Shown in pieces: positions 1 through 54,778 of a stretch of 54,778 nucleotides of DNA. This DNA is from a virus. Lineage: Duplodnaviria; Caudoviricetes. The notes beneath the pieces are model-generated. The model had not been told where the DNA came from. It ran no database searches and saw nothing but the letters and a program-made list of their open reading frames with translations. The position numbers and the translations under genes are program-made. Position 1 is the stretch's first letter. Every line of letters starts with the position of its first letter. Location of the stretch: the IMG/VR virus record IMGVR_UViG_3300028400_000008, positions 1 to 54,778 of that record; one strand, 5' to 3'.

Positions 1-127
1 TGAAGCGAACCAATACTGGTGCAAGGACAATTAGAACCACAATACTTACTACATCGAACATCTCATACCCCTTCTTCATTTAATTTCACCCACCAACAAT
101 AGGTACTCCTGGAACCACAGGGGGGGG
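1..127. repeat. Terminal 127-bp direct repeat, left copy
   Basis: tgaagcgaaccaatactgg...gaaccacagggggggg is identical to 54652-54778. A length of 127 equals a common maximum assembler k-mer, so this is probably a circular-assembly overlap. Confidence 0.95.
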
Positions 128-351
128 TATCACCTTTGACGGTACTTGACACTTAGTGGAGTGGTTAAGCTCACACATTTTCACAATAAGCAATCATGTT
201 AGGCAGCATCTACAACAAACGCACTTGCGCATACGCCGTTGACTCAATCGAGCATCCGTATGTGTTGAATTACCAAACAGCAACTATTTATGCTATCAAG
301 CAATTGCGTCCATTGAGAACCAAATCATATCGGTTCAGGTGGTGGTTCAAA

Positions 352-369
352 TGATAAAATAGATATAAT
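352..369 (+). promoter_or_regulatory. Candidate sigma70-type late promoter (extended -10)
   Basis: TG-A-TAAAAT at 352-360 and TATAAT at 364-369, just upstream of the first gene of the 33-kb + strand operon. Confidence 0.5.
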
Positions 370-390
370 TCTTGCAAAAAAGGATTGACA

Positions 391-1080
391 ATGGGCAGAG
401 AGAGCTTGTTGAAAAAAGATGAGCTGAATGTCGATGACTTCATAAGTGCGCTACCGATAAAGGCAAGAGACAGAATAAGCAATGAGGATATGGAGGAGCT
501 TGACAGGCTGCAAAGGAAGTTTGGGTTCACAAGAAACGAACTTCTTGATAGCGTTGTAAAGTACTCATCTATCCTGGAGAAAAGAAAGACAAACTTCAAC
601 CATTTCGTGAACGCCATCATATTCATAAACTTCCTAAACCTTGGCGACAGCAAGAGCGATGCGTACAGGAAGACATTTCCAGAAAGACTAAAAAACAAAA
701 AAGGCGAATGGCTCACGCCAGACCAGATAGCGGTCAAGGCAAATAACTTCTATAACAACGATTTGGTGCAAAGCATGATAGAGATGCTACCGATGACGAA
801 CAATCTACTCTTTTTTAATGAGAGGATGAAGGCTATGAGGATAGCTGTTGATTTAATGGAAAACGCATCAAGCGACAAGGTAAAGATAGAAGCAGTAAAG
901 GTGGTTCTCGACAATACTAAGCCACCAGAAGAGATAAATGTAAATCTTAAAACCGATAGTAGGGCCGATGAACTGTTTGAGAAGTTGAGAACCACTGCTG
1001 AGCAGCAGGCAAGGCTGATAGAAAAAGGCCTTGATACGAATGAAATAATAAATGTGGAGTTGGATGATGAAACTGAATGA
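391..1080 (+). CDS. Putative terminase small subunit (N4 gp69-like position)
   Basis: About 229-aa helical protein directly upstream of and overlapping the large terminase. ATG at 391 follows AAAAGGA (ORF track starts at TTG 385). Confidence 0.6.
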   Translation: MGRESLLKKDELNVDDFISALPIKARDRISNEDMEELDRLQRKFGFTRNELLDSVVKYSSILEKRKTNFNHFVNAIIFINFLNLGDSKSDAYRKTFPERLKNKKGEWLTPDQIAVKANNFYNNDLVQSMIEMLPMTNNLLFFNERMKAMRIAVDLMENASSDKVKIEAVKVVLDNTKPPEEINVNLKTDSRADELFEKLRTTAEQQARLIEKGLDTNEIINVELDDETE

Positions 1081-2581
1081 ATATCTTGAAAAAGTAGATT
1101 ATAGATGGGAGAAATATAAGCCTTCAGTTGAAGCGCTAATGTTTGCAAATTTTATAAATATGGTGAACGCAGATAGGGGCGGAGAAGAGAACAGAACCCC
1201 ATTGGCACATTTGCATCTATTGGATACTATATTTAGTAAGACAAAAAGACATGTGGTTTGTGCCCACAGAGGGTTTGCAAAGACTACGCTACTAATGGAG
1301 TATCTGTTTTTGTTTCTTGCCGTTATGGGAGGAAGGTTTCCTAAATTCAATAAAAGCGTAAATGTTCTTATGTTCGTTGTAAACGCAATGGAGAAGGGTG
1401 GTTCCGATATACGAAGAAACATAGAGCACAGATACAAAAACTCATCATTCTTGCAAGACGAGCTTATTAAATTCAGTGCTACAGAAGGAAGAATATATGC
1501 TATGAATAAAGATGGGATAGAGGTAGCCGCAAGAATATTCGGAGCAAGGACTGGAGTGAGGGGGTTCAAGGAGTTTGGAGAAAGACCTAAGCTTGCGATT
1601 ATAGACGACATTATAAAAGACAATGAATTAAGTGAACCTTTTATGAATAGAATGAACGACTTGCTTGACAAGGGAGTATCAAACGCATTGCATCCATCCG
1701 TAAAAAAGACGATTTTCATAGGAACGCCATTTATGGAGAGCGATCCGCTCGTTAAAAAGATAAGCAATCCACATTGGAAGGCAAGCGTGTATCCAGTGGC
1801 TGAGAAGTTTCCTTGCAAGAAGGAAGAATTCAGATCATCATGGCCAGATAGATTTACATTTGACTATGTGCTCGACCAGTACAAATCGTTAAAAGCGGAT
1901 GGAAACGAACACGCTTTTTTTCAAGAGCTAATGCTTAAAATAAACTCTGACGAGCAGAGGCTAATAGAGGATATATCATTTATAGAACCACCGAGCTACA
2001 AGGCTTGTAACATCTATTTTACTACGGACTTTGCCACTGGTGGTTCAAGCAAGAACGACTATTCCGTTATAAGCGTATGGGCTGCAACGAAAGATGAAAA
2101 GCTTGTACTGATAGACGGAATATGCAAAAGACAAACGATGGACAAAAACATAGACGATTTATTCTATCTCGCCGCCCAATATAAGCCAATTCAGATTGGA
2201 CTTGAAGTATCTGGAGCGCAGCAGGGGTTCTTGACCTGGATACAAAAAGAAATGATCAAAAAAGGTATATTTTTCCAGATAAAAGAAGTTAGACCGCTAA
2301 AAGACAAATTCAGCAGGTTTTATGATGCACTTCCTATGCTAAAGAGTGGCAAGGTTCAATTTTCGACAAAGCTTCCAAAAGAGTTTGTATTAGAATTGAA
2401 AAATGAAATAAGCAAAGTAACGATGAGAGGTTTTAGAAGTGAGCATGACGATGTGCTCGACACTATCTCAATGCTGCTAAATTTGGATGTAGTGTATCCA
2501 AGCATGGCACAAATAGATACTGAAAGTTCAGTTTACGATGATGATTTTGAATATGATGAGGTAGGCGATTTATATGATTGA
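1067..2581 (+). CDS. Terminase large subunit, N4-like
   Basis: Walker A variant AHRGFAKTT, Walker B LAIIDDI, coupling motif IGTP, RuvC-like nuclease residues TTDFA...DYS...HDDVLD. GGAG RBS at 1056 favours ATG 1067. Confidence 0.92.
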   Translation: MKLNEYLEKVDYRWEKYKPSVEALMFANFINMVNADRGGEENRTPLAHLHLLDTIFSKTKRHVVCAHRGFAKTTLLMEYLFLFLAVMGGRFPKFNKSVNVLMFVVNAMEKGGSDIRRNIEHRYKNSSFLQDELIKFSATEGRIYAMNKDGIEVAARIFGARTGVRGFKEFGERPKLAIIDDIIKDNELSEPFMNRMNDLLDKGVSNALHPSVKKTIFIGTPFMESDPLVKKISNPHWKASVYPVAEKFPCKKEEFRSSWPDRFTFDYVLDQYKSLKADGNEHAFFQELMLKINSDEQRLIEDISFIEPPSYKACNIYFTTDFATGGSSKNDYSVISVWAATKDEKLVLIDGICKRQTMDKNIDDLFYLAAQYKPIQIGLEVSGAQQGFLTWIQKEMIKKGIFFQIKEVRPLKDKFSRFYDALPMLKSGKVQFSTKLPKEFVLELKNEISKVTMRGFRSEHDDVLDTISMLLNLDVVYPSMAQIDTESSVYDDDFEYDEVGDLYD

Positions 2582-3185
2582 TATAGTAAAAGACATAAAA
2601 GTTCTTGTGCCAAATACTTCATATAGCGATGAAGAGATAGCAAGAATAGTTGATATGGTATTCGATGAGATACAGGCTGAAGTAAAGCCGTTCAAATCCG
2701 CATTCAAGGTAACGCTTTATAAAGATACGGATGAATACGACTTGAATGAAATAGTGGAGGCTCAAGCGAATCTCGCTAACGAAAATCTGCATTTGCTTGA
2801 GATAACTCACATATCGGACCCACTTGGACTTGGAGCGAGACTTGTAAACAATGTCCTTGCGCAGGTGGTTCCAAAGAAGGATGGAGACTACATAATAGCA
2901 TTCGCCAATCTTGTGTTTGATTCATTTGACGCTATTCCAAGAAACGATAAATTCAAAATGAGACATGCGATTATATATGGAGCGACATCGAAGATAGTCG
3001 AGGCGCTTGGCCAGCAAGACCAAGAACAATATGCGAATCTTTTGTATCAGAGATTTTACAACGCAAAAAAGAAGCTTGCACAAATGGAACCACAATTCCT
3101 TGATTTCTCGATGCATATAGATAGTTGGCAATTCGATAACAAAGAGATATATTTTGATGGGAGATTGACAGATGTGGAATCTTAA
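2574..3185 (+). CDS. Putative head-tail adaptor (N4 gp67-like position)
   Basis: 203 aa following the terminase. Helical ends with a central beta region (FKVTLYKDTDEYDL), as in podovirus adaptors. Confidence 0.5.
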   Translation: MIDIVKDIKVLVPNTSYSDEEIARIVDMVFDEIQAEVKPFKSAFKVTLYKDTDEYDLNEIVEAQANLANENLHLLEITHISDPLGLGARLVNNVLAQVVPKKDGDYIIAFANLVFDSFDAIPRNDKFKMRHAIIYGATSKIVEALGQQDQEQYANLLYQRFYNAKKKLAQMEPQFLDFSMHIDSWQFDNKEIYFDGRLTDVES

Positions 3186-6100
3186 CGATGTAGATTTGCA
3201 GAAAAAATACATAGAAGACCAGATAGCTGCGATAGTAAAAAAAATAGAAGATACTCTTGGCTTCACGGAGCTTGATACGCTACTTCACAATGTGGACAAA
3301 GTCTATGAGATATCACAAAACTCTGCGACACTGATGGAGCTTGTAGACATTAAGACAGAGCTGACAAATTTAAGCAATCACATAAACGATATCATTGCCG
3401 TTGAGCCAGTAGCTGACAATATTGGTAAAATGGTAGATATAGCGAACAATCTATCAATACTATTGGATATCTTCAATAATCTATCACATATAGTCACAGA
3501 TTCACAAAATATAGGAAGTATAAAGACTGTATCGCAAAGCATAGACTCGGTAAATACGGTTGCAACAGATAAAGCAAACATCGATGCAGTAGCTTTAAAT
3601 AAAAGCAATATAGATAATGTCGCTGGGAATAAAGCTAATATAGATACTGTTGCAAACAACATAGCATCTATCGTTAATGTAGCGCTCGATCTGCTAAAAG
3701 TTGCAAATGTGAGCGACAATATAGATAGCGTAAACAATGTATCTGCAAATATGCAAAAAGTTGATGTCGTTAGCGCCAATATTGGCAAGGTGGTTCAGGT
3801 AGCCAACGACAAAGCCAATATCGATGCCGTATCATCAGATTTGCTAAACATTGACAATGTGGCATCTAATAAAACAAATATAGACAATGTAGCGTCGATT
3901 AAAGATGATGTTGTAACAGTATCGCAAAACAAAGATGATGTAGTAACTGTATCTCAGAATATTGACAATGTAAATGCAGTCGCTGGCGATAAAGCAAATA
4001 TAGATGCGGTGGTTCAAAACAAGCAAAATATAGATTCAGTTGCAACCAATATTGTAAATGTAAACAAAGTTGCACAAAACGAAGCGAACATAAACGCTGT
4101 AGCTGCAAACGAGCCTGATATAGATACAGTATCTCAAAATGTATCCGATGTGAATACTGTCGCTCAAAGCATTCAAGATGTTCAGAATGTATCAAGCAAT
4201 ATAAACGATGTGTACAATTATGCGGACACATACTTGGGAAGCAAAAATAGCGAGCCAAACACGAGAAACGATGGAAGCCAGTTAATTGTTGGAGATTTGT
4301 ATTTCAATACTCAAACTGGATTAATGAATGTGTGGGATGGGTCTCAGTGGAAAGCTGCATACGCTTCCGTAAATGCATACAACAAAGATGAGTCAGATGC
4401 GAGATATGAAAGACTTGCAAACAAACTAACATCGTTTCAAACGACACCAGACGACACGCACTACCCTACCGAAAAACTGGTAAAAGACAGTCTTGACTTA
4501 AAAGCTGATAAAGGCGATACATACACAAAAAGTGAAGTCGATAGCTCACTAGCATTGAAAGAGGATAAAGCCAACAAGGTTACATCATTTGGAACCACCC
4601 CATCTGACGATAAATATCCTTCTGAGAAATTGGTAAAAGACAGCCTTGATACGAAAGCTAATGCTGCTAATGTATATTCAAGAAGCACGATTGATGATAA
4701 GCTGAGCCTAAAAGCAGACCAAACATCACTTGATAGCCATACCTCAGATACAAACAATCCTCATCAAGTAACAAAAGAGCAAGTTGGACTTGGAAATGTG
4801 GACAATACATCTGATTTGGACAAGCCAATATCTACTGCTGCGCAAACAGCTTTAAACAATAAGGCAAATAAAAATCTTGATAATGTTGATGCTAGTGATG
4901 TTTTGAATAAGGTTAAGGCTGTTGATGGTAGTGGTTCTGGACTTGATGCAGAGCTATTGGTCGGTAAAAGCCTTGAGCAACTTGAGGGCCGTGTAATGTC
5001 TAAAGCTGAATTTGAAGCTTTAGCAGAGGTTAGAAGGAAGCAATATGCTGGTAGCGGATTTATGGAATGGGGCGGTATTAGACCAGGGTATGTCGGTATT
5101 AATAAAGGAATGTGGGTATACAACGCACCTACTCAGTACTGGGCTGAGGCTGGTAAATTGTTTATTGGTAATAATTCGTACACACCTGTTGTAAATATTA
5201 ACGGGTACAGGACGAGATTATTAGGTTTGCATACATATGGTGCGTTAGATGCGGCAGATAACTTAATAAAAACACCGCAACCACCTACATCTTTAGCAGC
5301 AATAACAGATAGTACTAATCTACCTGTAGATATGAAACAGGGTGATTTTGCTATCCTGAATGACTTGGATAGAAATCTTACTTCATTTTTAACATACAGG
5401 GGTTCTGATAGGATTTCTTCATATACATATGTTAATGGTAGTAATACCATTACGATAGAAGATGATTCTAATACAAGTAGTGGTTATGTTACATTGAATC
5501 TGAAATTGATTAAGGGATGTCGCTATGCTATATCAGTTACTGTCGATAAAGCATTTACTCAAGAAAGTGGATTTAACAACTTTGTTTACAATGGGCAAAC
5601 TGTTTTCAGTAAGACTGGAACAACTGGCTCAACTGATGAACAAGTATTTGAATTTATTGCTTCAGAATCGACATATATAGCACTATATGCTAATGATGTC
5701 ACAGTTACTTATACAGTAAATTATTTGAAACAGCTCGAACCAGCCCCTATCGTAGCGCTACAAGACATATCAGCAGGCACGGACATTTACCAAAATACAG
5801 ATAAATTCGAAGCCAGAGATTCAGTATCCAGACAAGATTTGGTATTCCTTGAATCTTGGCACGAAGATATTTCTGAAAAAGATGTCGTCTATCCTTATGG
5901 AAACATTCAGTATCGTGGTAATGATGTAGATGGACTATCGGGTATAACAGATACTACTTGGTTTAGTGGATATGATACTTATAGTTTATTTGGTAATTGG
6001 CAAGAACCAGGAGCATTAGTAGGTAAAGGTTATAGATGGAGTCAGTTATCTGAAGCCGATAAGATTAAATTGGCTTCTAACCCTGATAACAATATTTATA

Positions 6101-8370
6101 AAGATGGGGATAAATGGATACAGGTAAGATACAGGATTAGGGTTGCTAAAGGTTTAGGAAATGAGTGGAAAAATCCTGGCACAAGAAATGATTTACAACT
6201 AACATATAAAGGTTACTGGTGGGTTATAACAAAAGGAAAACAAGTAAGTATTGATTATGACTTTGATAGTGCAAATGGAAACAATAATGGTCACAGATTT
6301 TTACGATATTTACATGGTGGAGGTTCAACTGTTAATGGATGTCAAATAGGAACTTGGGGAATAGAAGATATTAATCAAGCAGGTTATGGTTTCGCTCTTC
6401 CAATAGCTCTCATCCAAAGACGAAACCAAGGTGCTTACCATCCTGTTTACAACCCAGAAGGCTCAGCTTTATTCGCTTACGATGATGGTTCAACAGGACC
6501 TGACGCAGTGGAATGGTGGCAATTGCCAGATGGGTATGTTGCTTCTATGTCTGATTGTTTCAACCCAGACAAAATCGCTTGTATTCGTCCTTCAGACAAT
6601 TCGGTTGAAACATTGGCAACCTATAATAACGATACCTCTGATGATAAAAATGGATTTAAGATTACAGGTCTTATTGAAAGCGGTAAATCAGGAAGACCAG
6701 ATGGATTGTATGCGGATGAAATCAATGAGAGAGATGTGGAAGACTTAAGAATATCTGCACATAAAAAGCCATTTAGAGAAATATTAGACGAATGGAACAG
6801 AAAGGCTATTATTGGTAAAGTTAGAGGTAAGGATGGTGAATGGCTATATGGAGGTCACAGCGTATTAAAAAAATCAATAGAATGGAGCGGGACAGGAACA
6901 AGATTATATCTTGGCAAAATAGATAAAAAAACTCAAGAAAAGCTAATTTCTATATTTTCCTATCAAGGTAATTACTTAAGCAGTGGGGAACATCTATATC
7001 TGACTGATAGAAATGGCAATAAGCATATTGTTAACTATCAAACATTGCTTGATATTGATTACAATGATGTATATCTTGATTTTTATCACAATACCGACAT
7101 TTATAACAATATAGAGGTTGGGGATAAAGTATGTTTCTTAATTTGGAAAAAAGCAGATGGAAGTGAAGTGATAGTGCCGATAGGTACATTTGAAAAATCA
7201 TATACCTACAACAACACCTTAACCCACACGGAAATCATCGGTGACCCAAGAAAACTAAAAGATAGGGTTGAATATACAGTAACCTCAACTGATGAAATAA
7301 TTTCATTACATAAAAATGAATACATCTTATGCCAAGATGCTACAAATAATGGTGGGGTAGCTGGGCATTATTACAGATGGAAAGGTGGTTCAATAAATTC
7401 AATTCATACCAACAGTAATGATACATCTTTGTCTGTAAACACTGAAGGTGGGAAAATTGATTTCAGCGATACAACTTTATGGATAGATTTAGGAACAGAT
7501 GGGAACAGAGGCGGGTATCCTGACGAATGGTTTGAAAAAGGTATAGAAGGAACACCACTTGTAGTAGGTGAAGAGGGTGAGAGTTTATTACCTCCTGATC
7601 TCACTTGGAATAATAGCAATGCAATTCAAGTAAAACTTAGTAGAAAAAACATAAATGCAGATAGATTTAAAAAATTATTAGTATCTAAAAAAGATGGTGC
7701 GTTTGTAGAATGTACATATGGTAGTGCCGATTATCCGTTAAAAGGTAATATTAATATAACACATAATACTTTAACATTTAATATCGTCCAATCTTACTCA
7801 GATTTAGGGTACTCTTCGAAAGAAGAGATGTTAGACCTAATGGTTGTGTTAGTAACTTATGAAACCAAAGCTAATTTCTTGGAATTAGCAGATGTTGGTG
7901 CAAGAGTATTGGTGCTGGATGAAGTCAACCATCTCAGAGGAGCTCGTGATTTTGAATGGGGGGCAGCAATTTGCAATAGTATATTGAACAAAGTTGGAAT
8001 AAACGGGGAAGGAGGCAGAGGAGTAACAAGATTTGGATATGTTTATCAATATTATTTACGACACGCTTTTAACAATGAGATTGGAGGATACCATTTACAA
8101 ACTCCAATACATAAAGAATTAACATATAATGTAAATGCCACAATCCCTATGGCAAAAACTTTGCCTTTTCTTACTGTTAGAAACAATAGAGCATATCTCC
8201 AATATGTATTTAAAGAACTAAAATACGATACGGATAACGGTACTTGGGGAGATGATAATAAGTTCCAAATTACCAATAAGGTATCTACAATTACAGATTT
8301 AAATGGCAATAGAGTTCTTTATGGACAAAAGAGATTTGCATTACCATATTTCATAGACGAGGAGCTATAA
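3172..8370 (+). CDS. Long tail fibre / receptor-binding protein (1732 aa)
   Basis: N-terminal repeated coiled-coil shaft. Typical fibre motifs GDLYFNTQTGLMNVWDGSQW, NNPHQVTKEQVGLGNVDNTSD and DGSGSGLDAELL. Aromatic/Gly-rich C-terminal beta domains. Confidence 0.85.
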   Translation: MWNLNDVDLQKKYIEDQIAAIVKKIEDTLGFTELDTLLHNVDKVYEISQNSATLMELVDIKTELTNLSNHINDIIAVEPVADNIGKMVDIANNLSILLDIFNNLSHIVTDSQNIGSIKTVSQSIDSVNTVATDKANIDAVALNKSNIDNVAGNKANIDTVANNIASIVNVALDLLKVANVSDNIDSVNNVSANMQKVDVVSANIGKVVQVANDKANIDAVSSDLLNIDNVASNKTNIDNVASIKDDVVTVSQNKDDVVTVSQNIDNVNAVAGDKANIDAVVQNKQNIDSVATNIVNVNKVAQNEANINAVAANEPDIDTVSQNVSDVNTVAQSIQDVQNVSSNINDVYNYADTYLGSKNSEPNTRNDGSQLIVGDLYFNTQTGLMNVWDGSQWKAAYASVNAYNKDESDARYERLANKLTSFQTTPDDTHYPTEKLVKDSLDLKADKGDTYTKSEVDSSLALKEDKANKVTSFGTTPSDDKYPSEKLVKDSLDTKANAANVYSRSTIDDKLSLKADQTSLDSHTSDTNNPHQVTKEQVGLGNVDNTSDLDKPISTAAQTALNNKANKNLDNVDASDVLNKVKAVDGSGSGLDAELLVGKSLEQLEGRVMSKAEFEALAEVRRKQYAGSGFMEWGGIRPGYVGINKGMWVYNAPTQYWAEAGKLFIGNNSYTPVVNINGYRTRLLGLHTYGALDAADNLIKTPQPPTSLAAITDSTNLPVDMKQGDFAILNDLDRNLTSFLTYRGSDRISSYTYVNGSNTITIEDDSNTSSGYVTLNLKLIKGCRYAISVTVDKAFTQESGFNNFVYNGQTVFSKTGTTGSTDEQVFEFIASESTYIALYANDVTVTYTVNYLKQLEPAPIVALQDISAGTDIYQNTDKFEARDSVSRQDLVFLESWHEDISEKDVVYPYGNIQYRGNDVDGLSGITDTTWFSGYDTYSLFGNWQEPGALVGKGYRWSQLSEADKIKLASNPDNNIYKDGDKWIQVRYRIRVAKGLGNEWKNPGTRNDLQLTYKGYWWVITKGKQVSIDYDFDSANGNNNGHRFLRYLHGGGSTVNGCQIGTWGIEDINQAGYGFALPIALIQRRNQGAYHPVYNPEGSALFAYDDGSTGPDAVEWWQLPDGYVASMSDCFNPDKIACIRPSDNSVETLATYNNDTSDDKNGFKITGLIESGKSGRPDGLYADEINERDVEDLRISAHKKPFREILDEWNRKAIIGKVRGKDGEWLYGGHSVLKKSIEWSGTGTRLYLGKIDKKTQEKLISIFSYQGNYLSSGEHLYLTDRNGNKHIVNYQTLLDIDYNDVYLDFYHNTDIYNNIEVGDKVCFLIWKKADGSEVIVPIGTFEKSYTYNNTLTHTEIIGDPRKLKDRVEYTVTSTDEIISLHKNEYILCQDATNNGGVAGHYYRWKGGSINSIHTNSNDTSLSVNTEGGKIDFSDTTLWIDLGTDGNRGGYPDEWFEKGIEGTPLVVGEEGESLLPPDLTWNNSNAIQVKLSRKNINADRFKKLLVSKKDGAFVECTYGSADYPLKGNINITHNTLTFNIVQSYSDLGYSSKEEMLDLMVVLVTYETKANFLELADVGARVLVLDEVNHLRGARDFEWGAAICNSILNKVGINGEGGRGVTRFGYVYQYYLRHAFNNEIGGYHLQTPIHKELTYNVNATIPMAKTLPFLTVRNNRAYLQYVFKELKYDTDNGTWGDDNKFQITNKVSTITDLNGNRVLYGQKRFALPYFIDEEL
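3508..4220 (+). repeat. Tandem 10-residue (30-bp) coding repeats in the fibre shaft
   Basis: Over 20 imperfect units such as NIDNVAGNKA, NIDAVALNKS, DVVTVSQNKD. Confidence 0.85.
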
Positions 8371-9062
8371 TGAATAATTACGAACTTGCGATGAAGCAAA
8401 AGAAGCCAGTCAGAGTCGTGGCTCTTTTGCTTCAAGAATATCTTTACGAAAAAGCTAAAGTCGATAAGACAAAAGAGCTTGAAGAGCAATATGACGAAAT
8501 GATTTCTCAGCTAATCGAGGATGGATATAAATTAATAGTTTTTGATGAATATGAAGAAAAAATAAACGAAGAAACATTGGAAAATACCAAAGAACCGCTG
8601 CTTAGTGATGAACAGAAAGAAAAACTTGAACAATGCGATAAATGCAAGGTGGTTCCAAGTAAAGAGTTGTATATAAAAGAGAATTTTGAAGAGCCGATTT
8701 CTGAACCGATAGACGATTTTATTGATATGCTAAAAGAGTATGCGTTGAGCCTAATAAACAGCAAATTTGAAGAAGCTATGGATGATATAAGAAAAAAATA
8801 TCCTCAGCTTGAAATGTTATCTTGGGACAATCAGGAAAGAGAAGCAAGAGCATTTGTGGCAGATAACAATGCTTCAACTCCGCTCCTTGACCAAATTTCT
8901 GCAATTAGAAACATAGATAAAACGGAACTTGCAAATAGAATAATCGCAAAGGCTGATGCATACAAAACACTTGTCGGACAAGCAATTGGCAAGAGGCAAC
9001 TGCTTGAAGACATGATAGGCATGGCTGCAAGCGTAGATGAGCTTAAAGGCATAAAATGGTAA
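8370..9062 (+). CDS. Tail fibre assembly/chaperone-like protein
   Basis: Follows the fibre with a TAATG overlap. The C-terminus YPQLEMLSWDNQEREARAF...TPLLDQIS...IIAKADAY...GKRQLLED matches the pattern of common fibre-associated proteins. Confidence 0.7.
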   Translation: MNNYELAMKQKKPVRVVALLLQEYLYEKAKVDKTKELEEQYDEMISQLIEDGYKLIVFDEYEEKINEETLENTKEPLLSDEQKEKLEQCDKCKVVPSKELYIKENFEEPISEPIDDFIDMLKEYALSLINSKFEEAMDDIRKKYPQLEMLSWDNQEREARAFVADNNASTPLLDQISAIRNIDKTELANRIIAKADAYKTLVGQAIGKRQLLEDMIGMAASVDELKGIKW

Positions 9063-9412
9063 AACATTTTGTATTGATGGTAATAGCGTTCATTGGGACC
9101 ACCTCGCTTAGCCCGATAGCATTTATAGTCAATGTAGCAAGAAAGCTATACAGAAACGATGATTTAGAAGACTACTTCAAAACGATAGCATTATCGTTCG
9201 ACCAAGCTGGTGGTTCTATTATTTATGGACAAGAAAACTTCACTATATCTTCATACACCTACTACTTATGCAAAAGCAAAAACAACAAATACGCATGCTC
9301 ATTTATGAAAATGATAGACGCTGTTTTCGGAAAAAACCACTGTAAAGAAAGCTATTACAATGAAATAAGAAGAGACCAAAAAGACATATATGAGATAAAG
9401 GAGTTGATATGA
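9056..9412 (+). CDS. Conserved phage membrane-associated hypothetical protein
   Basis: N-terminal hydrophobic helix. DQAGG...TISS...ID..F.KNHC pattern is often seen near tail/lysis genes. Confidence 0.6.
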   Translation: MVKHFVLMVIAFIGTTSLSPIAFIVNVARKLYRNDDLEDYFKTIALSFDQAGGSIIYGQENFTISSYTYYLCKSKNNKYACSFMKMIDAVFGKNHCKESYYNEIRRDQKDIYEIKELI

Positions 9413-9756
9413 GAAAAAGCATAGAGCTGATAATTGAAACGATAATGATAGGACTATTCGGCATTGTAATGTTTGCTATGGTATCGAAGGGAGGTGAGCT
9501 TGAAGTCATCAATGACAATGTATCGCCTATAGGACACATATACAAGATAGACGGGTATTTTACACATTATGGAGATGGACCATTTGATTGGATGTATTTG
9601 AGCAATAAGACTGGAAATGCATACAAGCTTGAAGGAATGGATAGTAATACTGGATATTTGAAGTGGAGAAAATTTAACTTCAAGGATGCCAAAGCAATAC
9701 GAATAGACGATTTTATAGTGATCGACTACAAGGTGAATATAGATGTTCTTAGATAG
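9409..9756 (+). CDS. Hypothetical protein with N-terminal TM/signal segment
   Basis: AAGGAG RBS, ATGA overlap, hydrophobic residues 5-26. Confidence 0.6.
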   Translation: MRKSIELIIETIMIGLFGIVMFAMVSKGGELEVINDNVSPIGHIYKIDGYFTHYGDGPFDWMYLSNKTGNAYKLEGMDSNTGYLKWRKFNFKDAKAIRIDDFIVIDYKVNIDVLR

Positions 9757-10042
9757 GATTGTTGATAAGGCAGTAATTGTTGCAGCAATTATGGTTTTTG
9801 TGATTCTTGGCTGGGTGGTTCTATACTATATGCCTATGAAGGCGATGAAATCTGAAATATACAGGCTAAACAAGCAGATAGAGATAGAGCGTAAAAATGT
9901 GAAAGAAATGGAACTTAAAAGGAATATCGATAAGGTAGAGAAATTTGAAAAAAAATATGGGAACAGGAGCATAAGGCGAAATGAAGAATATTCGATTGAT
10001 ATTAACGACTCTATCGGCATTCATTCTATTGTTATCCATTAG
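9743..10042 (+). CDS. Putative i-spanin (Rz-like)
   Basis: N-terminal TM helix followed by coiled coil, in the lysis cluster. Confidence 0.6.
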   Translation: MFLDRIVDKAVIVAAIMVFVILGWVVLYYMPMKAMKSEIYRLNKQIEIERKNVKEMELKRNIDKVEKFEKKYGNRSIRRNEEYSIDINDSIGIHSIVIH

Positions 10043-10208
10043 TGGATGCTGCGACAAGCAAAAAGAAATAGTTTATGTAAAGACAAAGTGTCCAAGATTG
10101 AAAGTTTTTGAAATAAACAAAACAGTAGATGAACCATTTATATTGGAGTACGAGATTGAAAAAGAAAGTCAATATGAAATTAGAAATTTTCAAGAGATTG
10201 ATAAATAG
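9981..10208 (+). CDS. Putative o-spanin (Rz1-like lipoprotein)
   Basis: Signal peptide ending LLLSISG-C (lipobox), overlapping the i-spanin 3' end. Confidence 0.65.
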   Translation: MKNIRLILTTLSAFILLLSISGCCDKQKEIVYVKTKCPRLKVFEINKTVDEPFILEYEIEKESQYEIRNFQEIDK

Positions 10209-10320
10209 GTACCTGAATTGTAAAAATAGAGTTCGATACCTTGAGAAGGTGGTTCACGAATATGAGAAAATGATAAGAGAGTACAATGATAAATTCACCA
10301 ATTTACAAGAGCCTTCTTGA
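10174..10320 (+). CDS. Small coiled-coil protein in the lysis cassette (possible detached C-terminus of the o-spanin)
   Basis: MKLEIFKRLINRYLNCKNRVRYLEKVVHEYEKMIREYN, in the +1 frame relative to the lipoprotein. Confidence 0.45.
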   Translation: MKLEIFKRLINRYLNCKNRVRYLEKVVHEYEKMIREYNDKFTNLQEPS

Positions 10321-10630
10321 TATACCAGCAGTTACGATAGCAATAGTTGGAGTATTGTCGATAACTGGTGGAGTATATAACTACATGAAGTCTGTAGATG
10401 GAAGAAAGAATCGCATCAGACTGTTTGCATTTAATACAGTAACATCGTTTGGAATAGGATGTATGGTATTTCTTGCATGTGCAGGATATGGCATAAATGA
10501 AGTGCTTAGTGCTGGAATAGCAAGCGCATCGGCATATGCAGGCGTAAGAACTTTTGCGATTGTAGAGCTTGTGGTGGCCAAAAAACTTGGCATAGAAGAG
10601 CTTGAAGAAAGAGCGAAGGACAGGCTATGA
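10286..10630 (+). CDS. Holin
   Basis: Three hydrophobic segments and a charged C-terminus, directly before the endolysin. Confidence 0.75.
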   Translation: MINSPIYKSLLDIPAVTIAIVGVLSITGGVYNYMKSVDGRKNRIRLFAFNTVTSFGIGCMVFLACAGYGINEVLSAGIASASAYAGVRTFAIVELVVAKKLGIEELEERAKDRL

Positions 10631-10977
10631 AATATTTCACGAAGGACGAGTTCCAATGCCACTGTTGTGGCGGGAACAACATAAAAAATGAACTGATAGA
10701 GAAACTTGAAACGGCAAGAGAAATTGCAGGAATACCATTCTACATAACATCTGGCTACAGATGCGAGAAGCACAACAAAGCTGTTGGAGGTGTTCCTAAT
10801 AGTGCGCATACGAGAGGATATGCAGCCGACATTAGAACCACATCGAGCAGAGAGAGGCTCGTGATAATGAAAGCTTTGCTTGACGCTGGATTCAACAGAA
10901 TCGGATGTTATGAGAATTTTATACATGCCGATATAGATCCAGAAAAAACACCAAGAGTTATGTGGAGAAAGAAATGA
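10627..10977 (+). CDS. Endolysin, peptidase M15 family
   Basis: YFTKDEFQCHCCG...SGYRCEKHNKAVGG..NSAH..GYAADI...FIHAD zinc-peptidase motifs. Confidence 0.92.
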   Translation: MKYFTKDEFQCHCCGGNNIKNELIEKLETAREIAGIPFYITSGYRCEKHNKAVGGVPNSAHTRGYAADIRTTSSRERLVIMKALLDAGFNRIGCYENFIHADIDPEKTPRVMWRKK

Positions 10978-11294
10978 ACCAAACGATATACGCAGACGCT
11001 CCAACCAGAATAGAGCTTACGATACTTGACGATAGCAATCAGCCAAAAGATATGACTGGAAAAGTTATTCAATTCAATGTAACGAGAATGAGCGACGGAG
11101 AAAAAATGATACTTGGAGATTGCAGCGGTGGTTCTAATGGAAAGGTAGTAGTAACTATTCCTGAACCACCATCTGATTTCTTAGTGCCAGATGAAAAGGA
11201 CAAATTCCTTCAACCATCGTTTGGCTATGTTTCAACGCTGCTTGTAGATGGTTTCCCATTGGTAAGATTTCCAACGAGGGTGGTTCTACTGTGA
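10974..11294 (+). CDS. Beta-sandwich tail protein (BppU N-terminal-like)
   Basis: IELTILDD.NQPKDMTG..IQF.V...G.VVVTI pattern. ATGA overlap with the endolysin stop. Confidence 0.5.
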   Translation: MNQTIYADAPTRIELTILDDSNQPKDMTGKVIQFNVTRMSDGEKMILGDCSGGSNGKVVVTIPEPPSDFLVPDEKDKFLQPSFGYVSTLLVDGFPLVRFPTRVVLL

Positions 11295-13816
11295 AGATAA
11301 AAGAGAAAAAGAATATTATATCAGTCGATCCAAGAAATATACTTATAAATAAGAACTATGTAGTCGAAAGTGTACAGAACTTCAATTTAGGACTGTTGCA
11401 AAATAACGATTTTTCGCTTCTTGCGGACCAGGTTGAACAATTGAGAGGTTTGCTCAATTCTCTTGGAATTAAAGACTATGACGAGGTAATTGAGCAGATA
11501 CTACAAAGACTTAACTTATTGGAAACAAAATCTATAGACAAATCAGATATAGAGCAACAGGTCAAGGAAATAGTTGAGCTAAGCGGGTATGCAAAAAAAA
11601 CATATGTGGATAGCGAAATATTAAAGCTTAGAAATGAAATTATGGCTTTGATAAATGATATTAGAGCTGATATCGATTCGCTGATAAGCCAAAAGATAAG
11701 CAATGAAACAACGATAATAAACAACAATACAACGGTAACGATAAACAATATCATCAATCAACTAAAGCAGGAAATAGGCGATACATACGCAAAGCAAGAA
11801 TTGGTTACAAGCTTGCATCTGCAATGGGAGAGCGACATAGCTACAGCTATCGCAAATTATGACCACACGATAAAAGAATATGTCTCCAATGAGCTTGCAT
11901 ATGTTGTCGATGAAACAAAGTTGCAAGCATCACTTGAGACTGCAAAAACTCAAGCAGTTTCAGAGGCTGTATCAAGAACATTGACGGAAGTATCTACCAC
12001 ATATGCAAAAGCCGAAGACATCACAAATCTAAGAACGGAATTTCATACAGACTACTCAAAAGCAATTGCCAATGTTAAATCAGGACTGACTACTTTAACG
12101 AATGACCATCAGGCATTAACTACATCGTTCCTGGCTTTGAAATCTGAATATAACCAATCAAAATCATACTACGATAATAAAATAATAACGCTATCTGACG
12201 AAACACAGGCGCTATCTCAAAGAGTAGAAACATTTGAATCTACATGGACACCAGAGGATAAGAGTAAATACGATGCTGCGTACCAGACTTCGTCCGAGCT
12301 AAAACAATGGAAGGAGGCTTTTGCTGGAGAAAATGGCACATATGCAAATGACAAAGAACAACTGAGAAGTGAATTCAGAACAGCGGATAAAGAACTAAAA
12401 ATAGAACTCATAAAAGAGTCATACACGAAGATTGGATATGGGAATAAATACACAGGAAGTGGTTCACTTGAAGTAGGTGACTACAGGGTGAATAATGGAA
12501 TAGTTGAGATATATGTTGGTGACCAGCAATGGACATCGACTGGTTTGAGTGAAAATGAGTTCCTCAACAAGAACAAGATGAAACAGGTTGATGACAAAGC
12601 TGAACAGGCAGATAGCAAGGCTGAAAAAAATAAAAATAGCATAATAAAGATTGCTGGTGATAAAAGCCTTGTGGTTGATGGAAATGGGATTGTGGCTGGA
12701 TGGAAATATTATAGCATAGCGACAGATGGAGAATTTCAAGAGATACAAAATTCTGTGTTTGATATTTATGCAACGAACTTTTCTGTTGTCGATCCGTATG
12801 ACACAACACGCAGAGTTACACCATTTAGTGTATCAAATGGAATAGTTAGAATTGGAAGCGACATAGATTTAGGCAATGGAAAGATAAATGGAAAATCTCT
12901 GTCTCAGAAGATATACGAAATAGAAAACGAAAGTTCGAGGTCTCCATTTTCAATATATGTGGATAGAACATATGACTGGAATTACGCAAGAATGACAGGA
13001 AGTGGCACATGGCATAGCACGAATGGAAACATAGACGATAACTTTATTAAGCCAAAAATTGGAGTATCTGAATTTATAAATGGAGATACAATTGTTTACA
13101 CTATATATTCAAACAATAAGACATCGATAATAGAGAAAGTTGCAAGAGTATATTATGAAGGCTCATGGCTGGAAAATGTCAAGCTTTATATAAATGGAGA
13201 TGCGATAATAGATGGAACGCTCAGAGCAGATAAGATCGTTGCTGGTACAATAGTAGCTGATAAGATAGCAAATAATCAGCTATCTGTAACCATAAATAAA
13301 AAAGCGATGAACAGCGATATGTATATCCCAGTTAATGGAAGTGACTATGTGACTGGTATGTTGAGCACAGGCGCTAATTATTATGGAAAAATAAACCTTT
13401 TATCTCTAATCAATAACGCAACATCATGGAACCTGCCAAATTTATCATATATTAAAATAAATGTTACGCTCACGATGACTATATCATCTATAAGAAATAT
13501 TCCAAGTGGAAGGACTTTGACATCGCATGACACCAATTGTCAAAAAGACACTGCTGGTTTCGTAAAACTTTTTATAACAGATCCAAACGGAAATGAAGTT
13601 GTGCTTGGTAAGCAAGAATTTACTGTCGGCACAAGTGGAGGAGATACAAGAATAGTTCTTCCGCTATCTGTGAGCGGTTCTTTTGACTACCATGAAAGCG
13701 ATACATACAAATACATGCTTGCAGCAAAAGCAGAATCTGGGAAAAATCCAGCAAACGACTACAAAGACTTCTTTGTGGTCGATCCATCATTATCAATAAT
13801 AGTAACAAGGAAATGA
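11291..13816 (+). CDS. Second tail fibre / host-specificity protein (841 aa)
   Basis: Long coiled coil, then FDIYATNFSVV...PFSVSNG.V and INGDAIIDGTLRADKIVAGTIVADKI repeats typical of lambda J-like C-terminal regions. Confidence 0.75.
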   Translation: MKIKEKKNIISVDPRNILINKNYVVESVQNFNLGLLQNNDFSLLADQVEQLRGLLNSLGIKDYDEVIEQILQRLNLLETKSIDKSDIEQQVKEIVELSGYAKKTYVDSEILKLRNEIMALINDIRADIDSLISQKISNETTIINNNTTVTINNIINQLKQEIGDTYAKQELVTSLHLQWESDIATAIANYDHTIKEYVSNELAYVVDETKLQASLETAKTQAVSEAVSRTLTEVSTTYAKAEDITNLRTEFHTDYSKAIANVKSGLTTLTNDHQALTTSFLALKSEYNQSKSYYDNKIITLSDETQALSQRVETFESTWTPEDKSKYDAAYQTSSELKQWKEAFAGENGTYANDKEQLRSEFRTADKELKIELIKESYTKIGYGNKYTGSGSLEVGDYRVNNGIVEIYVGDQQWTSTGLSENEFLNKNKMKQVDDKAEQADSKAEKNKNSIIKIAGDKSLVVDGNGIVAGWKYYSIATDGEFQEIQNSVFDIYATNFSVVDPYDTTRRVTPFSVSNGIVRIGSDIDLGNGKINGKSLSQKIYEIENESSRSPFSIYVDRTYDWNYARMTGSGTWHSTNGNIDDNFIKPKIGVSEFINGDTIVYTIYSNNKTSIIEKVARVYYEGSWLENVKLYINGDAIIDGTLRADKIVAGTIVADKIANNQLSVTINKKAMNSDMYIPVNGSDYVTGMLSTGANYYGKINLLSLINNATSWNLPNLSYIKINVTLTMTISSIRNIPSGRTLTSHDTNCQKDTAGFVKLFITDPNGNEVVLGKQEFTVGTSGGDTRIVLPLSVSGSFDYHESDTYKYMLAAKAESGKNPANDYKDFFVVDPSLSIIVTRK

Positions 13817-14263
13817 ATGTATGCAGTATATGAAATTGCAAGCGGAGAAATAAAATATATAACAAGCGTGCAAGAAAGCGTCAGTGATGGGTTTGGGATA
13901 ATAGAGATAATAAATGAGGCTGGTATAGTTAATAAAAAAGTAGTTGACGGTAATCTTGTAGAAAAAGATATGCCAGCATTCAGCATAACAAAAGAGATTG
14001 CAGAGTACATCATACAAGAACACTTGAACAATATTGCACGGTCTTATGGGTACGACAACATCCTAAGCGCTTGCAGCTATGCAGGATACGAAAATCCGTA
14101 TCAGGATGAGTCTAAGCGATTTATCAAGTGGCGTGGTTCAGTGTGGTACACTGCGTATCAAGTGTTGCAAGAGGTAGAAAACGGAGACAGAGAGCCACCG
14201 AGTAGCAAAGAAGAACTAATAGCGCTATTGCCGAAATTTGAAGATATAACACTGGAGGAATAA
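13817..14263 (+). CDS. Tail fibre-associated chaperone-like protein
   Basis: QEHLNNIARSYGYDNILSACSYA...WRGSVW...ELIALLP pattern, common downstream of fibre genes. Confidence 0.7.
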   Translation: MYAVYEIASGEIKYITSVQESVSDGFGIIEIINEAGIVNKKVVDGNLVEKDMPAFSITKEIAEYIIQEHLNNIARSYGYDNILSACSYAGYENPYQDESKRFIKWRGSVWYTAYQVLQEVENGDREPPSSKEELIALLPKFEDITLEE

Positions 14264-14264
14264 T

Positions 14265-15443
14265 ATGTACGACATAAGCAGAGTAGAAGAGACTTTTAGA
14301 AGATTGATGCTTCAGGTGAGGGATGAGCTTGAGTATCATCACGAAAAAAAATTTATAGATACAAAGTCAATGGCACAAGTTCTTGAGTCATTGATGGACG
14401 ATGCTCTAAAGCTTGCATTTGAAGTACCGCTTAGAGAGCAGCAGCTTGCGCTTGAGAAAGCAAAGCAAGAAGAAGAGATAGCGATATTGAGAATAAAGGC
14501 GTCTATGGCGCAAGAAGAGCTTGACAGAATGAAAATAGACGGGCCAAAAAAATCATTGCAACTGGACAAACAGAATGAACTCCTTGCCAAGCAGGCGCTG
14601 AAAGAAAGTGCAGACATTTCACTGATAAATGCAAGAACCACTACTGAAACAAATCAATCGCTTCTTGTATCTGAGCAAATTAACAAAATCAAGAAAGAAG
14701 AGAGTTTGGTTGATAGCGAAATATCTATGAATAGCAAAAAGGTCAATGCAATAGATTCTGAGATTTCACTAAACAACGAAAAAATATTAGATATGCAGCA
14801 AAGAAGGCCAAAAGAACTCGAATTGCTTGATGAACAAAAACGACTTGAATGTGCAAAAGCTGCTGAGGTGGTTCAAAACGCTAATCTGATAAAACAAAAA
14901 AAGCGTATTGCAATAGAAGAGGTAAGAGTTCAGCAAGCAAATGTAGAAAAAATCAAAAAAGATATTGTCGCTACTGACGCACAAATAACGAGTATCAAGA
15001 ACAAAGAAAAAATAGACAAGGCAATAGCTAACGCAAATATAGCAAAATCTGAATCAGAAGCAAAAGCTATATTGTCAAAAATAGCGACAGACGATATGCA
15101 AAGAAAAGTACTTGGTGCACAAGCTGGACTCATAGAAGAGCAAGCGAGAGGCATTCCAGTAGCGTCTCAGATAAGAGCGGCTGAGGTGAGAGCGAAAGTG
15201 TATGCGGCGCACATCGCAGCAAATGGAATAGATAATCTTGAGGCAAGCTGGAGAACGGCACCATCTATTCCAAATGTTTCATCCGTTCAAACATATGTTC
15301 CAAATTCAATAGATTTCAGCACGCTATCATTCTCAGCGGTGGAAGCACTTGACGATATAAGTACAAGCGGAACGATCTCGATAGATGACGGGGTTGGAGC
15401 GGGAACAACGGATGTATCGATAGCTTGCGGTGGCTCACAATGA
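14265..15443 (+). CDS. Coiled-coil virion protein, N4 gp54-like
   Basis: N-terminus F..LM..V...L...H.K..I and long Ala/Gln/Lys heptads resemble N4 gp54 as recalled. Confidence 0.55.
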   Translation: MYDISRVEETFRRLMLQVRDELEYHHEKKFIDTKSMAQVLESLMDDALKLAFEVPLREQQLALEKAKQEEEIAILRIKASMAQEELDRMKIDGPKKSLQLDKQNELLAKQALKESADISLINARTTTETNQSLLVSEQINKIKKEESLVDSEISMNSKKVNAIDSEISLNNEKILDMQQRRPKELELLDEQKRLECAKAAEVVQNANLIKQKKRIAIEEVRVQQANVEKIKKDIVATDAQITSIKNKEKIDKAIANANIAKSESEAKAILSKIATDDMQRKVLGAQAGLIEEQARGIPVASQIRAAEVRAKVYAAHIAANGIDNLEASWRTAPSIPNVSSVQTYVPNSIDFSTLSFSAVEALDDISTSGTISIDDGVGAGTTDVSIACGGSQ

Positions 15444-15658
15444 CAAAAGAAATTCACAATCTCGGCTTCATAGCATACCTTATTGTGTTTGAGAATAAAG
15501 AGCCAGTAGGCTCTATAACAAAAAAGAATGGAGCCAAATTTGAATTCAAAGACACAAAAGAGCTGAAAGAGATGAAAGCGAAATATTACAAAAACGGATT
15601 CAAAAGATATAATGACAAGTTGAGAGAACTCGCACCAATATTTAAGGCCACAAAGTGA
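15440..15658 (+). CDS. Small basic hypothetical protein
   Basis: ATGA overlap upstream and GTGA overlap downstream. Confidence 0.6.
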   Translation: MTKEIHNLGFIAYLIVFENKEPVGSITKKNGAKFEFKDTKELKEMKAKYYKNGFKRYNDKLRELAPIFKATK

Positions 15659-17625
15659 GTTTTCTTGGTATTGTCGGGAAAAAGACTGAAACCATAGAAA
15701 GCACTGGATTCGCACCACTGCTTGGAGAACCAAAAGATACATTCAAAAGCATAGTGGTAAATGCCGTAATAAACGATATAGATATAGACGAAGCGATTAC
15801 GGATGCTATGGACTTGAAGCATCCAGTGAGCGATAAGAATTGGCAATACATTTCAAAGCTGCAATTCAAAGCGATAAATAGAGCCACCATAGAGAAGGCT
15901 CTCCAAAGAGCGGGGGTGGTTCCAGATAGAGATGAAAACGGAAATCCGATATACCAAGAAGGCAATCCACTTTTGCTTCCAGAAGCTATGCATGACATAA
16001 TGTCAAGAATATATCCAGATATAAATTGGGTCGGGAAAGTAGCAAGACTGCAATACATGGGGCAAGAGTATGATTTCAAAATAGTCGGACAAATACCAGT
16101 AGAAGTAAAAATAGATGGAAAAAGCGCAAAAATATACATAGGATATCAGGTCTATTATGAATCTGTAGAAGAGATACCAGCATTTAAAGGACCACCAAAA
16201 AAGATTCATCAAACAAGACTTGTGTACACATATTTAATGGAGCCACCAGAAGGGTTTGCTGAAATTTCATTCTTTGTGAAATCTAACGGACATTGGCTAA
16301 TTTTCGATAGCGAAGAATTTTTCGAAGACTTGCAAGATACGGATAAGTTCGTGATAGACAAGGTGGTTCCATTAAAAGTAGGCGGAGAATGGATCGCAAA
16401 GAGAAGTCTGCTGCAAAGATGTGGGATAATGAACGCTGATGAACTACAAGAACAACTTGGAAAAAACAAAGACGTTCAGATAGAATATGGAATACTTGGA
16501 ACATTTTTGCAATGGAAGATAGACACTGAAGAAGATAGATTTAAAAAATTGTTCGATAAATTGTGGTTCAAGGTTATAGATTATTACGCCCCAGATATTG
16601 GAATGAATACGATATATAAAATAGAATATGATGCCCCAGGTGGACAGAAGTTGCTATATGAGATAGAAGCAAAAACTGAAAACGACAACTTTGCAAACGA
16701 ATACTATAGGGAGATAAAAGATATATGGATAAAGAAAAACGGAATAGATCATTTCTACGGCAAAGCATTTATTGTCAAAGGAGAAAAAAGAAAAATCACT
16801 TTTATACCAAGAGCAATAACGATAGTCCTAACTGACGAAGAAAAAAAACTTTTGGACAAAGCTACTGCGCTTAGCGATACATATGTCGTGCAAAGCGGAC
16901 TTGTTGATGTTGGACCAAAAAAGTTTTTATCGAATGACGAAGCAACAGGAAGAAGATATACTACAGAAGACATAGAGAAAAGATTTTTTATTCCTATACC
17001 ATCATTGATAACAAGAGAGTTCAAATTTAAAGAATATGTTGATCTTTATCCAGCGATGTTCGGGCTTTTGTATCACACTAAACAAAAGATAACATATACA
17101 ACAATATTCGGAATAAAACAGTCAAAATTCTTCAAAGCCCTCGGGGTGGTTCTGACATTCGTATCAGCTGGAACGCTAAGCCCAGCAGCGGCTTTCGTAA
17201 TGAGTGCGACATCGATGGCGATACAAGCTGGCGTTGGAAGCGATAAAGTTAGAATGGTTGCGCAGATAGCAATGACAATATACGGACTATATCAAGGCTA
17301 TCAAGCAAGCGGACTAAATGTAAAAAACATATTCGATACACTTCAGGCCGCAATGAAGCTATACGATATATATTTGCAATATGAGCTTCAAAGTGAGCTA
17401 TCGGATTTCAGGAAATTTAAGGATGAGATAGAACAAAAGATAAAAGAGTACAAAAATGTTAGAGACATAGATGTGATGATAATAGACGATATGCTAAAAG
17501 GAAATTACGAAACATACTATTCATTCGCCACGGATATAATGTATCTCCAAGATATAATTTGGAATCAACTATTTCAAGAACAAGGAATGCCAGATGAAGA
17601 AATTGTTAGACAATTTGAAAGCTGA
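15655..17625 (+). CDS. Virion structural protein, N4 gp53-like
   Basis: 656 aa with C-terminal Gly/Ala-rich hydrophobic helices followed by a coiled coil; adjacent to the gp54-like gene. Confidence 0.5.
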   Translation: MSFLGIVGKKTETIESTGFAPLLGEPKDTFKSIVVNAVINDIDIDEAITDAMDLKHPVSDKNWQYISKLQFKAINRATIEKALQRAGVVPDRDENGNPIYQEGNPLLLPEAMHDIMSRIYPDINWVGKVARLQYMGQEYDFKIVGQIPVEVKIDGKSAKIYIGYQVYYESVEEIPAFKGPPKKIHQTRLVYTYLMEPPEGFAEISFFVKSNGHWLIFDSEEFFEDLQDTDKFVIDKVVPLKVGGEWIAKRSLLQRCGIMNADELQEQLGKNKDVQIEYGILGTFLQWKIDTEEDRFKKLFDKLWFKVIDYYAPDIGMNTIYKIEYDAPGGQKLLYEIEAKTENDNFANEYYREIKDIWIKKNGIDHFYGKAFIVKGEKRKITFIPRAITIVLTDEEKKLLDKATALSDTYVVQSGLVDVGPKKFLSNDEATGRRYTTEDIEKRFFIPIPSLITREFKFKEYVDLYPAMFGLLYHTKQKITYTTIFGIKQSKFFKALGVVLTFVSAGTLSPAAAFVMSATSMAIQAGVGSDKVRMVAQIAMTIYGLYQGYQASGLNVKNIFDTLQAAMKLYDIYLQYELQSELSDFRKFKDEIEQKIKEYKNVRDIDVMIIDDMLKGNYETYYSFATDIMYLQDIIWNQLFQEQGMPDEEIVRQFES

Positions 17626-19480
17626 TTACGAATCCGCCAAAAGTGCGAGAAGAGATTGGGAACAGTACATAAAAACGATGCGCACATATTACAATGGTGC
17701 AACAAAACCAAGAAAAGACGGCAAAAGCAACTATGTATCAAGAGAGGTGCTAAGGGCGGTTCTATGGATAAAGCCACTGATTAAAAATCCTTTTACAAAA
17801 AATACAAAAATAATAAGAGCGAACCCAATAACACAAGATGATACCTTGATAGCTGCGCAATCAGAAAGGCTTGTAAATTATTTCTATACAAAGAAATTCA
17901 AAAGAGCGAAGTTCTTTGAGGAGCTTGCTGTAACATACGCAGTTGATGGAACCACTTTCGTTAAAACTGGATGGGAATACAAAAGCGTAAAAAAAGAGGT
18001 TGAGATTGATATAGTCGATGACAATACTGGTCAGATCATAGGACAAAAGAAGCAGGAGGTCGAGATACCAATAAGAAGTCATCCTACCGCAATAGTATGT
18101 AACAACGAAGATATTTTTATCGATCCGAATGCAAGAAGCATAGACGAAGCGAATTTCATAATCCATAGAAGAGAAGTTTCACTGTCTCAACTGCGAGAAG
18201 AGGGCATATACGAAAATCTCGACAAGATACAGATAGATGACGGTGATTCAGCATTTCCGATGAATTATGAAGACAAGGCAAGAAAAAAATTCTATATGTA
18301 TGAGTATTGGGGTAAATACGACAAGAATGGAGACGGAATTGCTGAGCCAATAGTGTGTTGTTGGGTAGATGATGTGGTGGTTCGACTTGACGATAATCCA
18401 TTCCCCGATGGAGAACCACCGTTTGTGACCGACAAGTTTGAAACAAAACTTGGAAGCAAATATGGTATGAGTATGGCCGACATTATATCAGACTTTCAGG
18501 TGGCAAAAACGAATATACTAAGGGGGATATTCAATGACATCAAGACAAGCAACTCACAACAGAAGGGGGTTCTAAAAGGAAACCTTGATAGCGTAAACTT
18601 CAGGCGATGGAAGAATGGAGAGCCATTTGAATTCAATCTATCTCCAAATGGATTCTATCAAGGAAGCTATACACAGATACCATCATATGTGTTCAATGTA
18701 TTGCAATTGGTAGATATGGACGAAAAAGCTTTGGCGAACATAAATCAAGAAGCTGGCTACGGTGCACAGGCCACATATGGGTCGAAGGCATCTAAAAGCG
18801 GACAGATGACCCCAGAGATGCTTAGAGAGTCAGACATCATAAACAATGTATCTGAGAACATCGTAAAGCCGATGATACGAAAATGGATAGCCTACGCATA
18901 TGAATTTATGGAGCCAGAGGATATCCAAAGAATAACTGGAATGCCATATCAAGATGTTCCAATAGAGTTCATAGACGGCAGAATGGATTTCGATATAACA
19001 ATATCAACTGAGCAAACAGACAATGTGAAAGCATCGAATTTGTCATTTCTGCTACAAACGCTTGGGAACAATCTCCCATTCGAACTTACAAAAACGATAA
19101 TGGCTGAAATAGCTGAACTTCAAAAAATGGATGCATTAGCTGAACAGATAAGAGGATATGAACCACAGCCAAGTGAAATAGAAATGAAAGAAAAAATGCT
19201 TGAGTTGAAACTCCTTGAGGCCTCAATTATGGAAAGATACTCAAGAGTCAAAGAGAATGAAGCCGATTACGCAATGAAGATGTCAAAGGCGAAAGAAAAC
19301 GATAGTAAAGCAAAAATGATAGACCTTGAAACGATAAGGAAAAAATACGGATTGGATTTTAAGGAGGAGCTTGCGAAGAAGGTGGTTCCAGAAAAGCTAA
19401 AAATTGACAACTATGGGCACAAGATGGCAAAATCGATACTTGGCCACGGAAAGTCAATAAGTGACACTATAACAGAATAA
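17594..19480 (+). CDS. Portal protein, N4 gp59-like
   Basis: DGTTFVKTGW, DIFIDP.A..IDEANFIIHR, YEYWG.YD.NGDGI.EPIV..W, NPFPDGEPPF, LSFLLQTLGNN. Confidence 0.92.
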   Translation: MKKLLDNLKADYESAKSARRDWEQYIKTMRTYYNGATKPRKDGKSNYVSREVLRAVLWIKPLIKNPFTKNTKIIRANPITQDDTLIAAQSERLVNYFYTKKFKRAKFFEELAVTYAVDGTTFVKTGWEYKSVKKEVEIDIVDDNTGQIIGQKKQEVEIPIRSHPTAIVCNNEDIFIDPNARSIDEANFIIHRREVSLSQLREEGIYENLDKIQIDDGDSAFPMNYEDKARKKFYMYEYWGKYDKNGDGIAEPIVCCWVDDVVVRLDDNPFPDGEPPFVTDKFETKLGSKYGMSMADIISDFQVAKTNILRGIFNDIKTSNSQQKGVLKGNLDSVNFRRWKNGEPFEFNLSPNGFYQGSYTQIPSYVFNVLQLVDMDEKALANINQEAGYGAQATYGSKASKSGQMTPEMLRESDIINNVSENIVKPMIRKWIAYAYEFMEPEDIQRITGMPYQDVPIEFIDGRMDFDITISTEQTDNVKASNLSFLLQTLGNNLPFELTKTIMAEIAELQKMDALAEQIRGYEPQPSEIEMKEKMLELKLLEASIMERYSRVKENEADYAMKMSKAKENDSKAKMIDLETIRKKYGLDFKEELAKKVVPEKLKIDNYGHKMAKSILGHGKSISDTITE

Positions 19481-19490
19481 AGGAGTTGGC

Positions 19491-19757
19491 ATGGGAAACA
19501 GACTAAAACCTAAAGCCGTAGAAGCGGCAATGGCATATGAAAGAATCAAGGACAACGAAGATTTCAAGAAGGTAGTAGAATTTTATACGCAAGATGTGGC
19601 GATGGATTTCGCTGAAATGTATGCATTCAACGGAATTGATGAAACAATGCGAAAAGAGGCTGGTGAGAAGATGAGTTCTTGTTTCAATTTCAAAGCCTAC
19701 CTGCAAGAGCTTGAAAACGCAATGCAAGACTTGAGAAATGGAGAAGATGATGAGTGA
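19491..19757 (+). CDS. N4 gp58-like small protein
   Basis: A.ERI..N.DFKKVV..Y motif; located between portal and scaffold. Confidence 0.6.
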   Translation: MGNRLKPKAVEAAMAYERIKDNEDFKKVVEFYTQDVAMDFAEMYAFNGIDETMRKEAGEKMSSCFNFKAYLQELENAMQDLRNGEDDE

Positions 19758-20730
19758 AGAGTACAAAGATATAAATCAAGAAGCGTGGGACCTGATAGAT
19801 GAAGAGGAGCCAACGACTACTGAAGATGAAGAACAAGAAGAGGTTGTAGAAGAAGAAACTGAGGATGAAGCAGAAGAAGCTCCAGAGGGAGAGATTGAGG
19901 AAGTAACTGAATCTGAAAAAGCCAAAGAGGCAGCAGAGCTTGGGGTGGTTCCAAACCAGGAGCTAAAACCTCTCAATGCAAATGGTAGAGAAATAGCGAT
20001 AGAAAGCATTGATGAGCTATATAGAATCGCCGAAGAAGGTATCAAGTATAAGCAAATGTACGACGACTATAAAGAAGACATTGGGCTTATTGAGGCTCTA
20101 AAAGAAAATGATGTAAGCGAAGACGAAATCAATTTGCTTATCGACGCTAAATCTGGGAAGAAAGAAGCAATATCTACGCTATTAAAAAAACTTGGTGTAG
20201 ACAACCCTATGGATATCGAAGAGTCGGAAGGTGAATACACACCGCAGAACCACCGTGTGCCAGTAAGCGATATAGAGCTTAAGAAATTCGTTGAAGAAGC
20301 TCAAAGTACCGATCCAGTGGCATATACGAAATTTACAAACTTCGTAGCGAAAGAGCTTGATGATGAGAGTAAGAGAGAAATATTTTCTGACATGTCACTG
20401 CTTAGAGAGCTTTATGACAATGTGCGAAACGGCCTGATGGAAGCTGTGGCTCCAATCTTCATGAAGAAGAAATTGCTCAACGATAGCAGAAGGGCAATTG
20501 ACATTTATGCCGAAAGTGTCAAAGAATACATTGAGAAGATCAAAGCCCAAAAAGAGAGGCAGATCGAAGAGGAAGCCGAAAAGAAAAAGCAAAAAGCTAA
20601 AAAAATCAAAAAGGCTTCCATAGGAAAGTCGGCTAACACGACTTCTCAGCCAGAAGATGTCAATGACATCGACTTTATGTCGTTATCGGACGAAGAGTTC
20701 GAGAAATATTACCGACAAATTGTCGGATAG
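19750..20730 (+). CDS. Scaffolding protein, N4 gp57-like
   Basis: Acidic N-terminus, KPLNANGREI, LLID.K.G.KEAI..L.K..GVD.P, C-terminal MSLSDEEFEK. Confidence 0.75.
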   Translation: MSEEYKDINQEAWDLIDEEEPTTTEDEEQEEVVEEETEDEAEEAPEGEIEEVTESEKAKEAAELGVVPNQELKPLNANGREIAIESIDELYRIAEEGIKYKQMYDDYKEDIGLIEALKENDVSEDEINLLIDAKSGKKEAISTLLKKLGVDNPMDIEESEGEYTPQNHRVPVSDIELKKFVEEAQSTDPVAYTKFTNFVAKELDDESKREIFSDMSLLRELYDNVRNGLMEAVAPIFMKKKLLNDSRRAIDIYAESVKEYIEKIKAQKERQIEEEAEKKKQKAKKIKKASIGKSANTTSQPEDVNDIDFMSLSDEEFEKYYRQIVG

Positions 20731-20764
20731 TTTTCAATAGAAAAACATTCAAAGAGGTACTACA

Positions 20765-21952
20765 ATGGTAGAGTACAACAATGGTAACACCACTATCGGT
20801 GTTCAAAACCAGACATTCTTCCTGAGAACAGCTCTCAAGGCAGTAGACGAGAATTTCTCTTTTGCAAAGTTTGCAGACAGAAGAGAAATGATGAAGCAAA
20901 AAAGTGGGAATGAGTTTAGAGTCCCTGTGTATTACTATGGTATTACAAGAGATGTAGTCGATAACAACGGAAATTACAATCCTACTGCAAACGGCTATAT
21001 GGCCGAAAGAAATGCAGCCGATGTTCAAGCGCAACTGAACAACCTTTTCCTTACTCAAGAGGGAACCACCACTGGAATTACAGAAATTCCTTCTTTGAGA
21101 AAAGTCACATTTAAAACAACCCTGAAGAAGATTGCTGGTATCAGCTATCTTACAGAAGACGCTGAAACATATATGGAAGACAACATTCGTACTTTGGAAA
21201 TCGAGAACCTATCAGTTGACATGAACCAAAGAAACGATGACCTAATTCAGATGGATTTGCTCTCAAGCACATTCAGAGTGTATGGTGGAGATGCTACGGC
21301 AAGAGGCGAGCTTGGTGGTTCCGATGATGCTCAAGCGACAAAATACAGCCTAAGCAAAAAGCTACTCAGCAAGCTCTATACAGTGCTAATCAAAAACAGA
21401 GCGAAGCCTGTCGCATCGATGATTACTGGAACTACACGAATCGGTACGAAGCCTATTCCTGCTGGATTCTATATCGCAGTAGGCGCAGACCTCGCTGGAG
21501 CACTTAGAGATGATAGCCTCTTCCCTGATTTTGTTCCAGTAGAGCAATATCCAGATCAAAGCAATATCTTCAAGATGGAAGGCGCAGAGGAGATCGGAAC
21601 TCTCGGAAACTTCAGATTCATCTATGTAGAGAAAATGGTAAACTACGGAAATACTGGTGCATTAGTTGGAGGGACTGGGGCTAATCCATCAGAAACTTGT
21701 CAAAGCGGCGATGATGGAAGCGGCAAATATCGATACACAGTATATCCGTTCATCACAATCTCAAGAGATGCCTTCGCAACAGTCGGCCTGATGGGTAAAA
21801 ACAAGTTCAACATCTTCACAAGATGGCCTGATCAAATCGACAGCGGCAACCCAATTGGCGAAAAAGGATATGTGGCATACAAGTTTAGATATGCAAGCGT
21901 AATCACACGACCAGAAACATTGGCTGTAGGCGAAGTAGTCTGCCCAATCTAA
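20765..21952 (+). CDS. Major capsid protein, N4 gp56 family
   Basis: 395 aa. F...AL......F..FAD...M, ITGTTRIGTKPI, FVPVEQY, EIGTLGNFRFI, DAFATVGL, P.GEKGY. Confidence 0.93.
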   Translation: MVEYNNGNTTIGVQNQTFFLRTALKAVDENFSFAKFADRREMMKQKSGNEFRVPVYYYGITRDVVDNNGNYNPTANGYMAERNAADVQAQLNNLFLTQEGTTTGITEIPSLRKVTFKTTLKKIAGISYLTEDAETYMEDNIRTLEIENLSVDMNQRNDDLIQMDLLSSTFRVYGGDATARGELGGSDDAQATKYSLSKKLLSKLYTVLIKNRAKPVASMITGTTRIGTKPIPAGFYIAVGADLAGALRDDSLFPDFVPVEQYPDQSNIFKMEGAEEIGTLGNFRFIYVEKMVNYGNTGALVGGTGANPSETCQSGDDGSGKYRYTVYPFITISRDAFATVGLMGKNKFNIFTRWPDQIDSGNPIGEKGYVAYKFRYASVITRPETLAVGEVVCPI

Positions 21953-21956
21953 CATA

Positions 21957-21977
21957 GAACCACCCTTGTGGTGGTTC
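21957..21977. repeat. Inverted pair GAACCACC-N5-GGTGGTTC after the capsid gene
   Basis: Perfect 8-bp stem in the intergenic space; no U-tract. Confidence 0.85.
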
Positions 21978-21999
21978 AGAATAATCAAAAAGGAGAAAT

Positions 22000-22371
22000 A
22001 TGAATTGGCAAGAAATGAAGAAACTAGCGTCACACTATGGAATCAACGCTCAAGGAATGAAAAAAGAGGAGCTTGAAAAAGCTTTGAAAGAAGCTGGAGC
22101 TTTCGATGAGCCTAAGAAAAAAGGCATGGTGAAAATCAAAGTAATAAACAATGATTCAGAAGACAATAGAGATAGCGCATATGTGGCTGTTGTAAACGAG
22201 CGTATTCAAGTAGCTGCGGTGGTTCCATTTGGTAAAGAAGTGGAAGTACCAGAACCAATCGTGAGAAATCTTGAAGCAACAATGATGCAAAAATTCGTGC
22301 CTCAAAATACTGAGGTTGGCGTAGTGGATAAAGAGGTTAGCGTTCCAAAATACACTGTAGTAAGGATTTGA
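22000..22371 (+). CDS. N4 gp55-like protein
   Basis: N-terminal helical hairpin (MKKLASHYGI...KEELEKAL) and VPFGKEVEVPEPIV..L; follows the capsid gene. Confidence 0.65.
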   Translation: MNWQEMKKLASHYGINAQGMKKEELEKALKEAGAFDEPKKKGMVKIKVINNDSEDNRDSAYVAVVNERIQVAAVVPFGKEVEVPEPIVRNLEATMMQKFVPQNTEVGVVDKEVSVPKYTVVRI

Positions 22372-22372
22372 T

Positions 22373-22843
22373 ATGGCGATGTGGCAAGGGAACGATGTAT
22401 TTGCCAGACAAGATGATGCGACAAAACTGCTTGACAGCATAGGCGGCTTTAACAAAATAGACAACGAAACATTCAGTATAGACAACTTTCAAGATTGGGG
22501 TGCGAAAAATGCATCGCTTCTCAATGTACTGTCTGAAAAAGGTTACAAGCTTGATGTTGATCCGTCTGGAAACAATGCAGTTCTGTTCAGAGAAGGCAAC
22601 TGGTTTCAAAAGAATGCAGGCTGGCTGAAGCCAACTATGGACCTGACCAACTTTGGAGTAGGGCTATTCAATACATGGCAAAATTACCTTAACGCCAAAA
22701 CAGCAAGGTCATATATGAAAGACCAAAAGAAAGCGCTACTTGAACAATTGAGAATGGCAAAAGAAGAGTGGGAGCTTAGAAAGAAAGCTTCTGGATTTAG
22801 CGACAAAGACCTGCAAGACGCAGCAAACAAGGCAAAGGTGTAA
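22373..22843 (+). CDS. Ejection/internal virion protein, N4 gp52-like
   Basis: 156 aa, cysteine-free, amphipathic helix GVGLFNTWQNYLNAK followed by a coiled coil. Confidence 0.6.
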   Translation: MAMWQGNDVFARQDDATKLLDSIGGFNKIDNETFSIDNFQDWGAKNASLLNVLSEKGYKLDVDPSGNNAVLFREGNWFQKNAGWLKPTMDLTNFGVGLFNTWQNYLNAKTARSYMKDQKKALLEQLRMAKEEWELRKKASGFSDKDLQDAANKAKV

Positions 22844-22846
22844 GAT

Positions 22847-24402
22847 ATGGCTAAGATAAATAAAGTGAGAATAGGCAGTCCAGTATCGCTGCCAGATATG
22901 AATTCCGATACTTTGCTGAGGACGGCAAAGGACGCTTTTGCCAAAGACATAGAACCACCGAAAGATGACACAATAGACAATCTCATAAAAGAAAAAAAAA
23001 AGAAGACATACTTAAACTAAATATAGTCATAGACCAGATAGACGACCCCGACAAACTCAAACAACTAAAACCAAAGATAATACAAAAAGCATCCCAAATA
23101 GACCCATCAATAGCGGCTGGAATAGTAAATAATTGGGACGAACTTGAGAAGAAAAAAAAGATAAGCAAGTTCGACAAAGACTTTACGGATTTCGTCCTTC
23201 CTATTGCCTCCACGGTATATAACGAAAATAATCCAGTAAAGCGTGCAAAAGCTATTGACCAGGCAAAACTTACAATAATGAGTAATGATATGTTTTCTCC
23301 AGAAGAAAAAATGTTTCATCTGAAAAAACTAAAAGCTCTTGGTATAGAAAGAGACGCTATTGGCGATATTCAAGAGATGCACTCAAACTATGCATTCAAC
23401 AGGACAGTACAAAATGAAAACGACAAGAAAACTGGAATAAAATTTGCATACGATATTGCTAATTATGTAAAACCAGACAATTATCTTGATGAGATACTAA
23501 AAACAGAAAAACTCACTCCAAAACAAAAATCATACGCACTATCAGAAGCTATGAGATTGTACAACCTGGAGGACAAGATAAGAAGAAACCAACAAGCAAA
23601 AGAGCTACTAAAGCTTCAAAGCGATATAGACGAAGCAACAAATAGCGATGGTGGTTCAATAGTCATAAATGCGACAGAAGACCTAAGAGATAAAACACTG
23701 TACAATATAGGTAAAGCGTATAAAGACGCAATCGATAAAAATGAAACGCAAAGAGCTGAATCGATTAAAAAAAGCCTTCAAGAGAACCAGGAAAATATAC
23801 TAAATCTGCCAGTACTCAAAAAGACATACAAGATAGACGATGAGTATGGGGCTGCATCGGCAATTAGCAAATTGTTCAAAATAAAAGAGGGACTGAAAAA
23901 CAAAAGCCCAGAGGTTGCATTGAGAGTGATGCCGCAGATAGACAAGAAAATAAATCAAGCGTCAAAAATATTTGTTAAGGAACTTATGAACTCAAAAGGG
24001 AACTTGCCGCCATATTCCGTACTTCCAAAGTCAATACAGAAAGTCTTAAAGAAAGATATCTATAGCCAGGTAGTTACTGGTAGGATAACCAAGAAGAATG
24101 AAAGTGGCTTGATCAATCCGTACAAAATAGACAAAGATGAAGCCATAAAAGTATTTTCAAACGCAGTTCAGTCATTCCCAATGGTCATAAATAGAAACAA
24201 AGATGAATTGGGCTATGACGCAAACAAACTACTACACAACATAACGCCAGAAATTGTAACCACGGCAATAAAAGATTTCGCACAAAATAAACTTGGAATT
24301 CCAGTTGGCGAAAAAATAAAATTTGGTCCAAAGACACAAAAGGCGTTCCTTGATTACCTAATCAAGAACTGGAGTAACATAGAAGAACTATCAGGAGAAT
24401 AA
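22847..24402 (+). CDS. Ejection protein, N4 gp51-like, split by a -1 frameshift at an A10 run (about 518 aa if joined)
   Basis: ORF from ATG 22847 stops at 23020. The -1 frame is open from about 23002 (EDILKLNIV...) into the 23278-24402 ORF. Cysteine-free and directly upstream of the vRNAP. Confidence 0.7.
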
Positions 24403-24404
24403 TA

Positions 24405-27400
24405 ATGGATTTGTTTGATATCTACAAAAGAACAAAAAAGCAAAGAAGCGCAATAAGCCAGGATGTAAAGAAATCAATAGACTCAAATAATGACTTGATG
24501 AGCCTATTCGCAACATTTAGTGGAGCGAAAGAAGAAGGTACTTCGGCAAACGACAGCGCATTGTTTGACGATGGAATGATGCTCAGAACCACCGCAGGAG
24601 TTGCACCAGAAATACTTGAAAAAGTAAATGACCGTGAAGAGAGCAGACAGCTTGCAGAGCAAGCGTATCAAGAGCTTGTGGATAAGTATGGTGACAGCAT
24701 AGACGATATACCAGAGCTGAAGATACAGAAAGACGCTCTTGAAACTATCATCAAAAATCCAGATTTAGAACCTAACGAAAACTATGCAAAAGCTCTTGAT
24801 GAGCTTGTGAATATGGCTGTCGGTGGTTCTAGCAAGGAAGAGCTTGCAAGCGAAGGTCTTGTCGTAGGAGATAAAGAGGCCTATCAGGAAGGAAAAGGGT
24901 TCTTCGATTACAGCCTTGGGGAAAGTACTCCTATGACTGAGTTACAAGAAGCACAGGCTGGAATGGACACTGGAAACTTGATAGATGCGCTATGGCAAGG
25001 TACTAATGCGTTGGCCGATACAGTGCTTGCGCCATGGAGAGAGAACGATAAAGAGAGAAAAGAAGAGAGGATAGAGACCTCAAGGATGCATCAAGCGTCA
25101 AGACCTACTCAATTTGTAGAAGAAAAAAGCAAAGAGTATTACGACAAGTATGGTGTAGTAGGCGGCATCAAAGAGATGGCGAAAGACCTGTTTGAGAATT
25201 ACGGAGTAAGCGGAGTCGTACGAATGGTATCTGAGGCTACCGTTGAATCTCTGCCAGCCATGATTGCTGCCGTAGGAGCTTTGGCAGCAACGAAGAACCC
25301 GTCAACTGCGATTTCTTTATTGGGATCCGCTGGGCTTGGCGACTATCTTGCTGGCAAGTCGAGAGAAATCTACGACGAGCAAAAAGAGAAGGACTGGACT
25401 AAGGCTATAACTGGAGGGGTTCTAAGCGGTGCGCTCGATGTAGTAGGAGCGGAGGCTCTTGCTGGTGGAACCATTCTAAGAAGAATACTTGGGAAGAGGG
25501 CTGGTGAAGAAGTAGCCAAAAAACTTGGAGAGAAAGGTGCAGCCGAAACAGCGGCACTGTTCGGTGCTGGAGTCTTAGGTGACGCTGGAATAGAAGTGAC
25601 CACAGAGAACCTTCAAAACTTCCTCGAAGAATATGGCAAGACAGGCAATATAGAAGAGGCGATACAAAAAGCAAAAGAGCAAGCCGTTGGGACTACAATA
25701 GAAACGGCAGGTATGTCAGTTCCACTGGCAGCCATGTCGCCAGAAGGAGCAAGAAAATTCCATAGTGAAAAAATGGATATGATAGGCACGGCTAAGAAAG
25801 AGCAAGAACAAGAAAAAATAAATCAATATAAAAATGCCGTAGAGGGAATAGAACCACCTCAGAGCATAGAAGAGATAAAAATTGCCGAAAGGAAAGTCGC
25901 TCCAACGATTCAATACATTAGAGCGAATCCAGAAGGCAAAGAAGAGGCGATATCTCATCTTGAGAGCCACCTCAAGGAAATCGGGAAAAATGACGATGAA
26001 ATTGAATATACGATAAACAGCGTATTGGATGCAGCTGAAAAGCTGGGACCTATTTACAAAGATGAGAATGGTGGTTCGGTAAACAATATAGAAATGCCAG
26101 AAACTGAAGAGGCCGAAGAAGAAGATGTCGATATAAACGACCTTGAAGCAAGAATAAAGTCTGATACTGGGATTATAGGAACTCACGAGCTTGAGCACGC
26201 TATGAAGCTTGTCGATGAAGGCAAATACACACCCGAGGAGGTGGTTCAGAAAATTGCAAATGAGAATGATAAAGAAGTATTCAAAGAAGTGTATGCAATT
26301 GAACCACCAAAGCAGAGCGGTTCAGTTCCCACTGACGAAGTAGCACAAAACATAAAGAACGATCTACTAAGAAGATGGAATAAATTTAAAACGGCCCAGA
26401 ATGCACAAGACAAAGCAAAAAGATTGTTCGATGTAGCGTTTAGAATGCCTACAATAGCATTCAAAAAAATCGATCCAAAGTTCGTTCCAAGCATAGATAC
26501 AAAACTTGTTAAAAGAATAGTATCTCAAGCAAAAAATACCAATGAAGCAAAAGCGCTTGTAGAAAAACACAATATAAAAAATCCAGTGCTTAGAAACATA
26601 ATAATCGAACTTACAGCTGAAAAAGCCATTAGAGATAGAATGCTGTCCGAGCTTAAGAAAGAAAAAGAGAACGGAACAATTGATATAAGCGATGACGATA
26701 TAGTCAATATCAGAAAAGACTCCAACAAGGTCATCGAGCACATCATAGACAATTTGCACAATCCAATGAAATCTGAACATACAGATTTCGAGAACCACAC
26801 AAGAGAGATACTTGCAAAAATATACAAGCAGAAAAAAGGCGAAATAGGTAGAGGGATAGCGAAAGTATCTGAAATCGCAAAACTGAAGAAGCCGAAACAG
26901 GATATTGATCAGGAAATAGCGGACATAGAGAATGATATAAAAACACTTAAAAAAGTTGGAATGATAGATGAAGCCAAAAAGCTTGAGGTAAAGAAACAGA
27001 GGCTATTGAAAGAAATAGAACAAAAAAACAAAGCTCCAAAGCTGCAACAAGAAATAGGGAAGCTCAAAGAAATAGAAAAAAGTTTAAAACACAAAGAAGC
27101 AAAACAGGAGATACGAAAAAAAATAGAGCAGCTTGAAGCACAATTTAGTGAACCAAAGCAAGCTGCGACAAAAGATGCGACAAAAACTGAGAATAAGAAA
27201 AGAAGATATAGACTTGAGAGCGGCCATATAGTATCTGTAGATGACAGCAAGGTGGTTCTAAATATTGACGGAAAAAACATAAACCTCAACGATGAAAAAG
27301 AGCTTATAGGGAATAAAAAGCACCTGGAGAAAGCTGGATTGGTAAAAAAACTGAACGAAGACGAAGAACATATATATACAATAACTCAATCTGGATTAAT

Positions 27401-30400
27401 GAAAAAAGTATTGACGAGAAAAGGCGAACACTATTCAAGAGCTGGTGAGACTGATGAAAACAAAGCTAAAAAGCAAGAAAAAGCCTTCGTGTCCAGCAAG
27501 ATAAAGAGAATAAACGAAAAAGGTGAAGCCGCAAAAATAGACGATATAGAGGTAACAAATAAAGAGATAAAAAGGATAATGTCTGACTGGGATGTGAGGC
27601 CAACGATAGGAAAAGCAGAAGATAGAATTATTATGAGACTGTCTTCTAAGAATTTGAAAACAAAATATGGAGAAATAAGGATACAAAACCCAATTGCAGA
27701 CCTTTTGTCTATAAAGAACAAAAACGGAGAACCAGCCATAGGCAATCTGGATAAACCACTAAAAGACGCAATGGCTCTTGTCTATAGGAAAATAGCTACA
27801 TTCAACCCAGACTATAAAAGGCTTGTAGATGTTTTTGGAGACGGGGCGAGACCAGTATTCGAAGCCATACTTGAAAATGGAGTACCGCTATTCGCAATAA
27901 AAGAAGAAGCGAAAAATATTGTTGGTAAAGTTAAATTTGAAAATGGATTGAGCCTGTTCGACATATCAAAAAAAGTAGTATCCGATACTGATTACCTTGA
28001 CGACTCTTTTGCCCAGCATCTCACATCGATAGCCGTAAAAGCATTAGTACACAAAGGTTTTGTCAGGGAATCGAAAGTCGAAATAAATGGCAAACAGCAA
28101 GCGTTTTACGAGATAATGGAAAACAGATCAGAGTTATTGGACAGGGCAAACGAGCTATTTGACGAATTGAGGATAGAAAGCGAAATAAGGGAACCTGAAC
28201 CGCCTGGGATGGGCAGAGCTTCAAGCAAAACCGAAATTGGAAAAGTTGAAAAAGGAACTGCGCAAGAAGAGATTTTTACCGCTATCAAAAATATGTCAAG
28301 AGTCAAGTTTAAATTCAACGACGAAATTGGAAGCGAATCAAACAAATACGCAAAGATGTTTTTCGAACATATAAAAGACAAAGATATAGCCGATATGTTC
28401 GTAGACGAAGCACCGACCCTTACTACAAGAGTAAACAAAGAAATTGCAAGAGAAAATATAGAAAGAATGTACAAAAGGATAAAAGAGACATATTCAAAGC
28501 AAAAAGAGATGAGCTTTAGCTGGAAGATATACTCAAACTGGAGAGCTGGAATAACATCGAACACGATAAACTATCAGCTTGAGAAAATTTCAAGAGGATT
28601 GGTAAGTCCAGAAAAATCTATCACATACATCAATGGAACCACCGAACGAGAACTCAAAAAAAATATGGAAAAGTTCCTATTCGACAGAAATGGAAATTTG
28701 AAAGATGTACCACTAAAGGTGCTTGCGTTCAATATGGGTATCAAGATAGATAGGCTGGACAATGATACGATAAGAGAACAATTTTCAAAGATGTTTGAAA
28801 TCACTCCAGATGGGGTGGTTCCAAGAAAAGGCTTCAAGCAAGCATTCAGATTTGCCAAAAATGGACTTGTGCTTGGTATGGATATGTGGAAAAGCAAATC
28901 ATCAGATAAAGCAGCATTGAAGAAGATAGCAAAAGAGCACGAAAAAGTTATGACAATAACTGCGCTGAGAGACATAGCTCTCATGGATGCAGTACTAAGA
29001 GGAGAAATAAAACCATATAAAGTAAAAGGCAATGTGGCTCTATATGCAAAGATGGAAATAGACGCAAGCACATCGGCAAGCATACTGTCAAGACTGCTAA
29101 ACGGAACAACATACGCAAAATCGAAAGATATCATGATGGCTGGAGGCGTGGTTCTTGACATCAAGTCGATACCAGAAGCCTTAAAAGGCTCAGGATTGCT
29201 ATTGAAGGGCACAAAAAAAATAACTGACATTTATATACTTGCCAATGAAAAGCTTGCAAGAATAATAGAGAAAGACAATAGCCTTGCGGCAAGGCTGATA
29301 AGACAATTCAATAGAGACAATATGAAAAAAGCCATTCAGGAGATAGAGTATGGTGCTGGAGAAAAAGAGTTTAAGCATCAACTTGCAAGAGAAGCGTTCA
29401 AGATTTTAGAGAAGTACATAGGAGAGTCGAAAAGCAAAGCATTTGCAACTCTTATGGCGCTGAAGCCATATTTTCCAGACGCAAGAATAGTGTACATAAG
29501 GAATGGAAAAGAGGAGAGCAAAAAATTAAAAGACATCACATCTTTGGATGGAATAGACAATAAAGATATAAGTATAGAGAACTTACATGCTCCGCTACTC
29601 AAACTGTTTGAAAAAACAATCACAAAAAAACAGTTTGAGCAATTCGTAAGAGAGATAATGCCAACAAGATTGGTGCTTCAAGAATTGACGAACATAATAG
29701 GCAAAATAGTTGAAGCTAAAAGAAAGAATGCAAATCCAAAATGGAAAACTATCAAAGACCTGAAAGAATCTGCTAAAAAAGAGATAGGATATATAGGGTT
29801 CTATAATCTTGGAGTGTTTCCATTCAGAATATCTAATGAAGATGCTGCAAAAACATCTTTCGTGCTTCCTGTCGTAGATAAGAGTGAGATAAAATTTGCA
29901 AAAAAAACCGTTCCGTATATTGAAGACAGAGCATCGAAATTACTTGCATCAATGACTCACTCAATAGATTCACTTGTCTTTTTCAGATCGCTAAACAACA
30001 CAAAAGCATACGACAGGCTTCAATACATATATGATGCTGCAATCATAGGATATGACGAGCAGACTCTAAATGATTTCTCAATGGAATACAACAAGAATGT
30101 CATAGAGGAAACGGCTAAAAACTCACATATAGTCGAATTTTCAAAATACATACTTGAAAACTACAACAAGGAGCTTTTGAGCAAAAACGACCTGATGAAA
30201 GTGAAGAAAGCACTATTGTGGTCAAAAAAAGCGAAAACTAAGCTATTTGAGAAAATAGACGCAATGCAGCATTTTGTCTATTCTCCTCTTGGCAAAAACG
30301 ATGAACTGTTCGCATACAAGCCAGATGACAAAAAGAAGTTGATTGAAGATATAGGAAAGTCATATGATCAGGTGTTGAACCACCAGTTGCTCAAAGACAT

Positions 30401-33400
30401 AGATATTGCCGAAAAGAAAAAGAATACAGAAAAAGATGTCAGATCGAAATCTATCGAACTTGGAGAGAGCATAAGAAAGACTCTACTTGGTGAAGAGATT
30501 TTGGATAATGATGGTTTAGCTAAGTATCTAAGACAAATGGTAAGCGAAAAAGATGAATATGCGAACCACCTTATTGACATAGTTGAGACGCTTGAGGACA
30601 ACCTGATAGGAAATGAAGTTATAAAACTTGTAAAGTACAAAGGAGACAAATTTAGCTTAGGCTCAATTCAGAAAGATGGAGACATGTACACTATCGAGGT
30701 GGTTCTATCCGACAAAGACATAGTAACATCGGATATAGAAGTATTCACGCACGAGCTATTGCACATAGTCATAGACAATACGCTCCCCCTCAGTCAAGAG
30801 CACAAACTAAAAATCAAGAAAGCAATAAACACCACAATAAAGGCTCTACAGGAAAAATATGGCAAAGGAAACGAATGGATGGCATTTCTGCCAAAACAAT
30901 ACAACGATGAAGATGTAGAAGTGGCAAAATCCGTTGCAGCTTACGCCTTGTTCGGAGAAGGAACCACCAAGCACGAACACGAATTTTTAATCTATGCTTT
31001 GACAAACAAAAACTTTATAGAGAACATCAAGGATATAGACATAGATTTGAGACTGTTCAAAAAGGATAAATCGTCATCATATCTTGACGATTTGATAAAC
31101 ATCGTAAAAGAACTTCTAAACAAGCTGATAGGGCTTGTAAGAAAAAACAATATGAAGGCAAACGAGTATGCAGTCAAACTATATAACGAACTTGCCGATG
31201 CATATTATAGAATAGGGAATGGAGCGTCTACAAGATATGCGTTTATGCCCAAAGCCGCAAGAATAGTCGCAAAAATAGATTCCATAACATCGCTTATGAG
31301 AAAAGAGAGCGACAAATACGCAAAACCGTTAATGAATCTTGCAACGAAACTTGCAGTAGAGCCAGCCGTTAAAGTCATGGAACAGATATGGAAAGAGACG
31401 GAAATATATCGTGATATGATAGACAACGAGCAATCAAGGGCATTCTTCCAGATATTCAAACTGAATAAAGATGTGATGGAGAAGGATTTCTACAGAATAA
31501 AATCCATAGCGCAGGCAGCAAAGGAATCGGCAAAAGAAAAAGTCGATGCGGTATATGGAACAAGACTGAAAGAACTCCTAAAGAACTTCACGCCAAAAGA
31601 GAGAGAAGCACTCAATATGATAATAGCTTCAAGCGGGTTGTATGGTCTTGATTTAAAAGATAAAGATGAACTTGTCGAGTTGATAAAAAACAGAAAAAGT
31701 GAGATTGAAAAACTTGAGTCGGTTATAAACGACGATGGTGTAAAATCCCAAATAGAAGGTTTGGTGGTTCTAAAGACCGAAGGGAAGGTTGTGAACCACC
31801 GCCAAATGCTGAATGCCTACGCTATTCACAAACAACTGTTCAGGGACAAAACAAAGAGCAAAATTCCAGAAGCGATAATCTACAAGCTCATAACATTAAA
31901 AATCCTTGATAGGATTGACGATATCGAAAGAATAGTCGAAAAGGATGCAGGCGCAATATTCAGGACATACAAGTTCTATAAAAATATGGAAAAAATATTC
32001 AGAAAGAAAAACGAACTTAACCCGCTGCACGAAATACACGGATACATAAAGACAAAACCAAAACCATTCGAAACGGTTGCATGGGTCAAGACAAATGAAA
32101 TACCTAAGGGTGCGACTGTGCTGGGTGGTTCTGTGAGGGTAAAAGGCGAAAACTATGTTAGGGTAAAAATAAAGGACTATACTCAAAGCTATACACAGGG
32201 AGCATTAGGCATAAAAAACCTATCGCATATGGGAACCACCTTCAGTGCAGACGAGATAGTAACGGCAAAAGACCACTATCAGGGCGAAGGCTATGCGCTC
32301 CTCCCAATATTGAGCGACAAAGGAAAGATAATAGGCTGGAGGTTGAACGACATAGGCAGGCCAAAAGGCGACATAACAGAGAATATGGCATACACGATAT
32401 CAGATATGTTCCTAAGAGACAAAACGAGCGAATACAACAAAAAGGTAATCGATCTTCTATTCAGAGACTACTTGATAAATGAAGGGAAAAGGAAATATAT
32501 AGAGATATCACCAGAATCGCATTCTGAGCTTTGGATGATGATACCGAAGCAGACAAGAAACTACCTTGCAAGTAAATATGGAGAAAGAAAGCTGTTCGTA
32601 AGGCCAGAGCTTATGTATGACATATTCGGCTATCAAGACCCATATCTATTCAAGAACCACCGTGCGTTGGCATGGATGCAAAAGATAGTGAAAGATATAG
32701 TAGAAATGGCCAAAATGAAGATGACGGTACTGAATGTTGATACAATTATGTCAAATGCACAATCTAATTACGATACTCTCATCAAGTATGGAATGGATCC
32801 GATAGATGCGGCAAGAAGAATGAAAGAGGCGTGGTTCCTTGCTGACCAATATGAAGAGGATTATCTTGAGAGCTTAAATATGTATTTCGATATGGCATCT
32901 GGAAAGCCTATAAATCTGAAAGAGTATAAGTATAGGCTTAGAAGCAAAGAGGAGAACCCCATATCGATAATATACAAAGAAGGGATGATGACTCCAGTCA
33001 TAGACGATATCAATGTAATAGAAGCCGATAACAAAAACGAGATAAGAAGAATGATAGAGGATAAATTCCTGACTAAGCTAAACGAAAAGATGAGAAAAGC
33101 GGTAAAAAGCGCATATCCAACGGAAGAAACACAAGCTTTCAAAATTGGAATGAAGCTGTTTCAGCGTGGAGATATGGTCGCTAAGTATGCACTATATACT
33201 TGGCTAAGAGAGCAAGGGATTCCATATAGAGAGGCGATAGAGACCGCTGACGAAGCGTTCGTAAACTACTCTATCACTGAACATCCAGTGCTTAAGTATG
33301 CATCTGATGTGGGTGCATTGATTTTCAATAAGTATCTATTCCTTGCCTGGAAAGGTATGGCTAGAATGATGAAGCTTGCTCCTGGAAGATTTATAGGAAC

Positions 33401-33545
33401 GGAAGCTGCACAGGGCTTCAAAAAAGGATATGAAGAGGCTACGGACCTATATCTACACAGAAGCTTGCAAGACATAGTTGAACCACGCATTCTATCGCCA
33501 ATGGAAGCTGGGAAAACGCTGTTTCAACCAGTTTTTATGGCATAA
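24405..33545 (+). CDS. Virion-encapsidated RNA polymerase, N4 gp50-like (3046 aa)
   Basis: Single-subunit RNAP motifs: SNWRAG..NYQLEKISRGL, motif A EIDASTSA (29055), motif B RDNMKKAIQEIEYG (29313), HSID (29958), motif C IYDA (30027). Zincin-like HELLH (30750). No cysteine found in 3046 aa. Confidence 0.9.
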   Translation: MDLFDIYKRTKKQRSAISQDVKKSIDSNNDLMSLFATFSGAKEEGTSANDSALFDDGMMLRTTAGVAPEILEKVNDREESRQLAEQAYQELVDKYGDSIDDIPELKIQKDALETIIKNPDLEPNENYAKALDELVNMAVGGSSKEELASEGLVVGDKEAYQEGKGFFDYSLGESTPMTELQEAQAGMDTGNLIDALWQGTNALADTVLAPWRENDKERKEERIETSRMHQASRPTQFVEEKSKEYYDKYGVVGGIKEMAKDLFENYGVSGVVRMVSEATVESLPAMIAAVGALAATKNPSTAISLLGSAGLGDYLAGKSREIYDEQKEKDWTKAITGGVLSGALDVVGAEALAGGTILRRILGKRAGEEVAKKLGEKGAAETAALFGAGVLGDAGIEVTTENLQNFLEEYGKTGNIEEAIQKAKEQAVGTTIETAGMSVPLAAMSPEGARKFHSEKMDMIGTAKKEQEQEKINQYKNAVEGIEPPQSIEEIKIAERKVAPTIQYIRANPEGKEEAISHLESHLKEIGKNDDEIEYTINSVLDAAEKLGPIYKDENGGSVNNIEMPETEEAEEEDVDINDLEARIKSDTGIIGTHELEHAMKLVDEGKYTPEEVVQKIANENDKEVFKEVYAIEPPKQSGSVPTDEVAQNIKNDLLRRWNKFKTAQNAQDKAKRLFDVAFRMPTIAFKKIDPKFVPSIDTKLVKRIVSQAKNTNEAKALVEKHNIKNPVLRNIIIELTAEKAIRDRMLSELKKEKENGTIDISDDDIVNIRKDSNKVIEHIIDNLHNPMKSEHTDFENHTREILAKIYKQKKGEIGRGIAKVSEIAKLKKPKQDIDQEIADIENDIKTLKKVGMIDEAKKLEVKKQRLLKEIEQKNKAPKLQQEIGKLKEIEKSLKHKEAKQEIRKKIEQLEAQFSEPKQAATKDATKTENKKRRYRLESGHIVSVDDSKVVLNIDGKNINLNDEKELIGNKKHLEKAGLVKKLNEDEEHIYTITQSGLMKKVLTRKGEHYSRAGETDENKAKKQEKAFVSSKIKRINEKGEAAKIDDIEVTNKEIKRIMSDWDVRPTIGKAEDRIIMRLSSKNLKTKYGEIRIQNPIADLLSIKNKNGEPAIGNLDKPLKDAMALVYRKIATFNPDYKRLVDVFGDGARPVFEAILENGVPLFAIKEEAKNIVGKVKFENGLSLFDISKKVVSDTDYLDDSFAQHLTSIAVKALVHKGFVRESKVEINGKQQAFYEIMENRSELLDRANELFDELRIESEIREPEPPGMGRASSKTEIGKVEKGTAQEEIFTAIKNMSRVKFKFNDEIGSESNKYAKMFFEHIKDKDIADMFVDEAPTLTTRVNKEIARENIERMYKRIKETYSKQKEMSFSWKIYSNWRAGITSNTINYQLEKISRGLVSPEKSITYINGTTERELKKNMEKFLFDRNGNLKDVPLKVLAFNMGIKIDRLDNDTIREQFSKMFEITPDGVVPRKGFKQAFRFAKNGLVLGMDMWKSKSSDKAALKKIAKEHEKVMTITALRDIALMDAVLRGEIKPYKVKGNVALYAKMEIDASTSASILSRLLNGTTYAKSKDIMMAGGVVLDIKSIPEALKGSGLLLKGTKKITDIYILANEKLARIIEKDNSLAARLIRQFNRDNMKKAIQEIEYGAGEKEFKHQLAREAFKILEKYIGESKSKAFATLMALKPYFPDARIVYIRNGKEESKKLKDITSLDGIDNKDISIENLHAPLLKLFEKTITKKQFEQFVREIMPTRLVLQELTNIIGKIVEAKRKNANPKWKTIKDLKESAKKEIGYIGFYNLGVFPFRISNEDAAKTSFVLPVVDKSEIKFAKKTVPYIEDRASKLLASMTHSIDSLVFFRSLNNTKAYDRLQYIYDAAIIGYDEQTLNDFSMEYNKNVIEETAKNSHIVEFSKYILENYNKELLSKNDLMKVKKALLWSKKAKTKLFEKIDAMQHFVYSPLGKNDELFAYKPDDKKKLIEDIGKSYDQVLNHQLLKDIDIAEKKKNTEKDVRSKSIELGESIRKTLLGEEILDNDGLAKYLRQMVSEKDEYANHLIDIVETLEDNLIGNEVIKLVKYKGDKFSLGSIQKDGDMYTIEVVLSDKDIVTSDIEVFTHELLHIVIDNTLPLSQEHKLKIKKAINTTIKALQEKYGKGNEWMAFLPKQYNDEDVEVAKSVAAYALFGEGTTKHEHEFLIYALTNKNFIENIKDIDIDLRLFKKDKSSSYLDDLINIVKELLNKLIGLVRKNNMKANEYAVKLYNELADAYYRIGNGASTRYAFMPKAARIVAKIDSITSLMRKESDKYAKPLMNLATKLAVEPAVKVMEQIWKETEIYRDMIDNEQSRAFFQIFKLNKDVMEKDFYRIKSIAQAAKESAKEKVDAVYGTRLKELLKNFTPKEREALNMIIASSGLYGLDLKDKDELVELIKNRKSEIEKLESVINDDGVKSQIEGLVVLKTEGKVVNHRQMLNAYAIHKQLFRDKTKSKIPEAIIYKLITLKILDRIDDIERIVEKDAGAIFRTYKFYKNMEKIFRKKNELNPLHEIHGYIKTKPKPFETVAWVKTNEIPKGATVLGGSVRVKGENYVRVKIKDYTQSYTQGALGIKNLSHMGTTFSADEIVTAKDHYQGEGYALLPILSDKGKIIGWRLNDIGRPKGDITENMAYTISDMFLRDKTSEYNKKVIDLLFRDYLINEGKRKYIEISPESHSELWMMIPKQTRNYLASKYGERKLFVRPELMYDIFGYQDPYLFKNHRALAWMQKIVKDIVEMAKMKMTVLNVDTIMSNAQSNYDTLIKYGMDPIDAARRMKEAWFLADQYEEDYLESLNMYFDMASGKPINLKEYKYRLRSKEENPISIIYKEGMMTPVIDDINVIEADNKNEIRRMIEDKFLTKLNEKMRKAVKSAYPTEETQAFKIGMKLFQRGDMVAKYALYTWLREQGIPYREAIETADEAFVNYSITEHPVLKYASDVGALIFNKYLFLAWKGMARMMKLAPGRFIGTEAAQGFKKGYEEATDLYLHRSLQDIVEPRILSPMEAGKTLFQPVFMA

Positions 33546-33569
33546 TGACGAACGGGAAGGAGGTGACAT

Positions 33570-33764
33570 ATGGCAAAGGCCAAAAAAAAGATAGAGATAA
33601 AGCCTGAGAACAAAGGTAAGTTTACGCAATATTGCAAGCGTAAAGGGTATAAAGGCGTAACGAAAAAGTGTATCGAGGAGGGCAAAAAAAGCCCGAATCC
33701 AAAAACAAGAAAGCGTGCAACATTTGCAGCAAATTTCGCAAAAAAAGGAGGAAAAAAGAAATGA
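33570..33764 (+). CDS. Small, very basic protein (putative DNA-binding)
   Basis: GGAGG RBS. IKPENKGKFT...KRATFAANF, about one third Lys/Arg. Confidence 0.7.
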   Translation: MAKAKKKIEIKPENKGKFTQYCKRKGYKGVTKKCIEEGKKSPNPKTRKRATFAANFAKKGGKKK

Positions 33765-34012
33765 GAAAACTATTCATCGAAGCGTGTCAAGAGGTAGGCG
33801 TATCAAAAGGGAAAGCTGAAGCAGCATATAGGTTTTTTCTTGAGAATATGAAAAAAGAACTTGCCGAAGGTGGTTCCGTTGTAATCAGAGGCGTAGGTAC
33901 GCTAAAGAAAGAAAAAAGACAAGGAAGAAAAATCTACAGTCCATCGCTTGATAAAGTCATCGATGTTCCTGATAGAGAACTCATAGTATTCAAGCGTAGT
34001 AAAGCGAAGTAG
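33761..34012 (+). CDS. HU/IHF-family DNA-binding protein
   Basis: SKGKAEAAY..F...M...LAEGGSVVIRGVGTL...RQGRKIYSP.....IDVP.R..IVFK. ATG 33761 follows AGGAGG. Confidence 0.88.
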   Translation: MRKLFIEACQEVGVSKGKAEAAYRFFLENMKKELAEGGSVVIRGVGTLKKEKRQGRKIYSPSLDKVIDVPDRELIVFKRSKAK

Positions 34013-34379
34013 AGAGCAGGAGCTTCTCCGCTCTCTCTATGAACTTCAAAACCATATCATCTATTTCAAGCTCCAAATCTTTCAGTGTGAATGGAGCAAA
34101 AAGCTTTATTTTTAAAAATCTCAACCAAGCCCTGTCATCATGCTCACTTCCTAAAGCCAATATCTTTGCCATCGATGGATCGTCCATATATTCCGATAGT
34201 TTATAATACAGCTCATGAGCATAATTGACAGTGTTGACTTTGCTGTTATGAAGGTCATAGATAAGCTTATAATTTACTTTTCCGTCTTTGAAGATTTTGT
34301 CGTTTTTGCCAAATTTATTGTAGATCGTGTTTGGGTCTATGCCGTGAAGTCTGCTAAACTCCAATACGGTCATTGTCAC
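33990..34379 (-). CDS. Putative HTH protein, paralog family member 1
   Basis: Shares NYAHELY and LA......W..F with 38618-39052. Confidence 0.65.
   Translation of the reverse strand: MTMTVLEFSRLHGIDPNTIYNKFGKNDKIFKDGKVNYKLIYDLHNSKVNTVNYAHELYYKLSEYMDDPSMAKILALGSEHDDRAWLRFLKIKLFAPFTLKDLELEIDDMVLKFIERAEKLLLSTSLYYA
34011..34036. terminator. Hairpin where the + and - strand operons converge
   Basis: AGAGAGC-A-GGAG-CTT-CTCC-GCTCTCT. Confidence 0.4.
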
Positions 34380-34858
34380 TCCAGTAGTTTATAGTAGAGT
34401 TTATATGCAAAATCTATAGTCCTATCTATATCTTTTTTTGGATAGTGTCCATAGTGTCTTTTTACATCCTCTATTGTTTCGCCAATTATATCGAATAGCT
34501 CATCTACATTTGTTATGCCTCTGCCTATTTTTTTGTTATTGAAATCGACTTTGTATAGCTCAAGTATTGTCAGGGCAAATATAGGCAAAATGTATTCTCC
34601 GTACCTGCTTTTCTCATCTATTCCTTTATAACTCTTCATAAAGTGTAATCTTGCTAATTCGGCATATCTGTCTGCGTATATTCTTAACACATTGCCGACT
34701 TTATTTTTCAGTCTGTACAATTGAACCACCCACTGAGGTGGTTCGCTATCTACATTTTCAAATTCAAGATTCTGGTAGAATGTGTAAAGTATTGCATATT
34801 CTTTTATTATCCTTTTATCCAGCTTTTTCACATCTTCTCCTTGCAAGATGTTTTGCAC
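34376..34858 (-). CDS. Hypothetical protein
   Basis: 160-aa ORF in a tightly overlapping operon. Confidence 0.6.
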   Translation of the reverse strand: MQNILQGEDVKKLDKRIIKEYAILYTFYQNLEFENVDSEPPQWVVQLYRLKNKVGNVLRIYADRYAELARLHFMKSYKGIDEKSRYGEYILPIFALTILELYKVDFNNKKIGRGITNVDELFDIIGETIEDVKRHYGHYPKKDIDRTIDFAYKLYYKLLE

Positions 34859-35027
34859 GATCGATTTTTCCTCTCTTGATTAGCTGATAAATGTATTCAT
34901 CTATCGCCTCATTGTCAGTAATGACATCATCATCAAATAAGAAACTATAGTTATCACCTATTTTAAAAGTAGCTTTATGCATCGTTAGCTCTGGAATGCC
35001 ATTTCTCCAGTCGATTCTTTTCTTCAT
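34815..35027 (-). CDS. Hypothetical protein
   Basis: 70-aa ORF overlapping both neighbours. Confidence 0.5.
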   Translation of the reverse strand: MKKRIDWRNGIPELTMHKATFKIGDNYSFLFDDDVITDNEAIDEYIYQLIKRGKIDRAKHLARRRCEKAG

Positions 35028-35307
35028 TCTCGATCCTTTCTATTAACTTCAAGAACCTCTCAAAGTCTTTCTTCGTACACTTTTTTCTTGAGCTGCCGAT
35101 GAACAGGTAATGAAACATTGCATGGTGGTTCTTGCATAAAGTAATGCCGTTATTTATGTCAAATCTTTCGTCTTTGAAGTACGATGCGTGGTTCAAGTGA
35201 TGAGCTTCCCTATGTTTAATTGAACCACACGCTACACATCGCTTATCTCTTCTGATTGCCTTCGCTCTCCATATTCGATAAGCTCTGCTATTCCGCCAGT
35301 TCTTCAC
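34975..35307 (-). CDS. HNH endonuclease
   Basis: RDKRCVACG....EAHHL......ERFD.NNG.TLC..HH..FH. Confidence 0.88.
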   Translation of the reverse strand: MKNWRNSRAYRIWRAKAIRRDKRCVACGSIKHREAHHLNHASYFKDERFDINNGITLCKNHHAMFHYLFIGSSRKKCTKKDFERFLKLIERIENEEKNRLEKWHSRANDA

Positions 35308-35432
35308 TTGTCACCAAACAATCCATATATAGCGCCAATCACGAATGCAACAATGAGAAGAATCAAATTGAACACAATAGGTGCCAAAATCAAACCAATA
35401 CCAACGCAAAGACCAATTATTATCCATTCCAT
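35304..35432 (-). CDS. Small membrane protein (42 aa, not in ORF track)
   Basis: MEWIIIGLCVGIGLILAPIVFNLILLIVAFVIGAIYGLFGDK; stop overlaps the HNH GTG start. Confidence 0.6.
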   Translation of the reverse strand: MEWIIIGLCVGIGLILAPIVFNLILLIVAFVIGAIYGLFGDK

Positions 35433-35557
35433 TTCAATACCCTTTTAATGATTCTTAGTATATCGCTCATTAGCGAGTTATACAAATCTATTCCCATAGA
35501 AACTCCAAATCCGACAAAAATAGAAATTAGCAGAATTGTTATGATTGCTTCAACCAT
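35420..35557 (-). CDS. Small membrane protein (45 aa, not in ORF track)
   Basis: MVEAIITILLISIFVGFGVSMGIDLYNSLMSDILRIIKRVLKWNG with AAGGA RBS. Confidence 0.6.
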   Translation of the reverse strand: MVEAIITILLISIFVGFGVSMGIDLYNSLMSDILRIIKRVLKWNG

Positions 35558-35565
35558 TTCTTTCC

Positions 35566-36465
35566 TTATTCTTTTTTATATTCATCAACACCATTGGTGT
35601 CCCTTCCCTGTTTGCATTCTCCCACAAATTCATCATATAGATATCTATGCTCATCTGGCAATTTATCGAATACTGTGCAGGCAAGCTTCCTGATTTCCCA
35701 AAGAGCATCACGACTTGAGCGCAACTCAAGAAAATTCTGCAAATTCCTTCCGTCAATCTGCCACTGCAATTTTGTTTTGAACGCCTCTGGCAGCGAATAT
35801 TTTGCAATATCATTTCCTATTCCAAGAGATAGATTCTCCTTGAGGCTAATGAGCGACATTACAGAATTTAAATCAACTTTTTTATTGCCAGTGAATACGA
35901 GATATTTCTCGATTGCACTCTTTTTGTAAGCTGAATATCTACTACCAGTCAAACACAAATTTTCATTTGTGAATACCTCAAATCCAAGTTTCTCCATTTC
36001 ATGTCCGTCAGTCATGCTTTTTACCTTGTGCAGGACAATATCATTATCGTTTTTTAATTGCTTCAATGTATAGCGTGTGCTCTTGACGACCATTCTTGCA
36101 GTTCTGTGTCTTGCAAGTTCTTGCAGGCATGCCCTGCTGATACCGTCTATCTCAAACCAATAGACAAGTTGCTCAAGTACACTCTTATGTTTTAGCTTAT
36201 TTCCAATTCTTTCTAATAGTTCTTTGTCTTTTTTGCCAATGTGGTAAGCTACATCAATTACACCATATCCGCACTCTGCGCACAGTATCGAATCATATTC
36301 ATCTGCTTTAACTGAGCTTCCGCATTCTGGGCAGCTTATATTGCAGTTTGCGACACCATTACAAGCTACATAGTATGTATCACTCTTATCAAAGCTATCA
36401 TGGCTCATTCTTATTCCATTTACACAAACCCATAGCGGTGAATAGTAAATAAGATTAACTCTCAT
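35566..36465 (-). CDS. thyX: FAD-dependent thymidylate synthase
   Basis: H.SVLEQ, GISRACLQELARHR.....VKSTRY (RHRx7SxR signature), RNLQNFLELR....A.WEIR.LA. Confidence 0.95.
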   Translation of the reverse strand: MRVNLIYYSPLWVCVNGIRMSHDSFDKSDTYYVACNGVANCNISCPECGSSVKADEYDSILCAECGYGVIDVAYHIGKKDKELLERIGNKLKHKSVLEQLVYWFEIDGISRACLQELARHRTARMVVKSTRYTLKQLKNDNDIVLHKVKSMTDGHEMEKLGFEVFTNENLCLTGSRYSAYKKSAIEKYLVFTGNKKVDLNSVMSLISLKENLSLGIGNDIAKYSLPEAFKTKLQWQIDGRNLQNFLELRSSRDALWEIRKLACTVFDKLPDEHRYLYDEFVGECKQGRDTNGVDEYKKE

Positions 36466-36476
36466 ATCAGGTTACC

Positions 36477-36740
36477 TCACTTGCTTATCTTTTTCAAAAC
36501 AGCTACAAGATCTTTTTTTATTTTTTCAAGATCACCGACACATTCCTTAACATTATCGCTAATAGATAGCACGACAGCGGGATTAGCACCATTGAGTTTA
36601 AATCTGGCAGCTTCAATGCCAATTTCAGATATAGCGCCATCAAGTGCGTTTATCGCAACATCTATTTTCTCAATTGCTTCTTCTATCATTCTCTTCCTTT
36701 CATTATAAATCATTGAAATGCCTATAGTCCATATGCACAA
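36477..36740 (-). CDS. Hypothetical coiled-coil protein (start uncertain)
   Basis: Amphipathic helical ORF upstream of thyX. Confidence 0.5.
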   Translation of the reverse strand: MCIWTIGISMIYNERKRMIEEAIEKIDVAINALDGAISEIGIEAARFKLNGANPAVVLSISDNVKECVGDLEKIKKDLVAVLKKISK

Positions 36741-36793
36741 GTGCGATTAGCACACATAGCAATAGAACCACCAAGCCTATCATAAGCGCTTGC

Positions 36794-37276
36794 TCAATCA
36801 TCTTTCCTTCCTTTCATCTTTTCTAACCATTGTGCATACTTTTCATCAAGCTCCCATGTCGGGTGGTTCTTTTGAAGCAACTCCGCAATAGCGTTAGATG
36901 TCCCTTTTGATAGAAAAACATATGGATTAATGAGGTATTTACCTCTCCCAGTTCTTTTCCACATTCCACATTCAATACCTCTTTTGATCAATGGCGCAAT
37001 TCTTTTGTCGTAATCTGCGCCAATTTCACTAGCTATTTCAGTTGGTCGTTCGAATATATTATCTTTCGATTTGTTAAGTATCCACCAAAAAGCCATTATG
37101 TCTTTTGCGCCCTTACAAATATATGCCTGTTTCTCCATTATGCTCATGATATTGCCTTTAAAGTTCATTTTCTTTATGCTATAATACTTGACAGATGTGG
37201 CAATTGGGACATCAAAAAGCTCACCAGTTGCTTTGTCCACAATTGTCACTTTTCCAATCTTGCTTTCTTTTCTCAA
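36794..37276 (-). CDS. RepL-like winged-helix protein
   Basis: VDKATGEL N-terminus, EIASEIG....I...IKR.IE.G....GRGKYLINPYVF. TTG start with AAGGAG RBS. Confidence 0.65.
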   Translation of the reverse strand: MRKESKIGKVTIVDKATGELFDVPIATSVKYYSIKKMNFKGNIMSIMEKQAYICKGAKDIMAFWWILNKSKDNIFERPTEIASEIGADYDKRIAPLIKRGIECGMWKRTGRGKYLINPYVFLSKGTSNAIAELLQKNHPTWELDEKYAQWLEKMKGRKDD

Positions 37277-37311
37277 AAATGACTCCTTGATATACCCTAA
37301 TATTCTTCAGT

Positions 37312-37320
37312 ATTATAGCA
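37312..37320 (-). promoter_or_regulatory. Extended -10 sigma70 promoter TGCTATAAT
   Basis: Perfect TGnTATAAT on the - strand, about 35 nt upstream of the RepL-like gene. Confidence 0.7.
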
Positions 37321-37415
37321 CAAAATGTTACAGTATATGATATTGCTTTGTAAGTACCGTAAAATCGTGGTTTGTAAGCTTTTTGAGAGCGGTAGGGTAT
37401 ATATATAATACCTTG

Positions 37416-37631
37416 CTACTTGAAAATCCAGGCATCTATCTTGTAGAAAATGAACGCTCCAATAATTTGAACCACCAGCAGGTGGATGTATTCCATATAT
37501 CTATGCCCGTAGCAGCACTTGATTTTGATCAAGAACCACAAGGGCAACATCATTACGAAGCTAGACGCAATCCATCTAAAGAGATATATAATAAACTGAG
37601 TACTGAAGTAATCCATCTCTATTCCTTTCAT
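37416..37631 (-). CDS. Small two-TM membrane protein
   Basis: Y..RW..S..VM...L and Q.IGA.IFY.ID.WIFK. Confidence 0.65.
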   Translation of the reverse strand: MKGIEMDYFSTQFIIYLFRWIASSFVMMLPLWFLIKIKCCYGHRYMEYIHLLVVQIIGAFIFYKIDAWIFK

Positions 37632-37673
37632 ATTTGAACGCTAAGCGTCTTTTGAAGTTATTTTGATCATTGG

Positions 37674-38153
37674 TCAAGGTAGATTCAAAAAGCCGTTAGA
37701 ATCGAAATATGGACTTATGAGGTCGACAAAAATCTTTCTCTTTTTCGAATAGATCAGATTGTATGGTGCCTGGTTTAAAGGTATTGTATAAACATCATCG
37801 TGTATAAATATCGACCAAGATATTTTCGTATATTCCGTTTTGTCTGCAAGATATGAAACAACTTTTGCCTTTGTCCCCCTCTCCATGGAGTCTATTTTGT
37901 ACATCAAATCGATAGAATCCTTGTTGTATCTTCTTTTTACTAAATTAAATTGGTCAAGTATGCCAGCGTTTACAGTTCTTGTTCTATATTTTCCATTGAC
38001 AAGCGGAGTGCCTTGATATGTTTTGCAAAACACATATATACCACGAGGTGGTTCACCATAGCGCTCCATAAATGCTTTCGGATTCTCCCATTTTCTTACG
38101 GATGTATCGACTCCAAAGAAGCTGAGATAGCTTTCGATTTTTTTCCATTCCAT
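37674..38153 (-). CDS. Putative HTH protein, distant paralog family member 3
   Basis: FMERYG...YLADKTEYTKISWSIFI aligns with FADMYG...RLAVYGHRTVDAWNQYI. Confidence 0.55.
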   Translation of the reverse strand: MEWKKIESYLSFFGVDTSVRKWENPKAFMERYGEPPRGIYVFCKTYQGTPLVNGKYRTRTVNAGILDQFNLVKRRYNKDSIDLMYKIDSMERGTKAKVVSYLADKTEYTKISWSIFIHDDVYTIPLNQAPYNLIYSKKRKIFVDLISPYFDSNGFLNLP

Positions 38154-38416
38154 TCTCTCAACCTTTTAAGATGTTTTATTTTTTTGTCCTTTAGCTTTTG
38201 TATTTGTGAAGCAAGATACTCTTCCCTGTCGTTGAGTTCATGGTTTCTGTTTGCATAATTTTTAATATAGTTTTGGTGAAGCATATTTGCCTCAGCACTG
38301 ACTATTTGAGGAATTATCTCTTTTGCGCTTTTTGAAAAATCAACTGATTGATCCAGTACATTATAGTATGTGTCAAGATCCACACCATAAAGCTCCTCAT
38401 ATGTTGGCTTCATCAT
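38096..38416 (-). CDS. Hypothetical protein
   Basis: ORF in an overlapping operon with AAGGA RBS. Confidence 0.55.
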   Translation of the reverse strand: MMKPTYEELYGVDLDTYYNVLDQSVDFSKSAKEIIPQIVSAEANMLHQNYIKNYANRNHELNDREEYLASQIQKLKDKKIKHLKRLREWNGKKSKAISASLESIHP

Positions 38417-38646
38417 TTAGCTTCCTTTATTGTTGCAACTATATCCACTCTCATTTTGTCGATAGAAGGTATATAATTTATAAATATATCCCGAATATCA
38501 GCTTCATCTTTTTTACTCTTTTTGAAATATACATCCAATGTCCAAGTCCTAAAACTTTCTATGATAGATGGCAATTTTTCGTCGGAAGGATGAAATGATG
38601 TATATGAGATATACTTCTTACTTCCATTGATGCTGATTGGTTTCAT
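38413..38646 (-). CDS. Hypothetical protein
   Basis: 77 aa, GGAG RBS, ATGA overlap. Confidence 0.55.
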   Translation of the reverse strand: MKPISINGSKKYISYTSFHPSDEKLPSIIESFRTWTLDVYFKKSKKDEADIRDIFINYIPSIDKMRVDIVATIKEAK

Positions 38647-39052
38647 TCTGTTTCTCCCTTGTATAAATCCAAATCAATCGTGAGCCAAATAGGATAAATT
38701 CCATGAGCGCTTTTGACATTTTATAATATATTTCGTCTTGATGGAAAACCCACATTGATTTTCCAATATATTGGTTCCAAGCATCGACGGTTCTATGTCC
38801 GTATACTGCAAGTCGTTTTGATAAGTCTCTTTCAGTTTCAAATATATCCATAAGAAGCCAATAAAGCTCATGTGCATAGTTAAGGGCCTCTTTTTTTCTT
38901 TTTCCAAACCTCTTTATTTTGTCTATGTCTACATATGGCTTTCCGTCGATGGTGGTTCCAATTTCCTTATGCTGGCTATAGTACTGGAAAGCCCAATTGT
39001 ATGGCTTTCCATACATATCAGCGAACTTCTCTATCGTAACGAGCTTTTTCAT
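38618..39052 (-). CDS. Putative HTH protein, paralog family member 2
   Basis: LVTIEKFADMYG N-terminus (excisionase-like wHTH pattern) and NYAHELY. Confidence 0.65.
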   Translation of the reverse strand: MKKLVTIEKFADMYGKPYNWAFQYYSQHKEIGTTIDGKPYVDIDKIKRFGKRKKEALNYAHELYWLLMDIFETERDLSKRLAVYGHRTVDAWNQYIGKSMWVFHQDEIYYKMSKALMEFILFGSRLIWIYTREKQNETNQHQWK

Positions 39053-39398
39053 AGTTCGCCTTGTACCATTTTTTTTGAGCTTCTTCGCTTTTATCCTTTT
39101 CCCATTTTCCAGTTGCAGGATTGAATTTGCCTCTTCTACTATGAATTTCTCTCAATGTTTCAAACATAGCCTCTTCTGGATCGTATCCAAGCTTGTGAGT
39201 AGCTCCTGTGGCTATTACTCTTAAGTCGCATAGTGCGTCAATAATCTCATCTTCAGTCTTTGCGTTTTCAAGCTCTTCAAGCTCTTCTCTTAGCATCGCA
39301 ACCTCAGCCTGAAGGTCAAAATCCTTAAGTCCTCTTTCCTCATTCCAATCGATAATGGAATCAACTATTTTACACATTGCCAATCCTTTCATATTCAT
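39018..39398 (-). CDS. MazG-like nucleotide pyrophosphohydrolase
   Basis: I.DWNEERGL...MLREELEEL...EIIDALCDL.V...G; GKWEKD. Confidence 0.8.
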   Translation of the reverse strand: MNMKGLAMCKIVDSIIDWNEERGLKDFDLQAEVAMLREELEELENAKTEDEIIDALCDLRVIATGATHKLGYDPEEAMFETLREIHSRRGKFNPATGKWEKDKSEEAQKKWYKANYEKARYDREVR

Positions 39399-39690
39399 CT
39401 TGTATTAGTTTAGAATATCCTTGCAAATCAACAACCGTGTCTATGTGCTTGGAACCACCCCCGCCATTTACAAGCCTTGCAATCTTATGCAATATCATAT
39501 CTATTGCTTCTTTTTCGTATGGTTGAAGTTTTTGCCAATTGCCTTGATTTCGCACATCGTCTTTCAACAATTGGCATAAATCCGCTTGCGTTCTAAAGTC
39601 TCCATAAACAGATCCACGCTCACTTAGAACATTGTCTATAGTTGTCTTAACTGAGGACACTGTTTTTTCACAAATTCTATCTTTTTCCAT
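39370..39690 (-). CDS. Conserved phage protein (DUF6378-like)
   Basis: L.ERG..YGDF...EA.DMI.HKIAR..NG....D...D..GY..L. Confidence 0.7.
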   Translation of the reverse strand: MEKDRICEKTVSSVKTTIDNVLSERGSVYGDFRTQADLCQLLKDDVRNQGNWQKLQPYEKEAIDMILHKIARLVNGGGGSKHIDTVVDLQGYSKLIQDEYERIGNV

Positions 39691-39836
39691 AGTTCACTTC
39701 CTGATATTTTTGATTCTTTCAAAACTTCCAAATACTGCTTGATACTATATCCGCAACCAGTTTTATATCCGTTTAAATATAGATTTACTTTTTCATTAAT
39801 CTCCAAATTCGCCTCCTGTAGTTCCATAAAGTCCAC
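39636..39836 (-). CDS. Hypothetical protein
   Basis: Short ORF in the operon. Confidence 0.45.
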   Translation of the reverse strand: MDFMELQEANLEINEKVNLYLNGYKTGCGYSIKQYLEVLKESKISGSELWKKIEFVKKQCPQLRQL

Positions 39837-39981
39837 GAATCGGGTCTTTTGTATTCATGCTTTTTAGAACATAATATGATATTTTTTCTCCACCTTTAGA
39901 TGTCTTCGCAATTACCGAAATTACGACATATTTTGTATTATCTATCGTTACAACATCTCCTACATTTTTCAAGTAGTTCAT
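39796..39981 (-). CDS. Hypothetical protein
   Basis: 61 aa with AAGGAGG RBS. Confidence 0.55.
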   Translation of the reverse strand: MNYLKNVGDVVTIDNTKYVVISVIAKTSKGGEKISYYVLKSMNTKDPIRGLYGTTGGEFGD

Positions 39982-40312
39982 AGAAATCCTCCTTCTTCAT
40001 CACTACATATTCGCCTCTTGGCATAAATCTACCATTCACATTTTTGGTTCTTTTCCAAAAAAGGATATTTGGATAACCTTCGTCCGTTACAAAATTTATA
40101 CCGTCAAGTTTTGGAAAATTGACAGTGTTCTTACACTGAACACTGAACCACCCTTTGCCGTTTATATCTATAAGGTCTATACCCTTTGCATCTTTAAATC
40201 TTGAAACTTCACGGGTGGTTCTATAATCTGAACCATTGAACAATTTGTTCAGTTCGTTTTTTATTTTCCGCTCATAGCTGTTTCCAGCGTTTCTATTTCT
40301 TTTACCACTCAC
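39938..40312 (-). CDS. Holliday junction resolvase (Hjc-type PD-(D/E)xK)
   Basis: R..G.SYERKI...L, GIDL, SVQCK. Confidence 0.8.
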   Translation of the reverse strand: MSGKRNRNAGNSYERKIKNELNKLFNGSDYRTTREVSRFKDAKGIDLIDINGKGWFSVQCKNTVNFPKLDGINFVTDEGYPNILFWKRTKNVNGRFMPRGEYVVMKKEDFYELLEKCRRCCNDR

Positions 40313-40893
40313 CAGTTCACCTCACATCTTTTGTAATATGGACAAACATCCTTTACTATGCAATAGCTGTTGCATTTGGTCGGTGTATTCCTTCCATATC
40401 TGTCTTTTTTCACCCACCTATCCTCACACATAGGCGGGACTGCACCAGTATTGTATAAAAGACTCAGTCTTGAAGTAAAAGCATCAACTAAATGCTTAAC
40501 TTCCACTTGAGGCAATGTTACAGTATCAGAACCACCATCGCAAAAGAGAGCCATAAGCTTCATATTTTTCTCTTTTCCATATATCCATTTTAGGATATTT
40601 ATTTGGATAACATACGGGTGTTCTGAATTATATGATATGTGTGGTGTGTACGCATTGCCATAGATAGCATTTCTCTTAGGCATTTTGACTATATAAATGT
40701 TTTCATCGTCTTCGGCTTCTATCGTTCCGTTCACATCAATGCCATTGATGACTTTAGATACTTTTATATTTTTCGTATCGAAATCAAGTCCTTTGATAGC
40801 AAATTCTAACAACTTATGGCGTGGTGGTTCTATGTTGTGTTTTAGATAGAGCCACGCTGGAAGTATCTCTTTATGGCTTATGAAATTTATCAT
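40309..40893 (-). CDS. Degenerate paralog of the adjacent Cas4-like exonuclease
   Basis: True start probably ATG 40893 (MINFISH). Colinear with 41012-41752, including four C-terminal Cys, but the catalytic D-x-K is replaced by I-V-K. Confidence 0.75.
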   Translation of the reverse strand: MINFISHKEILPAWLYLKHNIEPPRHKLLEFAIKGLDFDTKNIKVSKVINGIDVNGTIEAEDDENIYIVKMPKRNAIYGNAYTPHISYNSEHPYVIQINILKWIYGKEKNMKLMALFCDGGSDTVTLPQVEVKHLVDAFTSRLSLLYNTGAVPPMCEDRWVKKDRYGRNTPTKCNSYCIVKDVCPYYKRCEVNW

Positions 40894-41012
40894 TTGCACC
40901 TTTCCTTCGCCCTTCTCAAAGCCGTTTCGTAGTTGGGTGCATATACGCTTATTTCGTTTCCGTTGCATACAAAGAACCAAATATTGTTCTTTTCGCCTAA
41001 GAAATGAATCAT
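40890..41012 (-). CDS. Small protein (40 aa, not in ORF track)
   Basis: MIHFLGEKNNIWFFVCNGNEISVYAPNYETALRRAKERCK, coupled by TAATG and ATGA overlaps on both sides. Confidence 0.65.
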   Translation of the reverse strand: MIHFLGEKNNIWFFVCNGNEISVYAPNYETALRRAKERCK

Positions 41013-41752
41013 TACCACATCTCCATTGTTGTCGTATGTTTTGGATTGAAGTATTTGCACTTGTCACTATATGCGCAATATTGCATACATCTTACTGGAA
41101 TAGACTTTCCTCTCACTTTCCTGAACCACAAATCTTTGCATTGAGGTGGTTCTATTCCTAATGTTTCAAATTGTTCTATCTGTGAAGTTATTTCGTAAAA
41201 TTTCTTTTCTATCTCATCATTAGATACGAGCGGTATTTGAATTACTTTCAGAGATGGCTTATTTTCCATTTTCCTAAAATCATATCCTCCATCTTTGAGA
41301 AACGCTATGAGGTACATACTCATTTCTTTGTCATGAAGTTTTTCATACAGATAGCGATATACATTGAGTTGCCACACATATTGATGGTCTGGCTCTTTTT
41401 CAACTCTTTCTATCGTATAGCTTTTTGTCACTTTTATATCGCATATTGCATCTTGCAAAACGATGTCTGCCATACCTGTAAGCTTCCAGCCATTTGGCAT
41501 CTCAAGCTCCATCGAAACCTCTGTTTCAGCCTCGTCTTTCAGTATCTGCTCCATACCGAAATGAACCACCGTACCCAATGTATCTTGGCCTATTTCCGTT
41601 TTTTCAGGCACTCCATATTTGTATCTAAGCCATATTTGCAAAATATCGTTACCAAAATCTGATGCAGATATGGCTTTAATTCCAGCCTCAGTATTCCCTT
41701 GATATTGCGTTTTCTCAAGTATTTTTTCCGTAATCCATTTTTCAAGATTCAT
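41012..41752 (-). CDS. Cas4/RecB-like PD-(D/E)xK exonuclease (N4 gp42-like)
   Basis: GTVVH..ME, LTGMAD......DIK, QLNVY, C...RC..YC.....C. Confidence 0.88.
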   Translation of the reverse strand: MNLEKWITEKILEKTQYQGNTEAGIKAISASDFGNDILQIWLRYKYGVPEKTEIGQDTLGTVVHFGMEQILKDEAETEVSMELEMPNGWKLTGMADIVLQDAICDIKVTKSYTIERVEKEPDHQYVWQLNVYRYLYEKLHDKEMSMYLIAFLKDGGYDFRKMENKPSLKVIQIPLVSNDEIEKKFYEITSQIEQFETLGIEPPQCKDLWFRKVRGKSIPVRCMQYCAYSDKCKYFNPKHTTTMEMW

Positions 41753-41937
41753 CTTATATCCTTAATCAAGTCGTATATACATAACCCAGCTATATAACCA
41801 GCAGGATATGACCAACATATTACTGCTGCTTGCTTATTGCCAACAAAAAGGAACATAATTCCAAGAATCCAAAATATTACTATTCCAATTTCATTGAGTT
41901 TTTCAAGATCCACTTTGACTTCCTTTATTTGAACCAC
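41749..41937 (-). CDS. Small two-TM membrane protein (start probably near 41913)
   Basis: Two hydrophobic segments. Confidence 0.55.
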   Translation of the reverse strand: MVQIKEVKVDLEKLNEIGIVIFWILGIMFLFVGNKQAAVICWSYPAGYIAGLCIYDLIKDIR

Positions 41938-41957
41938 CCCATGCGAGGTGGTTCTAT

Positions 41958-42575
41958 TTAGATTTCGATGTCTTCAGCAGTTTGCTTTGGTTCTTCTTTT
42001 TTCTTTCGAAGTTTTCTCAATGGATTCTTTGCAAGGAATTTTTCCCATTTATCTTTTTTCTCAGAATCGTTGCATTTAAAGAAATCCTTCACATCAATTT
42101 TTGTATTTATTTCTCCATTATATTCATTTTCGTATTGCTGAATAGCTACGCAAACCTCTTTGCCTTCAAGTTCCTGGAAAGCTTTTGCGTCAACCACTTT
42201 CCCATAATGTTCTACCTTTACAGGCTTAGGTTTAACATTCAATGGAACTCCAACTGCATCGAACAAATGTTTAACCATGATAGTTCCTGGCAGCGGATAT
42301 TCTTTGCCATCTCTTGTATATGTGGCTTTATTACCTTTTGCGTCTCCACTTCTAACGGCAGTACTCCAAAAGATATGACGACCTCCAATAGGATTGTCAT
42401 CAGTAACCTCTACCATATCGATATTGAACATTGTTGCGCCACCGCTTGATGTTGTAAGATATGCTTTATCGACTTTCACTTTATAAACGCCTGATTCAAT
42501 CTGTTTGAACTCAGGCACATCGATATTGTCATGTTCCTCAAGCAAGCTTTCGTCAATTCCCAACCAATTTTCCAT
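41958..42575 (-). CDS. Single-stranded DNA-binding protein, N4 gp45-like
   Basis: ESGVY...V..AY...S.GGA and SGDAKGNKATYTRDGKEYPLPG, closely resembling N4 SSB as recalled; acidic tail. Confidence 0.85.
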   Translation of the reverse strand: MENWLGIDESLLEEHDNIDVPEFKQIESGVYKVKVDKAYLTTSSGGATMFNIDMVEVTDDNPIGGRHIFWSTAVRSGDAKGNKATYTRDGKEYPLPGTIMVKHLFDAVGVPLNVKPKPVKVEHYGKVVDAKAFQELEGKEVCVAIQQYENEYNGEINTKIDVKDFFKCNDSEKKDKWEKFLAKNPLRKLRKKKEEPKQTAEDIEI

Positions 42576-42576
42576 A

Positions 42577-42792
42577 TTATTCTCCTTTTTCGTATTTTAG
42601 CTCTTCTTTGATTGTTTTTTTGATAGACTCGTGCAAATCATAACTGAAACTCTTACTACCATCATTCTTGTATGCAATAGAGTGTTTTTCATACAGGTCT
42701 TGTTTCTCTACTATTTCGACCTCCTTTAATTCAAGATTTGTATACTCTTTGAGAACCTCGAACAGTTCTTTTACCGTTAGTGCCAGCTTCAT
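42577..42792 (-). CDS. Hypothetical protein
   Basis: 71 aa with AGGAG RBS. Confidence 0.6.
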   Translation of the reverse strand: MKLALTVKELFEVLKEYTNLELKEVEIVEKQDLYEKHSIAYKNDGSKSFSYDLHESIKKTIKEELKYEKGE

Positions 42793-42793
42793 T

Positions 42794-43483
42794 TTATTCT
42801 CCTATTCCATAATATTCGCAAATCTGTTTATCGACATAGGCCAAATCGTTTGGTATTCTAATATCTGGAAACATATCCTCTGGACTTTTTGCTACATCAT
42901 TGTCGCTCCTTTTGTTTGTAATAAACCAATACCCATCATCGTCTTTTTCCGCTTGAAGAACCACCGTCATCATCGCTGGAATATCGACTTTTTCACTTAT
43001 GAGCTTTCCAATCGTTTTGAAAGTCAATCTTCCATACTGTGTTTCGTCAAGGTGGTTCACAATATATACTCTCGCATCTTCGCTTGTAGCTTCCCCTGCT
43101 TTTAAAATGTCGTAATATTGTTTTGCAAGGTCCGTGAATTTATCGAACCCCCTTTCTTTTGCGGTGTCCATAAAGTACTTAACCATTGTGAATGTGCTAT
43201 CGTCTACAATGATTCTTTTTTTGCCGTACTTATCGAATGCTTCAATCGCTTTTGCGATCATAGAGCCATTCTCAAGATATATGTAATCGCCTTGCTTCTT
43301 GTCTTTATCCCATTGTCTTAGTTTATTTCTAAACGGCAATGGCTTTTTCAGAACCCTGATCAAAATCGTGTCATCTGGAAATTGTAGCTCAGATGTCAAT
43401 AAGCTCTTCAAAGACCTCGATTTTCCCGTTCCGCTGAACCCTACTACGCTTGTCAGTATTCCCATTTGTTCTCCTTGTTTCAT
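42794..43483 (-). CDS. Sak4-like AAA ATPase / ssDNA annealing protein (N4 gp44-like; start probably 43465)
   Basis: G.SGTGKS.SL, IIVDD, G.DKF, KTIGK, AKSP.DMF..I.NDL. Confidence 0.85.
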   Translation of the reverse strand: MKQGEQMGILTSVVGFSGTGKSRSLKSLLTSELQFPDDTILIRVLKKPLPFRNKLRQWDKDKKQGDYIYLENGSMIAKAIEAFDKYGKKRIIVDDSTFTMVKYFMDTAKERGFDKFTDLAKQYYDILKAGEATSEDARVYIVNHLDETQYGRLTFKTIGKLISEKVDIPAMMTVVLQAEKDDDGYWFITNKRSDNDVAKSPEDMFPDIRIPNDLAYVDKQICEYYGIGE

Positions 43484-43623
43484 TTAGTTTCAAAACCAAT
43501 TCCAGACAATCTTCTGGAAAACCATAATAGTGATACACGACAGAACCACCTTTGTTGAATAAAGACAATTCAGCCATATCATCGCTAAAAAAGCTTACAC
43601 TATATTCTGGATTTGGCATCGTT

Positions 43624-43857
43624 TTAAAAAGCTCCAAAATCCTTTCTTTGTTTTTTGGCAGATGGATCACATTTGATTCCGTTGTCTGTAACATAATATC
43701 CTTCCTCCTCTAAAAGCTCTATAAGTTGGATTCTTTTGTTCAATAATGCCTCTTTTTCTTTCAGCACCTTTTTGAGCTTTTTTTCGTTCTTTGCCAAATC
43801 TGCAATTAGTTGAACTATCCTATTCATCTCTTCTCCTTTTTTAGATACCCGATCCAT
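43624..43857 (-). CDS. Hypothetical coiled-coil protein
   Basis: AAGGAG precedes internal start MNRIVQ. Confidence 0.55.
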   Translation of the reverse strand: MDRVSKKGEEMNRIVQLIADLAKNEKKLKKVLKEKEALLNKRIQLIELLEEEGYYVTDNGIKCDPSAKKQRKDFGAF

Positions 43858-44006
43858 TGGTTATTTATTTTGTTAAAAACCTCTTCACGCTTAGACCACA
43901 ATGGTTTTATCGTTTTGATTATGTGGTTCTCCCTGTCGTAAATTCTTATCACACATTTTCCATATATGTGGTCTTCGAACTCTATTTTTCCAACTTTTGA
44001 CCACAC
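43824..44006 (-). CDS. Hypothetical protein
   Basis: 60 aa overlapping both neighbours. Confidence 0.5.
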   Translation of the reverse strand: MWSKVGKIEFEDHIYGKCVIRIYDRENHIIKTIKPLWSKREEVFNKINNQWIGYLKKEKR

Positions 44007-44245
44007 TACTCAACCTTTGGATAAAGTATAAGATAGTCGTAACCATCTAAATTGAAATACACTAAATCTTGAAGCTTTGATATTTGCTCTTCATCAAGAT
44101 TTGTTAGACATATTCTGTATTCAATCTCTTGTCTACTCTCCCATTTTTCATAATCTATATCATACAGATGCTTTAAGCCAGCCACTATCAAGCCAACATT
44201 TTCAATAGGCTGAAAACCTGCTTCAATTATACTTCTATCTTCCAT
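44006..44245 (-). CDS. Small acidic hypothetical protein
   Basis: GAGGAG RBS, acidic. Confidence 0.6.
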   Translation of the reverse strand: MEDRSIIEAGFQPIENVGLIVAGLKHLYDIDYEKWESRQEIEYRICLTNLDEEQISKLQDLVYFNLDGYDYLILYPKVE

Positions 44246-44516
44246 ATTTTCTCCTCAAGGCCTCAATTTCATTTTCGTTGAACCAATCGCTTGTTTCCAC
44301 TTCAAAGTCAAAGTGCCTGTCGGCAATTTTGCAGTATATTGTTACATTTACTTTCTCCAGATAATCCTCAGCATCTTTCATAGAATCAAGAATTTGCTCT
44401 CTTACTTCATCTCTATCATCTTCTGTCAATTCGCACCACCATTGTCTGTAACCGTGTGATGGGAACAAGTCGTCTACCCCGTAATGCGTCTCTGGAGATT
44501 CATAATAACATTCCAT
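44235..44516 (-). CDS. Small, highly acidic hypothetical protein
   Basis: AAGGAG RBS, D/E-rich. Confidence 0.65.
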   Translation of the reverse strand: MECYYESPETHYGVDDLFPSHGYRQWWCELTEDDRDEVREQILDSMKDAEDYLEKVNVTIYCKIADRHFDFEVETSDWFNENEIEALRRKYGR

Positions 44517-44519
44517 TTT

Positions 44520-44858
44520 CTACTCCTTTACAATTTCTTTTTCTACAGCTTCTTCGATAATCTCATCAATAATATCTTCGTTGCCCAAAATTAGAATTTC
44601 CCAGGCAAACCATGCCAAATCATTTAGAGATAGTCTGTCCGATGGGATATAATTTCCGTACACATCTTGCATCATCTCTATAATTTCATCATGATGCTCA
44701 CATGCGATTGGTTCTGTTTCATTGTAATAAATTAATCCGCCTACTGAGCCACTTGCTGGATGCGCTTCATTCATGAGATAGTTCCTCGCTTCCTCCTCCG
44801 ACATTCCTTCGATATTGTCAAATGCTATTTTTTTCAGTTTGCCAATTAGACTCATCAT
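44520..44858 (-). CDS. Acidic phage protein with G.VGGLIYY.ET motif
   Basis: True start at MMSLIGK after AAGGAG. SGSVGGLIYYNET....HHDEI...N.LAWFAWE. Confidence 0.7.
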   Translation of the reverse strand: MMSLIGKLKKIAFDNIEGMSEEEARNYLMNEAHPASGSVGGLIYYNETEPIACEHHDEIIEMMQDVYGNYIPSDRLSLNDLAWFAWEILILGNEDIIDEIIEEAVEKEIVKE

Positions 44859-45033
44859 CTTTCTCCTTTTCAATAATTTCAGAAAGGCACAATGAGTATT
44901 CAGATAAAAATATATCTCTTGCAATGTCTTCAGCTTCATTTTCATCTTTTGCAAGCGTTTCTATCTCCACGCTCCCAGCAACTGCTTTCAAACCAGGAAA
45001 ACAAATATTAAAGTAAACTTTATATAGTTGCAC
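44818..45033 (-). CDS. Small hypothetical protein
   Basis: AGGAGG RBS, GTG start overlapping the primase stop. YKV.F...A.DE.EA..IA pattern. Confidence 0.6.
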   Translation of the reverse strand: MQLYKVYFNICFPGLKAVAGSVEIETLAKDENEAEDIARDIFLSEYSLCLSEIIEKEKDDESNWQTEKNSI

Positions 45034-47093
45034 TATATCCTCCTTAGCAATTTTTGAATCTCTTTTTCACTGAGTGGTTCTTGAAGCATAGCGTTTGTTC
45101 TGTATGTAACTTCTCTTGCTTCATCACTGGGACCACTGATGTCCTCTACGAACTTCATCAAACGATACAAAGATATGTTTCTGTTTCCTTTGTATCCGTT
45201 TGCAAGCGTCCATCTCACCATTCCTTGAATGCGCTTATCTTTCGTTATATCATCTATATCTTCGCTTTCTGCTTTTGCTATAAACTTCTCAGAATTTGTT
45301 TCTGGGATACAGCAAAGAACATCAAGCAATTCCGACTCATTCTTTAGAACCACCGTATTTGGATTTGTAAACCACAATCTTGATATGTTTCTTGTCGATA
45401 CATCATATGATGGCAGATTGAGCAATTTTGCAATGTTCTCTATCAACCCTTTATGCTGTTCTGGATTAACATAGAATTTATGTTTAGTTGGCAAAATCAC
45501 TCTGAATCGGTGGTTCTCTTCTGTATGTGATTTTGTCGTATAGAGAATGTATGTGAATGGCCTCAATATTTCTTGTGCTTGTTCAATTGTGAAACCTTCA
45601 TCAAAATCAAACGCAATCGCATTTTGTCCTTCAATCGTATTTTTATCCGCTCTCTTTCCATCATAGTGTACAAGGCTGAACGCTTCGTAATTTTCGCTTC
45701 TGACAAGTTTTTCAATGGAATTCCTTTCTCCAAAGAATGGCAATTCAAGATTTCTGAATATGACTGATTTTGCACCCTTACCGTCTGTAGCTACCGATAC
45801 AATTATTTTGTTCAAATCAGTCTGCGGCAGTGGTTCTATCGCATATCTTTTAATCTTGGAACCACGCTCCACCAAAACCTCATTATTTCGATATGCAAGC
45901 TCGTGGACAAGCTCTATATCCTCGTTGAATGTGTTTCTCTGGAATATATCCTTTTCAAGGATTTCGCTTTTGGTAAGCTCACCATACTGTTTGATGAGCT
46001 TATATATTCTTTTATGCTGTGGTTCTGTATTGAATAAGTCCTGAACCGTATTCCTGCATTGTTTGTAGAAGTCATATGCATAGTCGACATCATCATCAGT
46101 TACATTAAGAGAACCACCTGCTATTGCGTGCAATGCTGCAAGTTTTACTATTTTGTCAAATGAGCCTAGCTCGGCATTGAATCTCTCATCGTCTATATGC
46201 TGATTTGAGAACTCAAGTAATTCCTTATTAATATCTTCATATTTTCCATCGCTGATTGATATATCGATAACAATGCTTTCACCCTCAAGCCTTTTGTCAA
46301 TGTTACTTTTAATAAAACTCTTGATGTTGCTAACGACAAATTCGATGATATCTTTATCATACTCTTCCTTTTTTGTCTTGAATTGTCTCTCTTGAGGTGG
46401 TTCATAGTAGATAAAGCTTCTACGATAAATACCTGAGTTTAATGCGTTGCTGAACATTTGATAAGTCGATAAGCTTCTCTTTAGTCCAATGCTTGAGCCA
46501 AAGATAAGCATATTAGAGTTGATGCCTTCTATGTTTCTATTTACATTGCTCTTGATTATTTTTGCATTGAATTTTCCATCATACAACTCTTTCATTCTAT
46601 TGAGATTTGAATCTTTGACAATATCAAGTATTTCCTCGTTAATCACATTTAGTGAACCGCACCAGCTATGTGATAGCGCTAATGCTCTAAGATACAATCC
46701 TTCTGGTGTTCCTTCTATGTTGATAGTGAAATCCAATGGAAGGAAGTTTTTCAATGGCACCTTTGAGCCATCTATAATGATTTCACCTTCTTCGTCATCG
46801 AATGGTAGTGCCATATTCGCTTTTTGAAACCCTTGGATTATTGCGTTTTTGTACCCTTTCATATTTGGGTTCAAAAGTTCTATTGTTTTATCAAGACTAA
46901 AAGATTTTCCTGCGCTCGAAGACGCTATTGTGATGCCAAAGTAGTTCAAAGGAAGATTTTTGTATGAGATTTTTGGCTGTAGTAGCCCTAAAAGAGAGCT
47001 TACTGAGAACCACCACGCGTTCTCAATAATTTCTCTTGATGTTTCAAATCTTCCTTGACTGTTTATATAATTGATGATATGATTTATATACAT
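45033..47093 (-). CDS. Helicase-primase fusion: N-terminal P-loop ATPase, C-terminal AEP primase-polymerase and PriCT-like domain (N4 gp43-like)
   Basis: Walker A ASSSAGKS, Walker B NVINEEI, SGIYRR. AEP motifs IAFDFDEG, YTTKSH, RFRVILP, YD.ST..ISRLWF. GNRN.SLY. Confidence 0.85.
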   Translation of the reverse strand: MYINHIINYINSQGRFETSREIIENAWWFSVSSLLGLLQPKISYKNLPLNYFGITIASSSAGKSFSLDKTIELLNPNMKGYKNAIIQGFQKANMALPFDDEEGEIIIDGSKVPLKNFLPLDFTINIEGTPEGLYLRALALSHSWCGSLNVINEEILDIVKDSNLNRMKELYDGKFNAKIIKSNVNRNIEGINSNMLIFGSSIGLKRSLSTYQMFSNALNSGIYRRSFIYYEPPQERQFKTKKEEYDKDIIEFVVSNIKSFIKSNIDKRLEGESIVIDISISDGKYEDINKELLEFSNQHIDDERFNAELGSFDKIVKLAALHAIAGGSLNVTDDDVDYAYDFYKQCRNTVQDLFNTEPQHKRIYKLIKQYGELTKSEILEKDIFQRNTFNEDIELVHELAYRNNEVLVERGSKIKRYAIEPLPQTDLNKIIVSVATDGKGAKSVIFRNLELPFFGERNSIEKLVRSENYEAFSLVHYDGKRADKNTIEGQNAIAFDFDEGFTIEQAQEILRPFTYILYTTKSHTEENHRFRVILPTKHKFYVNPEQHKGLIENIAKLLNLPSYDVSTRNISRLWFTNPNTVVLKNESELLDVLCCIPETNSEKFIAKAESEDIDDITKDKRIQGMVRWTLANGYKGNRNISLYRLMKFVEDISGPSDEAREVTYRTNAMLQEPLSEKEIQKLLRRI

Positions 47094-47266
47094 ATAGTCT
47101 CCTTTGGCATTTGAACCACCTCTCTTGGTGGTTCTGTATTGTGCATCGTATTTGGATTAGCTATCGTTGAATGTGTAGTATATAACCATTATCATAGCTA
47201 ATAAGCTTAGTGTCCCGACTGAGAATATTGTTAATCCATTCCAATCTATATCGCACATTATTTTTC

Positions 47267-47917
47267 CTATTCAAATGGTATAGTAGGATTCTCTCCTACT
47301 ATTTCAATCCATTTGTCGTGAAACTTTTGCCAGAAACCAAATCCTTCTTTTGTATTTTTCCAATAAAATGCTTCTTGAATGAAATCGTATGGGTCTAACT
47401 TTTTTATTTCGTCTAATGTTTTATAGTTTTCTTTAAAAGGCCATCTTTGATTTTCGGTTCTTGTGTTATACATATATTCATTATAAACACCTTCTTGTAT
47501 CAAAAAATCAACGAATGATGTTATTTTGCTTAGTGGTTTTGATAAAACATATGAGTCATTTGTGGCCTTGAAAGGCATAAGTGTATTTGGTCTATAACAC
47601 AAGAAAATATCCTTTTTCCATGTTTCACCATCATCTGAAAATAGTGCATCTTCTCCTGGCGTTGGTACCCATTTTTCATTTCCCGCTGATACGATGAATG
47701 AATAAGCATCAATTTCTTCAAATTCGTGCTCTTTGTAAAAATCTTCATTATCATATATCATTGAAATTTTTTTATCTTCATTTATAAAAAGATATTTATA
47801 GTCAATATACTTTATTTCTCGTTTTCCATTTGGCCAAGAACCACCATTTGCAAATACAATTTCTTGCACTCTTTCAGACAACTCTGGCGTTACTTTCATT
47901 TTTACTTCCGTAAGCAT
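47267..47917 (-). CDS. Hypothetical multi-domain protein
   Basis: 216 aa with AAGGAG RBS. Confidence 0.7.
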   Translation of the reverse strand: MLTEVKMKVTPELSERVQEIVFANGGSWPNGKREIKYIDYKYLFINEDKKISMIYDNEDFYKEHEFEEIDAYSFIVSAGNEKWVPTPGEDALFSDDGETWKKDIFLCYRPNTLMPFKATNDSYVLSKPLSKITSFVDFLIQEGVYNEYMYNTRTENQRWPFKENYKTLDEIKKLDPYDFIQEAFYWKNTKEGFGFWQKFHDKWIEIVGENPTIPFE

Positions 47918-47941
47918 TTTTTCTCCTTTTTATATTTTATT

Positions 47942-54778: not shown

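Follow-up and report, generated by a model that had tools for sequence, protein, structure and literature searches.

The genome of a tailed phage (the window, the whole stretch of DNA analysed, 54,778 nucleotides) was found to be saturated with the heptamer GTGGTTC, and comparison with its relatives, coliphage N4 included, suggests that the primase of the phage may read it when DNA strands are begun. A whole clade carries such a word, which is new here, and it occurs in dialects whose similarity follows the identity of a helix bundle at the primase's C-terminal end. In the full-text literature no report was found of CTGGTTC in a phage, nor, judged by title or abstract, of an over-represented primase motif in N4-like phage genomes. 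The features of the window are collected in Table 1.

Table 1 Features of the window. Strands are given as (+), (-) or (.), the last for features without strand.
Feature	Position	Strand	Basis or detail
GTGGTTC, 135 copies, genome-wide	1..54778	72 plus, 63 minus	96 of them are GGTGGTTC
gp43-type helicase-primase fusion gene, 686 aa	45033..47093	(-)	ORF; phrog_2135; collinear with N4 gp43
MCM-like AAA+ NTPase (predicted), residues 1-370	45984..47093	(-)	fold model, Foldseek; Walker A GKS 61-63, invariant R223/R224
Winged-helix-like module and linker, residues 371-439	45777..45983	(-)	predicted helices 375-402, strands 405-421
AEP primase catalytic domain (predicted), residues 440-600	45294..45776	(-)	Foldseek, VIA-align; invariant residues D495, D497, H522, D563
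C-terminal helix bundle, putatively of PriCT-1 type, residues 601-686, candidate word reader	45036..45293	(-)	model helices, homologue PF08708 matches, co-variation
PD-(D/E)XK exonuclease, N4 gp42-like	41012..41752	(-)	PHROGs/Pfam scans, BLASTP
DUF669-type SSB	41958..42575	(-)	PHROGs/Pfam scans
Sak4-like ssDNA annealing protein, N4 gp44 position	42794..43483	(-)	phrog_2872, E 3e-59; N4 and EcP1 synteny
SF2 helicase (ResIII and Helicase_C)	47942..49483	(-)	PHROGs/Pfam scans
wHTH (HTH_36, O-like) replication-initiator-like protein	50055..50486	(-)	PHROGs/Pfam scans
Origin-like region: four GTTCA-N6-TGAAC iterons, 22-28 bp apart, then strong hairpin	50700..50845	(.)	
Inverted pair GAACCAC(C)-N-(G)GTGGTTC, just upstream of the primase gene	47113..47134	(.)	one of six
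Direct terminal repeat, 127 bp, two word copies	1..127 and 54652-54778	(.)	record classed with direct terminal repeats

A heptamer repeated along the genome

The copies of GTGGTTC compare with about 5 expected (z 58), and GGTGGTTC alone is expected about once (shuffle mean 0.56). The initial annotation had put the sites at about 130, spaced about 0.8 kb per strand, and the counts agree well with it, with one site per 761 bases on the plus strand and one per 870 on the minus strand. In the controls, the top 7-mer had a z of about 10 in phage T7 and of about 6 in 50 kb sampled from E. coli; in T7 it is pieces of promoters that are most enriched (z about 10-14).

Each of the three codon phases contains sites, in sense and in antisense orientation and on both strands, and no extended context around them was conserved past about 9 positions. 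A coding origin of the word was rejected on these grounds, and selection on the word acts at the DNA level. An identity as promoters of the virion RNA polymerase or of RNAPII was also rejected, the 135 sites lying on both strands and inside genes; in N4, middle promoters are AT-rich and early promoters few (PMC4496689).

In 11 of 12 strand sets, the gaps on a single strand had a coefficient of variation lower than the mean of random sites (0.63 for the plus strand of the window, P < 0.0005), whereas the spacing of the pooled strands was near random, which argues for reading of the word on a single strand. Density reached one site per 190-400 bp, both strands together, and seems to exceed what lagging-strand priming would need. 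When the cumulative strand skew of the sites was tested for lagging-strand polarity, no model was common to the genomes: a clean V was displayed only by G002 (at about 6.5-8 kb), the curve of the window dipped locally at the origin-like region, rose over 1-20 kb and stayed flat over 20-50 kb, and the curves of phage EcP1 and of G005 fell monotonically. The last two genomes are biased between strands (23 plus and 59 minus sites in EcP1, 52 and 81 in G005), and gene direction is irrelevant to both biases.

The helicase-primase and its domains

As deduced from its alignments, the product of 45033-47093 is shown to be a homologue of N4 gp43 and a predicted replicative helicase-primase of that family. 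Residues 46-682 match phrog_2135 ‘DNA primase’ (E 1.5e-62), the family shared with N4 gp43 and its Schitoviridae orthologues, which are full-length collinear homologues; identity to N4 gp43 is only 23% (BLASTP, residues 23-679, E 2e-32), and to the Schitoviridae primases about 25% over more than 90% of the length (tblastn). A Pfam scan of the protein gave no match, and 469 phage records match it. Biochemical work on any gp43-type protein was not found in a literature search, and to our knowledge there is none.

The N-terminal 439 aa were modelled as an MCM-like AAA+ domain followed by a winged helix (pLDDT 87.6). This model matched 189 PDB chains at E <= 1e-3 in Foldseek, the best being MCM2-7 subunits (E 2e-6 and probability 1.0, with a TM of 0.40 when normalised by query length), and profile matches to MCM7 and MCM6 were weak (E 0.002-0.004). 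K62 (K63 in the numbering of alignment A3), R223 and R224 are invariant or nearly invariant among homologues. The helicase part is MCM-like AAA+ in its modelled fold and is predicted to unwind DNA; the initial annotation had named no helicase type.

The C-terminal 247 aa were modelled as an AEP domain with a helix bundle (pLDDT 88). The best Foldseek match was 6zp9_A, the AEP domain of the S-2L PrimPol (E 6e-5, probability 1.0), and VIA-align gave 6zp9_B (Z 7.7) and RepB’ (Z 6.6), together with Prim-PolC, LigD, CAPP and MPXV E5. Residues D495, D497, H522 and D563 are invariant across sets of 25 and 36 homologues, and fall in what we take to be the DxD, sxH and third acidic residue of the AEP catalytic motifs. 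By this modelling the C-terminal part carries the AEP catalytic fold and motifs and is a predicted primase, in line with the annotated C-terminal AEP domain with DFD and TTKSH, which stand in the translation as AFDFDEGF and YTTKSH.

A PriCT-like C-terminus, also part of that annotation, was recovered in the model, where the terminal bundle has 4-5 predicted helices, and in the homologues, 21 of whose 36 aligned C-termini match PF08708 (PriCT-1; best E 2.5e-11). It was not recovered in the Pfam search of the window protein itself, whose C-terminus had no match to PF08708 at E <= 0.01, nor at E <= 1, and a profile search of this C-terminus against PDB sequences returned designed helical proteins only, at E 0.09 and above. 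The order of domains is MCM-like AAA+ helicase, winged helix, AEP primase and a helix bundle putatively of PriCT-1 type; as had been proposed, N4 gp43 has the same order and Nitratiruptor phage NrS-1 the opposite one, its enzyme having Prim/Pol and HBD at the N-terminus (PMC7102993).

The gp42-like exonuclease, Sak4 and SSB genes all lie within 5 kb on one strand, and N4 and EcP1 have the same set. Among the replication proteins of the window, none but the primase had a BLASTP match in each of the five genomes compared; outside replication this was true of TerL, the portal, the major capsid protein and a gp57-like protein.

Dialects of the word in relatives

The comparison included 55 sources, namely the window and 54 loci found via the primase, some of them near-identical, and the top hexamer lay within NTGGTTCN in 31 of them and was a one-base variant in a further 11. 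The dialects among relatives include TTGGTTCT, TGGCTC, TTGGATC, TTGGTAC, CTGGTTCC and GGGGTTC, and on a quick primase tree the dialect changes fall at eight places or more. Weaker forms were found in N4 (CTGGTTC, 82 against 21 expected) and EcP1 (TTGGTTC, 68 against 10.5), the 7-mer being enriched 27-fold in the window and about 4-fold in N4. In the N4-like primase clade, TGGTTC-type enrichment was absent from 7 of 9 rows, and in 6 of these 7 the top hexamer was unrelated to that type.

CTGGTTC was depleted in E. coli K-12 (3 sites in 50 kb sampled, 14.4 expected), whereas the host Chi was enriched there (14 against 4.5). A word of Chi type would be enriched in the host chromosome, and this was not so for N4 and E. 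coli, the sole pair compared. The window phage carries no tRNA genes, and a scan of genome contigs turned up no relative.

Co-variation of the word with the PriCT bundle

Similarity between motif PWMs was compared with the identity of each domain by partial Mantel tests, which can give an excess of positives when sequences are related. With this reservation, the PriCT bundle gave a partial r of 0.30 (P 0.0005, n 34), which became 0.345 without near-duplicates (P 0.002, n 25) and 0.275 with metagenome loci added (P 0.003, n 38). The signal was robust to a GC covariate, to quadratic covariates, and to dropping L012 or the TTGGTTCT clade, and it also held among pairs below 55% identity. Partial r was negative for the AAA+ and AEP domains, and SSB, Sak4 and nuclease were not significant in the same models. 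Sliding windows placed the maximum at residues 601-645. In a case pair, L012 (dialect GTGGTTCT) and L008 (TTGGTTCT) share 0.82 of the AEP domain and 0.38 of PriCT, whereas L003 and L008, of the same dialect, share 0.81 and 0.82. Statistically, dialect similarity thus appears to follow PriCT identity, and not that of the helicase, AEP core, SSB, Sak4 or nuclease.

Co-variation of AEP/PriCT with the word had been suggested in the initial annotation as a check, and it was seen for the PriCT domain and for no other domain or control; inside the closest subclade of 13 members it was absent (r -0.03, P 0.48). A search for convergent residues common to the two independent TGGCTC lineages gave nothing usable, with one primase column in a variable part of the N-terminal domain against 1 to 6 columns in the controls, and no residue-to-base code was seen in the PriCT alignment read by eye.

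What reads the word

On balance we favour the view that the sites are recognition sites of the primase, read by PriCT on a single-stranded template. (G)GTGGTTC or its complement would be the template recognition site of the gp43-type primase; its reader would be the PriCT bundle, acting on ssDNA opened by the helicase, and the AEP domain would then begin a primer beside it, and the many copies kept on each strand would offer start sites for any fork direction. Chance alone would give 55 kb only about 1 to 5 copies of a 7-8-base word, so the genome would have to keep many copies, and joint evolution of word and PriCT domain would account for the dialects of relatives. That the sites are priming sites had been proposed from the window alone; the dialects following PriCT speak for it, and the missing signal in the 13-member subclade and the strand polarity at the putative origin, which is not clean, do not.

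A wider form of this proposal is tentative and in our estimate rather doubtful. Phages with gp43-type helicase-primases would employ unusually long primase words, of 7-8 bases, and write them 100-200 times in their own genomes, so that the word marks phage DNA as self and hardly any priming takes place on host DNA; in the polymerase-less clade the host replicative polymerase would be captured, and word and PriCT would drift into dialects, with possible replication barriers between related phages in one cell.

Alternatively, the word may be a phage-specific polar signal for another conserved factor, for instance one that resembles Chi, is addressed to the PD-(D/E)XK exonuclease, the SF2 helicase or the recombination module, and protects or directs the processing of phage DNA, the PriCT co-variation being indirect. 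Chi-type signals are characteristically short, over-represented and biased between strands, and the biases of EcP1 and G005 irrespective of gene direction, the apparent surplus of sites over the needs of priming, and the Sak4, SSB, nuclease and RusA genes beside the primase would all suit it. We consider it unlikely, as with the primase in the model it is PriCT that follows the dialect and not SSB, Sak4 or nuclease identity, and as the nuclease was matched in 4 and the SF2 helicase in 2 of the five compared genomes, against 5 for the primase; moreover, we know of no phage-encoded Chi reader of such a kind.

The winged helix of the same protein could instead read the word on dsDNA, the sites then being dispersed helicase-loading sites (many small origins) and not primer starts. 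Apart from PriCT, this domain alone had a partial correlation above zero (r 0.14-0.18, P 0.06-0.11), a minor bump was present at residues 406-450, and the word lies inside three of the four iterons of the origin-like region, as TTAGTGGTTCA. The correlation was never significant and the even spacing on each strand favours single-strand reading, so that this possibility appears very unlikely. HU and the wHTH protein are unlikely readers; neither is among the gene families common to the motif-bearing relatives. A word imposed by the host, as a host Chi or uptake sequence, by mimicry of host k-mer usage or by evasion of defence, is hardly credible given its depletion in the E. coli sample, the different dialects of related phages with their frequent changes on the tree, and a core common to phages of unrelated hosts (E. 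coli for N4, Enterobacter cloacae for EcP1, per their records).

Replication without a phage DNA polymerase

In agreement with the initial annotation, the window genome yielded no DNA polymerase of family A, B or C: 72 ORFs were scanned against PHROGs and Pfam, all six frames were searched for PF00476, PF00136 and PF07733, and the large unannotated ORFs were searched against PHROGs at E <= 0.1, in each case with no polymerase match. Look-alikes of an 841-aa window protein in the Atlas were tail proteins, and are taken as leads only. A DNA polymerase was also missing from the 8 other records of the clade (9 with the window phage, 45-112 kb), whereas in N4 and EcP1 the gp43-type protein adjoins a family A polymerase. 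The lack of a polymerase does not define the phenomenon, since a word of this kind is present, in weaker form, in the polymerase-bearing N4 and EcP1 as well.

The polymerase beside the homologue in N4 and EcP1 points to primase as the ancestral role of the family, and in a phage without one the primers of the favoured reading would most likely be handed to the replicative polymerase of the host. A rival to this last step only is that the AEP domain is a true primase-polymerase copying the whole genome. The nine polymerase-less records and the closest fold match, the S-2L PrimPol, are consistent with it, and published accounts have phages NrS-1 and S-2L employing PrimPols as polymerases. The family A polymerase next to the homologue in N4 and EcP1 stands against it, as does the absence of proofreading from AEP enzymes (PMC5862659), and we hold it to be quite improbable.

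Comparison with known systems

In phage T7, gp4 is a fused helicase-primase whose primers begin at defined words on the lagging-strand template; it differs from the window protein in its DnaG-type primase with a zinc finger and in words of 3-5 bases. Chi and the DNA uptake sequences are words of 7-10 bases, over-represented genome-wide, which differ by single bases from one lineage to the next as their reader changes with them. They are cellular and read by RecBCD/AddAB or competence proteins, whereas the word described here is phage-specific and depleted in the E. coli sample. N4 shares with the window the exonuclease, Sak4 and SSB neighbourhood and an over-represented word of the NTGGTTC type.

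Sequence-specific AEP primases are known from few enzymes. In AEP primases it is the helix bundle to which the recognition site is bound (PMC8718748). The NrS-1 enzyme, which like the window protein has AEP, helix bundle and helicase on one chain, reads the 8-base template word 5’-TTTGGTTA-3’, as stated in the initial annotation, and a stronger site 5’-GTG(A/G)-3’ is also reported (PMC8718748). Of these sites, the stretch TTGGTT recurs in the TTGGTTCT dialect, and GTGG in GGTGGTTC. The NrS-1 enzyme differs in its reversed domain order, with helicase last and not first, and in being a dNTP-using polymerase; genome-wide enrichment of its 8-mer is not reported in the accessible part of PMC8718748, and its chain was absent among the matches listed by Foldseek and VIA-align for the C-terminal model. 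ORF904 of plasmid pRN1 is an AEP enzyme whose PriCT-1 bundle reads the template word GTG (PMC8718748, PMC5862659), and it differs in its three-base word, its plasmid origin, an AEP domain that comes first, and no need for site enrichment. A literature search found no report of a primase word long enough to need genome saturation, or of one shifting in dialects with the domain that reads it.

If the favoured reading holds, it would explain how a phage clade of 45-112 kb manages without a DNA polymerase, provide a sequence rule for finding primer start sites, and show what the PriCT-1 bundle does in a phage family of very large size (the 469 matching records). Should a different factor read the word, a model phage is left with a genome-wide word that has no explanation.

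Origin-like region and inverted pairs

The origin-like region lies upstream of the wHTH initiator-like gene, its hairpin has a folding energy of -14.8 kcal/mol (z -7.4), and eight word sites occur within 50513-50981. Besides the inverted word pair at the primase gene, five others start at 21957, 34723, 41123, 41931 and 50854, giving 6 pairs against 1.5 expected (P 0.002). Such pairs were not enriched in G001-G005. Their 8-bp stems have folding energies of -7.7 to -8.4 kcal/mol. They are a local feature of the window, perhaps terminators.

Helicase-primase and absence of a DNA polymerase

The helicase-primase of the window was found to align collinearly with N4 gp43 (23% identity, E 2e-32) and was matched by tblastn to 469 phage records, mostly Schitoviridae, every one at less than 60% identity; a Pfam search and a comparison with PDB sequences gave no match. 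For structure prediction the two halves were folded separately, with 36 aligned homologues supplied for each. The model of residues 1-439 (pLDDT 87.6) matched 189 chains at E <= 1e-3 and resembles AAA+ subunits of the MCM type; in that of residues 440-686 (pLDDT 88), an AEP domain leads into a helix bundle. For the latter half, Foldseek ranked the PrimPol AEP domain of cyanophage S-2L first (E 6e-5); VIA-align also aligned it (Z 7.7), together with RepB' (Z 6.6), Prim-PolC, LigD, CAPP and the poxvirus E5 primase. The C-terminal bundle gave generic helical matches only, and PF08708 (PriCT_1) was matched by 21 of the 36 homologous C-termini, the C-terminus of the window protein itself being without a match. 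The Walker A lysine, R223/R224, D495, D497, H522 and D563 are among the residues invariant in the homologues. The folded halves bear out the helicase-first, AEP-last fusion described in the initial annotation, the helicase part being MCM-like, and the assignment as a helicase-primase is secure.

The same annotation had described a phage lacking a DNA polymerase, and both ORF scans and six-frame searches agree with it. No DNA polymerase was detected among the 72 window ORFs with PHROGs and Pfam, nor in a looser scan of eight unannotated ORFs. A six-frame search disclosed no family A polymerase in the window genome and eight genomes of relatives (G001-G003 and G006-G010), a set of nine records of 45-112 kb estimated to be 78-100% complete; the enzyme was present in both N4-like records examined, G004 and G005. 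Family B and Pol III alpha were not found in the five records searched.

The word and its dialects

GTGGTTC occurs 135 times in the window (72 plus, 63 minus; about 5 expected), in line with the earlier count of about 130 heptamer sites on both strands, and GGTGGTTC has 96 copies against a shuffle mean of 0.56. Information is carried by about nine positions only, (G)G-TGGTTC and then any base except G. Sites lie in all three codon phases, both sense and antisense, and about 22 are intergenic according to the ORF calls made here. The z score of the word is 58; in the two controls, the top 7-mers reach about 10 in T7 (promoter pieces) and about 6 in a sample of E. coli sequence of 50 kb.

With the primase alignment as query, 54 loci were retrieved from IMG/VR; together with the window they make 55 sources, some of them near-identical. 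The top-enriched hexamer lies within NTGGTTCN in 31 sources and is a one-base variant in 11 (TGGCTC in seven; TGGATC, TGGTAC, GGGGTT and TGGCTT in one each) or a two-base variant in three (TTGGCTGC in one, TTGCTACA in two), with no comparable word in the remaining 10. When 47 full-length primases were placed in a quickly built maximum-likelihood tree, a comparable word was present in every row of a 38-row clade and in two of the nine rows of an N4-like group on a long branch. Dialect changes were placed at many points of this tree: TGGCTC has two origins, GTGGTTC has one in the window's group and another in the locus L012, and TTGGTAC, TTGGATC, CTGGTTCC, GGGGTTC and TTGCTACA have a single origin each. 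The word is a clade trait with dialects. Other enriched words were seen in two loci: L035 (14,964 bases) has a second pair beside TGGCTC (GCACCTCT, 10 vs 0.3, and GAGGTGCT, 9 vs 0.3), and the distant L054 (20,423 bases), with a partial primase match only, has GGTACAGC and GTACCTGC (13 vs 0.5 each).

Among named phages, N4 (NC_008720, 20001-70000) carries CTGGTTC 82 times (21.2 expected) and ACTGGTTC 38 times (5.8 expected), and EcP1 (NC_019485, 1-50000) carries TTGGTTC 68 times (10.5 expected); no mention of these NTGGTTC words was found in print. As a 50-kb stretch of E. coli K-12 is depleted of CTGGTTC (3 vs 14.4 expected) and enriched in Chi (14 vs 4.5 expected), the word is, for N4 at least, no feature of the host.

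Co-variation of the word with the primase

Using a position weight matrix centred on the top hexamer of each locus, motif similarity was compared, for every pair of loci, with identity in four primase parts by partial correlation and label permutation. In these Mantel-type tests, a kind known to be over-generous with related data, the C-terminal bundle (PriCT, residues 601-686) correlated with motif similarity (r 0.30, P 0.0005, n=34), the winged helix gave r 0.18 (P 0.06), and AAA+ and AEP correlated negatively; of the co-variation with AEP/PriCT that had been suggested as a check, the PriCT part was therefore positive. The signal held when near-duplicates were dropped (r 0.345, P 0.002, n=25) and when metagenome loci were added (r 0.275, P 0.003, n=38); 79 such loci were available, 28 were dropped as duplicates of earlier ones, 21 of the remainder were processed, 14 of these were admitted, and eight entered the final 38 rows after length, completeness and enrichment filters. 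It was also robust to a GC-difference covariate, to quadratic covariates, to limiting the pairs to those below 55% identity, and to dropping either L012 or the TTGGTTCT clade. In a scan with 30-residue windows, residues 601-645 gave the strongest signal (r 0.34 and 0.27) and residues 406-450 a minor bump. L012 (GTGGTTCT) and its near relative L008 (TTGGTTCT) share 0.82 identity in AEP and 0.38 in PriCT, and L003, of the same dialect as L008, shares 0.81 and 0.82 with it, respectively. Speaking against PriCT as the reader of the word, the 13 closest rows alone gave no PriCT signal (r -0.03), the two TGGCTC lineages have no convergently shared residue, and no residue-to-base code was seen by eye.

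Other proteins were weighed as well. BLASTP with the window proteins matched the large terminase, portal, gp57-like protein, major capsid protein and primase in all five whole genomes compared, the nuclease in four, SSB in three, the SF2 helicase in two, and the HU and wHTH proteins in none. When a control protein, PriCT and the remainder of the primase were entered in one model, no significant correlation was obtained for SSB (n=21), Sak4 (n=14) or the nuclease (n=17), and PriCT stayed at r 0.30-0.40 (P 0.001-0.014).

In AEP primases, the recognition site is bound by the helix bundle, according to an excerpt of PMC8718748; pRN1 ORF904 recognises GTG, and the NrS-1 enzyme recognises TTTGGTTA and, with higher efficiency, GTG(A/G) (same excerpt). 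By comparison, GTGG lies within the window dialect and TTGGTT within the commonest one. In the openly accessible literature no paper was found on N4 gp43 activity or on these words. Comparative statistics and this analogy tip the balance slightly towards the PriCT bundle reading the word as a priming site, which is the best-supported explanation. Because a polymerase is missing, the primers would be passed on to a host polymerase; that the enzyme replicates the genome itself is possible, though less likely.

Spacing, strand polarity and origin-like region

Same-strand gaps were more regular than random in 11 of the 12 strand sets of six genomes (CV per strand 0.63-0.94, vs about 0.95-0.98 for random placement), three sets having individual P values below 0.05 and the window plus strand giving a CV of 0.63 (P < 0.0005). 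With both strands pooled, spacing was close to random, and the two observations together fit a reader of single strands.

Strand polarity was a less helpful guide to single-strand reading. The word is biased throughout the genome, irrespective of gene direction, in EcP1 (23 plus, 59 minus) and G005 (52 plus, 81 minus). The skew of G002 (L058-L060) forms a V at 6.5-8 kb, TTGGTTC being found 18 times on the minus and four times on the plus strand before 7.5 kb and then chiefly on the plus strand to about 20 kb, a pattern that a bidirectional origin would produce were the word located on the template of the lagging strand. The switch is less clear in the other genomes; the window skew increases from 1 to 20 kb, stays level as far as 50 kb and has a dip at 50.5-51 kb, where the origin-like region falls. 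This region contains a set of four iterons (GTTCA-N6-TGAAC) spaced by 22-28 bp, three of them with TTAGTGGTTCA, and a hairpin with a 17-bp stem (-14.8 kcal/mol). The small ORF downstream is guessed to encode a ribbon-helix-helix-like product.

Inverted pairs of the word within 25 bases number six in the window (1.5 expected), four of them at gene ends; five are GAACCACC-N(5-13)-GGTGGTTC, and the sixth (41123) has GAACCAC, then A, as left arm. The excess was not found in relatives.

Genome layout

The phage record is complete, and the window spans all 54,778 bp of it. Plus-strand genes to about 34 kb are structural, among them those for the large terminase, an SU10-type portal, the major capsid protein and a protein of 3,046 aa that matches the virion RNA polymerase family, and the minus-strand genes from there on are early and replication genes. 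GC skew changes sign at about 34 kb and, as this flip coincides with the change in gene direction, is uninformative on replication separately.

Features of the window
Feature	Position	Strand	Size	Remarks
Direct terminal repeat	1-127 and 54652-54778		127 bp	exact
Tail-fibre-like protein	3172-8370	+	1,732 aa	very large
Tail-fibre-like protein	11291-13816	+	841 aa	very large
Virion RNA polymerase family protein	24405-33545	+	3,046 aa	C-terminal part matches N4 virion RNA polymerase family (phrog_2206, E 1.6e-49)
HU-like DNA-binding protein	33668-34012	+		at switch point of gene direction
ThyX-type thymidylate synthase homologue	35566-36465	-		additional N-terminal zinc-ribbon-like stretch
RepL-like protein (Firmicute plasmid replication)	36794-37276	-		early region
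MazG-like pyrophosphatase	39018-39398			near ThyX-type homologue
Helicase-primase	45033-47093	-	686 aa	phrog_2135 'DNA primase' end to end, E 1.5e-62
Origin-like region	50,700-50,845			upstream of small ORF and wHTH initiator-like gene

The PHROGs scan of the window revealed no subunits resembling those of N4 RNAPII. The ThyX-type and MazG-like proteins possibly serve nucleotide modification or pool control. None of the PHROG families with a known function was matched by the 841-aa protein; tail-tip proteins are its look-alikes in the Atlas, to be taken as leads only. The terminal repeat has a run of eight G at its end and contains two minus-strand copies of the word.
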